Positions 1 through 64,000 of a DNA stretch of 64,000 bases are shown piece after piece. The position numbers and the translations under genes are program-made. The notes beneath the pieces are model-generated. The model ran no database searches, had not been told where the DNA came from, and was given only the letters and a program-made list of their open reading frames with translations. Numbering within the stretch: the stretch's first letter is position 1; each line of letters begins with the position of its first letter. Source of the stretch: Spirochaetia bacterium (GTDB lineage Bacteria > Spirochaetota > Spirochaetia > DSM-2461); assembly GCA_963668315.1 (NCBI GenBank), contig OY764216.1, positions 2,720,001 through 2,784,000 of the forward strand, read 5' to 3'.

Positions 1-1727
1 TTCAGAAGTTCCTGGACTTCCGGGACATCCCCCAGATGGGACGTGTCGTTATAGCTGATATTATTCTTGGTGACAAACTCTTCCACATTCTCAAAGTTGG
101 GGACGATGAGGGCCGTCAGATATTTGCAGTCCTGCCCCAGCACGACGGCATTGTCGATATAGGGCGATTCGCAGATTTTCTGTTCGATGGGCACCGGTTC
201 GATGTTCTCCCCGCCCAGGAGGACTATCGTATCCTTGGAACGGCCCACAATGGCGATGTTGTCCCTCCTGTCGGTGACGACTATGTCGCCCGTATCCAGC
301 CAGCCGTTTCTGATAACCTTGGCGGTGAGGTCGGGCTTGCCGAAATAACCGGACATAACCTGGGGGCTCTTCACCATCAGTACGCCCCGTTCTCCCGGTT
401 TGACCGGTTTGTCCCCGTCTTCCACGTCCACCACTTTGATCTCGAAGGAGGGAAGGGGAACGCCGACACCCCCGGCTACGGGGTTATGGGCTTCCCGCAC
501 GGAAATAATCGGTCCCGACTCGGTCAGGCCGTATCCTTCCACCAGGGCAATCCCCGCCGCGGCAAAGAACTGGTCCACTTTCGGCTGCAGGGCTCCGCCT
601 CCCGAGATACCGACGAACCAGTTGGGAAACATGGATTCCCGTACCTTATTGAAAATCAGGCCGTTACCCGCAAGGCGGACGAGGGAAAGGAGAGCATAGG
701 GCAGGGCGAACACTATCTGATTCAGGAGGGGAATGGGACGTTTATACTGAAAATTCCTTCCCAGGATCTTTCTTTTCAGCCATTCGTGCCTTGCCCCGTT
801 GGCCAGGAAGAAGTTCATCATCTTTTCGGCGGCCGGTCCCTTGGACTTAATGTTTCGCACGATTCCGTTGTAAAGAGCCTCCCAGACCCGGGGGACGGCG
901 GTCATCATGGACGGCTTGATATTCTGAAAATCCTTGATAAGCACCTGACCTATAGGTTTGGAGTAGGCCACGGCGTTTTTATTCAGAAAGACGATGTAGT
1001 TGATCGCCCTTTCGAAGGAGTGCCAGATGGGAAGGATCGTCAGCCAGAGTTCATCTTCTCCGATGTGAACGTTTTTATGGATACCCTCGGCCTGAAGGAG
1101 ATAGGATTCATTGGTCAGCATAACCCCTTTGGGATCCCCCGTCGTTCCGGATGTGAAAATTATCGTGGCCAGATCATCCGATTTTCCCTGGGCGACTTCG
1201 TCCGTGTAAAAGGAGGGATTCTCCTCAAGAAAGGCTTCTCCCTTTTCCAGAATTTCCCCATAGGTGAGTATCTCGAAGTTTTTGGCTTTTTTTTCCGTTT
1301 CCTTTCTGTCGGCGGGCGGATCAATGAGGATGATCGTTTTCAGCCTGGGAAGGTCATCTTTCACGGTAAGCAGTTTATTCAGCTGCTGCTCGTTTTCCAG
1401 AAGGGTGGAACGGCATTCGGGGATTCCCAGGATCTGGGACATGGGGCCGGCCATGGTATCCGTTCCGCGGGGAACGTCATGGGCGCCGATGGAAAGGAGT
1501 CCGAAGTCGCAAACGGCCCACTCTTTTCTGTTATCACAGATAAAACCTACCGATTCCCCTCTCTTTATGCCGCATACATGAAATCCGGCGGCCGCTTTTT
1601 TGACTTGATCTAAAAGCTCTCCATAGGTGGTGGGATAGAAATCGCCCTTCCCGTCCTTACTAAACTGGGCAGTCTTCCCGGCACATTCCGTCGCCACTTG
1701 TATAAATCTCTGTATTACCGTATCCAT
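1..1727 (-). CDS. fadD: Long-chain fatty acid--CoA ligase (AMP-binding enzyme), 3' end beyond window
   Basis: Not in ORF track. Manual minus-strand translation from ATG 1727 (AGGAG upstream) gives MDTVIQRF..., AMP-binding motif IIFTSGTTGDPKGVML, EGYGLTE, GWLDTGD, GRSKDTIVLLGGENIEP. Confidence 0.93.
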   Translation of the reverse strand, partial: MDTVIQRFIQVATECAGKTAQFSKDGKGDFYPTTYGELLDQVKKAAAGFHVCGIKRGESVGFICDNRKEWAVCDFGLLSIGAHDVPRGTDTMAGPMSQILGIPECRSTLLENEQQLNKLLTVKDDLPRLKTIILIDPPADRKETEKKAKNFEILTYGEILEKGEAFLEENPSFYTDEVAQGKSDDLATIIFTSGTTGDPKGVMLTNESYLLQAEGIHKNVHIGEDELWLTILPIWHSFERAINYIVFLNKNAVAYSKPIGQVLIKDFQNIKPSMMTAVPRVWEALYNGIVRNIKSKGPAAEKMMNFFLANGARHEWLKRKILGRNFQYKRPIPLLNQIVFALPYALLSLVRLAGNGLIFNKVRESMFPNWFVGISGGGALQPKVDQFFAAAGIALVEGYGLTESGPIISVREAHNPVAGGVGVPLPSFEIKVVDVEDGDKPVKPGERGVLMVKSPQVMSGYFGKPDLTAKVIRNGWLDTGDIVVTDRRDNIAIVGRSKDTIVLLGGENIEPVPIEQKICESPYIDNAVVLGQDCKYLTALIVPNFENVEEFVTKNNISYNDTSHLGDVPEVQELL

Positions 1728-1817
1728 CGGTTTACTCCTATATAGCTTTTTTATTTAAATTAAATTTATTTAATCACGGCGCTCACGTAATTGTCAATAA
1801 AATGACAAATAAAGCGC

Positions 1818-1846
1818 TTGACCTTATAAACGATGAATCATACTCT
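1818..1846 (+). promoter_or_regulatory. sigma70-type promoter, probably leaderless
   Basis: TTGACC-17bp-TACTCT, ATG follows after 7 nt (1854), no SD. Confidence 0.6.
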
Positions 1847-1853
1847 ATCACAT

Positions 1854-2363
1854 ATGAGTGAAAGCTACACTATTTCCCGCAGAGAACGCAGGGGTAATTT
1901 CTATTATAGTGTCAACTGGTCTCCCTATTACCGTCTGGAGAAGTACCTGATCAGAAACAAAATCCCCGCAGAGAGCGGTGTGTATCAGATTTATCACCGC
2001 GATTCCTATAACCTTGTCCTTCTGGAAACGAACCTGGCCTATTACGGAGGCGTCCGGGGAACTTTTTCCGAACTGGTCGATCCCCTGTCCCCCAGAAAAT
2101 ACGCCTTCCGGGATATTCTGTTGAACGGTGAGTGTTACGGCCGGTTCGCCCTTTCCCCCCACAGAGAATATCTGGAGGATGTGAAAGCCTTTTTGAATCA
2201 CGGAGAACTGAAGGATGAACGCCAGGAAGAGATCTTCGTCGATGAGAAGGACACCTTGGGTATCGTCCGGGTAGAAGAGGGACAGGAAGCACCCGCTCAG
2301 GATGATAGAAACATCTCCTTCTTCGTTGGATACGATGTGAACAAATACAGTCAGGAAAGGTAG
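1854..2363 (+). CDS. Hypothetical protein (169 aa)
   Basis: ORF 1833..2363; start moved to ATG 1854 because the promoter overlaps the earlier ATG; no recognisable motif. Confidence 0.7.
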   Translation: MSESYTISRRERRGNFYYSVNWSPYYRLEKYLIRNKIPAESGVYQIYHRDSYNLVLLETNLAYYGGVRGTFSELVDPLSPRKYAFRDILLNGECYGRFALSPHREYLEDVKAFLNHGELKDERQEEIFVDEKDTLGIVRVEEGQEAPAQDDRNISFFVGYDVNKYSQER

Positions 2364-2728
2364 AGAGCCAGGCTCCTGTCCGAATCGGAGAGGGGCAGTT
2401 CCAGAATTTCCTCTTTGGTCGCCCACAAATAAGTGGTATGTTCGTGGAGAACCCAATCCTCGCTGTCGGGAGTGACAAAATAACCATGGAGTAGATAATC
2501 TTTGCCGTTATTGCTGAACTCCACCCGGGCCAGTTCTTCTCCCAGTGTGATATCCACTTCCAGTTCCTCGAGCCACTCCCTGTGCATGGCCTCTTCCAGG
2601 GATTCCCCCGGTTCCGCCTTGCCGCCGGGGAATTCCCATGTTTCCCCCATGGAGCCTCCCGGCTTTCTTTTCATGATCAGGTAGGTGTTTCCCCTGGCTG
2701 CAATACCGGCTACCGAATTCTGAACCAT
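2351..2728 (-). CDS. NUDIX hydrolase, MutT-like
   Basis: Nudix box WEFPGGKAEPGESLEEAMHREWLEEL. Confidence 0.9.
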   Translation of the reverse strand: MVQNSVAGIAARGNTYLIMKRKPGGSMGETWEFPGGKAEPGESLEEAMHREWLEELEVDITLGEELARVEFSNNGKDYLLHGYFVTPDSEDWVLHEHTTYLWATKEEILELPLSDSDRSLALYLS

Positions 2729-2732
2729 GGAA

Positions 2733-3143
2733 TTACAGTATGACAGCGGTGGGAACGATGGCGTGCAGCAGACCTATGGCCATAAGGGAGAAACCGATCG
2801 GTGTTGAGACAGATCCCCCCAGTTCGGTAAAAAAGGTAACGAGACGGGGCGGTTCCTCCATCTTTTCTCCCAGAGAACCGGCTCCGAGAATCAACCCTCC
2901 GAGAATCGCCCCGAGAGAGGGAAGCAGATCACCAATGAAGACGATATCGTTGGGAGACATCTTCAGAAGAGAGACAATTCCTATTACCACGCTAGCCAGT
3001 CCGATGGAAAGGCGTACGTTAGGAGCCACGAATAAATCCAGGATACTGCCGCACAACTCCTGTTTTTCCCTGAAAAAAGAACCGGCGATGATGAAACCGG
3101 CCAGGCAGTTCGCCAGAACGGTTAATAAATATATCTGGAACAT
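2733..3143 (-). CDS. Small integral membrane protein (about 4 TM)
   Basis: Hydrophobic ORF; GGGGAGG SD precedes ATG 3143 (MFQIYLL). Confidence 0.75.
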   Translation of the reverse strand: MFQIYLLTVLANCLAGFIIAGSFFREKQELCGSILDLFVAPNVRLSIGLASVVIGIVSLLKMSPNDIVFIGDLLPSLGAILGGLILGAGSLGEKMEEPPRLVTFFTELGGSVSTPIGFSLMAIGLLHAIVPTAVIL

Positions 3144-3304
3144 GTAAAGCCTCCCCATGAAAATTTACAAATCTTCTAATAAAAAGAATAAAGAATATAA
3201 GGGGGGAAGTCAATTAAAAAAAACGATGCTTACCCTCCTTTAATCAAAGGAGAGGGGCGGGAAAAAAGAAAATAGCGGGAATGGGAAAAAACTTTGAAAA
3301 TCTA

Positions 3305-3333
3305 TTGACCCGCAGGGGCGATCTCTATATAAT
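3305..3333 (+). promoter_or_regulatory. sigma70 promoter of tRNA pair
   Basis: TTGACC-17bp-TATAAT. Confidence 0.85.
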
Positions 3334-3352
3334 TGCCACTCGATGAAAGAGG

Positions 3353-3425
3353 CGGGATATAGCCTAGTGGCTAAGGCGCCTGCTTTGGGAGCAGGAAATC
3401 GCAAGTTCGAGTCTTGCTATCCCGA
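3353..3425 (+). tRNA. tRNA-Pro(TGG)
   Basis: Acceptor CGGGATA/TATCCCG, anticodon arm CCTGC-TTTGGGA-GCAGG, T-arm GCAAG-TTCGAGT-CTTGC; CCA not encoded. Confidence 0.96.
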
Positions 3426-3434
3426 CATCAATAT

Positions 3435-3508
<74 letters not shown>

Positions 3509-3513
3509 CGTCT

Positions 3514-3557
3514 AAACCGCTTTAAAACGGGTTTTGCCTGTTTCAAGCGGTTTTTTT
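3514..3557 (+). terminator. Intrinsic terminator after tRNAs
   Basis: AAACCGCTT...AAGCGGTTT inverted repeat followed by T-run. Confidence 0.75.
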
Positions 3558-3573
3558 ATTTTCCGGGAACGGC

Positions 3574-4164
3574 CTAATAGGCCAATACATTAAATAGGAT
3601 ATCCGCTGCGATAGTATCCGTGGTTTCTGTGAGACCCAGTACCGTTGTTTCCGGGCTGCCGTATTTTATGCTGGCGAGAAGGGAGCAGTGCTTGATAAAC
3701 TCAAAGCCGATGCCGCATGTAAAACCCGTCCCTATCCAGATATCCGAGCCGCTTTCAAAAGGAGCCGTCCAGGTCGAAAAACCGACGGAGCCATTGACAA
3801 AGAGATTGGGAGACCAGGTCCTGCTGTCTACAAAATGATAGGAGATGCCAAAACCCGCGATACCGCTGGTTATTGTTACCTCCTCATTATAGATATTCAC
3901 CATTTCGAGCCAGGTTACCTTTGAGGAATAAAAGAGCTCAAGTTGATTGTTCGGGGCAAAGCCGATGGTAAAATCCGTTGCCAGACCAAAATCACTTTCC
4001 GGGTCAGTCGTACTGCTGCTGTAACCATTATCTATTGTCTGGGTGAAGCTGTAGCCGGAGCCTCCCAGGCCTAGACCAAGAATGAAACCCTTGCGTTCTC
4101 CGTCAAAGGCAAAAAGCTGTGTTCCGATCAGCAGCAGAATGGAAAAGAGGAATAATTTTTTCAT
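3574..4164 (-). CDS. Secreted, probable small outer-membrane beta-barrel protein
   Basis: Signal peptide MKKLFLFSILLLIGTQLFA; alternating Gly/aromatic beta-strands; C-terminal aromatic residue. Confidence 0.7.
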   Translation of the reverse strand: MKKLFLFSILLLIGTQLFAFDGERKGFILGLGLGGSGYSFTQTIDNGYSSSTTDPESDFGLATDFTIGFAPNNQLELFYSSKVTWLEMVNIYNEEVTITSGIAGFGISYHFVDSRTWSPNLFVNGSVGFSTWTAPFESGSDIWIGTGFTCGIGFEFIKHCSLLASIKYGSPETTVLGLTETTDTIAADILFNVLAY

Positions 4165-4381
4165 ATTTTATCTCCATAAGATTTTTGATGGATAGATATT
4201 AGTCCCTATTACATCATATGTAAACAACTATTCTCTTTCCGCCGGTTTTTATCAGTCTTTGATCTAATAGGTGGCTTTTCATGGGTAGGGTTATCCCGAA
4301 TAGGGTAAATTTCAATCGGTTTATATCGGATAAGGAATTTTTATGTTATGATGGAAGAAATTAAGAGGAAGGAGTTCAATA

Positions 4382-5248
4382 ATGGAATATGCTCTGTTAA
4401 GTAACAATGTAATAATCCCTTTGGAAGGATTCGGAGTGTTCCGGGTTACCGATAAGGAAGAGTGTAAGCGGTCCGTATTGGATGCCATCCGTGCCGGCTA
4501 CCGCTTAATCGATACAGCGGCTGTCTACGGCAATGAAGAAGCCGTGGGAGAAGCGGTAAAGGAAGCTGTCTCGGAAGGCCTTTGCACAAGGGAAGAATTA
4601 TTCATCACTTCCAAGCTCTGGGTTCAGGATATGGCCAGTTATGAAACAGCGAAGGAAGGCGTTGACAGTTCTCTGAAAAAGCTGGGGCTGGAGTATATTG
4701 ATCTCTATCTGCAGCACCAGGCCTTAAGCGATTACTTCAGTGCATGGCGCGCCATGGAAGAGGCCTATGAGGAAGGAAAGCTGAAAGCTATCGGCGTTTC
4801 GAATTTTTATCCCAATGTCCTGGCAAATTTCTGTGAGACCGTAAGAATCAAGCCCATGGTAAACCAGGTGGAGATGCATCCCTTTTTTACCCAGGAGAGT
4901 GCCCTTGAAACGATGCGCCATTATCATGTGCATCCCGAAGCCTGGGCCCCCCTGGGCGGAGGAAGATATAAACCCTTTGAAGATGAACTGCTGAAGCAGA
5001 TCGCCGAATCCCATGGAAAAACTATCGCTCAGGTTATGTTGCGCTGGAATGTTCAGCGCGGGGTAACGGTCATCCCGAAATCGACACATAAGGAGAGAAT
5101 TGAAGAGAATATTCTCATCTGGGATTTTTCTCTGACCGAGGAGGAAATGGAGAAAATCGGTTCCCTCGATAAGGGGTATGTCGGTGAGGCTGTTAAGCAT
5201 TTTGATCCGAATTTCGTCCGTGCCGTACTCGGGGTGAAAATCCATTAA
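4382..5248 (+). CDS. Aldo/keto reductase (2,5-DKG reductase-like)
   Basis: GYRLIDTAAVYGNE, LFITSKLW, IGVSNF, VNQVEMHP, IPKS motifs; AAGGAG SD. Confidence 0.93.
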   Translation: MEYALLSNNVIIPLEGFGVFRVTDKEECKRSVLDAIRAGYRLIDTAAVYGNEEAVGEAVKEAVSEGLCTREELFITSKLWVQDMASYETAKEGVDSSLKKLGLEYIDLYLQHQALSDYFSAWRAMEEAYEEGKLKAIGVSNFYPNVLANFCETVRIKPMVNQVEMHPFFTQESALETMRHYHVHPEAWAPLGGGRYKPFEDELLKQIAESHGKTIAQVMLRWNVQRGVTVIPKSTHKERIEENILIWDFSLTEEEMEKIGSLDKGYVGEAVKHFDPNFVRAVLGVKIH

Positions 5249-5298
5249 TCAGGGGACCCATTCATTCCCGGAGCGTGTCTATAGGGGAGGACAATCAT

Positions 5299-5664
5299 AT
5301 GAAGCTGTATAAATGCCGTCCCGAAGATCTGGATGATGTCATCTCTATAGGCCGTGAAACCTATTCTGAGACGTTCCATTCCATGAACCGTCCTGAGACC
5401 ATGGAAATGTATCTGAGTGAATCCTTCAGCCCTGAAAAAATAGAAGGGGAGTTCAAGGGATCGGGATACGGACGGTATGTGATGGAAAAGGTCCTTTCCC
5501 TGGCAAAGGAATACGGATGCCGTTATGTCTGGCTGGGGGTCTGGGAAAAAAATGAGAGAGCCATACACTTCTACAGAAAGATGGGATTTGAAATTTCCGA
5601 TACCCATACCTTTCGAATGGGGGATGAGCTTCAGAATGATTTTGTCATGAAGAGAGTCCTCTAG
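5299..5664 (+). pseudogene. PaiA-like GNAT acetyltransferase with apparent in-frame internal deletion
   Basis: N-terminus (ETFHSMNRPETMEMYL) and C-terminus (WLGVWEKNERAIHFYRKMGF...MGDELQND) resemble PaiA-type GNATs, but only 121 aa; central strands missing. Confidence 0.6.
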
Positions 5665-5922
5665 GTACAACAGCTTTCTAAGCTGTTTCCCTTCATGGAT
5701 TACTTTTATTCGTCATCTTTATTATGGCAGATTATAGGGTGATTTTGATGGAAATTTGATTCCGGGAAAGCAATAATTATGTGTAAGATTGGATAATTAT
5801 TATTTATCTATATTGTTCACTATTGACTGAGGTTTTCGAGATTAATACAATAATTTAAGAACATCCATAATTCTCATTAATATAAATACTTGATTTTAGA
5901 TCATTTCTATAAAGGAGTTAAG

Positions 5923-6618
5923 ATGAAAATTAAAAGACAACAGTGTTTAGTTCTGGGAATATTCATGCTGTGGGGCTGTGTGAGCGCACCTGTTCTTGAG
6001 ACAGAAGATTCTAAGACCGAATCTTCAGATAATATTGTTGTTATACCGGTGTTTTATGCAAATGAAACTGAAAAAGAGCTTAATATCAGCTATTATCTCT
6101 CGATTGAGGAAAGGGAATCTAAGAAATTCATAGGTGAATTTGAAATCCCTCTGAAAGATGGTTATATGGTTATAGATAGTTTGTCACCCGGCGAGTACGC
6201 CATAACGGGTGCTAATATTCATAGTATAAGCTCAGAAGGCAGTGGAATAGCGACTCTTGCAAAAAAATATGACTCAGAAGACATGTATCATCCCTTTTCT
6301 GTTATTGAGAATGCAATCAGTTCAGCAGAAACTATTTACCGGACACATTTTTTCATGACAAAAGACCTAAATCCTCCTATGCCCTACGCACAGCTTCAAT
6401 GGCAGAAGAATGAAGGATCAAGTCAGATTAAGGCAATTAAGCAGTTCATTTCGGATTTTCCATCCTATTCCAGAATGGTTGAGGGGAACTTGCTTATAGG
6501 TATAGAAACAGACGACAAGGGCAGAGTAACAAAATCACGCTATTGGAATGTTGAGGATAACACCATCGTTAATACCATTCCTACAACGATTGTCACGGTT
6601 ACGGGTTCAAGTAATTAA
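5923..6618 (+). CDS. Hypothetical lipoprotein, AT-rich
   Basis: AAGGAG SD, MKIKRQQCLVLGIFMLWGC lipobox-like; visibly lower GC than flanking core genes. Confidence 0.7.
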   Translation: MKIKRQQCLVLGIFMLWGCVSAPVLETEDSKTESSDNIVVIPVFYANETEKELNISYYLSIEERESKKFIGEFEIPLKDGYMVIDSLSPGEYAITGANIHSISSEGSGIATLAKKYDSEDMYHPFSVIENAISSAETIYRTHFFMTKDLNPPMPYAQLQWQKNEGSSQIKAIKQFISDFPSYSRMVEGNLLIGIETDDKGRVTKSRYWNVEDNTIVNTIPTTIVTVTGSSN

Positions 6619-6681
6619 AACGATCTTCTCCTTCCCGGTGGTATAAACGTATGAATCAGGATGGAAGCGGACAGACTTTTT

Positions 6682-6993
6682 TCAACTCACCCTTCTATGC
6701 AGTTCATGAGGCTGGGAACGGTCATAGATCTTTGTCGCTTCCTTTTTATAATCGGAAATGACAAGAGTCTCCAGGATATAGAGGGGACTCCTTCTATTGT
6801 CATTTTCCTCACGCAGCCATTCTGTCAAATTTTCAAGCTGTACCAAGGTCAGATTAAATCGGGGAAGAATCTTCTGGGCTTCATCATCAAAATAGTAGGA
6901 AAGATACTCTTCCTCCCTCATGTCATCATGTAATAGACTATTCAACATTTTCGATACCCACGGACAATCCGTTCTTAAATTGAAATAAAACAA
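6682..6993 (-). CDS. Hypothetical protein, start uncertain
   Basis: ORF track only, AT-rich, no SD or motif recognised. Confidence 0.35.
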   Translation of the reverse strand: MFYFNLRTDCPWVSKMLNSLLHDDMREEEYLSYYFDDEAQKILPRFNLTLVQLENLTEWLREENDNRRSPLYILETLVISDYKKEATKIYDRSQPHELHRRVS

Positions 6994-7116
6994 TTTGATA
7001 TAAACGTAATTATTTAATTATAAACGAGTTATGGGGAAAATGAAAATTTTTACGGAATATTTAACAGAGAATCCGGGGCGAAGCCTTACCTTGATGCACA
7101 GGAGGGAGAGCCGAAT

Positions 7117-8331
7117 TTATGCCTCCTGTACCGTCGTGACCGAGCAGCCCACGTTTTCCAGGGAAGAGATGATTCTTTCCACGTGTTTCTGATCCCGGGC
7201 TTCCACGAGAACTTCCAGCTCCGCCCGTTTGAGAGAAACGGTATGCAGCATTCTGTGATGGGCGACTTCGATCACATTGGCACCGCTTTCTCCGATAATG
7301 CGAAGGATCTCGGAAAGCTGGCCCGGAGTATCGTCAATCACAAATTTCAAGCGGGTTATCCGCCTGTCCCGGATGAGTCCTCTCAGAATGAGGGTGGACA
7401 GGATACGGGGATCAAGATTTCCTCCGCAAAGGACCATGCCGACCTTTTTGCCCCTGAAATAGTCGATATTTTTTCTGATTACGGCCAGACCAGTTCCGGC
7501 GGCTCCCTCGGCTACAAGCTTTTCTTCGCAGAGAAGTGCGAAAATGGCTTCTTCGATTTCCGACTCGGAGGCACTGAAAATATGGCCGACCAGTTTATCA
7601 ATTATGGCGAAATCATTGACGGAGGGTTCTCTGACGGCTATTCCCTCGGCTATGGTCGCTCCTCCGTATTCGAAGGTTCTTCTCTCTTTGAGCGCCACCA
7701 TGGCATCGATGTTTTCCGTCTGGGCTCCCACTATCTCCACATGGGGATTCACCCCTTTGACGGCTGTGGCCACCCCCGCTATCAGACCACCTCCGCCGAT
7801 AGGAACGACCACGGCGTCAAGGCCGGGACACTGCTCCATCATTTCCAGTCCCAGGGTTCCCTGTCCGGCAACGACGGCCGGATCGTCGAAGGGGTGGATG
7901 AAGGTTAACCCCTTTTCTTCCGCCAGGCGCAGGCCTTCTCCCACCGACTCATCGAAATCTTTTCCGTAAAGCACGACTTCCGCTCCGTAGTCTTCCGTGC
8001 TTTTCACCTTATTAAAGGGCGTGAATTTCGGCATGACAATAACGGAGGGAATACCGAGATTTGTGGCGTTGTAAGCTACCCCCTGGGCATGGTTTCCCGC
8101 ACTGCAGGCGATAACCCCCCGTTTTTTCTGCTCATCATTGAGGGTCAGCAGCTTGTTCAGCGCCCCCCGGGTCTTGAAGGCATTGGTATACTGCAAATTT
8201 TCCAGTTTGAGGTATAGATCTATACCCAGACTGGCCGAAAGCCTTGTGGCCTTGATGGTGGGAGTCTGAATCACTGAATCCTTGATTTTCTCCCGGGCTT
8301 CCCATACGTCTTTATATGTTATTATGCTCAT
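7117..8331 (-). CDS. ilvA: Threonine ammonia-lyase (PLP) with C-terminal ACT domain
   Basis: LKLENLQ...FKTRGA (PLP Lys), SAGNHAQG, HPFDD, GQGT, VPIGGGGL, GGNLD; ACT-like DDTPGQL. Confidence 0.92.
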   Translation of the reverse strand: MSIITYKDVWEAREKIKDSVIQTPTIKATRLSASLGIDLYLKLENLQYTNAFKTRGALNKLLTLNDEQKKRGVIACSAGNHAQGVAYNATNLGIPSVIVMPKFTPFNKVKSTEDYGAEVVLYGKDFDESVGEGLRLAEEKGLTFIHPFDDPAVVAGQGTLGLEMMEQCPGLDAVVVPIGGGGLIAGVATAVKGVNPHVEIVGAQTENIDAMVALKERRTFEYGGATIAEGIAVREPSVNDFAIIDKLVGHIFSASESEIEEAIFALLCEEKLVAEGAAGTGLAVIRKNIDYFRGKKVGMVLCGGNLDPRILSTLILRGLIRDRRITRLKFVIDDTPGQLSEILRIIGESGANVIEVAHHRMLHTVSLKRAELEVLVEARDQKHVERIISSLENVGCSVTTVQEA

Positions 8332-8526
8332 CGCTTTTTCTGCCTTTTCATTCTGATTATTTTTTATATTATCAGATTTATAGAAATGTATCAGTTGCCC
8401 CGGGAGGGAGTTTCGGATAAGAAACAGACTTTTTTCCGCTTTTTGTAAATCCGGCCTTCGAATGACAAAATAGCCATGAGATAATATAATCGGGCAGAAC
8501 CCTGCTGTATTAGGAGAGAGAAAAGC

Positions 8527-9036
8527 ATGGAGATACGAAGGGCCGCTGTAGCTGACATTCCGATGATCATGGACATATTCGAGAAATGTGTCTCATCTAT
8601 GGAAGAGGGCGGACTATATTTATGGAACAGTGATTATCCGAACAGGGAAATCATCGAATCCGACATTGTGAGCGGCTGTGTTCTTATTATCGTTCAAGAT
8701 GACTGCATTCAGGCATATATCGCGATAAATGAAGAGGAGCCGGCGGAATATGGGGCCATTAATTGGGCGAGTCGGAATAAGCATCTGGTCATACACCGTC
8801 TTGCCGCTCATCCCGGATTCCAGGGAAGGGGATATGCAAGAGAATTGGTGAAGCAGGCAGAGACATACGCCCTTGCTGATGGCCGCTCCAGCATCAGACT
8901 GGACGCCTATTGCGAAAACATGTCTGCCGTCTCCTTATATGAAAGCTCGGGATATTCAAAAAAGGGGGAGGTTTTTTTCGAATTCAAGGAAAAGCCTTTT
9001 TACTGTTATGAGAAAATACTGAATCATTTGTCATGA
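8527..9036 (+). CDS. GNAT N-acetyltransferase
   Basis: IHRLAAHPGFQGRGYA acetyl-CoA motif, N..A..LYE..GY. Confidence 0.9.
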   Translation: MEIRRAAVADIPMIMDIFEKCVSSMEEGGLYLWNSDYPNREIIESDIVSGCVLIIVQDDCIQAYIAINEEEPAEYGAINWASRNKHLVIHRLAAHPGFQGRGYARELVKQAETYALADGRSSIRLDAYCENMSAVSLYESSGYSKKGEVFFEFKEKPFYCYEKILNHLS

Positions 9037-9087
9037 CAAGGGCGGGTCGGTGACGGGCTGTTCACCGGGCTCCCGTCCCTATTCCTT

Positions 9088-9948
9088 TCAGACCGTGAGC
9101 GCGAATCTTCCGGCGGGAAGGATGTTGTCAAGCAGTTCATCGGGTACGGAGAAATCCCCCTCCCCGATGCCCAGCTTTATATGGGGCCGATTGGCCCCGT
9201 GGTAATCGGTCCCTCCCGATTTCAGAAAACCGAAATCTTCCAAATAGCAGGCGCAGCGCTCTCGGTCTTCTCCGGTAAAAGAGGGGTAGTAGTATTCAAG
9301 CCCGTCAAGACCGAATTCTTTTAATTGACCCAGGCGCCGGCGGGCTTCTTCGTCGGTGTAGCCCTTGAGGCCGATAGGCAGATGAAAGTGGGCCATGAAA
9401 CTTTTCCCCCCCGCGGCATGAATGGCCTCAAAAGCCTCTTCCGGAAGAATCAGCTCTCCGGGGATATAGGGAATCTTATCCAGATAGTTTATCCAGGCGT
9501 TTCGTATCATGGGGGCATATCCCCTGCCGACAAGGCATCGGGCGATAGCCTGCCTGTCCATATGGTCATCCACCAGATAGGGGATGACATCTTCCCTCTC
9601 AAGAAAAACATCCCTTTTCCGCAGTTCAAGGAACACATGGTCTAGCCTGGACTCTCTGAGTCTTCTGTACCGGGTATAGATGTCCAAAAAGGTATCATTC
9701 AGGGGATCGATTCCCAGACCCAGGATATGAATCAGGCGGTTTTCCCCGTAGGAAACGCTGAATTCAATCCCCTTCACAAGGGTTATATCCAGTCTGTCCG
9801 CTTCCCCCTGGGCTTCATCGAGGCCGCTGATATTATCGTGATCCGTCAGGGCTACAGCCGTAAGGCCCGTTTCTTTGGCTGTCCTGATGAGTTCCACGGG
9901 ACTTGCCGCCCCATCGGAAATATTTGTATGAGAATGTAAATCTATCAT
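9088..9948 (-). CDS. PHP-domain phosphoesterase (TrpH/YciV-like)
   Basis: DLHSHTNISDG, ALTDHD, GIEFS, IHILG, MAHF, GGTDYHG. Confidence 0.92.
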   Translation of the reverse strand: MIDLHSHTNISDGAASPVELIRTAKETGLTAVALTDHDNISGLDEAQGEADRLDITLVKGIEFSVSYGENRLIHILGLGIDPLNDTFLDIYTRYRRLRESRLDHVFLELRKRDVFLEREDVIPYLVDDHMDRQAIARCLVGRGYAPMIRNAWINYLDKIPYIPGELILPEEAFEAIHAAGGKSFMAHFHLPIGLKGYTDEEARRRLGQLKEFGLDGLEYYYPSFTGEDRERCACYLEDFGFLKSGGTDYHGANRPHIKLGIGEGDFSVPDELLDNILPAGRFALTV

Positions 9949-10050
9949 GTCGTTACTCCTGACTGTGCTTTCCTTGCCTACGATATCAGAAGCAGTCAGA
10001 ATGGAAGAAGGAAATCCGGACTACAGGGTCACCGCAGTATCATTATCAGG

Positions 10051-10079
10051 ATAATAGAAAACATTAAAATGACTGTCAA
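10051..10079 (-). promoter_or_regulatory. sigma70 promoter of PHP gene
   Basis: TTGACA-17bp-TATTAT on minus strand. Confidence 0.75.
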
Positions 10080-10283
10080 CAGGATGGGGCGGGGGATCGG
10101 GGGACCGGCCGGATTCATTGGACGGATTTACTGCGGGAGGGCTCTCATACCAGGCGGATGAAAGAGGGGATGAAGGAATTCGTTCCCTCCATCGGTTGAT
10201 GAAAATATATTTTTAAGGAAATCGTCTTCCCGGTTAGCATTTGAGAGATAATCATCATATGATTATAGAAAGGAGAAATAGTT

Positions 10284-12458
10284 ATGTCTCCAGAAATGAA
10301 TGGTGAGAACCTTTATTCGGGAGAGAAGATGGCGGGAAATTCGGCTCTTCTGGGGGAGATCATCAATGCTGAAGAGCTTCAGTCCATCATGGATGATTTT
10401 TATCTCTTAACCGGAATGGTCACTGCCATACTCGACATGGAAGGCACGGTTCTTGAGAAGACCGGGTGGCAGGATCTCTGTACAAAGTTTCACCGGGTGA
10501 ACAGGCATACGGCCAGGAACTGTACCGAAAGCGATCTCTATCTTGTGAATAATCTCAAACCGGGGGAGTATATAGACTACCGGTGTAAAAACGGGCTTTG
10601 GGATGTCGTGACGCCCCTGTATATCGGCGCCAGGCATTGGGGAAATATCTATACCGGTCAGTTTTTCTATGATGACGATCCGATTGATGAGGAACGCTTT
10701 CTCCGCCAGGCGGAAGAGTACGGTTTCGACAAGGACTCCTATATGGAAGCGTTCCGGCGGATTCCACGGTACAGCAGAAAAGAGATACGGTCGCTCATGG
10801 ACTTTATGGTGAAGTTCTCCTCCTATATTTCGAATGTCAGTTATTCTAAGATGAGGCTGGAGAGGGAAAACTGTGAACGTAAACTGGCCGAGGAAGCACT
10901 GGCCCGTCAGAAGGAGCGGCTGAATTATATTATTCAGGGAACGGACGTGGGTACCTGGGAATGGAACATACAGACCGGTGAAACGATATTCAACGACCGC
11001 TGGGCCGGAATCGTCGGTTATACTCTGGATGAGTTGTCCCCCCTAACCATAGAGACCTGGGGGAAGCTCTGTCATCCCGATGACAGGGAGGAATCGGAGC
11101 GTATCCTAAAACTCTGCTTTGAACAGAAACGGGAATTCTACGATTGCGAGTGCCGGATGAAGCATAAGGACGGTCACTGGGTATGGGTTATCGACCGGGG
11201 AAAAGTCATCACCTGGACCGATGAGGGAAAGCCCGAGTGGATGTTCGGGACCCATATGGATATTTCCGGACGGAAGCAGGCGGAAGGGGAGAGGGAGAGG
11301 ATGCAGGTTCAGCTCTCCCAGGCCCGGAAAATGGAGTCCATAGGCCGACTCGCCGGCGGAGTGGCCCATGATTTCAACAATATGCTGGGGGTTATTCTGG
11401 GCCATACGGAACTGGCTATCGGGAAGATAGGGAAGGGACGTTATGGAAGCCTTCTGGATAATCTGGAAATCATCCAGAAGGCGGCTGAACGTTCGGCCGC
11501 CCTGACTCATCAGCTGCTGGCCTTTGCCCGGAAGGACGCGGCGGAGCCCCGGATTCTGGATTTGAACAGATCCGTATCGGGACTGATCGATATGCTCAAG
11601 CGGATTATCGGGGAGAACATCGATCTGGTCTGGCTTCCCGATGAGCAGATCGCTCCCGTGAAAATCGATCCCAGCCAGGTCGATCAGATTATGACGAACC
11701 TGTGCGTAAACGCCCGGGATGCCATTGAAAGCATCGGCAGAATCACCATTGAAACGGGATCGGCCCATTTTGACGAGGCTTACTGCAAAAGGCATATGGA
11801 GTTTCATGCCGGGGATTATGTGATGCTGGCCGTAAGCGATGACGGCTGCGGCATGGACCGGGAAACGCTGGAGAATATTTTTGAACCCTTCTATACGACG
11901 AAAGAACTGGGAAAAGGTACAGGGCTGGGTATGGCAACCGTCTACGGTGTGGTCAGACAGAACGGCGGCTTTATTAATGTCTACAGCGAAAAGAGTCACG
12001 GTACGTCGATCAAGATTTATCTGCCCCGCCATGGCGATGAAAGGATAGAGGAGAGGGAAGGGGACGGGGAGAAGAGTGCTCCTCCCCGGGGGCGTGAAAC
12101 CATTCTGCTCGTCGATGATGAACCGGCGATTCTCGCCATGGCGGCGTTGCTTCTCGAAGAAGAGGGCTATCATGTTCTGAAGGCGGCGACACCGTCGGAG
12201 GCCCTGCAGATGGTAAGGGAAAGAGGTGATTCAATCCACCTTCTCATCACAGATGTGGTCATGCCCGATATGACCGGCCGTGATCTGTCAGGCCGTGTTC
12301 ATGAACTTGTTCCCGCGATCAAGTGTCTATATATGTCCGGTTATACGGCCAACGTCATTGCCCGGCAGGGTATTCTGGATGACGGGGTTCATTTTATCCA
12401 GAAACCCTTCTCCCTGAAGACACTGAGCGACAAGGTCAGGGCTATCTTGGATGGCTGA
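10284..12458 (+). CDS. Cytoplasmic hybrid histidine kinase (PocR sensor-PAS-HisKA-HATPase-REC)
   Basis: GWQDLCTKFHR..C.ESD..YRCKNGLWD (PocR ligand-binding pattern), PAS WEWNIQTG, H-box AHDFNN, GTGLG, receiver LLVDDE/TDVVMP/QKPF. Confidence 0.9.
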   Translation: MSPEMNGENLYSGEKMAGNSALLGEIINAEELQSIMDDFYLLTGMVTAILDMEGTVLEKTGWQDLCTKFHRVNRHTARNCTESDLYLVNNLKPGEYIDYRCKNGLWDVVTPLYIGARHWGNIYTGQFFYDDDPIDEERFLRQAEEYGFDKDSYMEAFRRIPRYSRKEIRSLMDFMVKFSSYISNVSYSKMRLERENCERKLAEEALARQKERLNYIIQGTDVGTWEWNIQTGETIFNDRWAGIVGYTLDELSPLTIETWGKLCHPDDREESERILKLCFEQKREFYDCECRMKHKDGHWVWVIDRGKVITWTDEGKPEWMFGTHMDISGRKQAEGERERMQVQLSQARKMESIGRLAGGVAHDFNNMLGVILGHTELAIGKIGKGRYGSLLDNLEIIQKAAERSAALTHQLLAFARKDAAEPRILDLNRSVSGLIDMLKRIIGENIDLVWLPDEQIAPVKIDPSQVDQIMTNLCVNARDAIESIGRITIETGSAHFDEAYCKRHMEFHAGDYVMLAVSDDGCGMDRETLENIFEPFYTTKELGKGTGLGMATVYGVVRQNGGFINVYSEKSHGTSIKIYLPRHGDERIEEREGDGEKSAPPRGRETILLVDDEPAILAMAALLLEEEGYHVLKAATPSEALQMVRERGDSIHLLITDVVMPDMTGRDLSGRVHELVPAIKCLYMSGYTANVIARQGILDDGVHFIQKPFSLKTLSDKVRAILDG

Positions 12459-12513
12459 TGGGAGTGTGTCATGACTGACAGGCAGGATCCCGATCTTCCC
12501 AAAATCCTCAGCC

Positions 12514-13689
12514 TCACATCCTGTTCATTTTAAAATCGCCCCTGACAATCGTGGCCAGACAGTTGTAGTCCCTGTCGAATACCGCCAGATTGGCTTTCGT
12601 TCCGGGAAGCAGAGAACCTACTTTTTTGCTTAATCCAAGGATCGCCGCCGGCGTATAGCTGGCCATGAGGAAGGCTTCTTCCGGTGAGCTTCCGAAATCG
12701 ACCATATTTTTTACGGCTCTGTTCAGTGTCAGGGCGGAACCGGCTATGACATGATCTTCTTTCCGGTGAAAGACATTATCGTCACCTAGATACACCTCTT
12801 CCTTATTGGCGTATAATTTCCCGGATTTCTGACATGCCGGCTTTATGGCGTCCGTCACCAGGCAGATCTTGTCGGCCATTTTTTCCTTAATCAGCAGCTG
12901 AACGATAGCCGGGTGGACATGCTCTCCGTCGGCGATTAATTCACAGGTCAGTTCGGAATGGATAAGAATGGCGCCCACGATCCCGGGATCCCTGTGATGT
13001 ATGCTCCTCATGGCATTGAAGAAATGGGTCGCGTGAGTTATCCCCGCTTCCATTCCCTCCCGCATCTGGTCGTAACTCGCATTGGAATGGCCTGCCTGGA
13101 GGGTTATGCCCTTTGAATTGCAGTAGATGGCCAGCTCCCTCATGTTTTTCAGTTCCGGCGCCACCGTCATATTGCTTATTCTGCCCTGGGCCGCGCCATA
13201 GTAGCTTTCCATTAGTTCAATATCGACTTTTTTTATGCTCTCCCCTTGAAGTGATCCTTTTTTTTCGGGATTAATGAAAGGGCCCTCAAGGTGGAGACCG
13301 ATGATTTCGGCGCCGCTTTCCCCGCCCATGGCTCCGGAAGAAGTCTGTATTGACTTGAGAAAATCCTTGTCATTCAGGGGGTAGAGGGTAGGGCAGAAAG
13401 ACGTGACCCCGTACTCTATAAGGGCTTTGCTCATTTCATGGACGGAATCCGTGGAAAGATCATCGGTCCCGTATCCATTGAGGCCGTGTATGTGCGTATC
13501 TATCAGGCCGGGAGTAAGAAAGGCCCCTTCCAGATCCCAGAGTTCCGTGGCGGCTCCAAATGATTTCTGATTGAATCTTTTTTCGCTGAAAACATCGGTA
13601 ATCCGCCCGTCCTCTATGACTACAGCGCCCTTATTAATTTTCGTAAAACCAGTGAAGACAGTTGCATTATATAAAACAATATTTCCCAT
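12514..13689 (-). CDS. nagA: N-acetylglucosamine-6-phosphate deacetylase
   Basis: PGLIDTHIHG, HLEGPF, THFFNAM, DGEHVHP, VTDA, IAGS. Confidence 0.95.
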   Translation of the reverse strand: MGNIVLYNATVFTGFTKINKGAVVIEDGRITDVFSEKRFNQKSFGAATELWDLEGAFLTPGLIDTHIHGLNGYGTDDLSTDSVHEMSKALIEYGVTSFCPTLYPLNDKDFLKSIQTSSGAMGGESGAEIIGLHLEGPFINPEKKGSLQGESIKKVDIELMESYYGAAQGRISNMTVAPELKNMRELAIYCNSKGITLQAGHSNASYDQMREGMEAGITHATHFFNAMRSIHHRDPGIVGAILIHSELTCELIADGEHVHPAIVQLLIKEKMADKICLVTDAIKPACQKSGKLYANKEEVYLGDDNVFHRKEDHVIAGSALTLNRAVKNMVDFGSSPEEAFLMASYTPAAILGLSKKVGSLLPGTKANLAVFDRDYNCLATIVRGDFKMNRM

Positions 13690-13929
13690 AAACAACCTTT
13701 ATTCCCTTATTAATATAGGCCAAATCACATGATGAAAAAAGGGGTCGCCTCATCATTTCCGCCTGTCCTGGATTATCATACACAAAAAGGACGGGAATGT
13801 AGACTGTGAATGGTAAAAAGTTTTAGAAATATTGCACTAATATGAATAATAGTGTTACTATTTGTCCATGGATATTGACCGTATCCGTCGGAATTAATAT
13901 TGAGAAAAACCTGGTTTGGGGTGGGATAA

Positions 13930-15456
13930 TTGAAAAATTCTAAGATCAACGGGGGAAGGCTTTTCATGATCGGCATTCCCGGTCCCCTATTGGATGACGG
14001 GACAAAAAGGCTCCTTGAGACGATTGATCCCCTGTCAATCATACTGTTCGGCAGAAATATCGAGTCTCCCGAACAGCTCTCCCGGCTTATCGCCGAAATC
14101 TCTTCGTTTATGGGAAGAAAACCGGTCTTCGCCATCGACCAGGAGGGGGGAGTCGTTACAAGGCTGACCCACGGATTTACCATCGTTCCGGGGCCGATGG
14201 CCCTAGCCCAGGCCGGGGGCGAAGAGGCCGCCTACGAGGGGGCCCGCATTCTGGGGCTTGAGATGAAAGCCGTCGGTATTGACTGGGATCTCGCGCCCTT
14301 GGCCGATATCAACTGGAACAGGGAGAACCGGGGCATCGGGATAAGGAGCTTTTCGGAGGAGCGGGAGCAGGTCACCGGCTGCGCCGCAGCCTTTGTCAGG
14401 GGACTTGAAGAGGCCGGTATCCTCTCCTGTCTGAAGCATTTTCCCGGTCTCGGCGGGGCTACGGCCGATCCCCACCTCAGCATGCCGGTGGTGGACTGCA
14501 CAAAGGAAGAGCTTCTGCAGAGGGACATCAGACCTTTCCTGGAAATCGATTCTCCCTGCTGGATGCCCACCCATATACATATTCCCTCCCTCCAGAGCAG
14601 GAGAGAGTCGGTTACAGTTTCTTCGGAAGTCCTGACAAGCTTTATCCGGGGCGAACTTGGATTCGGGGGAGTTTTGCTCGGGGACGATTTTAATATGAAG
14701 GGCGCTTCGGAGAACCTCTCTCTTCCGGAACTGACAGTCGCGTCTTTCAAGGCAGGAATGGATATCCTCTCTATCTGCGAGGGATCGGAGAATCAGCTTT
14801 CGGCCTTCAGATATTTATCCCGGGCCATCGAAGAGGATGAGTTCGTCCATGGCCGTTATACCGAATCGATGGAACGAATAAACAGAGTACTGGCTCCCTC
14901 CATGGGAGGTTTGAAACAGGACCTGTCAAAGTTGAGGTCAGAAGAAAGCCTCAGTATGGTCAGGGAACTTTCACAAAGAAGTTTTACGTGCATAAAAAAA
15001 CAGCGGCCCCTTCCCGGGCTTTCTCAACTGGACAATATTTTTTCCATGGAGAGGCAGCGGCTTGTCATGGTGGAGGAAGAGGGGGGGAGAAATTTTTATG
15101 TCGCAGAGAAGGCGTCGCGGATGGCCCGGTGCCCCCTTCACACTATCCACCTGTTGGATGGTAGAATAGAAAGGGAGGAGGAATTGGTCGAAGCCGCCGC
15201 CGGTAAGGTGAATCTCGCCTTTACGGAGAACGCCCATCTGGACAGAAGCGTCTCTTCCTTGATCACCCGCCTCGCCGAGGTTTCGAAAAGTTTCCATCTT
15301 ATAGCTTTGAGGAATCCCTGGGATAGCGATATAGAAGGGGTGGATAACGCTTATTGCACCTATGGGTATACACCGGAACAGCAGAAGAACGCCATGAATA
15401 TACTGGCGGATAAGACGGGAGAGGAGTGTTATGAGCGGATGCCTGATAAAAATTAA
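13930..15456 (+). CDS. nagZ: GH3 beta-N-acetylglucosaminidase, no signal peptide
   Basis: LFGRN, IDQEGG, KHFPGLG..ADPH (Asp-His dyad loop), LGDDFNM; TTG start uncertain. Confidence 0.9.
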   Translation: MKNSKINGGRLFMIGIPGPLLDDGTKRLLETIDPLSIILFGRNIESPEQLSRLIAEISSFMGRKPVFAIDQEGGVVTRLTHGFTIVPGPMALAQAGGEEAAYEGARILGLEMKAVGIDWDLAPLADINWNRENRGIGIRSFSEEREQVTGCAAAFVRGLEEAGILSCLKHFPGLGGATADPHLSMPVVDCTKEELLQRDIRPFLEIDSPCWMPTHIHIPSLQSRRESVTVSSEVLTSFIRGELGFGGVLLGDDFNMKGASENLSLPELTVASFKAGMDILSICEGSENQLSAFRYLSRAIEEDEFVHGRYTESMERINRVLAPSMGGLKQDLSKLRSEESLSMVRELSQRSFTCIKKQRPLPGLSQLDNIFSMERQRLVMVEEEGGRNFYVAEKASRMARCPLHTIHLLDGRIEREEELVEAAAGKVNLAFTENAHLDRSVSSLITRLAEVSKSFHLIALRNPWDSDIEGVDNAYCTYGYTPEQQKNAMNILADKTGEECYERMPDKN

Positions 15457-16324
15457 AGAATCCTATTCGGGATTGACGCCGTCGGAGAGGAAAGTCGCGT
15501 CCTTCATCCTTCAGAATCCGGCAAAGTCCGTGGGGCTTTCCATCGGGGAGCTGGCCGAATTAAGCGGTGCGTCCAAAGCGGCAATTATTCGTTTCTGCAA
15601 GACTCTGGGCTTTGACGGATACAGGGATTTTTCGATTAAAATCGCGTCGGATATCGCCGTTTCCCGGGAAAAATCCGGTGATAAGCTCTATACGGACATC
15701 AAGGTCGGCGACGATCTGGACACGATTATAAGAAACATATCCCATAATAACAAACAGGCCATTGACGATACTCTCAAGGTCCTTGATTTTCGCGAAGTGG
15801 AAAGGGCGGTGGAGGCTCTGAAAAATGCCGGCAGGATCGATTTTTACGGAACGGGCGCTTCGGGGCTCGTCGCCCAGGACGGGCAGCAGAAATTCATGAG
15901 AATAAACCGCATTGCCAACGCCTTCTCCGACACCCACCTCCAGGTGACGGCCGCTACGATTCTGTCATCCGGCGACGTGGCTGTGCTGATCTCCTATTCG
16001 GGGGAAACGAAAGATATTATTGATATCGCCGACCTGGCCCGTGAATCCGGTGCGACGACCATCGGCATCACGAAATACGGAAACAATACTCTCAGCGGCA
16101 AGACGGATATCTGTCTTCAGATTTCATCGCCGGAAACAAGCATGCGGCCTGCCGCCAGCTCTTCCCGTATCGCCCAGTTGAATATTATCGATATTCTTTT
16201 TACCGCCATCGCTTCGGAAAATTATTCGGAGATTAAACACTATCTGGAACGAACCAGTAAGGTGCGGGAGCTTAAGGAGCTGAAGAATCGCCCTTCAATA
16301 TCGCCTGATGGAGATCAAATCTGA
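15431..16324 (+). CDS. murR: MurR/RpiR-family regulator (HTH + SIS)
   Basis: LTPSERKVA..SIGELAE..SKAAIIRFCKTLGFDGY; SIS GTGASG, ISYSGET, SSRIAQL; context. Confidence 0.88.
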   Translation: MSGCLIKIKESYSGLTPSERKVASFILQNPAKSVGLSIGELAELSGASKAAIIRFCKTLGFDGYRDFSIKIASDIAVSREKSGDKLYTDIKVGDDLDTIIRNISHNNKQAIDDTLKVLDFREVERAVEALKNAGRIDFYGTGASGLVAQDGQQKFMRINRIANAFSDTHLQVTAATILSSGDVAVLISYSGETKDIIDIADLARESGATTIGITKYGNNTLSGKTDICLQISSPETSMRPAASSSRIAQLNIIDILFTAIASENYSEIKHYLERTSKVRELKELKNRPSISPDGDQI

Positions 16325-17339
16325 ATTTCTTAATCTTTTCGGCGGTATAGTCCCGGCCGTAATGGACTCTGTTTGTGAACGCGGTAACCTTAAGCCTTCG
16401 GTCAGGGTCAATCCACAGGCTTGTGCCGGTAAATCCCGTATGGCCGAAGGCTTTCCTGCTGAAGCCGGGCCCGGCGAATGAGTCATCGCACTGGGTGAGA
16501 AAACCAAAGGCCCGGGGCGGCCGAACCGAACCGTTCTGGGGCGTCCTCATAAGAGCCGCGTGCTCAGGTTTCAGGAGCTGTTTACCCCTGAGTACACCTT
16601 CGTGGAGAAACATATCTGAAATAGCGGTTACCGCCTCTGCCGTTCCGAAGAGACCGGCGTTTCCTCCTTCTCCGCCAAGGCACCAGGAGTTCTCGTCATG
16701 AACCTCCCCCTTGAGCGCTCTCTTCCTCCAGGGGCAGTATTCCGTAGGGGCGCATCTTTCTTTGTCCTCGGGACCGGGAGTGAAGAGAAGATCTTCTATT
16801 CCGGAAGGTTCGATGATAAGCCTGCGGAAGGCAGACTTTAATGAGCATCCCGCTATTTTTCTTATGATTTGGGTAAGAAGTATATAGCCCGTACAGCTGT
16901 AAATGACCTCCGTTCCGGGCTCTTTTTCCGGTATGAGTGAGTAGAGCCGGGCCAGCGCTTTTTCCTCGTTTATCTCACTTTCCGATCTAAAAAGCCTGAA
17001 TATTTCCGGAACGGGAGGGAGCCCGGAGGTATGGGTCATAAGCTGCGAAAGGGTTATGTCTCCCATCCGATCGTTGACATCACCCAGAAAATAGGAGACT
17101 TTCCTGTCAAAGCCCAAGCTCTCCCCTTCGAGAAGAGCCAGCAGGGTAGGGGTGGTCGCCAGGGGTTTTGTCAGCGAGGCGAGGTCGAAGAGCGTATCCG
17201 GAGACATGGGGCGCCCCTCCTCGACAGAGGTCAGGCCGGCGCATTTCTCAAATATTTTCTTTCCGTCCTTTTCGATGATAAGTACCATGCCGGGAAAGGT
17301 CTCATCATGGATATTTTCTTCGATGAGCTCTTCTATCAT
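16272..17339 (-). CDS. Serine hydrolase, beta-lactamase fold (AmiE-like candidate MurNAc-peptide amidase)
   Basis: FDLASLTK (SxxK), YSCTGY, VHDEN, GHTGFTG; downstream of murQ; no signal peptide. Confidence 0.82.
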   Translation of the reverse strand: MIEELIEENIHDETFPGMVLIIEKDGKKIFEKCAGLTSVEEGRPMSPDTLFDLASLTKPLATTPTLLALLEGESLGFDRKVSYFLGDVNDRMGDITLSQLMTHTSGLPPVPEIFRLFRSESEINEEKALARLYSLIPEKEPGTEVIYSCTGYILLTQIIRKIAGCSLKSAFRRLIIEPSGIEDLLFTPGPEDKERCAPTEYCPWRKRALKGEVHDENSWCLGGEGGNAGLFGTAEAVTAISDMFLHEGVLRGKQLLKPEHAALMRTPQNGSVRPPRAFGFLTQCDDSFAGPGFSRKAFGHTGFTGTSLWIDPDRRLKVTAFTNRVHYGRDYTAEKIKKFRFDLHQAILKGDSSAP

Positions 17340-17344
17340 GGGGT

Positions 17345-18265
17345 CTATGCCTGCGCTTTGAAGTTCTGAACGGCCATGCCGATTCTGCCTTCGTTTTTAT
17401 CGAGAAGATTCTTCGCCTCCTCCGCCGGGATATCCAGCAGCACCGAGACGATTGCCGATTTGGGGTGATGGCCCGACGCTTCAAAGGCCTTTTCCGCCAA
17501 ATCCCGATCGCAGCCCGTGGCTGTTACGATAAGCCTTATGGAGCGCTCGACAAGTTTTTTATTCACCGGAACCAGATCGACCATCAGGTTATTGTATACC
17601 TTCCCCATACGGATCATAGAGGCGGTGGTAATCATATTAAGGACAAGCTTCTGCGCCGTTCCCGATTTCAGTCTTGTCGAGCCGGCGACGATTTCCGGCC
17701 CGACATCCAGGAAGATGGAATGGTCGGCATATTGGAAGATTTTCGATTTCCTGTTACAGCTGATGGCTCCGACAACAGCTCCGGCTTCATGGCCCTTTTT
17801 CATGGCGCCGATGACATAGGGAGCCTGCCCGCTGGCCGTTATCCCGACGACCACGTCCTTCGAATTGATCCCCTTGGCCGCGAGATCTCCGGCGCCCGCC
17901 TCCTCGTTATCTTCCGCCCACTCAATAGAGCGGGTCAGCGCTTCCTGACCGCCGGCGATGATGCCCTGCACCAACTCCCGGCTCACGCCGAAGGTGGGAG
18001 GGCATTCCGATGCATCCAGGACGCCGAGCCGGCCGGAGGTTCCCGCCCCGACGTAGAAAAGCCGCCCGCCCTGTTTAAAGGCCCGGACCGTAGCTTCCAC
18101 CACGGCGGCTATCTGGGGTATCGCCGGCTCAACCCTGAGGGGAACCAATTTATCTTCGTCATTAATGATCTTAAGGATTTCGTCAACCGATTTTGTATCG
18201 ATATCCTTTGACGCAGGGTTAGGCTGCTCTGTCTGCAGCTCTCCAAGATCTTCCATATTATCCAT
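17345..18265 (-). CDS. murQ: N-acetylmuramic acid 6-phosphate etherase
   Basis: TEQPNP, GAGTSGRLGVLDASECPPTF, GPEIVAGSTRLKSGTAQK; start at MDNMEDL (AAGGA SD). Confidence 0.96.
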   Translation of the reverse strand: MDNMEDLGELQTEQPNPASKDIDTKSVDEILKIINDEDKLVPLRVEPAIPQIAAVVEATVRAFKQGGRLFYVGAGTSGRLGVLDASECPPTFGVSRELVQGIIAGGQEALTRSIEWAEDNEEAGAGDLAAKGINSKDVVVGITASGQAPYVIGAMKKGHEAGAVVGAISCNRKSKIFQYADHSIFLDVGPEIVAGSTRLKSGTAQKLVLNMITTASMIRMGKVYNNLMVDLVPVNKKLVERSIRLIVTATGCDRDLAEKAFEASGHHPKSAIVSVLLDIPAEEAKNLLDKNEGRIGMAVQNFKAQA

Positions 18266-18279
18266 TTTATGTCCTTTAT

Positions 18280-19422
18280 TTACGGTCTTGATAATTTTCC
18301 CATGACAACGGGATAGTCTGCTCCGGTGGCTTCGGTTACATTGTTTGCCCTGTTGCGGGAAAAGCTCCAGGCGAGCAGGGCAAAGGCAACGGCCTCCTTG
18401 TAATCGGAACTTATCCCCGCTTCGTCGCCCGTCATGACTTTCGTTTCCGGCATATATAGCTTGAGACCGTCCATTATCACCGGATTGAACGCTCCGCCCC
18501 CGCATACGATAAGCTTATCGGGCGCTTTGGCAAAATATCTTCCATAGGCATCGGCTATTGTCAGGGCCGTATACTCTTCGGCCGTTCTGATGAGATCCGG
18601 TCCATTTTCATAACCGGATATCCAGTTGTCGTAGAAATCGGTTCCGAACTCTTCGCGGCCCGTTGTTTTGGGCACGTCGGCCGAAAGATAGGGGTGGGAG
18701 AGCCATCTCTCCAGTAACTCTTCGATTATCTGCCCCTTTTTACCGATCCTGCCGCCGTCGTCATAGGAGAGCTTCCCCCCGGTAAATTCCGAGACCAGCC
18801 GGTCCACAATCATATTGCCGGGGCCTGTATCGAAGGCCGAGGCCCTGGCGCCTTTCTCAAAATAGCTGAGATTGCTTATCCCCCCTATATTTTGAAATGC
18901 CGTACCTTCCCCGTGGATATCCAGGAGGAATCTGTCCAGGTAAGGAACGAGAGGAGCGCCGGAACCGCCCGCCGCTATATCGGCCACCCTGAAATCCGAG
19001 ACCACAGGGATACCGGTCTTCTGTGAGATGACCGAAGCCTCTCCAATCTGCAGGGTGCCCCGTAGGTTCTCACCGCAGAATATCTCCTTTGAGGCCACGT
19101 GGTAGATGGTCTGCCCGTGGGAGCCTATAAGGGACACATCCTCTTTCTTCAGGGACAGTTTATTTAACAGTTCATTGACGGCTTCGGCAAAGAGCTGGCC
19201 GATTCGGATATTGGCAAGGCACAGCAGTCTGAGTGAACCGGGGCCGTCTTCAAATAGCCTGAATATAATCTCCCTGAGATCCTCCGGTATGGGCCAGTTG
19301 AGCCCGCCGATCATCTGAAACTCGGGAGCAGTATTTCCATTGGAGGAGATCTTAACGGCGGCAGCGTCTATGCTGTCAACCGAAGTCCCCGACATCAATC
19401 CAATTAGAATTTCTTCATTCAT
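18280..19422 (-). CDS. anmK: Anhydro-N-acetylmuramic acid kinase
   Basis: GLMSGTSVDSID, GSHGQT, DFRVADIAAGGSGAPLVP, FDTGPGN, KEAVAFA. Confidence 0.96.
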   Translation of the reverse strand: MNEEILIGLMSGTSVDSIDAAAVKISSNGNTAPEFQMIGGLNWPIPEDLREIIFRLFEDGPGSLRLLCLANIRIGQLFAEAVNELLNKLSLKKEDVSLIGSHGQTIYHVASKEIFCGENLRGTLQIGEASVISQKTGIPVVSDFRVADIAAGGSGAPLVPYLDRFLLDIHGEGTAFQNIGGISNLSYFEKGARASAFDTGPGNMIVDRLVSEFTGGKLSYDDGGRIGKKGQIIEELLERWLSHPYLSADVPKTTGREEFGTDFYDNWISGYENGPDLIRTAEEYTALTIADAYGRYFAKAPDKLIVCGGGAFNPVIMDGLKLYMPETKVMTGDEAGISSDYKEAVAFALLAWSFSRNRANNVTEATGADYPVVMGKLSRP

Positions 19423-19428
19423 GGGAAT

Positions 19429-19457
19429 ATTATGCGTATATATGGGATCTTTGTCAA
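19429..19457 (-). promoter_or_regulatory. anmK promoter (leaderless)
   Basis: TTGACA-17bp-CATAAT then 6 nt to ATG, no SD. Confidence 0.8.
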
Positions 19458-19511
19458 AATAAAATAAAAAGTAATTTCAAGAAAAAGGGGAAATAATGAA
19501 AAATAATTTTA

Positions 19512-19540
19512 TTGACTAAGCCCTTGGGGGGGCATATAAT
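19512..19540 (+). promoter_or_regulatory. Promoter of sugar ABC operon
   Basis: TTGACT-17bp-TATAAT; spacer contains G7. Confidence 0.8.
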
Positions 19541-19565
19541 TGGAAACTAAAATATGGAGGACTAC

Positions 19566-20795
19566 ATGAAAAAAACAATACTCACAGTTTTTGCTCTTTT
19601 CTTTGTCTGCACTTTTACCTTTGCAGAAGGTAAACAGGAAGAAGGTACACCGGATAAACTCGTGTATATCACGCCGTCCTGGGGAGCCCCTTCCGAGGAG
19701 CTTGTCGCCGAGTTCGAAGCCGAGACAGGAATCAAGGTCGAAGTCTCGACTCTGAAGGATGAGGACCTCAGGAATAAGGTCATGCAGGCCGCCGGAGGAA
19801 AGGTCAATCCGGCCGATATCATCTTCGTGGGCATAAGCCATTTCGGTACATTCGCCGCTTCGGGAATCCTCAGGGATCTGGAAGGGCTCGTCCCCGGGGA
19901 GTTGAGCGAAAGCACCCTCGGCTCGGACTTTTTTGTCGCCGACGGCGTTTCCTATGCCGTTCCCCTGTACCAGCAGATGGTTATGATCGACTACGATAAA
20001 TCGGCTCTGGAAAAAATCGGAGAAACCGCCGCGGACATTAAAACCTGGGACGATTTCGAAAACGCCGCCGTCAGGATGAAGGAGGAAGGGCTTTATGAAT
20101 ATCCCCTGGGCTTTGCGGTGCGCCATTGGTCTTGGTACCTGATCGCCCTTTCCACAGGATCCACCCTTTTCGCCGAAGACGGAACTCCCCTGTTCGACGA
20201 TCCGGAAGATCCCGCCTACGACGCTTACAAAAGGCTGATAGGATGGTATGAGAAAGGTCTGATTTCCCCCGAAAGGCTTACTTCCCCCAACGCCCACCCC
20301 CAATTCTGGGCGGGAGACGCCGGCTTTCACCAGGCATGGCAGGGGTCCCTTGCCATAGGAAACAATCCGGAGAAGTCCAAGGTCGCTCCCAATGCGGATT
20401 ACCTGGTTCTTCCCGAGCAGCACTACACCTGGTCCCTGCCGGCGGGCCTGGCCGTTTCCAGCTATACGAAATACCCCAAAGCCGCCGTCAAGTTCATCGA
20501 GTTCATGCTTTCAAAGGATGCGCAGATGTATTGCTATGAAGGAAACGGCATGTTTCCCGCCGAGAAGAGCGTTTTCAAATCCCTCGGTGACAGCGGCCTT
20601 ATCGACGGCTGGGAAGCGATGGCGGAGCAGAGCGAATACGTCAAGCCTCTGCCCTACAGCACTCCCTGGTTCGGAGAGTTTGAAATTGAATTGAAAAATT
20701 CCCTGCTTCGGGTAGCCCGGGGTGAAGTTGATGCGGATACGGCCATCGCCGATCTGGGAGATTTCACGCGCGAGCTTCAGAAGGAATACGAATAG
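19566..20795 (+). CDS. CUT1 sugar ABC transporter solute-binding protein
   Basis: GGAGG SD, signal peptide, FEAETGIKVEV, DGVSYAVP, AAVKFIEFM. Confidence 0.9.
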   Translation: MKKTILTVFALFFVCTFTFAEGKQEEGTPDKLVYITPSWGAPSEELVAEFEAETGIKVEVSTLKDEDLRNKVMQAAGGKVNPADIIFVGISHFGTFAASGILRDLEGLVPGELSESTLGSDFFVADGVSYAVPLYQQMVMIDYDKSALEKIGETAADIKTWDDFENAAVRMKEEGLYEYPLGFAVRHWSWYLIALSTGSTLFAEDGTPLFDDPEDPAYDAYKRLIGWYEKGLISPERLTSPNAHPQFWAGDAGFHQAWQGSLAIGNNPEKSKVAPNADYLVLPEQHYTWSLPAGLAVSSYTKYPKAAVKFIEFMLSKDAQMYCYEGNGMFPAEKSVFKSLGDSGLIDGWEAMAEQSEYVKPLPYSTPWFGEFEIELKNSLLRVARGEVDADTAIADLGDFTRELQKEYE

Positions 20796-20815
20796 ATTTC
20801 GATTTTGCTGAATAT

Positions 20816-20851
20816 ACCTGTTCACCCCGCACTAAGGGTGGGCAGGTTTTT
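20816..20851 (+). terminator. Hairpin after SBP gene (terminator/stabiliser)
   Basis: ACCTGTTCACCC...GGGTGGGCAGGT + T-run. Confidence 0.65.
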
Positions 20852-20901
20852 CTTTATAGGGAACGTCACAGTTCTCTTCCCCCATCGATAATCTGGAGAA
20901 A

Positions 20902-21798
20902 TTGACTATGAGAAAAAAATTATCCTCCTGGCTGGATAACGAATCCCATCTGGCCTGGACGATTCTTATTCCCGCTTTACTGCTTCTTTTGGTTTTTGCC
21001 TACTTTCCCGCCGTACAATCATTCCGGTTCAGCCTGCTTAAGTATAATCTCAAGCTGCCTAATCAGATTCATTTCGTGGGACTGGATAATTATATATATG
21101 TGCTAAAGGACCCCGTATTCCGCACATGCGTGATCAGGGTACTCTATTTTATGGTCGTCGCGACCGTTTCGGTCCTCTTTCTCTCTCTCTGCTTCGCCCA
21201 GGTGCTCAATCAGGAGTTCAAAGGGAAGGGGCTTCTGAGGGCCATTGTCATCATTCCCTGGGCCATACCCCCTGTTGTTAACGGCCATCTCTGGAAATGG
21301 ATCTTCAACGGCGATTACGGAGCTCTGAACGGTTTGCTTTACCAGTTCGGCATCATCAAGGACTATCACTACTGGCTGAATGATCCTACCGTAGCCATTA
21401 ATATGGCTGTCTTTCTGTTTGTCTGGCGGTATACTCCTTTCATCACCATCCTGTTCCTGGGAGTTCTCCAGTCCATCCCGGAGCAGATATATGAGGCCGC
21501 GAAAGTAGACGGGGCGGGAGCATTCAGGCGTCTTTACTCCATAACCATTCCGTTCCTCTCCCAGATCGGGGGAATCGCCGTGGTTCTGACCCTCGTCGCC
21601 AGCTTCAATGTTTTTGATGATATCTATGCGCTTACCGAATTCAGCGAGCTGACCAAAACCCCCATGATATACAACTATGAGTTAACCTTTGACATGGGCC
21701 GTTTCGGCAAAGGCTCGGCCATGGCCTACACGGTGGGACTCTTCCTGTTCCTTCTCACCCTTGTCTATATAAAACTCAGTTTCAAGGAGGACAAGTGA
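20902..21798 (+). CDS. Sugar ABC permease
   Basis: FVGLDNY, IIPWAIPP, EAA motif YEAAKVDGA. Confidence 0.93.
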   Translation: MTMRKKLSSWLDNESHLAWTILIPALLLLLVFAYFPAVQSFRFSLLKYNLKLPNQIHFVGLDNYIYVLKDPVFRTCVIRVLYFMVVATVSVLFLSLCFAQVLNQEFKGKGLLRAIVIIPWAIPPVVNGHLWKWIFNGDYGALNGLLYQFGIIKDYHYWLNDPTVAINMAVFLFVWRYTPFITILFLGVLQSIPEQIYEAAKVDGAGAFRRLYSITIPFLSQIGGIAVVLTLVASFNVFDDIYALTEFSELTKTPMIYNYELTFDMGRFGKGSAMAYTVGLFLFLLTLVYIKLSFKEDK

Positions 21799-22664
21799 TG
21801 AGAACGAAAATACCGGGCAAAATCCTTCTGGCCATTATGGTTGTCCTCATTCTTTTCTGGTCCCTGGCTCCTCTCTTCTGGATTTTCATCTCATCCATCT
21901 CTCCGAGAACCGAGCTGTATTCCGTTCCGCCCCACTGGTTTCCCCATCAGCCCACGCTGGAAGCCTATAAAAAGGTTCTGATCACCGGTGAGAGCTTCAG
22001 AGGAGGGGACGGCATCGCGGCGGCCCAGCTTTTCAGAAAGGGAATCACCAATTCCCTCATCGTTTCCATCATAACCACGGCAATGGTCATGTTTTTTGCT
22101 CCTCTCCTGGGGTACGCCTTTTCCCGATTGCGATTCAAGGGGAAGAATCTGTTCTTCTACCTGATCATCGGCATCATCGCCTTGCCTTCCTGGCCGGTTC
22201 TGATAGGATTGTTTTCTGAGTTCAGCTATCTTCATCTGCTCGATACGAAGCTGGGGCTGATACTGCTGTCCTTCACCTTCAGGCTTCCCTTTGAAACCTG
22301 GTTCATGAAGGGGTACTTTGAAGCGGTTCCCTCGGAAATCGAGGATGCCGCCAGAATCGACGGCTGCACGAGGCTGCAGACCCTGACCAAGGTATGTATC
22401 CATATGGTCATGCCCGGGCTTATTGCCGTATCGATCGTTTCTTTCCTTCATACGTGGAATCTTTTTTCCGGACCGCTGGTCCTGACGTATACATTGAAAT
22501 CCAAGCCCCTGACCGTTACCATGACCGAGTTTATCGGACAGTACTATGTTCACTGGGACTTGATGACCGCAGCGACGATTCTGGCGATTATCCCGCCGGT
22601 TCTGATTGTTATCTTCTTTCAGAAGTATATCATCCAGGGGCTTTCGTCCGGCGCCATCAAATAA
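21795..22664 (+). CDS. Sugar ABC permease
   Basis: GYAFSRLRFKG, EDAARIDGC, FFQKYIIQGLSSGAIK. Confidence 0.93.
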   Translation: MMRTKIPGKILLAIMVVLILFWSLAPLFWIFISSISPRTELYSVPPHWFPHQPTLEAYKKVLITGESFRGGDGIAAAQLFRKGITNSLIVSIITTAMVMFFAPLLGYAFSRLRFKGKNLFFYLIIGIIALPSWPVLIGLFSEFSYLHLLDTKLGLILLSFTFRLPFETWFMKGYFEAVPSEIEDAARIDGCTRLQTLTKVCIHMVMPGLIAVSIVSFLHTWNLFSGPLVLTYTLKSKPLTVTMTEFIGQYYVHWDLMTAATILAIIPPVLIVIFFQKYIIQGLSSGAIK

Positions 22665-22666
22665 AA

Positions 22667-22712
22667 AAAGTCACACCTGAATACTACTGTCTGTAGGCAG
22701 GTGTGACTCTTT
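22667..22712. terminator. Bidirectional terminator between convergent operons
   Basis: AAAAGTCACACCTG...CAGGTGTGACTCTTT inverted repeat with A/T flanks. Confidence 0.75.
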
Positions 22713-22741
22713 CCGCAGGGATCGACCCGTCTGGAACGCTC

Positions 22742-23863
22742 TTAGCCCATCCTCTCCCCATTCACAAAAACATACTCAAGAGCACTCAGGCTATGGAGCG
22801 GATTTCCGTCAAAAATCAGGATATCCCCGTCTTTTCCCTCCTTCAGGGAGCCGATCCGGCCGTCCAGCCCCAGGGCCCTTGCCGGATTGATGGTCATCGC
22901 TTCCAGGGCCGCTCTTTCGCTGACCCCTTCCCTGACAAAGAGGCAGGCGGAGAGATGAAACAGTTCGACCGATATATCGGGGTGATGGGTGGAAAGGCAG
23001 AAGGGAATACCCTCTTTCTCCAGAAGGGCGGCATGATTGTCCCGCCGGTTGAGCAGGTATTCGAAGGAGCCGTCTTCCAGAAGGGACGTCAGAACCAGGG
23101 GAGTACCCTTTTTCTTCAGTCTCTCCACAAGAGAGGGGTATTCCACAACTCCATCCAGTATGAGGGACAAGTCCAGCTCTTCCGCCAGGTCAAGGGCCGA
23201 AAGGATATCCTGCTCCTGGGCAGCGGTCAGCTTCAGAGGAACCTGTTTCTTCTGAAGCGCTTCTATGACGGATCTTTCCGCCTGGCTGATCTGACGGGGC
23301 TGGCTGTGCTCTGAATCCTGCAGGGTCAGGGCGTCGCGGAGTCCCCGTGCCAGTCCCATGCGGGAAAGGGGGCTGAAACGGACTTTGTCATAATCGTTTT
23401 TGGCCCTGTTGCCCATGGTGCCGTGCATATCGGCATAGGCGCTGATCACCCGGTCTTCCGGGTTGGTGCCGGCTAGCGCCGTTTTCAGGGCACAGCTCTG
23501 ACCGCCGAGGGGACGGTTATAGGGCGAGTTCACCACCACCGTGGTAACGCCGTTTTTCCAGGCCTTTTCAAAGTACTCATCCCGCCAGTTGATGCCGTTT
23601 ATCATTTTGGCTGTAGCCTGGTATTTATCGGAAGGGGGAACTCCCATTCCTTCGGAGAGGCGGTGACCGGCGTCCATAAGGCCCAGATTGGTGCTTATGT
23701 CGACAAATCCGGGAACAACCGATTTACCCTTAAGGTCCAGCATCTCTTCGTTTCCGGCGGCTAGATTCTGCCCCAGAGCGGCAATCTTCCCGTCTCTGAT
23801 CAGCAGATCACCCCGGAAAGGGGCGTCTTCCGCGGTATATATCAAACCGTCTTTCAGCAGCAT
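22742..23863 (-). CDS. Amidohydrolase-family protein with degenerate metal ligands
   Basis: Starts MLLKDGLIY; PGFVDISTN in place of PGxIDAHxH; C-terminal TINPARALGL..GSLKEGKDGD. Confidence 0.85.
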   Translation of the reverse strand: MLLKDGLIYTAEDAPFRGDLLIRDGKIAALGQNLAAGNEEMLDLKGKSVVPGFVDISTNLGLMDAGHRLSEGMGVPPSDKYQATAKMINGINWRDEYFEKAWKNGVTTVVVNSPYNRPLGGQSCALKTALAGTNPEDRVISAYADMHGTMGNRAKNDYDKVRFSPLSRMGLARGLRDALTLQDSEHSQPRQISQAERSVIEALQKKQVPLKLTAAQEQDILSALDLAEELDLSLILDGVVEYPSLVERLKKKGTPLVLTSLLEDGSFEYLLNRRDNHAALLEKEGIPFCLSTHHPDISVELFHLSACLFVREGVSERAALEAMTINPARALGLDGRIGSLKEGKDGDILIFDGNPLHSLSALEYVFVNGERMG

Positions 23864-25032
23864 TGGATTTTTCCTTTGTCTTCGGTATAAACCAGCTTTC
23901 CTCCCAGGAAGGTATGGCGGCAGCGGCTGCGCATCTCCAGGGGCGATCCGTCGAAAACCGCGATATCGGCGATTTTCCCGATGTCCAGGGAGCCCCGCTC
24001 GCTGTCGATCTCCAGCGCCCTGGCCGGGTTGCGGGCGATCGTGTACAGCGCATCCTTCCATGACATCCCGCCCTTATGAAGAAGGCCTGCCTGGGGACCC
24101 AGATAAAGCCCATTGGCAAAGGGATGGTCGGAAATGAGGGAGACGGAACAGCCTTTTTCGGTCAGAACAAGGGGGTTCATGACAGACTTGTTGCGCAGTT
24201 CCTCTTTTGTTTTAAACATGAAAAGGGGACCGGTGAGCAGGGGAATCTGTTTCTCCGCCAGCACGTCGGCAATCAGATAACCTTCGGTACAGTGATCCAG
24301 GGTGATGCGGATAGGGTAGGGTTCGGTTAACCGGATGGCCGTTAGGATGTCGTCGGCCCGATGGCAGTGGATTTTCAGTGGGATTTCCCCGTTGAACACG
24401 GGCATGAAGATTTCCCAGAAGGGCTTCCGCTCTTCCGGTACCCGTTGTTCCCGGCCCCGCCAGTACTGGTAGGCCTCTTCCAGAGTCTCTTCCAGAACCC
24501 GGGCATTGCCCATGCGGCTGGCGGGGGATTTCCCCTCCGGCCCGTAGACGGAGATCGGGTTTTCCCCCAGGGCGGCCTTGAGGGCCTTGTAGGGATGGAG
24601 GGTCATCTCTTTTGCCGTGGCGCCGTAGGGCTGTATGAGGGCGGCCTGGCCTCCCAGCAGGTTTCCGCTTCCCGGGGGAAGCATCATCGTTGTCAGACCG
24701 CAGGAGAGGGACTTCCTCATATCCGGATCGGCCGGATTGATCCCATCGACGGCCCGGACGCCGGGCGTGATGGGGGCGGAGCATTCGTTGGAGTCGTTGC
24801 CGAGGGGGCGGGATACCCAGGTACCCATATGGCTGTGGGCGTCAATGAGACCGGGAAAAATCTGCATGCCCTTCACATCGATGACGCTGTCGAGCTCTCC
24901 TTCCCAGTGTTTATTCAATTCGCCCCGGGGAACCAGGGCGGCGATTCTCTCTCCCTCTATCAGAAGATCCAGGGGAAGGAATTCCCCCGGAGCGTCCTGA
25001 AAAACCTCTCCTCCGGAAAGAAGGGTCGTCAT
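23854..25032 (-). CDS. Metal-dependent amidohydrolase
   Basis: PGLIDAHSHMG, KAALGENP, IHCHRADD, LDHCTEG, ISDHP, GKIADI. Confidence 0.92.
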   Translation of the reverse strand: MTTLLSGGEVFQDAPGEFLPLDLLIEGERIAALVPRGELNKHWEGELDSVIDVKGMQIFPGLIDAHSHMGTWVSRPLGNDSNECSAPITPGVRAVDGINPADPDMRKSLSCGLTTMMLPPGSGNLLGGQAALIQPYGATAKEMTLHPYKALKAALGENPISVYGPEGKSPASRMGNARVLEETLEEAYQYWRGREQRVPEERKPFWEIFMPVFNGEIPLKIHCHRADDILTAIRLTEPYPIRITLDHCTEGYLIADVLAEKQIPLLTGPLFMFKTKEELRNKSVMNPLVLTEKGCSVSLISDHPFANGLYLGPQAGLLHKGGMSWKDALYTIARNPARALEIDSERGSLDIGKIADIAVFDGSPLEMRSRCRHTFLGGKLVYTEDKGKIQCC

Positions 25033-25035
25033 AGG

Positions 25036-26292
25036 CTATTCTCCCGAACCTATCAGGTCCAGAATCATTCCCCCGTAAATTTTTGCGGAGTTGACCACGT
25101 CTTCGATGTCCACGTCTTCGTTGTACGAGTGGATTCCCGCCGTGTTGGCAGGACCGTACTGAATGGTGGGGATTCCCGCTTCCCGGTAGCATCGGGCGTC
25201 GCTGGAGGCCCACTGATAGGCGGGAACGATCGGTTCTCCCCATACGGCCAGGGCGTTATCCATGACCGTTTTGACAAGAGGTTCGTCCACATCGGTATAG
25301 TTGGCCCCGGAGGTCCATTTCATGTCATAGCTGATATTCTCGATACCCTGCTCTTCGGCAATGGAGAAGAACTCCTCCCTGACCCTATCCATCTCCAGGC
25401 CGATGGGAATACGGATGTCCACTTCCATTTCGCAGTAGTCGGCCACCATATTGGTCTTGGTGCCCCCCTTGATGGTTCCCGGATTGACCGTGACGTGGTC
25501 TATGATATTCTCCACACCATCGGTACCCTGGGCCTCCCGAGCGATTCTCTTGGAGTCGGCTAATACGGGGAGCTGCTTTTCCGTGAAGTTTCCCGTCATG
25601 GATTCAAGCTTTTCAAGGCCGGCGATGAACTTCATCATCTCCCGGATGGCGCTGACCCCCTTGTACTTGCCCAGGCTCCCGTGGGCAGACTGGCCCTTGA
25701 TCATAACCTTGCCCTGGAAGGTGCCCTTCTGGCCCACTTCGCAGTTGTTGGAAGAGGTGGGTTCCGCCACGATAACGCAGGAGGCGTTTTTGGCGTACCC
25801 GTGGTCAACCAGCCATTGGGTTCCCAGATGACCGCCGGTTTCCTCATCGGGAACGACGTGAAGGCTTACCTTACCCTTGAGCTCGGTCTTCTGTTCCGCC
25901 AGGAGGCGGATGACGAAGAGGGCGCCGGCGAGACCGCACTTCATATCCGAGGCGCCCCGGCCGCGGATGACTTTATCGGTGATCTCTCCGCCGTAGGGAT
26001 CGAAGTCCCACTGGCTCCGGTCGCCGGCGGGAACCACGTCGGAGTGGCCGTTGAACAGCACTTCGGGGCCGTCGGCTTTGCCGTAGGATGCCAGGATATT
26101 GGGATGGGCCTCATCCTGTCCCACAATGGTATAATCCACGCCGCCCTTTTTCAGGTAATCGGTAATATAGGCTGTTACCGCTTCCATCTCTCCGGGGGGA
26201 TTTTCGCTGGGGATCTGGAGCAGTTCGGAGCAGAGGGTTATGAGATCGCTTTTCTTCTCTTCGATCAGATCCCGTATTTCTTGTTTCGTCAT
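25036..26292 (-). CDS. M20 metallohydrolase (ArgE/DapE family)
   Basis: NGHSDVVP, GRGASDMKCG, PDEETGG, VAEPT, AHGS, SDAR, GIHSYNE. Confidence 0.93.
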   Translation of the reverse strand: MTKQEIRDLIEEKKSDLITLCSELLQIPSENPPGEMEAVTAYITDYLKKGGVDYTIVGQDEAHPNILASYGKADGPEVLFNGHSDVVPAGDRSQWDFDPYGGEITDKVIRGRGASDMKCGLAGALFVIRLLAEQKTELKGKVSLHVVPDEETGGHLGTQWLVDHGYAKNASCVIVAEPTSSNNCEVGQKGTFQGKVMIKGQSAHGSLGKYKGVSAIREMMKFIAGLEKLESMTGNFTEKQLPVLADSKRIAREAQGTDGVENIIDHVTVNPGTIKGGTKTNMVADYCEMEVDIRIPIGLEMDRVREEFFSIAEEQGIENISYDMKWTSGANYTDVDEPLVKTVMDNALAVWGEPIVPAYQWASSDARCYREAGIPTIQYGPANTAGIHSYNEDVDIEDVVNSAKIYGGMILDLIGSGE

Positions 26293-27272
26293 AGTTGTTT
26301 TCCTTCTTCCGGAAAATGACAGGCTGTCCTGTGTTCTCCGTTGATAGTCTGCAGTTCGGGGGCTTTCTGGCGGCAGATGTCCCGGCTCAGGGGACAGCGT
26401 GTCGACAGGGGGCAGCCGGGGGGCAGATTCAGGGGGCTGGGCAGTTCGCCTTCCAGAATATTATCTTTTTTCTCTTCAAAGGGACTTTCGGGAGGTATGG
26501 AAGCGAATAGGGCTTTGGTATAGGGATGGCAGGGATCTTTATATACCTGATCTGCCGGTCCTTCCTCCACGATAAATCCCAGATACATGATTATCAGCCT
26601 GTCGCTGATGTATTTTACAACACTCAAATCGTGGGAGATAAACATATAGGTAAAGCCGTGTTTCTTCTGGAGCCGTGCCAGCAGGTTGATCACCTGGGCC
26701 TGCACCGACACATCCAGGGCGGACACGGGCTCGTCACAGACGATGAATTCCGGTTCCAGCGCCAGGGCACGGGCAATGTTGATACGCTGCCTCTGGCCTC
26801 CGGAGAATTCGTGGGGATGGCGATGGGCATGTTCCTTCACAAGGCCCACTTCCTCGAGCAGCTGGTAGACCCGCTTTTCCCGTTCGGCCCGATCGTACAT
26901 CTTGTGGATGACCATGGGCTCTTCGATCAGCTGGAACGTCGTTTTCCTGGGATCGAGGGAGGAGTAGGGGTCCTGGAAGATAATCTGCATATCCTTGCGA
27001 AGGCTTTTCATCTCCCCCTTGTTCCTGCCCAGGATCTCTTGATCCTTGAATTTGACAGAACCGTCCCGTGAGGGAATCAGGTTCAGGAGGGCTTTCCCCA
27101 GGGTGGACTTTCCGCAGCCCGACTCTCCGATAACGCCGAGGGTCTCCCCCTTGCGTACTTCGAAATTCACCTTGTTCACCGCTTTCAGAACGCGGCTTTT
27201 CTCAAAGATCGATTTGCTTTTTATATCGTAGACCGTGGTCAGGTCTTTTACTTTTAAGAGGCTATCACTCAT
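26289..27272 (-). CDS. Oligopeptide ABC ATPase (OppF/DppF-like)
   Basis: GESGCGKST, FSGGQRQR, CDEPVSALD, C-terminal Cys cluster. Confidence 0.95.
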   Translation of the reverse strand: MSDSLLKVKDLTTVYDIKSKSIFEKSRVLKAVNKVNFEVRKGETLGVIGESGCGKSTLGKALLNLIPSRDGSVKFKDQEILGRNKGEMKSLRKDMQIIFQDPYSSLDPRKTTFQLIEEPMVIHKMYDRAEREKRVYQLLEEVGLVKEHAHRHPHEFSGGQRQRINIARALALEPEFIVCDEPVSALDVSVQAQVINLLARLQKKHGFTYMFISHDLSVVKYISDRLIIMYLGFIVEEGPADQVYKDPCHPYTKALFASIPPESPFEEKKDNILEGELPSPLNLPPGCPLSTRCPLSRDICRQKAPELQTINGEHRTACHFPEEGKQL

Positions 27273-28290
27273 CTCGGGAATCTCCTTTCCGGGTCAGGCC
27301 GGGCCCTTCGCCCTGAAAATGACAGGCCGCCCAGTGGCCGGGAGCCACCTCTTTCAGTCCGGGAGTGCTGTTGAAGCAGATATCCTGACGGTAGGGACAA
27401 CGCTCGCAGAACACGCAGCTCTCTTCGCCCGGTTCCTGATCGGAGGCAATCGTGTCGATAACGGCCAGGGGCTTGGAGATGTCCTGGCTCATCCGGGGAA
27501 CAGAATCGAGAAGACCCCAGGTATAGGGATGGACCGGATTCGTATAAAGGTCGCCCACGCTGGCGTGCTCCACGGTTTTTCCCTTGTACATGACCATGAC
27601 GGAGGTACAGATATCCCAGATAACCCCGATATTATGGGTTATGATCATAATGGGTGTTCCCAGTTTTTTCTGAAGCGATTTGAGAAGCTCCAGAACCTGG
27701 GACTGGACCGTCACATCCAGAGCCGTGGTGGGCTCGTCGGCGATAATCACCTTCGGTTCGCATACGATGGCCATGGCGATGATAACCCTCTGGCGCATCC
27801 CGCCGGAATACTCGTGGGGATAGCTGTCGAGACGGGATTCCGCATCGGGGATTCCCACCATCCGCAGCGCTTCCACGGCTTTCGCCCGGGCTTCGGCTCC
27901 TTTCAGCCCCAGGTGGGTCTCGATAATCTCCAGCATCTGCTGGCCGATGGTGAACACCGGATCGATGGAGGTCATGGGATCCTGAAAGATCATGGAGATG
28001 TCCTTGCCGCGCAGCTTCTGCATCTGTCTTTCGTTCAGATCGAGCAGATTCTTATCCTGGAAGAGGACTTTTCCCGATTCGATTTTGCCGGTGGGCTTGG
28101 GAACGAGTTTCATGACCGACAGGGCGGTCATGCTCTTACCCGAGCCGGATTCGCCCACGATTCCCAGGGTTTCCCCTTCGGACAGGGTAAAGCTGACGCC
28201 GTCTACGGCTTTCACCGTGCCCCGGGTCGTATGGAAATAGGTTTTCAGATCTTCTACGGAGAGAAGAGTTTCCTTTTTTATCTCACTCAT
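27265..28290 (-). CDS. Oligopeptide ABC ATPase (OppD/DppD-like)
   Basis: GESGSGKS, YSGGMRQR, ADEPTTALD. Confidence 0.95.
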   Translation of the reverse strand: MSEIKKETLLSVEDLKTYFHTTRGTVKAVDGVSFTLSEGETLGIVGESGSGKSMTALSVMKLVPKPTGKIESGKVLFQDKNLLDLNERQMQKLRGKDISMIFQDPMTSIDPVFTIGQQMLEIIETHLGLKGAEARAKAVEALRMVGIPDAESRLDSYPHEYSGGMRQRVIIAMAIVCEPKVIIADEPTTALDVTVQSQVLELLKSLQKKLGTPIMIITHNIGVIWDICTSVMVMYKGKTVEHASVGDLYTNPVHPYTWGLLDSVPRMSQDISKPLAVIDTIASDQEPGEESCVFCERCPYRQDICFNSTPGLKEVAPGHWAACHFQGEGPGLTRKGDSRDE

Positions 28291-28293
28291 GGA

Positions 28294-29157
28294 TTACCTC
28301 TTCATCTTGGGATCCATAATATCCCGGATACCGTCGCCCAGCAGGTTGAATCCCAATACGCTGATCAGGATAAACATACCGGAAATCGTGGCGATATGGG
28401 GGGCCGTGTTCAGCGTGTCCTTGCCGGCCCGGAGGATATTTCCCCAGGAGGCCTGGGGAGGCTGTATTCCCATTCCCAGAAAACTGAGGGCCGCTTCGGA
28501 AATGATGGCCCCCGCGATATTGAGGGTTATGTAAACAATGACCGGCGAGAGGATATTGGGCAGGATGTGCCGGAACAGAATCCGGCTTCCCGAACCGCCA
28601 ATCGCCTCGATGGCCTTGCAATACTCTTCGTTTTTGGCAATATGCACCTGGCCGCGGACGATGCGGGCGCAGCCGGGGATATTGGCGATGCCGATGGCCA
28701 GGATCACGTTCTTCAAGCCGTCGCCCAGTACGGTCATCAGAACAATGGCCAGGAGGACGAAAGGGAAGGCGAACATGCCGTCCATGAAGCGCATGATGAC
28801 CGTGTCGACCCATCCGCCCTTGTAGCCGGAAAGGAGTCCCAGGAGGATTCCGACCACGGCGCCTACCAGTGTCCCTCCGAAGGCGACCACGATGGAGACC
28901 CGGGCGCCGAAGAAAATGCGGCTCAGGATGTCCCGGCCGAACTCGTCGGTTCCGAAAAAGTGGTGGGGAGATCCCGGTTTGGCGAACATATTGGCCAGGT
29001 CCATCTCGTCCGGTTCGTAGGGACTGATCAGGGGGGCGGCCGCGGCGATGAATACGATGGCAATGACGATGAAGAAGCCGAAAAGGGCCGTCTTATTTCT
29101 CAGAAGCATCTGCCAGGGTGTATTGGTATTTTTTTCTCTTATCTTTTTTTCTTTCAT
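28294..29157 (-). CDS. Oligopeptide ABC permease (OppC-like)
   Basis: HFFGTDEFGRD, RHILPN, EAALSFLG, FNLLGDG. Confidence 0.95.
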   Translation of the reverse strand: MKEKKIREKNTNTPWQMLLRNKTALFGFFIVIAIVFIAAAAPLISPYEPDEMDLANMFAKPGSPHHFFGTDEFGRDILSRIFFGARVSIVVAFGGTLVGAVVGILLGLLSGYKGGWVDTVIMRFMDGMFAFPFVLLAIVLMTVLGDGLKNVILAIGIANIPGCARIVRGQVHIAKNEEYCKAIEAIGGSGSRILFRHILPNILSPVIVYITLNIAGAIISEAALSFLGMGIQPPQASWGNILRAGKDTLNTAPHIATISGMFILISVLGFNLLGDGIRDIMDPKMKR

Positions 29158-29169
29158 GATAATATCCCG

Positions 29170-30138
29170 TTATCCCTTGGTATTGCTGTAGGACACTTTG
29201 GGATTGATGACCATATAGATCATATCGACGACCAGGTTGATCACCACATAGATAATGGCGATAAACAGGACAGCCCCCTGGATCAGCAGGTAGTCGCGGT
29301 TTTCAATGGCGTCGTAGATGAGTCTGCCCATGCCGGGCCAGCTGAAAATGGTTTCCGTTAAGATAGCGCCGGCCAGAAGGTAGGAAATCTGCATTCCTAT
29401 CACCGTGAGAATGGGGGGGAAGGCGTTTTTCAGAGCATGCTTCCAGATAACGATGGATTCCTTGATCCCCCGGGCGCGCAGAGCTTTGACATAATCCTGA
29501 TTCACCACTTCCAGCATGCTGGCGCGGGTGATACGGGCGAAGGTGGCCATGGGAATGGTGGCGAGGCAGAAGCCGGGAAGGATCATATGGCTGATGACGT
29601 CTCCCAGGCCGTACTGCAGGCTTCCCATGCCCAGGGCGGGAAGCCAGGCCAGGTTGACGCTGAATACGAGAACCAGCATCAGGCCCAGCCAGAAAATCGG
29701 CATGGAAACCCCCACCAGGGCGAGCATCATGGCGACATAGTCAAACAGAGAGTACTGTTTCGTCGCCGAGATGACCCCGACGGGAATTCCCACCAGAGAT
29801 GCCAGGAACAGGGCAAAAACACTTAAAAGCAGGGTATTGGGAAATTTCTCGAGAATCAGTTTGGTTACCGGTTCGCTGTAGGCATAGGATGTGCCGAAGT
29901 CTCCCCGGACTACGTTTTTCAGATACATAAGGTACTGAATCCCGATATTCTTATCCAATCCCAGTTCCGTCTTAAGGTCGGCCACCGCATCGGCCGAGGC
30001 CTGGGGCCCCAGCATGGTCATCGCCGGATCGCCGGGAATCATCCTGGTGATCACGAAAATGATGGTGGATACGATCAGCAGTATGGGAATCAATTGCCAG
30101 AGCCGCTTTAAAAATGTCTTTATTACTATTCCTGTCAT
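29170..30138 (-). CDS. Oligopeptide ABC permease (OppB-like)
   Basis: IPGDP, GDFGTS, KHALKNA, ETIFSWPGMG. Confidence 0.95.
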   Translation of the reverse strand: MTGIVIKTFLKRLWQLIPILLIVSTIIFVITRMIPGDPAMTMLGPQASADAVADLKTELGLDKNIGIQYLMYLKNVVRGDFGTSYAYSEPVTKLILEKFPNTLLLSVFALFLASLVGIPVGVISATKQYSLFDYVAMMLALVGVSMPIFWLGLMLVLVFSVNLAWLPALGMGSLQYGLGDVISHMILPGFCLATIPMATFARITRASMLEVVNQDYVKALRARGIKESIVIWKHALKNAFPPILTVIGMQISYLLAGAILTETIFSWPGMGRLIYDAIENRDYLLIQGAVLFIAIIYVVINLVVDMIYMVINPKVSYSNTKG

Positions 30139-30145
30139 GTTTTAT

Positions 30146-31738
30146 TTATTCTTCTATGGATACGTTAATCTCGGGGGAAACGATAGTGATCGTGTTGTCC
30201 GAGCTGGTGTGGAATCCCTGAACAGCCTGATTGAAACCGTAGATAACTTTCTCATTGGAGTAGTTGATCCGGGCGTACTGCTCAACGATCAGCTTGAGGG
30301 CCTTCTGGTAAAGGGCCTTTCTCTCCTGAAGATCGGAAACGATCAGAGCTTCGTCAAGAAGGGCGTCCACTTCGGGGCTGTTGAATCCCTGGCCGTTACC
30401 GAGAGCACCGATTTCGGAACTGTGGAACATCTTGTTCAGGAAGAAGAAGGGGTCGGGATACCAGGTCCAGGACATGCCGTACATATCGGCCTTACCGCTG
30501 GAAGCCACTTCGCTGAAGGTTCCCCATTCGGTGGTCTTGATGTCCAGGTCGATATTGAGGTTCTTCTTGAGGTAAGCCTGAATGATGGTGGTCATCTTCA
30601 CACGGGCGGGCTTGTTGGTTACGTAGACGGACAGGGTGAAACCGCCGTCGGGGTATCCGGCCTCGGCCAGAAGTTTCTTGGCTCCTTCCGGATCGTACGC
30701 GGGAATGAGAGATTCCAGGGAAGCGTCGTAGCCCCAGGATCCGGGAGGAAGGGGAAGGTAGGCTCTTTGGGCTTCGCCGTTGGGATAGATTCCCTTGAGC
30801 ATCGTGTCGATGTCGATAGCCTTGATGATGGCTTCACGGACACGGATGTCGGCGGTGGGGCCGTGCATCAGGTTCATGTAAAGGTAAGCCACGTGGAGAC
30901 CGGGAACTTCCTGGATATCCAGAGCGGGGTTCTCTTGGACGAGCTGAACGTTCTCTCCGCCCAGGTCGGTGGCCACGTCGATTTCGCCGCTTCTCAGGGC
31001 GTTGATCATCTGGTTCTGATCGGAGATGAACTTGAAAACGACGCCGTCGAGGTTGGCCTTGGGGCCCCAGTAGTTGTCGTGGCGGACGAGGATGGCTTCC
31101 TGGTCGTTCTTGAAATCCTGGAGAGCGAAGGGACCGGTTCCGACAAGGTGAGTGTTAAAGCTGTCTCCCCATCCTTCCACATCTTCCGGGGAAACGATAA
31201 CGTTGCCCGCGTCGGTCAGAACCGTCAGGAAAGCGGCGTTGGGGGTGTCGAGGATACATTTAACGGTATATTTGTCTACCACTTCGGCGGATACGAGCAT
31301 GCTTAGTCTGTTCATGGCGGACTGTTTGGCCGAACGTTCAAGAGAGTAGGCCACATCTTCGGCAGTCATGTTCTTGCCGTCCTGGTATGCGCTTTTCTGG
31401 AAGTAAGCGTCCTCTCTGAGTTTAAAGGTGTATTCCGTACCGTCTTCGCTTACCGTCCAGCTTTCGGCCAGGGCGGGAACGATGTCGGAAAGATCCTTGT
31501 TGTAAGCGACTACCGTATCGGCAACGCTTCTGATGATGTTGCTTTCGTAGACGCCGGTGTACTTGATGGGATCCAGATTCTTAGGAACCGATGCCAGAGC
31601 CAGGGTGAGTACGTTACCCCGGCCTTTTCTGGAAATACTGTCGGCCTGGGCCGCGGAATCGCCTTCCCCTGCGCCGTTGGCGTACAGGGAAGCGAAACTA
31701 AGAATGGCAGTGAGAATTAACATTCCTACTTTCTTCAT
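30146..31738 (-). CDS. Family-5 (peptide-type) solute-binding protein
   Basis: Signal peptide; PALAESWTVSEDGTEYTFKLR, GTGPF, YWG; AGGAG SD. Confidence 0.93.
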   Translation of the reverse strand: MKKVGMLILTAILSFASLYANGAGEGDSAAQADSISRKGRGNVLTLALASVPKNLDPIKYTGVYESNIIRSVADTVVAYNKDLSDIVPALAESWTVSEDGTEYTFKLREDAYFQKSAYQDGKNMTAEDVAYSLERSAKQSAMNRLSMLVSAEVVDKYTVKCILDTPNAAFLTVLTDAGNVIVSPEDVEGWGDSFNTHLVGTGPFALQDFKNDQEAILVRHDNYWGPKANLDGVVFKFISDQNQMINALRSGEIDVATDLGGENVQLVQENPALDIQEVPGLHVAYLYMNLMHGPTADIRVREAIIKAIDIDTMLKGIYPNGEAQRAYLPLPPGSWGYDASLESLIPAYDPEGAKKLLAEAGYPDGGFTLSVYVTNKPARVKMTTIIQAYLKKNLNIDLDIKTTEWGTFSEVASSGKADMYGMSWTWYPDPFFFLNKMFHSSEIGALGNGQGFNSPEVDALLDEALIVSDLQERKALYQKALKLIVEQYARINYSNEKVIYGFNQAVQGFHTSSDNTITIVSPEINVSIEE

Positions 31739-31829
31739 TTCTTACTCCTATTATAATAGTTTGGGGCATATGCCCCGGATATCAAGAGAGAGAATTGGTA
31801 TTTTTTCTCCTATGATATGAATGAAAGAG

Positions 31830-31870
31830 ATATTGCCGTAAAAAAAAACTTAGAACAATGTGCAATTGCC
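31830..31870 (-). promoter_or_regulatory. opp operon promoter with activator box
   Basis: Minus strand GGCAATTGCACA-TTGTTC-17bp-CAATAT. Confidence 0.6.
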
Positions 31871-32027
31871 TATTCCCTGGGCGACAATGAAATGGGGCAA
31901 AAGCTTCCTCCGCGATTCAATAAAATGATATTTGCTTAAAATCCGAAGAATATCTCTCTAGAAGGGATTGATTCCCCCGCCGTTCAATTAATAACAGCCT
32001 CAGGAGATAGTCTTATGGGATATTCGG

Positions 32028-32040
32028 AATGTGCAAATGC
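32028..32040. promoter_or_regulatory. Third copy of AATGTGCA box
   Basis: AATGTGCAAATGC, 12/13 match to the copy at 31857. Confidence 0.5.
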
Positions 32041-32130
32041 TTAATAAAATCCGTGATAATTTTGGCGAAACGGCAATGGTTTGCCGTTAAGTTAGGGCGG
32101 ATATCCCTAGGAAAGGAGGGGGGAAGAGTC

Positions 32131-32202
32131 ATGAATCATGGAAAAATCCCTCCTCCTTATCCCCGGGAGAATCCTCTCCTGCCGTATGTCCCGGGGATAT
32201 AA
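32131..32202 (+). CDS. Possible Pro-rich small ORF MNHGKIPPPYPRENPLLPYVPGI
   Basis: AAGGAGGGGGG upstream; 7 of 23 codons Pro; may be a by-product of hairpin sequence. Confidence 0.3.
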   Translation: MNHGKIPPPYPRENPLLPYVPGI

Positions 32203-32204
32203 GT

Positions 32205-32244
32205 GGCAACTGCACATTGCATAAATATTCCCGATTGACAATAT
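32205..32244 (+). promoter_or_regulatory. aroM promoter with activator box (leaderless)
   Basis: GGCAACTGCACA-TTGCAT-16bp-CAATAT, ATG follows after 7 nt. Confidence 0.6.
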
Positions 32245-32251
32245 TTAAGCC

Positions 32252-32938
32252 ATGAAACTTGGAATACTGACCATCGGTCAATCCCCGAGAGTCGACTTGA
32301 CGAAGGATATCCTGCCTCTTCTGAAGGAAGGGACGGAAGTCGTAGAGAGGGGAGCTTTGGATAATCTGGACAGGGCGGCTGTGGAGAAACTGGCCCCCGT
32401 CGAAGAAGGGCATCTCCTCGTGACCCGCATGAAGGACGGCTCCCAGGTCAGGCTGGCGGAGGAGAAGCTGCTCCCTCTCATGCAGGAGGGGATCGACTTT
32501 CTGGAAGGGAAGGGATGTTCCATCATCCTCCTTCTGTGTACCGGAGAGTTTCCTCCCTTCAGGCACAGCGCCCTTCTTATCCGGCCGCAGGAACTGCTGA
32601 ATCAGGTCGTCGGTCTTATAGCCGACGGACTTCCCCTGGGCGTGATGGTTCCCGACAGCAGACAGATCTCCCAGGCTCGGATGCGCTGGGAGGGAAAAAC
32701 CGCCCGTCTTTCCCTTGCGTCCGGTTCTCCCTACCTGGATAGGGAAGGGATCAGAGATGCGGGGTTCCGGCTGAAAGAAGCGTCACCCTCTCTGATTTTT
32801 CTGGATTGCATGGGCTACACCGTTGAGATGAAGAAAATTGTTGAGAAGATAACCGGAGCCCGGGTCATTCTTCCCCGAACGCTGATAATAAGAATTATCA
32901 ATGAACTGCTGGAGTCAGACCGGCAGGATGAAAAATAG
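32252..32938 (+). CDS. AroM-family protein
   Basis: LTIGQSPR.D, RGALD, LVTRMKDG, LLCTGEF, ASGSPY, LDCMGY. Confidence 0.88.
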   Translation: MKLGILTIGQSPRVDLTKDILPLLKEGTEVVERGALDNLDRAAVEKLAPVEEGHLLVTRMKDGSQVRLAEEKLLPLMQEGIDFLEGKGCSIILLLCTGEFPPFRHSALLIRPQELLNQVVGLIADGLPLGVMVPDSRQISQARMRWEGKTARLSLASGSPYLDREGIRDAGFRLKEASPSLIFLDCMGYTVEMKKIVEKITGARVILPRTLIIRIINELLESDRQDEK

Positions 32939-33009
32939 CAGGGAGTGCCGGGATATGTCCCGGCTGTCCCGAATACTGATAAATCAAAAATATAAAATAA
33001 GGAATTGAC

Positions 33010-33942
33010 ATGCTAATCAAACAGGTAATCGAATTATTTGATCTTCTGGACAGCCCCTCGGCCAGCGGAAACATTATAAAGGATTTTTTCCAGACCCGGG
33101 ATATCAATGACGTGACTATCACCGAATTGAAGGGATCCAAAGGAACGACAGACTGCATCAAAGTCGTTATTAATGGCAAGAACGGCCGCAGTTCCGGCGG
33201 ATCGGTTCCCACGCTGGGGATTATCGGCCGTCTGGGAGGGCTGGGTGCCCGTCCCGAGATGATCGGTTTTGTATCCGATGGAGACGGGGCTCTGGCGGCT
33301 CTGGCGGCGGCTCTCAAGCTGGGCGAGATGCACAGCCGCGGCGATATCCTGGAGGGTGATGTCATCATCACGACCCATATCTGCCCCGATGCCCCGACCC
33401 TGGAGCACTATCCCGTTCCCTTCATGAACTCTCCCATCAGCATGGATCAGATGAATGAAGAGGAGATTGACCCCGCCATGGAAATGATCCTCTCCATTGA
33501 TACGACCAAGGGAAACGAAATCATCAATGTAAACGGCATCGCCCTTTCGCCCACGGTGAAGGAAGGATATATTCTTCCCGTCAGTTATGATCTTCTCAAT
33601 GTCATGAAAAGGGTAACCGGTTCGAAACCGGACGTTTTCGCCCTCTCTACCCAGGATATTACCCCCTACAGCAACGAAATGCCCCACGTAAACAGCATTC
33701 TCCAGCCGGCGACGGCGACCAAAGCCCCAGTCGTCGGAGTGGCGGTAACCACGGAAAGTCCCGTTGCGGGATGTGCCACGGGGGCCACCAGCTTCATCAG
33801 CGTTGAACAGGCGGCCCGTTTTGTCGTGGAAGTGGCAAAGGATATCAGCAAGGGAATCTGCTCCTTCTACAGCGAAGACAACTTCCGGGAACTGATCTCC
33901 CGCTACGGCTCAATGGAACATTTGAGCAACCCCGGTAAATAG
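33010..33942 (+). CDS. DUF1177-family protein
   Basis: PTLGIIGRLGGLGARP, GFVSDGDGA, THICP, SIDTTKGN, QDITPY, NSILQP, GCATGA. Confidence 0.82.
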   Translation: MLIKQVIELFDLLDSPSASGNIIKDFFQTRDINDVTITELKGSKGTTDCIKVVINGKNGRSSGGSVPTLGIIGRLGGLGARPEMIGFVSDGDGALAALAAALKLGEMHSRGDILEGDVIITTHICPDAPTLEHYPVPFMNSPISMDQMNEEEIDPAMEMILSIDTTKGNEIINVNGIALSPTVKEGYILPVSYDLLNVMKRVTGSKPDVFALSTQDITPYSNEMPHVNSILQPATATKAPVVGVAVTTESPVAGCATGATSFISVEQAARFVVEVAKDISKGICSFYSEDNFRELISRYGSMEHLSNPGK

Positions 33943-33950
33943 TTCTCTCC

Positions 33951-33999
33951 AGAGACTTCCTTCCCTTTTGTTGACGGGGAGGGGAGTCTCTTTTTTTTT
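33951..33999 (+). terminator. Intrinsic terminator
   Basis: AGAGACTTCCTTCCC...GGGGAGGGGAGTCTCT + T-run. Confidence 0.8.
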
Positions 34000-34000
34000 C

Positions 34001-35503
34001 TCAGGACTCCACGGAATAGATTAGGTCCAGTTTTAATCCCAGCTGCATTACCAGAATGCCTTCCTGGCTTTTCAGGTCCAGGCTGGTAAGAGATTTGATC
34101 TTCTCCATCCGCTGGTACAGGGTGTTTCTGTGGATCCCCAGCTCTTCGGATGCTTCGGATATGTGAAACTCCTTCCTGGCCAGAATATCCATGGTCTTCA
34201 GCAGATTCTCATTGTATTCGGCATCGTTCTTTCTCAAAGTCAGAATCGTGTTGTTATAGAGCCTCTGAAGAATCGGATTATCCTTCTGCCCGATAAGGAA
34301 GTGGTAGAGGAGCAGATCGTTGAAGGTGAGGAATTTCTTGCTGTGGGGAAAGAGGGACTGACCGACCCGCAGGCTGAACAGGGCGTCCTGGTAAGCCATG
34401 CGGAGGTCAAACAGATCCTGGTAGGCCCGACTGTTTCCGACGACGCACTCCAGCTGGGGATAATTCCTCTCAATTCTGTCCATCAGGGCGAATACCCGGT
34501 TGGCGGCAGTGGCATCGCTCTCATCGCCCTTCTCGTGGATGGAGATGACCTGCTCCTGGTCAAAGAGAAAATAGTTGTCCGGAAAAGCCTTCTCGCACAG
34601 ATGGATAATCACATCGGGGTTATGGACGGACCTGTTGAAGTTCCTCAGCTTCAGAATCCAGATATACCGTAATCCCTCAAAGGGAATATGGTAGATGTCG
34701 CACTCCTTCTTGACCCCGTCCCTGTGGGAAATCAGCCCGTAGATGATGCTCATGAGGAATTCGCTTTTTTTCTTCTTCTCCTGCACGGGCAGACGGGAAT
34801 CGCCGATGCGCGCCATGAGAAGATAGGGCCTGAGCAGTTTCCGCTGCAGGATATCGGGAGCCATATTCGTCGGGAGAGCCTGGAAGAACACATAACCCGA
34901 AACGTGTCCGTAGGACATCATAACGTAGCCGTACCATCTGCTTGTATCATGATGAAAGAGTATTTCCTCCGTGCCTGTACCCGAAAAGGAGAGTTCGTTG
35001 TCCAGATGGACCGACCAGTCCTGGAAGGGAATGGACAGGGGCCTGTTGACCCTCGTGTCGGTTAAGAGCCTCTTGTCCTGCCCCAGGATTATCAGGTCAA
35101 TTCCTGTAACGGCCATGACAAGGGAGCAGGTATTGACCAGGTTGAAATGGGAGCTGCCGCTCAGGTTGTTCAGCGACTCCTTCAGTTCATCGAAGAGGGA
35201 GTCCGGATCATCGGGATCGATTAACTCTTCCGGAGTGGAGGCAAAGCGCAAGGCTGAGCGGAAGGGCTGTAATATTTTCTCAATCTCATCCTGCCTTTCC
35301 GGCTGGACATTGACAATGACGGTGGATCTGATCTCTTTGATCTTGAAGAATTCCATGGCGGAAAGCAGCTCTTTCCCTGTGAAGAAGAGGGGGAAAAGGC
35401 AGACGCTGCAGGAGGGGGTCAGACGATTGAGATCGGCCGGGGTAAAAACGATCCGGATATCTTTTTTGGGAATAAACGGTCTGTGGCTCTCCTCGGTACT
35501 CAT
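34001..35503 (-). CDS. PucR/CdaR-family transcriptional regulator
   Basis: C-terminal HTH ASEELGIHRNTLYQRMEKI..LDL; GGDEF-like central region. Confidence 0.85.
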   Translation of the reverse strand: MSTEESHRPFIPKKDIRIVFTPADLNRLTPSCSVCLFPLFFTGKELLSAMEFFKIKEIRSTVIVNVQPERQDEIEKILQPFRSALRFASTPEELIDPDDPDSLFDELKESLNNLSGSSHFNLVNTCSLVMAVTGIDLIILGQDKRLLTDTRVNRPLSIPFQDWSVHLDNELSFSGTGTEEILFHHDTSRWYGYVMMSYGHVSGYVFFQALPTNMAPDILQRKLLRPYLLMARIGDSRLPVQEKKKKSEFLMSIIYGLISHRDGVKKECDIYHIPFEGLRYIWILKLRNFNRSVHNPDVIIHLCEKAFPDNYFLFDQEQVISIHEKGDESDATAANRVFALMDRIERNYPQLECVVGNSRAYQDLFDLRMAYQDALFSLRVGQSLFPHSKKFLTFNDLLLYHFLIGQKDNPILQRLYNNTILTLRKNDAEYNENLLKTMDILARKEFHISEASEELGIHRNTLYQRMEKIKSLTSLDLKSQEGILVMQLGLKLDLIYSVES

Positions 35504-35657
35504 AACTATAGTTTACGGGAAAAATCCCGGCTGTTCTACTGCAATTCAGGGAAAAATGTCCTATCGCAGGAACTGGGGCGCATCCCGGGAATAAATCCGG
35601 CGGTCCCTTCGTTATACGGTCCGCTCTTCGCCTGGGGGAAAAGAACGCGCTGTCCCC

Positions 35658-36758
35658 TCAGTTCTTCCTGAATATCCCTTCCGCGGCCCTTTTCTCCACC
35701 ACATTGAGAACCAGGGGCTGGGAGAGATCATCCTGGCTCTGCTGCCAGGTGACATAATACTTATCCCCGAATTCCAATACGTCCGCGTATCGGCTCGTTC
35801 TCATGCCCATGGGGCTCAGGAAAGAAGGTTTGTATCGGGAAATCCTTTCGAAGGTGGTCACATCCTCGTTTGAGATAACGGCGAGTCCTCCGATCTCTTC
35901 GCAGGAGAATCCCCGCGGCCTTTTCACGGCGCCGGCATGTTCGTCCAGCTGTCTGAGCGATTCCCCGCCGTCATAAAAGAGGGCGGTGATTTTTTCATCC
36001 GATTCAACGGGGAGATCAATCAGGGAGGTCCCCCGGGTGATGGCCACATCCCAGGTATTGCCCCGGGGGAAAATGTTGTATGACGCCCTTCGGAACTTCT
36101 TCTCTCCCCGGGGACGCACCATGAACCCCGTATCGGAGGAGCTCCAGCAGAAGGGGTGATGGCAGAAGAGAAGCCAGGTGTCTCCGTTCTCGCAGTCATA
36201 GACGAAGGGGTCTTTCACATTGATGGTGGTGAGATCTTCGCTGCGATGGATTTCTCTGACCGGGGAGTTCTGGAGCTTCTCAACGGAGGGGGCGGATTTA
36301 TAATCGATGCTCCATATACCCGTTCCCGGTTTCAGGTAATCGGCGAACTCCCCCGTATAGACGCGTCCCTTCTTCTCTGTGGAGATGAACAGTTCCACGT
36401 CTCCTCCCGCCGTTCTGTGCAGGGCGCATCCTTCTATGGAGAGCACTTCCAGATCACCCACGTTCAGGTCTGCCTTGTTCATGGATACGACTTTTTTCCA
36501 GTTCTTCCCTTCGTCGTCCGATCGCCAGATGGCCAGTTCGCAGCCCCTGGTTCCCAGTTTCACTCCCGTTCGGGAATCACCGCCGCTGCGGTAGCGGCCG
36601 CAGACGTAAAGACTGCCTTTCCACTCTATCATGTTGCCGCCTCCGAACCAGAAGCCGCTCTTCTGTTCCTGGGCGGGAATGATGACAGAAGCCTTTTCCT
36701 GGTCCATCAGCAAAGCGCCGAACTGTTCTATCTTCTCTGTCAGCTGTTTGTCTATCAT
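35658..36758 (-). CDS. Uncharacterised Asp-box/beta-propeller protein, glycoside-hydrolase-like
   Basis: Asp-box WRSDDEGKNW, VKDP motif; divergent from sugar ABC operon. Confidence 0.65.
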   Translation of the reverse strand: MIDKQLTEKIEQFGALLMDQEKASVIIPAQEQKSGFWFGGGNMIEWKGSLYVCGRYRSGGDSRTGVKLGTRGCELAIWRSDDEGKNWKKVVSMNKADLNVGDLEVLSIEGCALHRTAGGDVELFISTEKKGRVYTGEFADYLKPGTGIWSIDYKSAPSVEKLQNSPVREIHRSEDLTTINVKDPFVYDCENGDTWLLFCHHPFCWSSSDTGFMVRPRGEKKFRRASYNIFPRGNTWDVAITRGTSLIDLPVESDEKITALFYDGGESLRQLDEHAGAVKRPRGFSCEEIGGLAVISNEDVTTFERISRYKPSFLSPMGMRTSRYADVLEFGDKYYVTWQQSQDDLSQPLVLNVVEKRAAEGIFRKN

Positions 36759-36782
36759 ATAGAAAAAATCTCCTTGTCTTAA

Positions 36783-36816
36783 TGCGTCGTATAGCGATAT
36801 ATTACACCGCGATATA
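36783..36816. promoter_or_regulatory. Tandem 19-bp operators (probable ROK sites) over minus-strand promoter
   Basis: TGCGTCGTATAGCGATATA and TATATTACACCGCGATATA; promoter TTGACT-18bp-TAATAT (36828-36799). Confidence 0.65.
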
Positions 36817-36927
36817 ATAAGGAGTCAAGAAGTAAATGAAAGAATGAAACTTATTTAATATCTCATATATATAGATATACTGTCATTTATACAAAAATGA
36901 ACGTTTGAAGAAAGGGCGTAAAAAAAA

Positions 36928-36972
36928 TTGACAGATAATTTATAGAGGTATAATATGTAATGGTGCGATATA
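36928..36972 (+). promoter_or_regulatory. Promoter plus operator of ABC operon
   Basis: TTGACA-17bp-TAATAT; TATGTAATGGTGCGATATA at 36954-36972. Confidence 0.65.
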
Positions 36973-37021
36973 AAGAGAAGATCGACTTTTCAGAGTATGA
37001 TTTTTTCAAGGGAGGATCGAT

Positions 37022-37975
37022 TTGAAATCATCGGCGACAGCCCCTGAACTGGGAAGGACTGTATCACTATCCCGAAGAAATAAGGTGCGAATCAACCTGT
37101 GGTGCTGGGCCTTTCTGCTGCCCGCCTTGGTGATGTATGTCCTTTTCCAGGGATGGCCCATTGCGGCAAGCGTCTACTACTCTTTTCTTGACTGGTCAGG
37201 CCTCACCACGGCTACGGAGTGGGTGGGACTGGATAACTACTTCAATCTATTCAGGGATGAGCAATTCTGGAATGCCTTCGCCATCAGCTTTAAATACGCT
37301 CTCCTTTTTGTACCCGTCATGCTGGTCGTTTCTCTTCTTTTCGCCTATGTTCTTAACAAGACAACCCTGAAGGGGCGGCGGATTTACCGTACCCTCTATT
37401 TTGTTCCCGTCATAACGACACCGGCCATCGTGGGTATCGTTATGGTTTTCATCTGGAGTGTACAGGGACCCGTCAATTTTATCTTCATGCAGAGTGGTCT
37501 CTTCGAGAGGCCCCTGAACTTCCTGGGGACCAGCAGCACCGCCCTGGGGACGGTTCTCTTCATTTCCATCTGGAAAAACATGGGAATCTATATGATTTAC
37601 TGGCTGGCCGGACTACAGAGCGTGCCCCGGGAGGTCATTGAAGCGGCCACTATCGACGGAGCGTCGGAGAGACGGATTTTCTATTCCATCATTATGCCTC
37701 TCATCAAGCCCATCGCGGGTGTGATCGCCATTCTCTGTTTCATTAACGCCCTGAAGGTTTTCGATATCATCAAGACCATGACCGACGGCGGACCCTTCTA
37801 TTCGACCGATGTGGTGGCCACCTTCATCTACAGGACGGCTTTCTCCAGTGAGATTGGCCTTCCCCGGCTGGGGTATGCCAGCGCCGGGGCTACCGTTTTC
37901 GGGCTTGTTGTCATATTAGTCGGGCTGCTCACCAATACGGTGAAGAATCGCCTCGAATCGAGCAGGATGATATAA
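37022..37975 (+). CDS. Sugar ABC permease
   Basis: WVGLDNY, LAGLQSVP, EAATIDGA; GGAGG SD, TTG start. Confidence 0.92.
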   Translation: MKSSATAPELGRTVSLSRRNKVRINLWCWAFLLPALVMYVLFQGWPIAASVYYSFLDWSGLTTATEWVGLDNYFNLFRDEQFWNAFAISFKYALLFVPVMLVVSLLFAYVLNKTTLKGRRIYRTLYFVPVITTPAIVGIVMVFIWSVQGPVNFIFMQSGLFERPLNFLGTSSTALGTVLFISIWKNMGIYMIYWLAGLQSVPREVIEAATIDGASERRIFYSIIMPLIKPIAGVIAILCFINALKVFDIIKTMTDGGPFYSTDVVATFIYRTAFSSEIGLPRLGYASAGATVFGLVVILVGLLTNTVKNRLESSRMI

Positions 37976-37978
37976 AAA

Positions 37979-38872
37979 ATGGGGAGTGTCGCTTTGTCAA
38001 ATGTCAAGATGAAAATAAGATCGGGAAAGGGTGCCTCATTGCTGTCTATGAAAAGCCTGAGGGGCCTTCTGGCCCATGGGATTCTCATCTCTCTGGCCCT
38101 GATGTGGATCTACCCCTTTGTCTGGATGATTACGGCATCCTTCAAATCTCAAAAGGAGTTTTTCGGGAGTAAGCTGAAGCTTCTGCCCGCTGCACCTACT
38201 TTTGAGAATATTCTGAGGGTATGGAACATGGATAATTTTTCCATTTACTTCCTGAATACGGTTATCGTGACCGTGTCGGTTGTCTTTATTGTTCTGGCCA
38301 TCACGGCTATGGCCGGTTATGTCTTCGGACGGTATAATTTCATCGGAAGGAAGATTATACTCCTTATTTTCATATCCAGCATCACGATCCCCATGATCAG
38401 CACGATGATCCCCGTATACGAGATCGTCAGGAAGATGGGGCTTATAGGCACGCGAACGGGATTGATCCTGGCTTCCGCGGGGGGTGCCCATGTCATATTC
38501 CTCCTGCTCTTCATGTCCTATTTCCGCCAGCTCCCCAAAGCTCTGGAGGAGGCGGCCATGATGGACGGTTGCAATTTCTGGCAGGTTTTCCGCCACGCCA
38601 TGTTCCCCCTTGCCAAGCCGATCGCCACGACGGTCATCATCATGGAATCGGTCTGGACCTGGAACGATTTCCTACGACCCCTTGTCCTGACTCTTAACAA
38701 TCCCTCCGCACGGACACTCGCCGTGGGACTCTATGCGTTCAAGGGGGAGAATATCATTGACTGGACCGGCATCGCTGCGGGGGGGACCATTGCCATCGTG
38801 CCCGTCATCATACTGTTCATCTCCCTTCAGAAGTACTTCGTCGACGGCGTGGCCGGAGCTGTGAAGAGTTAA
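37979..38872 (+). CDS. Sugar ABC permease
   Basis: YPFVWM, EEAAMMDGC, WNDF, LQKYFVDG. Confidence 0.92.
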   Translation: MGSVALSNVKMKIRSGKGASLLSMKSLRGLLAHGILISLALMWIYPFVWMITASFKSQKEFFGSKLKLLPAAPTFENILRVWNMDNFSIYFLNTVIVTVSVVFIVLAITAMAGYVFGRYNFIGRKIILLIFISSITIPMISTMIPVYEIVRKMGLIGTRTGLILASAGGAHVIFLLLFMSYFRQLPKALEEAAMMDGCNFWQVFRHAMFPLAKPIATTVIIMESVWTWNDFLRPLVLTLNNPSARTLAVGLYAFKGENIIDWTGIAAGGTIAIVPVIILFISLQKYFVDGVAGAVKS

Positions 38873-39012
38873 AGGGCTCTCTTTTGCATCTTGAATCCGG
38901 TACTGAGCTGTACATGTCAAAAATTAAGAACATAGGAAAATATAATAGGGTGTGCACTTTTCCGCGGCAGAGCGGGGAAATTGTATAAAAGTTTATTTTT
39001 GGAGGAAATTTT

Positions 39013-40455
39013 ATGAAAAAATTTTTGTTGGCCCTGTTGGCCGGAATTCTGATTATCGGTTTTCTGCCGGCGAACGGATCAAAGGAGGACAGCGGTACGG
39101 AGGGAAAAACCGTCCTGAGAGTGATAGACTGGAGCGACAGTACCGCTGAATATAAAAAACAGTTCAACGAGCAGTATATGGCGGATCATCCGGATATTAT
39201 CATCGAATATACCGTTATGACGATCGATCAGTTCAAGACGTCTGTCATCAATTCGATTAAATCCGGAGGGGCTCCCGATCTTTTCCCCTATCCGGTGGGA
39301 TTCAATCTTCCCATGGCCGTTTCCGAAGACTGGTTTACCCCTTTGAACGATCTGGTCCCCTCTGATTTCTGGGACACCGTGGATCCCGGCGCCGTTGCCG
39401 AAGGAGTCGGTTCCATGGACGGGAACTATTATGTTCTTCCCGAAGTGGCTCCTCTGTCGAACGAACTCATTTTCTATAACCAGGATGTACTCGATGCCGC
39501 GGGCATTAAAAAGCTCCCCGCGACCTACTCGGAATTCCTTGATGTCAACAGGAGAATCTCCGAGGCGGGCAAGGGGCAATATTACGGATTTATCGAAGGG
39601 GGGAAGCAGGTTAACCGGCTCTACGGGCTTGTCGCCGGCTTCTCCAATGTGGCGGGGGGCAGACTTCCCCCCTTCAATTACGCTCTGACCCATAACGGTC
39701 GGATAAGCTATGACACTCCCGCCGTTCTGGGCGCCTTCGCTCTCTTCGATCAGCTTTTCAAAGATGGATCGGTACATCCCGATTCCATCAATATATCCGC
39801 TCCCGAGGCACGGGAGTATTTCGCCCAGGGGCAGGCGGCCTTCATTATGCAGGGAATCTGGTGTATCGGTATCTGGGAAAAGACCCATCCCGAGATGAAT
39901 TTCGGCGTTATGCCCGTTCCCAAGCCCGACGGGGGAGCCTCCGGGAAGCTTTATCTGCCCCATTATAACGGATGGATGGGTGTTTACAGCCAGTCCCAGC
40001 ACCCCAGGGAAGCGGCGGAGTATCTTATCGCTTCCTATAACTACGGCAGCGACGCCTATCATTATCAGGACGATCTGACGGCCAAGGGGGGGCAGATCTC
40101 CATCATCAAGGGCGTTGCCGAGAAAAATCTGACCAACCCCCGGGTCAGGCAGTATTACGAAACGTCGAAAGCAGAGGCGGTTATCTACCCCAAAGCCGCG
40201 TCACGGGATCCGAAGGCCTATGATTTCTACAGCGAGGTCGTGGATGTACAGCCCAGCGCGGGTATCATTCTTCAGGGTGTTCTCTCAGGCAGTATCCCCG
40301 ATTACGAGGCAGAATTGACGAAACTCTCCGATAAGCTCACAGCCGAATGGAAAAGAGCTTCCGAGGCCATCGGTCTGGATTTCGGTGTTTTCGAGTTTCC
40401 CAACTGGGATCCCATGGTCAACTATACCAATGAGGATTACGGGGAACTGAAATAA
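39013..40455 (+). CDS. CUT1 solute-binding protein
   Basis: GGAGG SD, signal peptide ...PANGSKE, APDLF, FYNQD, FAQGQAAF. Confidence 0.9.
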   Translation: MKKFLLALLAGILIIGFLPANGSKEDSGTEGKTVLRVIDWSDSTAEYKKQFNEQYMADHPDIIIEYTVMTIDQFKTSVINSIKSGGAPDLFPYPVGFNLPMAVSEDWFTPLNDLVPSDFWDTVDPGAVAEGVGSMDGNYYVLPEVAPLSNELIFYNQDVLDAAGIKKLPATYSEFLDVNRRISEAGKGQYYGFIEGGKQVNRLYGLVAGFSNVAGGRLPPFNYALTHNGRISYDTPAVLGAFALFDQLFKDGSVHPDSINISAPEAREYFAQGQAAFIMQGIWCIGIWEKTHPEMNFGVMPVPKPDGGASGKLYLPHYNGWMGVYSQSQHPREAAEYLIASYNYGSDAYHYQDDLTAKGGQISIIKGVAEKNLTNPRVRQYYETSKAEAVIYPKAASRDPKAYDFYSEVVDVQPSAGIILQGVLSGSIPDYEAELTKLSDKLTAEWKRASEAIGLDFGVFEFPNWDPMVNYTNEDYGELK

Positions 40456-40607
40456 TCCGGTGTCCGGGCGGGGAGCGGAACCGGAAAAGCGGAAGCCGTT
40501 CCCTTTTGCCTATTTACCTGACGATTATTGCGGGACAGGTCCAAAAAGTATATGATGGATTTACAGCTTAGAAGAAAAGGCGAGTACAGGAAAGCAGCGG
40601 CAAAGGG

Positions 40608-41717
40608 ATGATTGATAACGAACGAAAGATTCTGCATGTGATAGCCCGGAACGGGAGCATGACCAAAAAGGAGATAGCCGATTCACTGAATCTCAGCTGG
40701 GCGACCGTTGTGAAGATAACCAAGCGGCTGGAGCAGTCCGGGTATATCAAGTTCTCCGGCAGGCCGGAACGAAAGAATGTCCAGGGAGTGGATTCGGCCG
40801 TTTTCGCATTGAAAAGGAACAATCCCACCGCTATCGGCATCGATCTGGGATATAGCGAGACAAGTATCATCGTATCCAATCTGAGCGATCAGATCCTCTA
40901 TCAGAAAACCCTTTCCAATCCTACTCTGTCGACGGTGGAGGATATAGCTTCCTTTCTGGAGTCCTGTATCGAAGAGACTCTGGAGGCGAATAGGGAAGGG
41001 TGGGAAATCCACGGTGTGGGGATCGGAGCGCCTGCCTTCCTCCTTCCCGATAAAAGGGATATTTACCCCCCCCTGCAGGAAATCCTGAACGACAGGTTCC
41101 ATCTGCCGATTCATATCGACAGCAGCGTGAGAGGATTTGCCCTCTATAAGCGTTTCAAGCATAACATAGAGGGCGATTATGTCGTGTTGACCGTACGGAC
41201 CGGTATCGGACTGGGAATAATTCTCAATAACAGCCTTTACCGGGGCGAATCCCATATGGCGGGCGAGATCAGCCATACCTTTATACCCGGTCTTGAAGGA
41301 CTGTGCCGCTGCGGCCAGACGGGCTGTCTGGAAACGGGGCTGAACTATCATATCCTGTCGGAAGATTATTACAGGATCGCCGCCGAAGCGGGGGAGCCGG
41401 TCAATGTTCCCAATCCTCCCGCCGTCCTGATGAAACTGGCCGCCGAAGGGATTCCCCAGGCCAGGGAAATACTGGAGCGGCGGAGCGGGATCCTGGCCAG
41501 GGCCATCATGCCCCTGCTTCTGATTCTTAACATCTCACGGATTACCATTGCGGGGCAGTTCGGGGACGGGGGCGCTCTGTTCGCCAATATGGTGGATAAA
41601 GCCCTCTCTGAGATGCTTTCTTTGAGAATCGATCACAAAATAAATTATGAAAAACTGGAAGTGCTGGATTTCGCCATTGGGGCCTCCCATATGGTTTTAG
41701 AGAAGTTTATTTACTGA
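40608..41717 (+). CDS. ROK-family transcriptional repressor
   Basis: N-terminal HTH, IGIDLG, GIGLGI, AGEISH..CRCGQTGCLE. Confidence 0.9.
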   Translation: MIDNERKILHVIARNGSMTKKEIADSLNLSWATVVKITKRLEQSGYIKFSGRPERKNVQGVDSAVFALKRNNPTAIGIDLGYSETSIIVSNLSDQILYQKTLSNPTLSTVEDIASFLESCIEETLEANREGWEIHGVGIGAPAFLLPDKRDIYPPLQEILNDRFHLPIHIDSSVRGFALYKRFKHNIEGDYVVLTVRTGIGLGIILNNSLYRGESHMAGEISHTFIPGLEGLCRCGQTGCLETGLNYHILSEDYYRIAAEAGEPVNVPNPPAVLMKLAAEGIPQAREILERRSGILARAIMPLLLILNISRITIAGQFGDGGALFANMVDKALSEMLSLRIDHKINYEKLEVLDFAIGASHMVLEKFIY

Positions 41718-41759
41718 TGGAAGCCGTTCGAAATAAGGGACGGAGTCGTTGGGGGATAA

Positions 41760-41793
41760 TATATCGTCAGACAATATATTATCCCGCTATATA
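41760..41793. promoter_or_regulatory. Tandem 19-bp operators upstream of GH3
   Basis: TATATCGTCAGACAATATA and TATATTATCCCGCTATATA. Confidence 0.65.
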
Positions 41794-41807
41794 AAAATGG
41801 AGAGAAG

Positions 41808-44240
41808 ATGGAAATATACAAAAATCCCGGGGAGCCCCTGGAAAAGAGAGTCAGTGATCTTCTGGGCCGTATGACACTGGAAGAGAAGGTCGCTCAGTTG
41901 AGCGCCTGTCTGCCGCAGATGCTTCTGAAAGGGGGAGAGGTCTCCGAAGAGCTGCTGATGCGGTATGCGGGTGAGGGGCTTGGTCGTATCCCCCAGTTTC
42001 CCATGCCCTTCCATAAGGATGCTTATCAGATAGGAAAAGCCTATAATGCGGTTCAGAAGTATGCCGTGGAAAAGACCCGGCTCGGTATACCCGTTATGGC
42101 GCAGGTGGAGTGTCTGAACGGCGTGGTGGCCGTGGATGCCACTGCTTTCCCGTCTCCTATTGCTTTAGCTTCCTCCTGGGAGCCGGAGGCAGTCCGCACC
42201 ATGGGGCATGTCATCGGGCGGCAGATGAGAGCCATGGTGAACGGCGCCAACGCCCTGGCTCCGGTGGTGGACCTGGCCCGGGATGCCCGATGGGGACGGG
42301 TTTATGAGACTTTCGGGGAGAGTTCCTATATGAATGCCCAGTTCGGAATGGCCATGGTCAGGGGGCTCCAGCATGACGGGGATCTGACCCGGGGAGTCCA
42401 GTCCTGCGCGAAGCATTTTCTAGGTTACAGCACGACCCAGGGCGGACTCAACAGCGCTCCCGTCATGGCCGGAACCCGGGAAATATACGAGGATTTCGGG
42501 AAACCCTTTGAAGCGATGATCAGAAAAGCATCCCTTCAGAGCATCATGTGCACCTACAGCGAAATCGACGGTAGGCCGGTGAGTTTCTCTCCCGAGATCC
42601 TCCGGGACCTCCTCAGGGGAAGAATGGGCTTCACCGGTTCTGCCATATGCGACGGCGGCTCCATTGAACGGGCCTGCTTTACCCAGCATGCCGCCGCTGA
42701 TCTAAAGGAAGCGGCCGTCCTGGCCCTCAAGGCGGGTCTTGATGCGGACGCCCCCCGGACGGAAGCTTTCATCTTTCTTCCCGAAGCGGTGAGGGAGGGT
42801 TTGGTCGAAGAGTCCTATGTGGATGAAGCCTGCGCCCGGGTTCTCAGACAGAAATTTCAGCTGGGGCTGTTTGAATCTCCCTATGTCGATACGGAGGCTT
42901 TAAAAACTACCATCAGCACGGAAGAGGACAGGGCTCTTTCTTTGGAGCTGAGCCGGAAGAGCCTCATCCTTCTTAAAAATGACAAAAATATCCTGCCCTT
43001 GAAGAAGGATGGGAAAACCCTGGCTGTCATCGGTCCCCACGGCGACAGCATCATCGATTTATTCGGGGGATACACCTTTCCCTCCATGCTGGAAGCCGTT
43101 ACAGACAAGGAAAGCGGCTTCAGCATGCTGGGAGTGAACGAAGCCCTGGCCGGTGTCGGCGGAGAACAGAAAGAAGGGGTTATTCCCCCCACGGCGGTAG
43201 ACGGCTACTGCCGGTCGAAATACGGAGTCATGAGCCTGGCCGGGGAGATGGAGAGGAGAGCCGGCGGAAAAGTCCTCTATGCGAAGGGCTGCCAAATCGA
43301 TGATGAGGATACTTCCCTGTTCGATGAAGCTCTCGGGACCGCGCAGGAATCGGATATAATCATCATGACCCTGGGAGGGAAGTCGGGGTGGACCAATAGG
43401 GCAACCAGCGGCGAGGGCCGGGACCGGACGAGCCTGGATCTCCCCGGAGTGCAGGAGGAGCTGTTCAAACGTGTGAAGGCCCTGGGAAAACCGGTGGTTC
43501 TCGTCCTTTTCCACGGGCGCCCCCTTTCCATCAACAGGGCGTCAGAGGAGGCGGATGCCATTCTGGATGTCTGGTTCCCCGGTCCTCACGGAGGGCAGGC
43601 TATCGCCGAGGCCCTGTTCGGTGAGATCAATCCGGGGGGCAAACTGCCCATCTCCATTCCCCGGTCCTCCGGCCAGTGCCCCCTCTATCACGACCATAAA
43701 TGGGGTGCCGGATACAGGCGGGACACGGGAGGCGCCATCGGTCTCGAGAAGCTATTCGGCGGGGGCTATACAGACATACCCAGCGATCCCCTCTACCATT
43801 TCGGCTACGGGCTGAGCTATACGGACTTTGCCTATCCCCGGGCGGAGATCTCCTCCGAGGAAGTACCCAGCGACGGTTCGGCGACTCTTACGGCGGTCGT
43901 GGAGAATATCGGCGATGTCACAGGCGACGAGGTTGTTCAGTTTTATATCCGTGACAGGGAGGCCCGGGTCACGAGGCCTGTCATGGAACTGGTCGGCTTC
44001 ACGCGCGTGACTCTTGCCCCCGGTGATAAATGCGAAGTCTCCCTGGAACTTTCCATGGCCCAGCTAGGCTTTCTCAATGAGGACCGGGAATTCGTCGTGG
44101 AACCGGGGAATATGGATATCATGGTCGGTTCCGCCTCAAACCGGATCCACCATACACTGCGCTTCGTCATAACCGGAGAGAAGAGAAACTTGGCCGGTAT
44201 CTGCGCCTATTCGTCCGTTCCGGCCGTGAAATACTTGTAG
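41808..44240 (+). CDS. GH3 beta-glycosidase (glucosidase/xylosidase type) with FnIII domain
   Basis: MTLEEKVAQL, RDARWGRVYETFGE, AKHFLGY, ICDG, LLKND, GEGRDR, FGYGLSYT. Confidence 0.93.
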   Translation: MEIYKNPGEPLEKRVSDLLGRMTLEEKVAQLSACLPQMLLKGGEVSEELLMRYAGEGLGRIPQFPMPFHKDAYQIGKAYNAVQKYAVEKTRLGIPVMAQVECLNGVVAVDATAFPSPIALASSWEPEAVRTMGHVIGRQMRAMVNGANALAPVVDLARDARWGRVYETFGESSYMNAQFGMAMVRGLQHDGDLTRGVQSCAKHFLGYSTTQGGLNSAPVMAGTREIYEDFGKPFEAMIRKASLQSIMCTYSEIDGRPVSFSPEILRDLLRGRMGFTGSAICDGGSIERACFTQHAAADLKEAAVLALKAGLDADAPRTEAFIFLPEAVREGLVEESYVDEACARVLRQKFQLGLFESPYVDTEALKTTISTEEDRALSLELSRKSLILLKNDKNILPLKKDGKTLAVIGPHGDSIIDLFGGYTFPSMLEAVTDKESGFSMLGVNEALAGVGGEQKEGVIPPTAVDGYCRSKYGVMSLAGEMERRAGGKVLYAKGCQIDDEDTSLFDEALGTAQESDIIIMTLGGKSGWTNRATSGEGRDRTSLDLPGVQEELFKRVKALGKPVVLVLFHGRPLSINRASEEADAILDVWFPGPHGGQAIAEALFGEINPGGKLPISIPRSSGQCPLYHDHKWGAGYRRDTGGAIGLEKLFGGGYTDIPSDPLYHFGYGLSYTDFAYPRAEISSEEVPSDGSATLTAVVENIGDVTGDEVVQFYIRDREARVTRPVMELVGFTRVTLAPGDKCEVSLELSMAQLGFLNEDREFVVEPGNMDIMVGSASNRIHHTLRFVITGEKRNLAGICAYSSVPAVKYL

Positions 44241-44266
44241 AATTACAGAATAAAGGAGAATCCCCT

Positions 44267-45736
44267 ATGAAAATCGTCTATTTTGATCTGGATACGCTCA
44301 GGCCCGACCATCTCGGCTGTTACGGCTACCACAGGAACACATCGCCCCATATCGACGCCATCGCCTCGGAGGGGATCCGATTTAATAATTACTATGCCTC
44401 CGACGCACCCTGCCTTCCCTCCCGGGCGGCCATGATGTCCGGGCGGTTCGGCATTCATACGGGCGTTGTCAACCACAGCGGCACGGCGGCGGATATGAGA
44501 GCCCAGGGACCCGGTCGGGGCTTCCAGGACGAATTGGGCCATAACTCCCTCCCCGCGTTTTTGAACAGGGATCTGGGGCTTCATACCTGTTACATCGGCG
44601 GGTTCGGCGCCCGCCACTCCAGCTGGACTTTCTACGCGGGGTTCCGGGAGATCCACGATACGGGAATGGGGGGGATGGAATCGGCGGAGGATGTCACCCC
44701 CTACGTCATGGACTGGATAGACCGGAACAAGGGCAGGGAGGACTGGTACCTTCATATCAACTACTGGGATCCCCACACGCCCTACCGGGTGCCGGAAAAG
44801 TTCGGCAATCCCTTTGAACATGACCCGCTGCCCGAATGGTTCGATCAGGAACTTATCGACGAGCATATGAAGATGGGCGGTCCCCATACGATACAGGATA
44901 TCAGCATGTACGACGACGCGGTCAGGCCCGAATTTCCCCGCCAGCCCGGCCATGTTACCAATATGGAGGAGATGAGGGAGCTGATCGACGGTTACGACTG
45001 CGGCATCCGCTATATGGACGGGCATATAGGCAAAGTGCTGGAAGCCTTTGAAAAGCAGGGAATCAAGGATGATCTCGTTATTATTGTCAGCTCCGATCAC
45101 GGGGAGAATTTCGGTGAACTGGGCATGTATGCCGAGCACGGCACGGCGGACAACATCTGCCACCGCATTCCCATGATCATCCGCTGGCCGGGAAAAACCG
45201 CCGCCGGCGCCGTAGACAAAGGGCTCCATTATAATCTGGATTTTCTCCCCACCCTGGCCGAATTGACCGGACGGGATAGCCGGAGCAGCTGGGAAGGGGC
45301 CAGTTACGCCCCCTCCCTGACCAGGGGTGAGGACACGGGCCGGGACGAGCTTATCCTGGGGCAGTTCGCCCACGGCTGCCAAAGGAGTGTACGCTGGGAC
45401 AGATGGATCTATCTGCGGACCTGGCACGACGGATATCACCGCTTCGAGGGAGAAATGCTTTTCGATCTGGAGGAGGACCCCCACGAGCGGTTCAATCTGG
45501 CCGAATCCCGCCCCGATCTGGTGAAAACCGCAAGAGAGAAATACGAGGCCTGGCATACTGACATGATGGAGAGTATGCCCTTCGCCGACAAGAAGGATCC
45601 CATGGAGTATGTTATGAAGGAGCTCCCCTGCCACTGCCGGTACGATCTGGAGAAATACGCCCGCCGGCTGGAGGCAACAGGACGGGAAGAGGAGGCGGAA
45701 AGGCTCAGAAGGGAGTTCCCCGAACAGTTCTCCTGA
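44267..45736 (+). CDS. Cys-type formylglycine sulfatase, cytoplasmic
   Basis: DTLRPDHLG, CLPSRAAMMSG (CxPxR), DPHTPY, SSDHGE, LFDLEEDP. Confidence 0.93.
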   Translation: MKIVYFDLDTLRPDHLGCYGYHRNTSPHIDAIASEGIRFNNYYASDAPCLPSRAAMMSGRFGIHTGVVNHSGTAADMRAQGPGRGFQDELGHNSLPAFLNRDLGLHTCYIGGFGARHSSWTFYAGFREIHDTGMGGMESAEDVTPYVMDWIDRNKGREDWYLHINYWDPHTPYRVPEKFGNPFEHDPLPEWFDQELIDEHMKMGGPHTIQDISMYDDAVRPEFPRQPGHVTNMEEMRELIDGYDCGIRYMDGHIGKVLEAFEKQGIKDDLVIIVSSDHGENFGELGMYAEHGTADNICHRIPMIIRWPGKTAAGAVDKGLHYNLDFLPTLAELTGRDSRSSWEGASYAPSLTRGEDTGRDELILGQFAHGCQRSVRWDRWIYLRTWHDGYHRFEGEMLFDLEEDPHERFNLAESRPDLVKTAREKYEAWHTDMMESMPFADKKDPMEYVMKELPCHCRYDLEKYARRLEATGREEEAERLRREFPEQFS

Positions 45737-45778
45737 GATTCCGTCCGCCCGGATCTCGGAAGAGGTGACGTCGTGATG

Positions 45779-45804
45779 GAGGGAGTCTCTTCCGAGACTC
45801 CCTC
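45779..45804. terminator. Perfect hairpin after sulfatase
   Basis: GAGGGAGTCTC-TTCC-GAGACTCCCTC, no T-tail. Confidence 0.5.
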
Positions 45805-45890
45805 ATGAAATCCTTTACAATATGGGGATATGCCCTTATCATTTTTACTGACCAAATCTTGTTTTAACCGGGATTCAGGTCGCCGGAGGC

Positions 45891-47123
45891 ATGGTATTGC
45901 TTGTTCCAAAATGGGGCCGCTATTATATGTTCCTGCTCATGGGCATCCTCTTTCTCTTTTTTCCCTATTATCTGCTTCAGGCTTTGCATGTTTCCAGAAA
46001 TCTTGTTGATTCTGAAATCCCCATATCCCGCCGAAACGGCCTCCTGGCTATTCTTTTTTCTCTTATCCTGGTCATGGTCAATAATATCCATCTCATCCTC
46101 CGCCTGTTTCTCAAAAAGGATTTTGAAAGAAAGAATGAGTGGCACTCCCTACCGTTTCTTTCGATTTTCCTGTTACTGATCTGTTCGGCCATAACTCCCT
46201 TCACCGACAGTTTCCCCTATGTCTGTCTCCTTAATATATTTCTGATTCTCTCCCTGGCATTTACCTTTTCCTTTTCCCTGATTCTCGGATCGGCCGTCGC
46301 CTTCTTTTTTATTCTTTTCGAGAAAGGCATGGACCACTCCTATCTTTTTCTGATCTGCTTTTATTTTCTTTTCATTCAAATCCGCTTTTTCATATTTGAG
46401 AAATCCTCCCAGGTGCTGTTTTCCTCCTTTGAAAAGGCCAAGTGGGCGGCCGCCGAGCTTTCCACCCTGACTCAGAGAATCACGAATTTCCGGGAAGTGG
46501 AAATGGCCAATGCCCGGGAAGCGGAACGGGTCCGCCTTTCCAGGGAGATCCATGATACGGTGGGGTATTCCCTCACGGCAATTCAGGTCCAGCTGAACGC
46601 GCTCCATGATCTGAAGGGAGAGGAACTCTATCATAAGGTGAGGGTGCTGGAGAATCTGACGCGGATGACTCTGCGCGAAACGCGGCTCATGGTTAAGGGG
46701 ATGCGAAAGGCCAGAACCGTCCCCAGGGTGAACGACTGGCTGGATGAGATCAATACGCTCATGAGAACCTTTTCCGGCTGTACCGGGCTGAGGATTAATT
46801 TATCCAGCGACGAGCCTATTTCCCTGCCGGGGAAGGAGGGGGAAATGCTCTATCACTGTATTCAGGAGGGGATTACCAATGCCTACCGTCACGGCAGCGC
46901 CAGTTACGTTTCCATCCATCTCAAGGTCAAGCGGGAGAAAAATCTGCTGCTGGTGAAGATTGCCGACAACGGTATCGGCTGCGATAACCCGGTCCCCGGT
47001 TCAGGGCTGACAGGAATGAGAGAACGGGTCGAGTCCCTGGGGGGATGCCTGATCGTTAACAACAGGGAGAAGATGTTTTCCCTCTACATAGATATCCCCT
47101 TTGAGGAGGAGAAAGCCCGATGA
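45891..47123 (+). CDS. Membrane sensor histidine kinase (HisKA_3)
   Basis: Multi-TM N-terminus, ERVRLSREIHDTVG, QEGITNAYRH, DNGIG, GSGLTGMRER; start uncertain. Confidence 0.9.
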   Translation: MVLLVPKWGRYYMFLLMGILFLFFPYYLLQALHVSRNLVDSEIPISRRNGLLAILFSLILVMVNNIHLILRLFLKKDFERKNEWHSLPFLSIFLLLICSAITPFTDSFPYVCLLNIFLILSLAFTFSFSLILGSAVAFFFILFEKGMDHSYLFLICFYFLFIQIRFFIFEKSSQVLFSSFEKAKWAAAELSTLTQRITNFREVEMANAREAERVRLSREIHDTVGYSLTAIQVQLNALHDLKGEELYHKVRVLENLTRMTLRETRLMVKGMRKARTVPRVNDWLDEINTLMRTFSGCTGLRINLSSDEPISLPGKEGEMLYHCIQEGITNAYRHGSASYVSIHLKVKREKNLLLVKIADNGIGCDNPVPGSGLTGMRERVESLGGCLIVNNREKMFSLYIDIPFEEEKAR

Positions 47124-47806
47124 TTAATATTGTTATAGCCGATGACCATCCTATCTTTCTGGAGGGGATCTCCTCCGTCATTCAATCGAGATATAGGGAT
47201 ATTCATATCGTGGGAATGGGGGGAGACGGATATGAAGCGGTAGACGCCTATGTGCGGCACAGACCGGATGTCGTGCTTCTGGATATCCGCATGCCCCGGA
47301 AAAACGGCATCGAGGCGGCCAAGGAGATAAGGGCGATTGATCCCAAGGCGAAAATAATGATATTGACCACCTTTGACGAACAGCATCTGATTGAAGAGCT
47401 GTTCGCCTACGGCATCAACGGGTATGTCCTCAAGGAAACTCCCCTGGACGAGGTCGTCATGGATATACGCCTGGTCAACAGCGGCCAGACGGCCATGAAC
47501 AACCTCATTATGCAGAAGCTTTACAAAGGCCACGGCTCTGAGGAAGAGACGCGCTGCCAGTCGGGGGAGACGGGAGGGCTGAACTCCAACCAGTTAAGGA
47601 AGCATCCCCAGCTGAAGGAGCTGGGCGTAAGGGAAATCCAGATTTTCATGATGATGCTCAACGGGAAACAAAACCCCGAAATCGCCTGCGAGCTCAACTT
47701 GAGCGAAGGCACGGTAAGGAATTACGTGCATACAATTTATAACGCCCTGGACGTACATAAAAGGTCCGCGGTCATAATCTGGGCCATTGAGCAGGGCATT
47801 CTATGA
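47120..47806 (+). CDS. NarL/LuxR-family response regulator
   Basis: IADDHP, LLDIRMP, ILTTFD, HTH NPEIACELNLSEGTVRNY. Confidence 0.93.
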   Translation: MINIVIADDHPIFLEGISSVIQSRYRDIHIVGMGGDGYEAVDAYVRHRPDVVLLDIRMPRKNGIEAAKEIRAIDPKAKIMILTTFDEQHLIEELFAYGINGYVLKETPLDEVVMDIRLVNSGQTAMNNLIMQKLYKGHGSEEETRCQSGETGGLNSNQLRKHPQLKELGVREIQIFMMMLNGKQNPEIACELNLSEGTVRNYVHTIYNALDVHKRSAVIIWAIEQGIL

Positions 47807-47830
47807 CAGATATATGACAAATCTATGACA
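47802..47830 (+). promoter_or_regulatory. Triple direct repeat TATGACA (11-bp period)
   Basis: TATGACA at 47802, 47813, 47824; TACAAT -10 at 47875. Confidence 0.6.
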
Positions 47831-47914
47831 TACTCCCATGATGTTCGGTACTGTGCGGTCTGATCATTCCCTTTTACAATTTTCCTATCTTATTGAAGGA
47901 AAAGAGGGCCGGGA

Positions 47915-48862
47915 ATGTCAAATGCGCTGGAAGAATTCTCCAAAGAGAAAAAGAAATCAACCATACTCATTAAAAGTGTCAGGAAACACTGGCAGCTGTA
48001 TCTTCTGCTCCTGTTTCCCCTGGTATGGCTCGCGGTTTTCAAGTACGCCCCTATGTACGGAGCCCAGATCGCCTTTCGCAATTTTTCCGTAAAAAAGGGG
48101 ATCTGGGGCAGCCCCTGGGTCGGATTCACCCATTTTCAGCGTTTCTTCACCTCCCACCAGTTCTGGCGGCTCATCGGGAACACCCTGGGAATCAGCGTCT
48201 ATCAGCTTATTGTCACCTTTCCCTTTCCCATTATATTGGCCATCTCCCTGAATGAAGTTAAAAACCGCACCTTCAAGAAGACCATGCAGATGGTGACCTA
48301 CGCTCCCTATTTCATCTCCACGGTCGTTCTGGTTTCCATGATGATGCAGGTCCTTTCCCCCCATAACGGACTTATGGCCATGGTATACCGGCTCATGGAG
48401 AAGGACCCGGTCAATATCATGGGAGTCCCGGAATACTTCAAGTCACTTTATGTCTGGTCGAGCGCCTGGCAGTTCACCGGGTATACGGCCATCCTTTATC
48501 TGGCGGCCCTCTCTTCCATCGACCCCAGCCAGCACGAGGCAGCCATTATCGACGGGGCCATCAAGATCCAGAGAATCTGGTACATCGACATTCCCGGCAT
48601 CATGCCGACGGTGGTGATACTGCTCATCCTCAACGTGGGCCAGATCATGAATATCGGCTTCGAGAAGGTCTACCTCATGCAGAATCCCCTGAATATGCGT
48701 ACTTCCGACATCATAGCCACCTATGTCTACCGCATGGGGCTGGAGAGCGCCCAGTACAGCTTTTCCACGGCCGTGGGCATCTTCAATTCCGTAGTGAATC
48801 TGATTCTCCTCGTCTCGGTAAATAAAATCGCGACCAGGCTTTCCGGCAAAGGGCTTTGGTAG
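47915..48862 (+). CDS. ABC permease (LplB/YteP-like)
   Basis: YAPMYG.QIAF, SPWVGF, YAPYFIST, EAAIIDGA. Confidence 0.92.
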   Translation: MSNALEEFSKEKKKSTILIKSVRKHWQLYLLLLFPLVWLAVFKYAPMYGAQIAFRNFSVKKGIWGSPWVGFTHFQRFFTSHQFWRLIGNTLGISVYQLIVTFPFPIILAISLNEVKNRTFKKTMQMVTYAPYFISTVVLVSMMMQVLSPHNGLMAMVYRLMEKDPVNIMGVPEYFKSLYVWSSAWQFTGYTAILYLAALSSIDPSQHEAAIIDGAIKIQRIWYIDIPGIMPTVVILLILNVGQIMNIGFEKVYLMQNPLNMRTSDIIATYVYRMGLESAQYSFSTAVGIFNSVVNLILLVSVNKIATRLSGKGLW

Positions 48863-48871
48863 GAGGAACCC

Positions 48872-49759
48872 ATGAATATTAGAGAAACCAGAAGCGACGT
48901 CATCTTCAACCATGTCAATACGACTCTCCTCATCCTGGGGTTCATCGTTATCGCCTATCCCCTGCTGTATATCGTCAGTTCTTCCTTCAGTTCCACCCAG
49001 GCTGTCATCTCGGGACAGGTCTGGCTTTTTCCCGTGGAACCCAGCCTGGACGGCTATAAAGCCATTTTCAAGCATGACGATGTGTGGTCGGGATATTTCA
49101 ACAGCTTTTTCTATGCCCTGTTCGGAACGATCATCAATATCAGCTTTACCATCGCCGCCGCCTATCCCCTGTCCCGGAAGAATCTGGTGGGGAAGGGCCC
49201 CATCATCGCCCTGTTTGTTTTCACCATGATCTTCAACGGCGGTCTGATTCCCTATTACATGGTCATAAGGAATGTGGGAATCCTCAATACCCGCTGGGCC
49301 ATGCTGCTTCCCCAGGCCATCCAGGTCTGGAATCTGATGATCGCCCTGACCTATTTCCGGCAGAACATACCCGAGGCCCTCTATGATGCGGCCGAGATTG
49401 ACGGTGCATCCGACCTCTATGTTCTGACCCGCATCGTGATTCCCCTTTCGGGCCCTATTATCGCCGTTCTGGTGCTCTTCTATGCCGTGTATCACTGGAA
49501 CAGTTATTTTGAAGCCATGATTTTCCTGAAGGAGGATCAGCTCTTTCCCCTGCAGATCATTCTCCGGAATATTCTCATCGAGAATCAGTTCGATCCCGAG
49601 ATGTTCCAGGATATCGAGCGTATCAAGAGAATGCAGGGGTTGAGGGATCTTCTTAAGTATTCTCTTATCATAGTGGCCAGCCTGCCCGTTTTGATTATCT
49701 ATCCCTTCGTACAGAAATATTTTATCCGCGGCGTTATGATAGGCGCCCTGAAGGGATGA
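48872..49759 (+). CDS. ABC permease (LplC-like)
   Basis: AYPLSR, FNGGLIP, AAEIDGA, YPFVQKYF. Confidence 0.92.
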   Translation: MNIRETRSDVIFNHVNTTLLILGFIVIAYPLLYIVSSSFSSTQAVISGQVWLFPVEPSLDGYKAIFKHDDVWSGYFNSFFYALFGTIINISFTIAAAYPLSRKNLVGKGPIIALFVFTMIFNGGLIPYYMVIRNVGILNTRWAMLLPQAIQVWNLMIALTYFRQNIPEALYDAAEIDGASDLYVLTRIVIPLSGPIIAVLVLFYAVYHWNSYFEAMIFLKEDQLFPLQIILRNILIENQFDPEMFQDIERIKRMQGLRDLLKYSLIIVASLPVLIIYPFVQKYFIRGVMIGALKG

Positions 49760-49816
49760 TCCCCTGTTCGGATTCCAGCCGATTCGTAGAGTCGGAATAA
49801 AATAGGAGGAAGTTTA

Positions 49817-51496
49817 ATGAAAAAGATCGCTGTCGTGCTGATTCTTTGTCTGATGGGCGGCCTGTCCGTCTTCGGGAACGGGAAGGAGGAAGCCGGTTCG
49901 TCAAAGGGGTCGGTGGAAGTTAATCCCGCCGGAACCTTTCCCATTGTGGATGACAAGGTTACCCTGACTTTTTTCGCCCGGAAGAATTCCCAGGTCGAGG
50001 ATCTGGAGACGAATGAATTCACCAGGTATTACGAGGAGAAGACCAATATCCATATTAATTGGGAACTGGCCCCCGAGAATGCCTATCACGAGAAGAAAAA
50101 GCTGTCCATCGTATCGGGCGATTATCCCGACGTCTTCTTCGGAACGAATATGAATGAATCGGAACAGCTGCAGTACGGTGTGAACGACGGTGTTTTCATT
50201 CCCCTTAACGATCTGATTGACAAGTACGGTGTGGAAATAAAGAAAATGTTTGACGAGGTGGACTATATCAAACCCTCCATCACGGCGCCGGACGGCCATA
50301 TCTACGGACTTCCCCAGGTGAATGAATGCTACCACTGTATGTTCTCCCAGAAATTGTGGATAAACCGGTTCTGGCTGGAGAATCTGGGACTGGATATGCC
50401 CACCACGACCGATGAGTTCTATGAAGTCCTGAAAGCCTTCAAAGAGAAGGATCCCAACGGGAACGGCATCGCCGATGAAATCCCCCTCTCCGGTGCGGTG
50501 GATAACTGGCACACCAATATCGACGGTTTCATTATGAATGCCTTTACCTACAATAACTCCGAAGGTTTTACCTTCAGCCCCACCGATGCCAGGCTCATGG
50601 TGGATGCGAAAGGAAAGGTCTGGGCCCCCTATGTGACGGAAGAGTGGCGTGACGGCCTTCGCTATCTGAACAAGCTCTACCGGGAAGGACTGGTTGATCC
50701 CTCGGCCATGACCCAGCAGCAGACCGAGCTCCAGACCCTGGGCGAACATCCGGATGTACAGATTCTCGGCGCCGTCGCCTCCGGATGGTTCGGCGTTTTC
50801 ACCAGCCTGGAAGGGGAGAACATGAAGGCCTACGCCGCCCTGCCTCCCCTCAAAGGCCCCAAGGGATTCCAGGCCTCCGCCTATTATCCCTACTCCTTCA
50901 CCCACGGCGAGTTTGTTATCACCGACGCCTGTGAGAATCCCGCCGCCGCCCTGCGCTACGCCGACGACCTTTACAGTCTGGATAATGCCCTCCGCTATAT
51001 TGAAGCGGGACGTCCCGGCGTGGAGTGGCGCGATGCCGAACCGGGCGAACTGGACCTGGAAGGCAAGCAGGCCAAGTGGGCCCGCCTGGAAACAACCTAC
51101 AAGTACAACGAGATTCAGAATGTCCATTACTACCAGATGGGACCCAGCTGGCGTTCGGCCAATTACCGCCGCTCCTGGAGTTACGATCAGGATATGTACT
51201 CCTCCAACGGTTATGAAACCAGGCTTTTTGTCCAGAGCCAGACTTACGAGCCCTTCGCTCCTCCCTGGAATTTCATCTATCCCAAGGTGTTCCCCATCCC
51301 CGAGTACGTGGATGAGACATCCCAGCTGGTCACGGAAGTCAACGACTATCTGAACGAGACCATCGCCCGTTTCATATCCGGCGACATGGATGTGGAGCAG
51401 GACTGGGACAAATACCTGACGGAAATGGAAAGTGTCGGGCTGAGCCGTCTTATTGAACTCAAGCAGATGGCATACGACGCTCAGTACGGGGGCTGA
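49817..51496 (+). CDS. Solute-binding protein (LplA-like)
   Basis: Signal peptide ...FGNGKEE, SGDYPD, KDPNGNGIADEIP. Confidence 0.9.
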   Translation: MKKIAVVLILCLMGGLSVFGNGKEEAGSSKGSVEVNPAGTFPIVDDKVTLTFFARKNSQVEDLETNEFTRYYEEKTNIHINWELAPENAYHEKKKLSIVSGDYPDVFFGTNMNESEQLQYGVNDGVFIPLNDLIDKYGVEIKKMFDEVDYIKPSITAPDGHIYGLPQVNECYHCMFSQKLWINRFWLENLGLDMPTTTDEFYEVLKAFKEKDPNGNGIADEIPLSGAVDNWHTNIDGFIMNAFTYNNSEGFTFSPTDARLMVDAKGKVWAPYVTEEWRDGLRYLNKLYREGLVDPSAMTQQQTELQTLGEHPDVQILGAVASGWFGVFTSLEGENMKAYAALPPLKGPKGFQASAYYPYSFTHGEFVITDACENPAAALRYADDLYSLDNALRYIEAGRPGVEWRDAEPGELDLEGKQAKWARLETTYKYNEIQNVHYYQMGPSWRSANYRRSWSYDQDMYSSNGYETRLFVQSQTYEPFAPPWNFIYPKVFPIPEYVDETSQLVTEVNDYLNETIARFISGDMDVEQDWDKYLTEMESVGLSRLIELKQMAYDAQYGG

Positions 51497-51522
51497 TTCT
51501 TCTCTCCGGATTTTAGTTTGCA

Positions 51523-51552
51523 GAGCCGGTTCTTACGGGAGCCGGCTCTTTT
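51523..51552 (+). terminator. Hairpin after SBP gene
   Basis: AGAGCCGG...CCGGCTCT + TTT. Confidence 0.55.
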
Positions 51553-51571
51553 AGGGGAACGGGAGGTTTTT

Positions 51572-52882
51572 ATGTTGGCGAAAAAAGATTATGAAGAGAT
51601 GATCGATTCCACCAGGGATCGGAGAATGGCCTGGTGGAGGGAAGCCCGGTTCGGTATGTTTGTCCATTACGGGCTTCATACGCAGATAGGAAGGAACGAA
51701 TGGGTCATGTCCCTGGAAAACATACCCATTGAAGAGTATGAGAAAATGGCCGATTCCTTTCTGCCCAAGCCGGGGGCGCCCGAAGAGTGGGCCGCTCTGG
51801 CGAAGAAGGCGGGCATGAAATACATGGTTCTCACCACGCGACACCACGAGGGTTTCAGCCTGTGGGATTCCAAAACTAACCCTTATAACTCGGTGAACTT
51901 CGGGGCAAAGAGGGATATCGTCAGGGAATTTGTGGAGGCCTGCCGAAAATACGACCTGAAAATCGGCTTTTACTCCTCCCTGATGGACTGGCATCACCCG
52001 GACGGATGGAAATGCGCCTTCGATCCCGAAGCCAGAAGACGGTTTAACCGGTATATATGGGATTTGAACACGGAGCTTCTGACCCAGTACGGGAAAATCG
52101 ATATCCTGTGGTACGACGTGGCCCTTCCCATGGAGACCTGGGAAGGGTGGAATTCCCTGGCCATGAATCAGCATCTCCGGTCCCTTCAGCCCCATCTCAT
52201 CATCAATGACCGGTCCCGCCTGGATGAGGATTTCGGAACACCCGAGGAGCATATCAAGGCATCGGACAGGGACTGGGAGGCGTGCATGACCTTTAACGGC
52301 ATCAGCTGGGGCTACCTGGACAGCAGCCAGGCCCTGCCTTTCAGCTATAACGCCCCCCGCATTCTGAAAATGCTCAATACCTGCGCGGGGCAGGGGGGGA
52401 ATCTGCTTTTGAATATCGGCCCCCGCCCGGACGGCTCCGTTCCCGAGGAAGCGGTGGAGCCTCTGATGCAGGTGGGAAGGTGGCTCGAGGAGAACGGGGA
52501 GGCGGTCTACGGCAGGCTGAACCGAAACGGAGGGTTCCTGAACGGGGAGTTCGGGGGAAACGGGGTCTGCTGGTCCACCTGCCGGGATAATTCGGTATAT
52601 CTGTGGAATACCATCTGGCCCGATTCGGGAACCATGGGGATCGGAGGCTACAGGAAAGCGCCCCGGAAAATCACTCTGCTCAAGGATGGCCGGTCTCTGG
52701 ATTTTGAACACAGGGGGCACCGGATCCTCATTAAGAACCTCCCCGGGAAAAAGCCCGATTCCCATACGGGCGTCTCGGTCATTAAGATGGAGTTTGACGG
52801 GAACCCCGATTACCTTTTCGCCAGCTACTATCCCCAGCTACACGGGGGAAGCGATAGAACGGGAGAGGAAGGGAGAATCTGA
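51572..52882 (+). CDS. GH29 alpha-L-fucosidase
   Basis: WWREARFGMFVHYG, AGMKYMVLTTRHHEGFSLWDS, ILWYD, NLLLNIGP. Confidence 0.92.
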   Translation: MLAKKDYEEMIDSTRDRRMAWWREARFGMFVHYGLHTQIGRNEWVMSLENIPIEEYEKMADSFLPKPGAPEEWAALAKKAGMKYMVLTTRHHEGFSLWDSKTNPYNSVNFGAKRDIVREFVEACRKYDLKIGFYSSLMDWHHPDGWKCAFDPEARRRFNRYIWDLNTELLTQYGKIDILWYDVALPMETWEGWNSLAMNQHLRSLQPHLIINDRSRLDEDFGTPEEHIKASDRDWEACMTFNGISWGYLDSSQALPFSYNAPRILKMLNTCAGQGGNLLLNIGPRPDGSVPEEAVEPLMQVGRWLEENGEAVYGRLNRNGGFLNGEFGGNGVCWSTCRDNSVYLWNTIWPDSGTMGIGGYRKAPRKITLLKDGRSLDFEHRGHRILIKNLPGKKPDSHTGVSVIKMEFDGNPDYLFASYYPQLHGGSDRTGEEGRI

Positions 52883-52916
52883 AAAACGGGATATAATGAA
52901 AGGGGGAGGGGAATCG

Positions 52917-53960
52917 ATGGATTTTATGCCGGGACTGACATTGAACAGAAGATACTACATCGAAGCGGTAAAGCCTCTTCTGGACAGGGCCTTTCCCGGT
53001 CTGTCCTATTCCGCTTCCCTGCTGGGGTACGGGTCGGATGTTCTCGGGCTTGATAACCGGACCTCCATGGATCATAACTGGGGGCCCCGGTTCACCCTTT
53101 TTCTCGATGACAGGGACTGGGACCGTAAGGAGGACATCGATCTGTTTCTTCGGAACAGTCTGCCCTTCGAGTTTGAGTCCTTCCCTACAAATTTTACCGA
53201 TCCCCGGTATGATGGGACTCAGTCCATGATGTTCAAGGCTTCCTATCCCCTCAGGCATCTGATTGAAATTGTCAATATCGCCGATTATTTCCGGGAGCAG
53301 CTCTCCCTGGATAATCCGGAGGAGATCTCTCCGGCCGACTGGCTCTTCTTCAAGGACCAGATTCTTCTGGAACTGACTTCGGGGGACGTTTTTTATGACG
53401 GACTGGGAAAGCTCAACCCCATCAGGGCCAGACTGCAATTCTATCCAGTGGATGTGCTTAAGGTAAAGCTGGCCTCCCTCTGGCTTTCCCTCTCAAACGA
53501 AGAGGCCTTTATCGGCCGGTGCATTGAATTGGGTGATTTTGTCGGGCTGAAACTGATAGCAGGCCGAATCGTCTCCACTATCATGAAGATCTCCTTCTAT
53601 CTTGAGGGGCGCTACATTCCCTACAGCAAGTGGTTCGGAACCCTATACGGCAGGACGGAAAATTCCCGAGTCCTTCTGCCCCTGATCTCATCGATCCTGA
53701 GGGAGAATGAGATGGAGCCCATTCAGGAGAAACTCTGCGATCTTTATGAAACCGTCGTAGACCTGCATAACCGGGCGGAAGGGCTTCCCCCTCTGGATAA
53801 TACCGTCCGCCCCTATTTCGGAAGGCCCTATAAGGTCATATTGGCAGAAAGGATCGTCAGAAAACTGATTGACTCAGTGGGGGACGAAGGATTGAGGAAA
53901 ACCGACCTGAACGGTGTCGCCCTGGATATCAAGATCGAATCCATAGACGCCACCGGCTGA
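52917..53960 (+). CDS. DUF4037-type protein (nucleotidyltransferase-like fold suspected)
   Basis: LGYGSDVLGLD...DHNWGP, G.VFYDGLG, YIPYSKW. Confidence 0.7.
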   Translation: MDFMPGLTLNRRYYIEAVKPLLDRAFPGLSYSASLLGYGSDVLGLDNRTSMDHNWGPRFTLFLDDRDWDRKEDIDLFLRNSLPFEFESFPTNFTDPRYDGTQSMMFKASYPLRHLIEIVNIADYFREQLSLDNPEEISPADWLFFKDQILLELTSGDVFYDGLGKLNPIRARLQFYPVDVLKVKLASLWLSLSNEEAFIGRCIELGDFVGLKLIAGRIVSTIMKISFYLEGRYIPYSKWFGTLYGRTENSRVLLPLISSILRENEMEPIQEKLCDLYETVVDLHNRAEGLPPLDNTVRPYFGRPYKVILAERIVRKLIDSVGDEGLRKTDLNGVALDIKIESIDATG

Positions 53961-53997
53961 ATGAATCGGGAAAGGGCGGGATAAGACTTCCGAAGGC

Positions 53998-55185
53998 TTA
54001 AATCGCCACGGATTTGCGGAAGGAGGAGGGGCTTATCCCTTCGTATCTTTTAAACAAGCGGTAGAACGTGACCCTGTTGGGAATTCCGACCATCCGCCCG
54101 ATATCCTCGATGCTTTTCCGGGTTCCCAGAAGAAGGGCTTTCGCTTTTCTTATTTGAACCAGACCGATGTAATCCACCAGGGATTCCCCGGTCTCTTCCT
54201 TGAAAATGCGGGCGGTATAGTTCTTGGAAAGCGCCAGGTGGGAAGAGATGTCTTCAAGATACAGGCCTTTCGGATAATTCTCTTCGACATATTTAATGAT
54301 AAGTGCGACCGTATTCTCCGGTATCTCCCCGCCGCTGGGCCGTGTTAACTGTAGGACCCTTTTGTAGATGGCGATAAGTCTGTCCAGTTTATCCTTTGCG
54401 GAACAAATGGGAATATTATCGGAGTTGAAGAGGAGCATCTCCTCCTCGTCAGCGATCTTCTGTATGGTAAAACCCATTTCTCCCGCATAGCGTACCGCCT
54501 TGTCGAAGAGCTGGGAAAAGAGAATATTCATGTGTTTATAGGAGAGGTCATTTGCCTCATTGGAGAGGACAATCTCCTTCAAAAGTTCCGTTATTTTGTC
54601 CCCGTCCTGTCTGCCCAGATAACTGACGATCATGTTCTCCTGCTTGAAGGTGTAGTTGATCTCGTAGGAAATAGTGATCCAGTCGGCATCAATTACCTGC
54701 AGAGCCTTTATCGGTTCCCTTTTTTCTACGGCGTTTATCCCGTCGCTGAAGGATTTCCACAAATGCCCCAGCCCCTCTACGCAGCGGCCTATACCTAGGG
54801 CGGCCGAAATAGGGGGGGCTGACAGGGAATGGGAAGAGAGCCCTTTCATAAGGAGGTTTTTCTCCTCCTCTGCGGTTAGATTCACGATGTGGATGATTAT
54901 GTCATCCCGGGGGATGAGCCGGTAGGAGGGACCACTCATACTGATTTTCTTCTCTATCCTCCGGGCGATGGCCTGGGCCGTTTCAGGACCTTCCGGCTGG
55001 GAATCCCTATCTGACGGGCTGCTGAGAAGAGTGACGCAGCAGAGATAGATGGGACCGGAAAAAGCGAGTGACCTGCGGCAGTGCTCTTCGAAAGTTTCCG
55101 GCTCTTTATGGCTCAGCCCTTTCAGGAGCCGGTAGAAGTTTATGTCAAAATAGTCTTTGGTCAGGGTATTTTTCAAATCATCCAT
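53998..55185 (-). CDS. AraC-family regulator
   Basis: C-terminal double HTH (IFKEETGESL..VGIPNRVTFYRLFKRYEGISP); start uncertain (55185/55206). Confidence 0.85.
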   Translation of the reverse strand: MDDLKNTLTKDYFDINFYRLLKGLSHKEPETFEEHCRRSLAFSGPIYLCCVTLLSSPSDRDSQPEGPETAQAIARRIEKKISMSGPSYRLIPRDDIIIHIVNLTAEEEKNLLMKGLSSHSLSAPPISAALGIGRCVEGLGHLWKSFSDGINAVEKREPIKALQVIDADWITISYEINYTFKQENMIVSYLGRQDGDKITELLKEIVLSNEANDLSYKHMNILFSQLFDKAVRYAGEMGFTIQKIADEEEMLLFNSDNIPICSAKDKLDRLIAIYKRVLQLTRPSGGEIPENTVALIIKYVEENYPKGLYLEDISSHLALSKNYTARIFKEETGESLVDYIGLVQIRKAKALLLGTRKSIEDIGRMVGIPNRVTFYRLFKRYEGISPSSFRKSVAI

Positions 55186-55399
55186 TCTGTGACCGGTAGA
55201 ATACATTGTTTTATGGTCACAATTCAATGATTTCCCTCCGTCCATTCTGTAAAATTTCCCATGGGAGTTTGTAAATTGCAACAAAATGGAGGAAATTGAT
55301 ACGTTCCGCCTATTGTCCGTTTTCCCCAATCGGGATCATCATGATTACCAGTATGCCTTGTCCTTTGATGAGGCCGAAAATATTAAGGAGAATCCTACC

Positions 55400-55759
55400 A
55401 TGAAAAAACATACTTTCCTTCTGATTGCTCTCTCTCTCGCGGTTTGCGCAGTGGCTTTAATGACAACCAGCTGCGGCGGAAGCAGCTACACTCCCGGTGA
55501 ATATTCGTCTTCTTCCAAAGCCGTACACGGCGATGTAACGGTAACTCTTACGGTCAGTGAGAAGAAAATCACCGGTGTCGACATCAAAGAGAGCGGGGAG
55601 GAGAACAGTTTTGCCGCCGGAGCTTACGAGACCATGACTCAGCAGATCATTAAAAAGCAGTCCGCCGATATTGACGGCGTAACCGGCGCTACCATCTCTA
55701 CTACCGCTGTTAAGACGGCTGCCGCCGCCGCTCTGGCCGAAGCCTCGGCGGGAAAATAA
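55400..55759 (+). CDS. FMN-binding domain lipoprotein
   Basis: AAGGAG SD, lipobox-like TTSC, DGVTGATIST flavinylation motif. Confidence 0.85.
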   Translation: MKKHTFLLIALSLAVCAVALMTTSCGGSSYTPGEYSSSSKAVHGDVTVTLTVSEKKITGVDIKESGEENSFAAGAYETMTQQIIKKQSADIDGVTGATISTTAVKTAAAAALAEASAGK

Positions 55760-55792
55760 CATTTCCGCTTCGTTATTTAACTAAACAGAATG

Positions 55793-55829
55793 GGGGAAAA
55801 TGCTCTTGCAGTATTTTCCCCTTTTTTTT
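55793..55829 (+). terminator. Intrinsic terminator
   Basis: GGGGAAAATGC...GTATTTTCCCC + T8. Confidence 0.8.
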
Positions 55830-55946
55830 CTGTAATGGGACGTTTTTTACAGCCGGTCCGGATTTGAAACGGGCGGGACTTCCTTTCCCGGGATGAATAT
55901 GATAAAATTCCCCATCCATCAACCGCTACGTGCAAGAGGAAGAGTC

Positions 55947-56903
55947 ATGAAAATTGTGGTACTCGACGGCTATACGCTGAATCCCGGGGATCTATCCTGG
56001 GAGGATTGGAAAAGCCTGGGTGATTTTACTTACTATGACCGGACGGAACCGGATGATATCATAAGCCGGATAGGGATCTCCGAAGCTGTTATCACCAATA
56101 AGACTCCCATAACTGAAGAAATCCTGGAAGCCTGTCCTTCCGTGAAATACATAGGTGTCCTGGCAACGGGATATAATGTGGTGGACGGAGATGCGGCGGC
56201 AGCCCGGGGAATCCCCGTATGCAATATCCCCAGCTACGGCACCGATGCGGTCGCCCAGTTTGTTTTCGCCCTGCTTCTGAATATCTGCCACCGTGTCCAG
56301 GATCATTCCCGTTCCGTCCACGAAGGGCGCTGGTCGCAAAGCGTTGATTTCTGCTACTGGCTCACTCCCCAGACGGAACTGGCGGGCAAGACCATGGGAA
56401 TTATCGGCTACGGACGCATAGGCCGGGCCACTGCAAAAATCGCCCGGGCCTTCGGAATGGACGTTCTGGCTTACAGCAGAAGCCGCAAAGAGAAGTACGG
56501 CAGGGATGACGTGTTCTTCGCTTCCCTGGAGGACGTTCTGTCCCGATCGGATGTGATCTCCCTCCATTGCCCTCTCTTTCCCGAGACGGAAGGGCTTATC
56601 AACAGGGATGCCATCGGGAAGATGAAGGAGGGGGTTATCCTGATCAATACGGCCCGCGGAGGGCTTGTGGTGGAACAGGACCTGGCCGACGGGCTGAACA
56701 GAGGAAAAATCAGAGCCGCCGGACTGGATGTCGTCTCCACCGAACCGATCGGGGAGGACAATGTTCTTCTCAGGGCAAAGAACTGCTTCATCACCCCCCA
56801 TATCGCCTGGGCTCCCCTGGAATCAAGGGCCCGCCTGATGAAGATTGCCGTGGACAATCTGAAAGCTTTCATGGAAGGCAAGGCGATAAACCGGGTAAAC
56901 TGA
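55947..56903 (+). CDS. D-2-hydroxyacid dehydrogenase (glycerate dehydrogenase/hydroxypyruvate reductase-like)
   Basis: MKIVVLDGYTLNPGDLSW, ATGYN, GIIGYGRIG, INTARG, TPHIAW. Confidence 0.92.
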   Translation: MKIVVLDGYTLNPGDLSWEDWKSLGDFTYYDRTEPDDIISRIGISEAVITNKTPITEEILEACPSVKYIGVLATGYNVVDGDAAAARGIPVCNIPSYGTDAVAQFVFALLLNICHRVQDHSRSVHEGRWSQSVDFCYWLTPQTELAGKTMGIIGYGRIGRATAKIARAFGMDVLAYSRSRKEKYGRDDVFFASLEDVLSRSDVISLHCPLFPETEGLINRDAIGKMKEGVILINTARGGLVVEQDLADGLNRGKIRAAGLDVVSTEPIGEDNVLLRAKNCFITPHIAWAPLESRARLMKIAVDNLKAFMEGKAINRVN

Positions 56904-57592
56904 TGACCTATTATGAAGTTTTGAATCCGGCTGAATGTGTGGGGCTCGAGTTTGATATCCTCCTCTCCCTGGGGTGGTATCCCATGGAGCAGAGTATCTT
57001 CACCACGTCCCATCTTTTCCGGGATGACGGATCGGTTCCGCCCCGCGTTCACTGGCTCCGTTATTCCGTCCCGTCGGTCGGCGAAAAGAGTTCCCACAGG
57101 CGGATCAGGAAAAAAAACGGGATATTCACGGCGGAAATTGTCGATTCTTTCAGCCATGACAGCCGTCTGGACGATCTTTACCGCAAGTATCTGGATTCGG
57201 TGGATTTCGACGGATATGCCGATATCTCCCAGGCCACATACAAAAGGGACGGCCGTAATATCTATGATACCAAAACAATTATAATACGGGACGGGGAGAC
57301 CCTCGTCTCCTGCGGGATTTTTCACCGGGGAGAGAGGTCGGTCGCTTCCATTCTCCATTTTTTCGATCCCGCATACCGCCGTTTCAGTCCCGGAAAATAT
57401 CTGATACTGAAGACGCTGGATTATTGCCGGGAGCAGGGGATCGCCTGGTATTATCCGGGTTATGTCATTCAGGGGAATCCCAAGATGGACTATAAACTCT
57501 TCCTGGGAGAGAATACGGTGGAATACTACCTGCCCGAGCCTGATCCGTTACACGGCACGTGGATGCCGTTCACCCGGGATATTCTGAATTGA
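56903..57592 (+). CDS. ATE1/Bpt-like aminoacyl-tRNA--protein transferase
   Basis: TGATG coupling; SILHFFDP..FSPGKY..YYPGYVIQGNPKMDYK resembles the ATE C-terminal motif. Confidence 0.7.
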   Translation: MTYYEVLNPAECVGLEFDILLSLGWYPMEQSIFTTSHLFRDDGSVPPRVHWLRYSVPSVGEKSSHRRIRKKNGIFTAEIVDSFSHDSRLDDLYRKYLDSVDFDGYADISQATYKRDGRNIYDTKTIIIRDGETLVSCGIFHRGERSVASILHFFDPAYRRFSPGKYLILKTLDYCREQGIAWYYPGYVIQGNPKMDYKLFLGENTVEYYLPEPDPLHGTWMPFTRDILN

Positions 57593-57628
57593 ATTTTATA
57601 CTTTCAACCACTAAAAGGGGTAAGCAAA

Positions 57629-58207
57629 TTGTATCTTGACGACGATCACTATGAAGAGGCCAGCTTTTCGAATGAAGATTTTTCCGGGGAAGATCTTTCC
57701 GATAGGGAGTTCAGCGACTGCCTCTTTAGGGACTGTAATTTTTCGAACACCATCATGAATGGAATTTATCTTGATTCCTGCCGTTTCATCTCCTGCAATC
57801 TCAGTAATGCCTCTCTGCGGGATGCCAAATTCCTGGGCGTGGAATTTCAGGAATCCAAGCTCCTCGGCATCAAGTTCTTCGAATGCAGCAGCTACTCCTT
57901 TGATATTCAAATGGTTCGTTCCCATTTGACCCTGTGTAATTTTTCCGATCTGAAAATGAAAAAAAGCCGCTTTCTGGGATGCACTCTGAAGGAGTGCTAT
58001 TTTCAGAACAGCTATCTGGCGGAAGCCGATTTTTCCCGTTCCGAATTCTCACAGACCCTATTTCATAACAGCGACATTAGTAAGGCCGATTTTACCAATG
58101 CCGTGGGGTACAATATCGATCCCTTGGTCAACAAGGTGAAAAAAGCCCGTTTTTCCTCCCCGGAAGTTCTGAATCTTCTGGCTCCCTTCGATATCAAAAT
58201 TGATTGA
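57629..58207 (+). CDS. Pentapeptide-repeat protein
   Basis: Regular x-x-F/L-x-x repeats (FSDCLFRDCNFSN...ADFT). Confidence 0.88.
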   Translation: MYLDDDHYEEASFSNEDFSGEDLSDREFSDCLFRDCNFSNTIMNGIYLDSCRFISCNLSNASLRDAKFLGVEFQESKLLGIKFFECSSYSFDIQMVRSHLTLCNFSDLKMKKSRFLGCTLKECYFQNSYLAEADFSRSEFSQTLFHNSDISKADFTNAVGYNIDPLVNKVKKARFSSPEVLNLLAPFDIKID

Positions 58208-58483
58208 AAATTGTAAGAAAACGATGGTTTTTCCATAAGAATTATTCTCCCTTTTTTCCCTGATGAAGGGAGAAAAATTATTTCCAATCACTGGGAGTGT
58301 AAAAAAAATGGATTTCGATGATATTTTTTGTTTATTTATAAATAAATATCCGAATGTCTTTTAAATGATTCTAATATAACGAAATAAAATAAAGATAATA
58401 TTTACTCTGATCATCGCTTTTTCATGATAATGACAACGGTTTTCTGTATAGAAACTCTTCTGTTAAATATTTGTAAAAAAAAA

Positions 58484-58542
58484 TTGACAGAATATAAATT
58501 CCCTGTTATCGTGATGTAAGTGCTTACATGAAAGCACTTGCA
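58484..58542 (+). promoter_or_regulatory. Promoter with two LacI-type operators
   Basis: TTGACA-17bp-TATCGT; ATGTAAGTGCTTACAT (58514-58529) and TGAAAGCACTTGCA (58529-58542). Confidence 0.8.
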
Positions 58543-58558
58543 AAAAAGGGGGGGGAGT

Positions 58559-59557
58559 ATGAAACCGAAAGCAAATATCTACGCGGTTGCCGAAAAGGCG
58601 AATGTCAGTATCGCCACCGTCTCCCGCCTGATGAATTCGCCGGAGAAGGTTTCCAGCAAAACCCGGGAGCGGGTCATGGCCGCCATGGAGGAATTGAACT
58701 TTTCCCCCAATGCGGAAGCCGTGGCAAAGGCCCGGAAGGGCGTAAAGAGAATCGGGATTCTTTCCCCCTATTTCACGGCACCCTCCTTCATTCAGAGAAT
58801 CAGAGGGGTCCAGCGGGTCATAGCGCAGACCGGGTATGACCTGGTCACCTATTCCGTGGAAAGCAAAGAACATCTGAAGTCCAACCTGGATATGCTGCCC
58901 GTTTCTAACCGGATTGACGGGCTCATCAATATGTCTCTGCCCTTGACGAAAAAAGAGATAGACCGTTTTTTTGACAACAGCATCCCTATCATCAGCATAG
59001 AAACGGAGCTTCCCGGCGTATCAAGTATTACCATCGATGACCACCTGGGCGGCAAGCTGGCAGCGTCCCATCTTCTGGATAAGGGTTATAAGAACCTGGC
59101 CTTCATCGGTGAGAAAGGACAGCCGGCCTATACTCTGCATAACAACAAAGAGAGGCTGGACGGATATCGTGACGAGATAGAGAGAAGGGGTGAAAAACTC
59201 CAGAGCAGAAATGTCCGGCATCACTTTTACGGGCTGGAAAACAGCGAGGAGTGCATATCTGAGATGCTTTCCCGCCGTGACAGGCCGGACGGAATCTTCT
59301 TTTCTTCCGACCTGCAGGCCATGGTGGCCCTCAAGGTCGCCAGGGAGTTACATATCTCCGTTCCCGACCAGCTCGGGATCATCGGATTCGATGATATCGA
59401 TGTCAGCGAGTATATGGGAATAACTACCGTCAGACAGGCCCTGGATGACTCGGGCAGTATGGCGGCGGATATGCTGCTTGATATTCTTAAAACCGGAGAA
59501 TACAAACAAAAGCATATCACTTTCGATCTGGAAGTCATCGAACGAGTAACAACGTAA
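58559..59557 (+). CDS. LacI-family regulator
   Basis: IYAVAEKANVSIATVSR, VPDQLGIIGFDD. Confidence 0.95.
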   Translation: MKPKANIYAVAEKANVSIATVSRLMNSPEKVSSKTRERVMAAMEELNFSPNAEAVAKARKGVKRIGILSPYFTAPSFIQRIRGVQRVIAQTGYDLVTYSVESKEHLKSNLDMLPVSNRIDGLINMSLPLTKKEIDRFFDNSIPIISIETELPGVSSITIDDHLGGKLAASHLLDKGYKNLAFIGEKGQPAYTLHNNKERLDGYRDEIERRGEKLQSRNVRHHFYGLENSEECISEMLSRRDRPDGIFFSSDLQAMVALKVARELHISVPDQLGIIGFDDIDVSEYMGITTVRQALDDSGSMAADMLLDILKTGEYKQKHITFDLEVIERVTT

Positions 59558-59601
59558 TTACGATCTGTCTTTGACAGTTCAGATTTAATAGGAGGATTTA
59601 A

Positions 59602-60879
59602 ATGAAAAGATTATTAATCTTTTTACTGGTTCTGCCCGTGGCTTTTCTCGCGGCAGAAGGACAAAGCGACACAAATTCAAAAGAAAAATCAGAGATTGCC
59701 GGCGTTTCTATACAGATGCTGAACTCTAAAGGTGAAATCCAGTCTTCTCTCGAAGAAATGGCTGCCCTTTTCAATGATGAAACCGGGGCCAACCTGGAAA
59801 TATTGGGTCTTGGTGCCGGACAGTCTCCCTTTGAGAAGATCCTGTCCCTCTATGCTTCGGGCAATGCTCCCGCTCTGTACATGGGCGATGCCATGGACCT
59901 GATCAAGCTTCAGGATAAGTTCATGGATCTCTCCGGAGAGAAATGGATCGCCGACGCTTCCGAAGGCATGCTTACCGCCGTTACCGAAGGCGATACGGTT
60001 CTGGGTTTCCCCCTGACCGTGGAAGGATTCGGTTTCATCTACAACAAGAGTGTTATTGAGGCGGCCGGTGTGGATACGTCTTCCATCAACACCATTGACG
60101 CACTGGAAGAAGCTTTCGAGAAAGTGGAAGCCTCCGGAAAGGGCGCCCTCGTTATCTCTCCCATGGACTGGTCTCTGGCCGCCCACTACCTGGGAATCGG
60201 TTATGAGACGGGTGATGCCGATGGTTATGCTGCGCTCTTCGAAGACCTCAAGAGCGGTGCCGTTTCCACGGCCGACAACAAGGGAACCAAGGGAATCATC
60301 AATACCTTCGATGTTATGATCAAGCACAATGTCGGAGCCGGAGATCCCCTTGCCGTTACCTACGAAAAGGGACCCGAGCTGCTCGGTATGGACGAAATCG
60401 GTTTCTGGTTCATGGGCAACTGGGCCTGGCCCCAGATCGAAAGCTTTGCTGAGCCCGGTGCGGAATTCGGTTTCATTCCCGTTCCCATCAGCAACGACCC
60501 CGCCGATTACGGCAACACTCAGATTTCCGTAAGCCCCAGTAAGTTCGTTGCCCTCGACATGACCCAGAATGATGCAGCCCAGCAGAAAGCCGCCCAGGAA
60601 TTCCTGAACTGGATGGTCTATGACGAAGACGGGCAGGACGCTCTTGTCAACGGCTGTAACGTCATTCCCGCTTTCAACAACGTGACTCTCCAGCCCATGG
60701 ATCCCCTTGGAAAGGACATCAAAAAGTACCTGGGTGAGGGTAATACGATCCCCTTCGTAAACTCTCCCCCCGATCACTGGTCCGTAGTCGGAGCCTTCAT
60801 GCAGAAGTATCTTGCCGGCAAAATGACCAAGGCTGAGCTTTTCTCTTCCATCGATAACTACTGGGTAAATCTGGAATAG
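59602..60879 (+). CDS. CUT1 solute-binding protein
   Basis: AGGAGG SD, signal peptide, GFPLTVEGFGFIYNK, MGNWAW. Confidence 0.9.
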   Translation: MKRLLIFLLVLPVAFLAAEGQSDTNSKEKSEIAGVSIQMLNSKGEIQSSLEEMAALFNDETGANLEILGLGAGQSPFEKILSLYASGNAPALYMGDAMDLIKLQDKFMDLSGEKWIADASEGMLTAVTEGDTVLGFPLTVEGFGFIYNKSVIEAAGVDTSSINTIDALEEAFEKVEASGKGALVISPMDWSLAAHYLGIGYETGDADGYAALFEDLKSGAVSTADNKGTKGIINTFDVMIKHNVGAGDPLAVTYEKGPELLGMDEIGFWFMGNWAWPQIESFAEPGAEFGFIPVPISNDPADYGNTQISVSPSKFVALDMTQNDAAQQKAAQEFLNWMVYDEDGQDALVNGCNVIPAFNNVTLQPMDPLGKDIKKYLGEGNTIPFVNSPPDHWSVVGAFMQKYLAGKMTKAELFSSIDNYWVNLE

Positions 60880-60918
60880 TTCATTCGAAAACAAGATATT
60901 TAAATAAGTAGATTATCC

Positions 60919-60945
60919 ATCCTGCCTCTTCGGGGGCAGGATTTT
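60919..60945 (+). terminator. cUUCGg hairpin after SBP gene
   Basis: ATCCTGCCTC-TTCG-GGGGCAGGAT + TTT. Confidence 0.7.
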
Positions 60946-61005
60946 ACTACAGACCGATTCAGCGGTCTGGGAGCCGAAAGGTTCTTTTCATACAAGGAGA
61001 TATAT

Positions 61006-61890
61006 ATGTCACGGGACAGCGGGGCTTCAGACAATATTAAGAATTTTATGATATTTGCTGCCCCAGCCACATTCATTTTTTTCACAGTCATGATCATCCC
61101 TTTTCTCTACGGATTATTCCTGACATTTACGAACTGGGATGGAATATCCTCGGGTTTTTCCCTCGTCGGATTTGAAAATTATATAAACGTCGTCACCGAT
61201 CCGGAATTCTGGGGATCCTTTTGGATCACGGTAAAGTACGTGTTTATTTCTACCATATTAATCAACTTTATCGGATTTTCACTGGCTTACATACTCTCCA
61301 GGGGGATACCCGCTCAGAGTGTTCTCAGAATGGGATTCTTTATTCCCAATCTTGTGGGAGGTATTCTGGCCGGTTTCATCTGGCGCTTTTTCTTTTCGAA
61401 CGCCCTGGTGTTTATCGGGGAAGCCTTGAACTTCGCCCCTTTGACCACCTCCTGGCTGGGCGATCCCAACAAAGCGTTCTGGTCAATGGTCATTGTCACC
61501 GTCTGGCAATATTCCGGTTACATGATGATTATCTACATCGCCGGATTTATGAATATTCCCAAGGAGCTGATGGAAGCGGCCAGCATAGACGGGGCCAACG
61601 GCGCCGTACGCATGAAGAGCATCGTCATGCCTTTCATGGTGCCTTCTTTCATCGTCTGCGGATTCCTCTCCCTTCAGAGATGTTTCATGGTTTACGATGT
61701 GAACCTCGCCCTGACCGAAGGAGGACCCTACCGGAGCACGGAACTCATATCCATGCACGTCTATCAGCGGGCCTTCCTGACCCAGGACTACGGCGGCGGG
61801 CAGGCCGAGGCGCTGTTCCTCTTTCTTATGGTCGCCCTTATTTCGGTGTCCCAGGTTTATTTCACGAAAAAACTGGAGATAAAAGCATAA
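61006..61890 (+). CDS. Sugar ABC permease (MsmF-like)
   Basis: FTNWDG, VGFENY, EAASIDGA, TEGGP. Confidence 0.92.
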   Translation: MSRDSGASDNIKNFMIFAAPATFIFFTVMIIPFLYGLFLTFTNWDGISSGFSLVGFENYINVVTDPEFWGSFWITVKYVFISTILINFIGFSLAYILSRGIPAQSVLRMGFFIPNLVGGILAGFIWRFFFSNALVFIGEALNFAPLTTSWLGDPNKAFWSMVIVTVWQYSGYMMIIYIAGFMNIPKELMEAASIDGANGAVRMKSIVMPFMVPSFIVCGFLSLQRCFMVYDVNLALTEGGPYRSTELISMHVYQRAFLTQDYGGGQAEALFLFLMVALISVSQVYFTKKLEIKA

Positions 61891-62705
61891 TGAAAACAAA
61901 AAATATCGGCGTAACGGTCATTGTGACGATCATCTGCCTTCTCTTTGTCTGGCCCTTCGTATTCGTCATACTCAACTCTTTCAAATCGACCAGGGATTTC
62001 CTCCTGAATCCCGTGACCTTTCCCAAGGCTCTGGATTTTACCAATTACGTGCAAGCCGCGGACAAAATGCACTTTTTCTCGAGTTTCACGAACTCTCTGA
62101 TCATCACGGTCATCAGTATTTTTCTCATCACCCTGATAGCATCCATGACCGCCTGGTTTTTCGTGAGGAACAACTGGAAGATAAATCAGTATATTTTCCT
62201 TCTGATGATCGCTTCCATGATCATCCCTTTCCAGGCAATCATGATTCCCCTCGTTCAGATCTACGGATCTCTGAACATGCTCAACAGCAAGTGGTCCCTC
62301 ATCTATATGTATGTCGGCTTCGGTGTGAACCTGGCGGTATTCATGTACCACGGTTTCCTCAAATCCGTTCCCCTGGAACTGGAGGAAGCGGCCTTTATCG
62401 ACGGCTGTTCCCGCTGGCAGATCTTCATAAAAATCGTCTTCCCCATGCTTAAGACCATATCGGTGACAATTCTGATTCTTGATATGCTCTGGATATGGAA
62501 CGACTTCCTTCTTCCCAGTCTGGTGCTTATTTCCCCGGCGGAAAGGACTCTTCCCCTGTCAACCTTTGTCTTTATGGGGACCTATACGGTTAAATACGGA
62601 CTTTTAATGGCCGGTCTCATGATGACGGTTCTGCCTGTGCTCATCGTCTACCTGTTCCTTCAGAAGCAGATTATTTCCGGTATTGCGCAGGGAGCCATCA
62701 AATAG
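61890..62705 (+). CDS. Sugar ABC permease (MsmG-like)
   Basis: TAATG coupling, MKTKNIG start, EEAAFIDGC, WNDFLLP. Confidence 0.92.
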   Translation: MKTKNIGVTVIVTIICLLFVWPFVFVILNSFKSTRDFLLNPVTFPKALDFTNYVQAADKMHFFSSFTNSLIITVISIFLITLIASMTAWFFVRNNWKINQYIFLLMIASMIIPFQAIMIPLVQIYGSLNMLNSKWSLIYMYVGFGVNLAVFMYHGFLKSVPLELEEAAFIDGCSRWQIFIKIVFPMLKTISVTILILDMLWIWNDFLLPSLVLISPAERTLPLSTFVFMGTYTVKYGLLMAGLMMTVLPVLIVYLFLQKQIISGIAQGAIK

Positions 62706-62706
62706 A

Positions 62707-64000
62707 ATGACCGAAGAATGTAAAAATCCTCAGGCGATGCTGCGGGGACGGCAGGTGCACCTGGATTTCCATACCAGCGAGGCTATCGAAGGGATAGCTT
62801 CGCAGTTTGACGCCCCTTCTTTCGCCCGGACACTTTCCCGGGCGAATGTTGATTCGGTGACCTGTTTCGCCCGGTGCCATCACGGCTGGCTCTACTACGA
62901 TTCCCAGACTTATCCTCAGAATGTTCATCCCCATCTGGAGAACAGGAACCTTCTGAAGGAGCAGATCGAGGCGTGCCATAAGGAGAATATCCGCGTACCG
63001 ATCTATATCACCGTGCAGTTCGATCACCTGATCGCCGCGGAACATCCGGAATGGACGATCCTCTCCCCCGAGGGTGAACTCTACGAGACGAAGCCCTTCG
63101 AAGCGGGTTTCTACCGGTATCTCTGCCTCAATACGCCCTACACGGAGTATGTGAAGAAGATAACCGGGGAAGTCCTGGATACCTTACCGGTGGACGGGCT
63201 TTTCTTTGACATTATCTTTTACCGGGAGTGTGTCTGCCGCCACTGCGTGGAGGGGATGCTCAAGAAGGGATACGATCCGGAGAAAAAATCGGACCGTATG
63301 GCTTATAACCGGGAAGTGATATCCCGTTTCTGCCATGAGATGACCTCCTTTATCCGGGAGAAGAACAAAGACTGCACGATTTTTTACAACAGCAGTCACA
63401 TCGGCCCCCGGTCGAATGAGCTGAAGAACGCCTATTCCCACTTCGAAATTGAATCGCTGCCGGCGGGTGACTGGGGATACATACACTTTCCCTACACCTC
63501 CCGCTATACGAGAACTCTTGAGAAGCCCTTTCTGGGGATGACCGGAAAATTCCATACCTGCTGGGGGGATTTCCACTCCCTTAAGAATCAGGCCGCCCTG
63601 GAATACGAGTGCTTCACCATGCTCTCCCTGGGAGGGGGGTGCTCCATAGGCGATCAGCTTCTGCCGGGGGGCGCCCTTAATGAAGAGACCTATGACCTCA
63701 TAGGAAGCGTCTACGAAAGCGTGAAGGCCAAGGAACCCTGGTGCGTGAATTCCGAAGCGTTGACCGATATGGCCATACTCACTTCCGAAGAGGGGAGGGA
63801 CGGTCATATCATTCTTCCCGAGGATATGCTGGGAGCGGTGCGCATGCTTGAGGAGCTGGGCCATCAGTTCGATATTATTGATTCCTATGCCGATTTTTCC
63901 GCCTACGGGCTGATTATTCTGCCCGACAACGTGTCCGTGAGAGAGGATACGGCGGTAAAGCTTCGGGACTACGCGGATAAAGGGGGAAAACTTCTGGGGC
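62707..64000 (+). CDS. GH151-like alpha-L-fucosidase (beta-galactosidase trimerisation-domain family), partial
   Basis: Not in ORF track (runs off window). Manual translation: RQVHLDFHTSE, FARCHHGWLYY, LCLNTPY, DGLFFDI, EIESLP..WGY, GMTGKFHTCWGDF, SIGDQL. Confidence 0.82.
   Translation, partial: MTEECKNPQAMLRGRQVHLDFHTSEAIEGIASQFDAPSFARTLSRANVDSVTCFARCHHGWLYYDSQTYPQNVHPHLENRNLLKEQIEACHKENIRVPIYITVQFDHLIAAEHPEWTILSPEGELYETKPFEAGFYRYLCLNTPYTEYVKKITGEVLDTLPVDGLFFDIIFYRECVCRHCVEGMLKKGYDPEKKSDRMAYNREVISRFCHEMTSFIREKNKDCTIFYNSSHIGPRSNELKNAYSHFEIESLPAGDWGYIHFPYTSRYTRTLEKPFLGMTGKFHTCWGDFHSLKNQAALEYECFTMLSLGGGCSIGDQLLPGGALNEETYDLIGSVYESVKAKEPWCVNSEALTDMAILTSEEGRDGHIILPEDMLGAVRMLEELGHQFDIIDSYADFSAYGLIILPDNVSVREDTAVKLRDYADKGGKLLG

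What the first reader, a model, noticed from the sequence alone, without database searches (positions are those of the whole stretch)
22742..35503. Candidate undescribed catabolic system: Opp-type importer + M20 + amidohydrolase pair, co-regulated with AroM and DUF1177 by a PucR-family regulator
Seen: an 8-gene minus-strand operon (SBP, 2 permeases, 2 ATPases, M20 hydrolase, two amidohydrolases) is divergent from aroM-DUF1177, followed by a PucR/CdaR gene. The module is bounded by a terminator on the left, and both promoters share a box. Knowledge: to my knowledge neither AroM nor DUF1177 has an established function. Inference: AroM's two Cys motifs (LLCTG, LDCMG) resemble the two-Cys sites of Asp/Glu/hydantoin racemases. 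DUF1177's VSDGDGA..AAALKL..EGDVIITTH resembles a Zn-exopeptidase core. Together this suggests import, amide hydrolysis and racemisation of an unusual (D-, N-acyl or cyclic) amino acid or peptide.
Basis: partly seen in the sequence, partly recalled or inferred. Interest (0 to 1): 0.82.

Follow-up and report, generated by a model that had tools for sequence, protein, structure and literature searches.

The report
Salvage cluster for peptidase-resistant dipeptides
Eleven linked genes encode a peptide importer, a two-cysteine racemase-like protein, four hydrolase-like proteins (one lacking its catalytic metal site) and a regulator with a conserved three-site DNA box; they likely let the cell salvage mirror-image or ring-closed dipeptides that ordinary peptidases cannot cut, but no substrate has been shown.

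Summary
Real and conserved, but a variant of a widespread module that this scan has already noted in at least 11 other genomes. All 11 genes are present. pucR is on the minus strand, convergent with DUF1177. AroM has two invariant cysteines and a hydantoin/Asp/Glu-racemase fold; that likeness is already in print (PMC11055893). DUF1177 has a Zn-exopeptidase fold (Z 17), but the first His and the Glu-Glu metal ligands map to Arg74 and Ala-Pro, so it is not a canonical M20/M28 peptidase. New here: (1) the Opp + DapE-like M20 + amidohydrolase-pair form recurs whole in a Clostridia genome; (2) the second amidohydrolase lacks its metal ligands in 3 of 3 orthologues; (3) a TGTRYA-N2-TGCAYA box abuts both -35 elements, with one central copy 171 and 173 bp from each, matching a 170-bp spacing in relatives; (4) PucR-DUF1177 fusions have lost conserved DUF1177 residues, suggesting that DUF1177's substrate is the inducer. 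Best reading: uptake, epimerisation and hydrolysis of D-residue or ring-closed dipeptides. Substrate, co-induction and regulator binding are untested. Interest 0.5.

The parts
22662..22715 (.). Bidirectional terminator-like hairpin ending the minus-strand operon
   Evidence: z -5.1 (-) and -4.7 (+); 0 of 200 shuffles fold as well
22742..23863 (-). AH2: amidohydrolase-fold protein without metal ligands (HxH reads S-x-N; beta5/beta6 His and beta8 Asp lost); likely a non-catalytic partner of AH1
   Evidence: Pfam; ligands absent in 3 of 3 orthologues; start and SD overlapping the AH1 stop
23854..25032 (-). AH1: metal-dependent amidohydrolase of the PDB 3OOQ type; H66, H68, K152, H222, H247, D302 present
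   Evidence: 3ooq E 2e-69; these residues invariant in 52 of 52 clade members; ligand roles recalled from the superfamily
25036..26292 (-). ArgE/DapE-family M20 metallohydrolase with H83, D85, D116, E150, E151, H388
   Evidence: TIGR01910 above cut-off; DapE structures nearest; alignment
26289..27272 (-). OppF/DppF ABC ATPase
27265..28290 (-). OppD/DppD ABC ATPase
28294..29157 (-). OppC/DppC permease
29170..30138 (-). OppB/DppB permease
30146..31738 (-). Family-5 solute-binding protein; nearest solved relatives are DppA/HbpA-type dipeptide binders
   Evidence: below every NCBIfam equivalog cut-off
31830..31872 (-). Predicted promoter of the importer operon: box A (31859-31872) abutting -35 TTGTTC, 17 bp, -10 CAATAT
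   Evidence: conserved island 31829-31874 in a related contig; start site not mapped
32030..32043 (.). Central box B (TGTGCAAATGCTTA), 171 bp from A and 173 bp from C; likely a shared distal regulator site
   Evidence: best-scoring intergenic site under a matrix trained on relatives; no listed change in the related contig
32203..32251 (+). Predicted aroM promoter: box C (32203-32216) abutting -35 TTGCAT, 17 bp, -10 AATATT; no SD, so likely leaderless
   Evidence: weak palindrome score (3.3 bits); leaderless start is inference
32252..32938 (+). AroM: predicted two-cysteine (C96, C186) racemase/epimerase
33010..33942 (+). DUF1177: Zn-exopeptidase-fold protein with a non-canonical site (conserved D90, D92, H123, D164, D216, H226); predicted hydrolase
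33951..34000 (+). Terminator-like hairpin with U run between the convergent DUF1177 and pucR genes
   Evidence: z -2.9 on +, -1.4 on -
34001..35503 (-). PucR/CdaR-type regulator, predicted activator of both arms; likely leaderless
   Evidence: 54% orthologues beside DUF1177 in G007 and G020; best hits in 399 Clostridia lie by the module; -10 just upstream of ATG in G007 and G020

Best explanation
The cluster is likely a PucR-activated salvage pathway that imports small dipeptide-type compounds resistant to ordinary peptidases (carrying a D-residue, or ring-closed as diketopiperazines), likely inverts their alpha-carbon with AroM and likely hydrolyses them to free amino acids with DUF1177, the M20 enzyme and an AH1/AH2 amidohydrolase. 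Shown: gene content, folds, conserved residues, conserved linkage, the box and its spacing. Inferred steps: (1) the DppA-like binding protein captures the compound; (2) DUF1177, the one enzyme common to all forms of the module, performs the committed amide cleavage with a non-canonical Asp/His site; (3) AroM epimerises a D-residue by a two-cysteine, two-base mechanism; (4) M20 and AH1 (with AH2 as a structural subunit) cleave the resulting L-dipeptides or N-acyl intermediates; (5) the PucR protein, bound at the central box and at the boxes abutting each -35 element, activates both divergent promoters when a pathway compound is present.
For: AroM: C96 and C186 invariant in 120 of 120 homologues and 46 of 46 locus copies. 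They align with both Cys of hydantoin racemase 2eq5; top folds are hydantoin, allantoin, Asp and Glu racemases. DUF1177: M20/M42/M28/M17 fold, Z 17, rmsd 3.5 over 233 residues. Of 69 DUF1177 loci, 42 carry AroM, 42 an OPT or Opp transporter (33 of 42 long loci) and 48 an M20, M29-like or DUF917 hydrolase. Unrelated stereo-inverting and odd-peptide enzymes turn up beside DUF1177: alanine racemase with a DppA-like D-aminopeptidase (L031), an MslH-like epimerase (L036), PepE (L051; 2 of 5 plasmid loci read). A DUF1177-AroM fusion and two PucR-DUF1177 fusions exist; the latter change H123, D164, K167 and N169. The full 11-gene set occurs in G859. The box recurs twice, 170 bp apart, in all four promoters examined in G007/G020, and once upstream of the G859 operon.
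Against: No substrate is shown for any member; my literature searches found no biochemical study. The DppA and MslH matches are below their curated cut-offs. The cyclic-amide partners (hydantoin-racemase-like protein, module-type DUF917, nitroreductase) are absent from this locus. DUF1177 lacks the canonical metal ligands, so it could be non-catalytic. The amidohydrolase pair is accessory: 1 of 69 loci and 1 of 80 broad-family amidohydrolase loci. A similar box lies upstream of an unrelated operon in genomes without DUF1177, and PucR-bearing loci L001, L036 and L064 show no convincing box at their module promoters (best scores at most 5.9, except one 12.1 site in L036). Many of the 69 loci are close kin.
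Confidence: 0.55

Rival explanations
1. A hydantoin-type (hyu-like) pathway: a cyclic ureide or purine-derived ring is racemised by AroM, opened by AH1 and the N-carbamoyl product cleaved by M20.
For: AroM's nearest folds are hydantoin and allantoin racemases; the amidohydrolase + M20 + racemase trio mirrors hyu operons (recalled); PMC11055893 favours hydantoin/allantoin-like substrates for related clusters; other DUF1177 loci carry NCS1 permeases or hydantoinase/oxoprolinase genes.
Against: The importer is a peptide-type ABC system; AH1 scores only 27 bits against D-hydantoinase (cut-off 393) and the M20 is of DapE type, not allantoate amidohydrolase; peptidases dominate the partner list.
Confidence: 0.17
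2. Salvage of damaged aspartyl peptides specifically (D-Asp, isoAsp or succinimide dipeptides, or cyclo-Asp-X).
For: PepE, which is Asp-X specific (recalled), sits in three DUF1177 operons and an aspartoacylase-family gene in a fourth; AroM keeps three conserved arginines R13, R59, R209; G000's other 3OOQ-type amidohydrolase follows a beta-aspartyl-peptidase-like gene.
Against: PepE occurs in 1 of 69 GTDB loci and in no copy in G000 at E 1e-3; nothing in this locus points to Asp.
Confidence: 0.13
3. DUF1177 is a non-catalytic ligand-binding or accessory subunit, and the cluster degrades N-acyl amino acids or opine-like conjugates with M20 and AH1 alone.
For: Canonical ligands are lost; DUF1177 serves as a domain of regulators; M20 is an ArgE/DapE-type deacylase; opine-binding proteins are among the SBP hits.
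Against: Stand-alone DUF1177 conserves D90, D92, H123 and D164 in over 90% of 122 sequences, and the regulator-fused copies lose H123 and D164, the pattern expected when an enzyme becomes a sensor.
Confidence: 0.1
4. The two arms and pucR are chance neighbours with unrelated functions.
For: Gene order varies between genomes, and G459 has no aroM or pucR match in the 33 kb read.
Against: The full set recurs in G859; the DapE-like M20 lies with Opp and DUF1177 in 13 of 69 loci; box and spacing are conserved.
Confidence: 0.03

Closest known systems
Non-CDPS cyclodipeptide-oxidase-like gene clusters (Andreas and Giessen 2024, PMC11055893; passages read, supplements searched)
   Same: AroM called racemase-like by predicted structure; enriched with dipeptide/oligopeptide ABC or OPT transporters and peptidases; no function shown.
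   Different: This locus has no CDO-like flavoenzyme, DUF917 or PF01177 racemase. DUF1177 is absent from the main text and from the 11 searchable supplementary files (file 1, a picture PDF, could not be searched and may show it). It has a DapE-like M20, an active/inactive amidohydrolase pair and a definable operator.
Hydantoin utilisation (hyu) operons (recalled)
   Same: Two-Cys racemase + amidohydrolase + M20 hydrolase + transporter.
   Different: Peptide ABC importer; AH1 is of 3OOQ type, not a hydantoinase; M20 is DapE-like; DUF1177 is extra.
Dipeptide epimerase + dipeptidase + Dpp salvage sets such as B. subtilis dppABCDE-ykfABC and E. coli ycjG-mpaA (recalled)
   Same: Import, epimerise, then hydrolyse D-residue peptides.
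   Different: Those use an enolase-superfamily epimerase and M55, C40 or M14 peptidases on murein fragments; none of these families is in this locus.
Asp/Glu/hydantoin racemase superfamily (2eq5, 3qvj, 5b19)
   Same: Fold (TM 0.54-0.65) and both Cys positions.
   Different: 12-17% identity; own motifs TIGQSPR, CTG and DCMG; substrate unknown.

Membership tests
Asp/Glu/hydantoin racemase superfamily (AroM) | Pseudo-symmetric two-domain alpha/beta fold | tested here: met
   AF2 pLDDT 93; top Foldseek hits are racemases, E 5e-7
Asp/Glu/hydantoin racemase superfamily (AroM) | Two conserved cysteines at the catalytic positions | tested here: met
   C96 and C186 invariant; both align to the Cys of 2eq5 (E 0.005)
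Asp/Glu/hydantoin racemase superfamily (AroM) | Cysteines face each other across the cleft; racemase activity | not testable with these tools
   Model coordinates are not returned; no assay
Clan MH dizinc peptidases M20/M28/M42 (DUF1177) | Zn-dependent exopeptidase fold | tested here: met
   Z 17.0, rmsd 3.5, 233 aligned; Foldseek E 2e-7
Clan MH dizinc peptidases M20/M28/M42 (DUF1177) | His-x-Asp, Asp, Glu-Glu ligand set | tested here: not met
   Profile alignment to M20 (probability 34%) maps His to R74, the bridging Asp to D90 and Glu-Glu to A128-P129; no HxD or EE motif is conserved in the family. It may work like, but is not, a canonical member.
ArgE/DapE M20 deacylases (25036-26292) | Family score and metal ligands | tested here: met
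   TIGR01910 278 bits over 217.6; D85, E150, E151, H388 invariant in 17 aligned M20s; below DapE and ArgE equivalog cut-offs
Binuclear amidohydrolase superfamily (AH1) | HxH, Lys, His, His, Asp ligands | tested here: met
Binuclear amidohydrolase superfamily (AH2) | HxH, Lys, His, His, Asp ligands | tested here: not met
   absent in 3 of 3 orthologues
Hydantoinase / hyu operon | D-hydantoinase (TIGR02033) or allantoinase orthologue | tested here: not met
   27-42 bits against cut-offs of 358-393
Non-CDPS CDO clusters | CDO-like nitroreductase gene in the cluster | tested here: not met
   No nitroreductase hit in the locus; six 28-33% hits lie elsewhere in G000
PucR/CdaR regulators | GGDEF-like domain plus C-terminal HTH_30 | tested here: met
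   N-terminal part resembles unnamed clusters and weakly PF07905
PucR/CdaR regulators | Binds the box and activates | not testable with these tools
   needs a binding or reporter assay

The most novel reading that the evidence does not exclude
DUF1177 is the unidentified cyclic-dipeptide (diketopiperazine) ring-opening hydrolase, using a new Asp/His active site on the Zn-exopeptidase fold. AroM is a dipeptide epimerase, and the module is the general prokaryotic route for eating cyclic and D-dipeptides, sensed through a dead copy of the enzyme fused to PucR. Minimal Opp + M20 + DUF1177 sets occur in Paenibacillus, a genus reported to cleave diketopiperazines (PMC3852281).
Probability: 0.22. Interest if true: 0.85.

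Novelty: new variant of a known kind. Interest (0 to 1): 0.5.

Why it matters
AroM (present in E. coli) and DUF1177 (bacteria and archaea, including Haloferax volcanii and Sulfolobus acidocaldarius) have no demonstrated function. Bacteria are known to cleave cyclic dipeptides, and the 2013 study read here left the enzymes unidentified (PMC3852281). This locus is a compact form of the module with one binding protein, one regulator and a defined operator, so a ligand screen plus a reporter could name the substrate of two orphan families at once. It also offers a non-canonical active site on a well-known fold and an active/inactive amidohydrolase pair.

Tried and rejected
Sequence searches of AroM and DUF1177 against the PDB gave nothing significant; only the AroM profile reached 2eq5. 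The sigma-70 and terminator scans showed no excess over shuffles. A 23-codon Pro-rich ORF with a strong SD at 32131-32202 was rejected as a gene: it lies mostly in the stretch replaced by unrelated letters in a related contig. A distant G000 operon (DUF917, hydantoinase/oxoprolinase, NCS1 permease; C1:940281-944313) has a box ranking 6th genome-wide. I dropped it as part of this regulon: its orthologues occur in 8 of 60 relatives, none of them the 3 with DUF1177, and some carry a similar box. A metagenome scan with the AH1 alignment returned only distant family members (32-42%), with no recurring neighbours. No RNA holder listed. The DUF1177-AroM complex prediction could not be run, nor the VIA search for AroM (not completed) or the cluster look-up (switched off), so physical interaction stays open. 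The Atlas gave only DUF1177 itself. The scan's look-up by place found nothing.
Full report
Observation. Eight run on the minus strand from 31738 to 22742: a family-5 binding protein, two permeases, two ATPases, an ArgE/DapE-type M20 and two amidohydrolases. aroM and DUF1177 diverge from them on the plus strand. pucR is on the minus strand and converges on DUF1177. Hairpins close both ends. AroM and DUF1177 are single-copy in G000. The flanking genes (a sugar ABC set with AnmK- and MurQ-like genes on the left) are separate.

AroM. C96 and C186 are invariant in 120 of 120 homologues and in 46 of 46 copies from DUF1177 loci. A profile aligns both to the cysteines of the Pyrococcus hydantoin racemase 2eq5 (E 0.005). 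The model (pLDDT 93) matches hydantoin, allantoin, aspartate and glutamate racemases best. This likeness is already stated in PMC11055893 (passages read), which also says the family is uncharacterised. I could not measure the Cys-Cys distance.

DUF1177. The model (pLDDT 92) has the Zn-exopeptidase fold, about equally close to M20, M42, M28 and M17 enzymes (Z 15-17). A weak profile alignment to M20 (probability 34%) keeps the bridging Asp (D90) but puts Arg74 at the first His and Ala-Pro at the Glu-Glu pair. The family instead conserves S89, D90, D92, H123, D164, D216 and H226 in over 90% of 122 sequences (conservation is weaker in the 28 most divergent rows). It is therefore not a canonical dizinc peptidase. 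Two PucR-DUF1177 fusion proteins change H123, D164, K167 and N169 but keep D90 and D92. I infer that these residues are catalytic in the free enzyme and that its substrate or product is the inducer. A DUF1177-AroM fusion (P0242) links the two orphans.

Amidohydrolases and M20. AH1 is of the PDB 3OOQ type with a full ligand set. AH2 lacks the ligands here and in both orthologues aligned; its start overlaps the AH1 stop. I infer a non-catalytic partner subunit; binding was not tested. M20 keeps its ligands.

Neighbourhood. Of 69 DUF1177 loci from GTDB genomes (all counted, many truncated or related), 42 carry AroM, 35 an M29-like gene, 32 a hydantoin-racemase-like gene, 30 DUF917, 25 OPT, 18 OppB, 18 a nitroreductase, 13 a DapE-like M20, 3 a detectable PucR and 1 AH1. 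All 13 DapE-type loci have Opp and only 1 has DUF917 or the second racemase, so two forms exist and this window is the Opp/DapE form. G000 has no detectable M29-like, second-racemase or OPT partner. The amidohydrolase pair marks a sub-form. G859 has the whole set. G459 has the eight-gene operon and DUF1177 but no aroM or pucR match in 33 kb. 9 of the 51 best AH1 homologues share a contig length with a top DUF1177 homologue, against 0 of the next 68 (indirect, by length only). Of 8 AH1 hits in 399 Clostridia genomes, the two strongest are G859 and G459 (the search centre); of the six weaker ones I read two, and neither has the module. One of 80 distant amidohydrolase loci has it. Elsewhere DUF1177 sits with alanine racemase and a DppA-like gene, an MslH-like epimerase, PepE, S9 and PepT-like peptidases, or hydantoinase genes (5 of 7 plasmid hits read). 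The module is patchy near G000: 3 of 60 relatives, 0 of 3 in its genus and 2 of 400 in the phylum sample. In a FastTree tree of 90 sequences the window's protein groups with G007/G020, sister to clostridial proteins from amidohydrolase-bearing contigs (support 0.99). Lateral gain is plausible but was not formally tested.

Regulation. G007 and G020 carry a 54% identical PucR convergent on DUF1177 in a differently built operon. The 3 PucR hits in 399 Clostridia genomes lie beside the module (G859, G648) or beside an M29-like gene at a contig end (G488). Each of four promoters in G007/G020 has two TGTRYA-N2-TGCAYA sites 170 bp apart, the proximal one abutting a TTG -35 hexamer with a -10 17 bp on. 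A matrix built from those eight sites (pattern chosen after seeing the window) picks the window's three sites as the top three in the 513-bp gap, at 31859, 32030 and 32203, spaced 171 and 173 bp. The A-B pair is one of only 2 such pairs genome-wide, although site C alone is weak. A related contig keeps three islands around the three sites and replaces the DNA between them with unrelated sequence of the same length (113 for 112 and 98 for 99 bases). The best site in 20 kb of G859 lies upstream of its operon. I infer class-II activation with one shared distal site. Against this: similar boxes occur at an unrelated operon, and more distant PucR loci show no convincing box.

Mechanism. The recurring parts are a peptide importer, stereo-inverting enzymes of several unrelated families and varied amide hydrolases. 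The best reading (0.55) is salvage of D-residue or ring-closed dipeptides, with DUF1177 as the committed hydrolase, AroM as epimerase, and M20 and AH1/AH2 finishing. Rivals are hydantoin-type substrates (0.17), damaged aspartyl peptides (0.13) and a non-catalytic DUF1177 (0.10). PMC3852281 (abstract and first part of the Discussion read) reports diketopiperazine cleavage by Paenibacillus and Microbacterium without identifying enzymes. DUF1177 loci occur in Paenibacillus and Paramicrobacterium, a weak coincidence.

Novelty. Ten full-text searches found no functional study in the held library; the single DUF1177 hit is a fungal DUF paper seen only as a listing, and most subscription papers are not covered. 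Earlier notes of this scan describe the module in at least 11 genomes and supplied the paper lead and the cyclic-dipeptide idea; none held all of this form's terms. The hyu and ykf/dpp comparisons and the catalytic roles of residues are recalled. Verdict: a new variant of a known but uncharacterised kind, interest 0.5.

Noticed in passing
G000:C1:940281-944313 (L195): DUF917, hydantoinase/oxoprolinase and NCS1 permease operon with a box like the one here at 940147; similar boxes in relatives lacking DUF1177 suggest a related but separate regulator.
   Followed up: partly
G000:C1:4114987-4117361 (L194): A beta-aspartyl-peptidase-like gene (TIGR01975, 331 vs cut-off 331.25) directly upstream of a second 3OOQ-type amidohydrolase.
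   Followed up: partly
P0278, P0295 (733 aa): PucR regulators with a C-terminal degenerate DUF1177 domain, a likely enzyme-derived sensor.
   Followed up: partly
P0242 (532 aa): DUF1177-AroM fusion protein.
   Followed up: partly
window 32131-32202 (+): 23-codon proline-rich ORF behind a strong SD; not conserved in a related contig.
   Followed up: yes
window 35503 upstream; L081 17527; L079 2835: pucR has a -10-like hexamer 5-6 nt before the ATG and no SD in three genomes, so it is likely leaderless.
   Followed up: partly
window 17345-22664: MurQ-like and AnmK genes divergent from a sugar ABC importer, probably anhydro-muramic acid recycling; separate from the module.
   Followed up: no
window 35658-36758 (-): 366-aa protein with only a weak BNR/Asp-box hit, next to another sugar ABC operon; possibly a beta-propeller glycosidase.
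   Followed up: no
L099, L101, L103: Tandem arrays of three or more 3OOQ-type amidohydrolase genes.
   Followed up: no
L031 16705-17601; L085 2529-3764: Histidine-utilisation-like genes lie near DUF1177 in two loci (HutI over cut-off in L085; the L031 gene named from recall).
   Followed up: no
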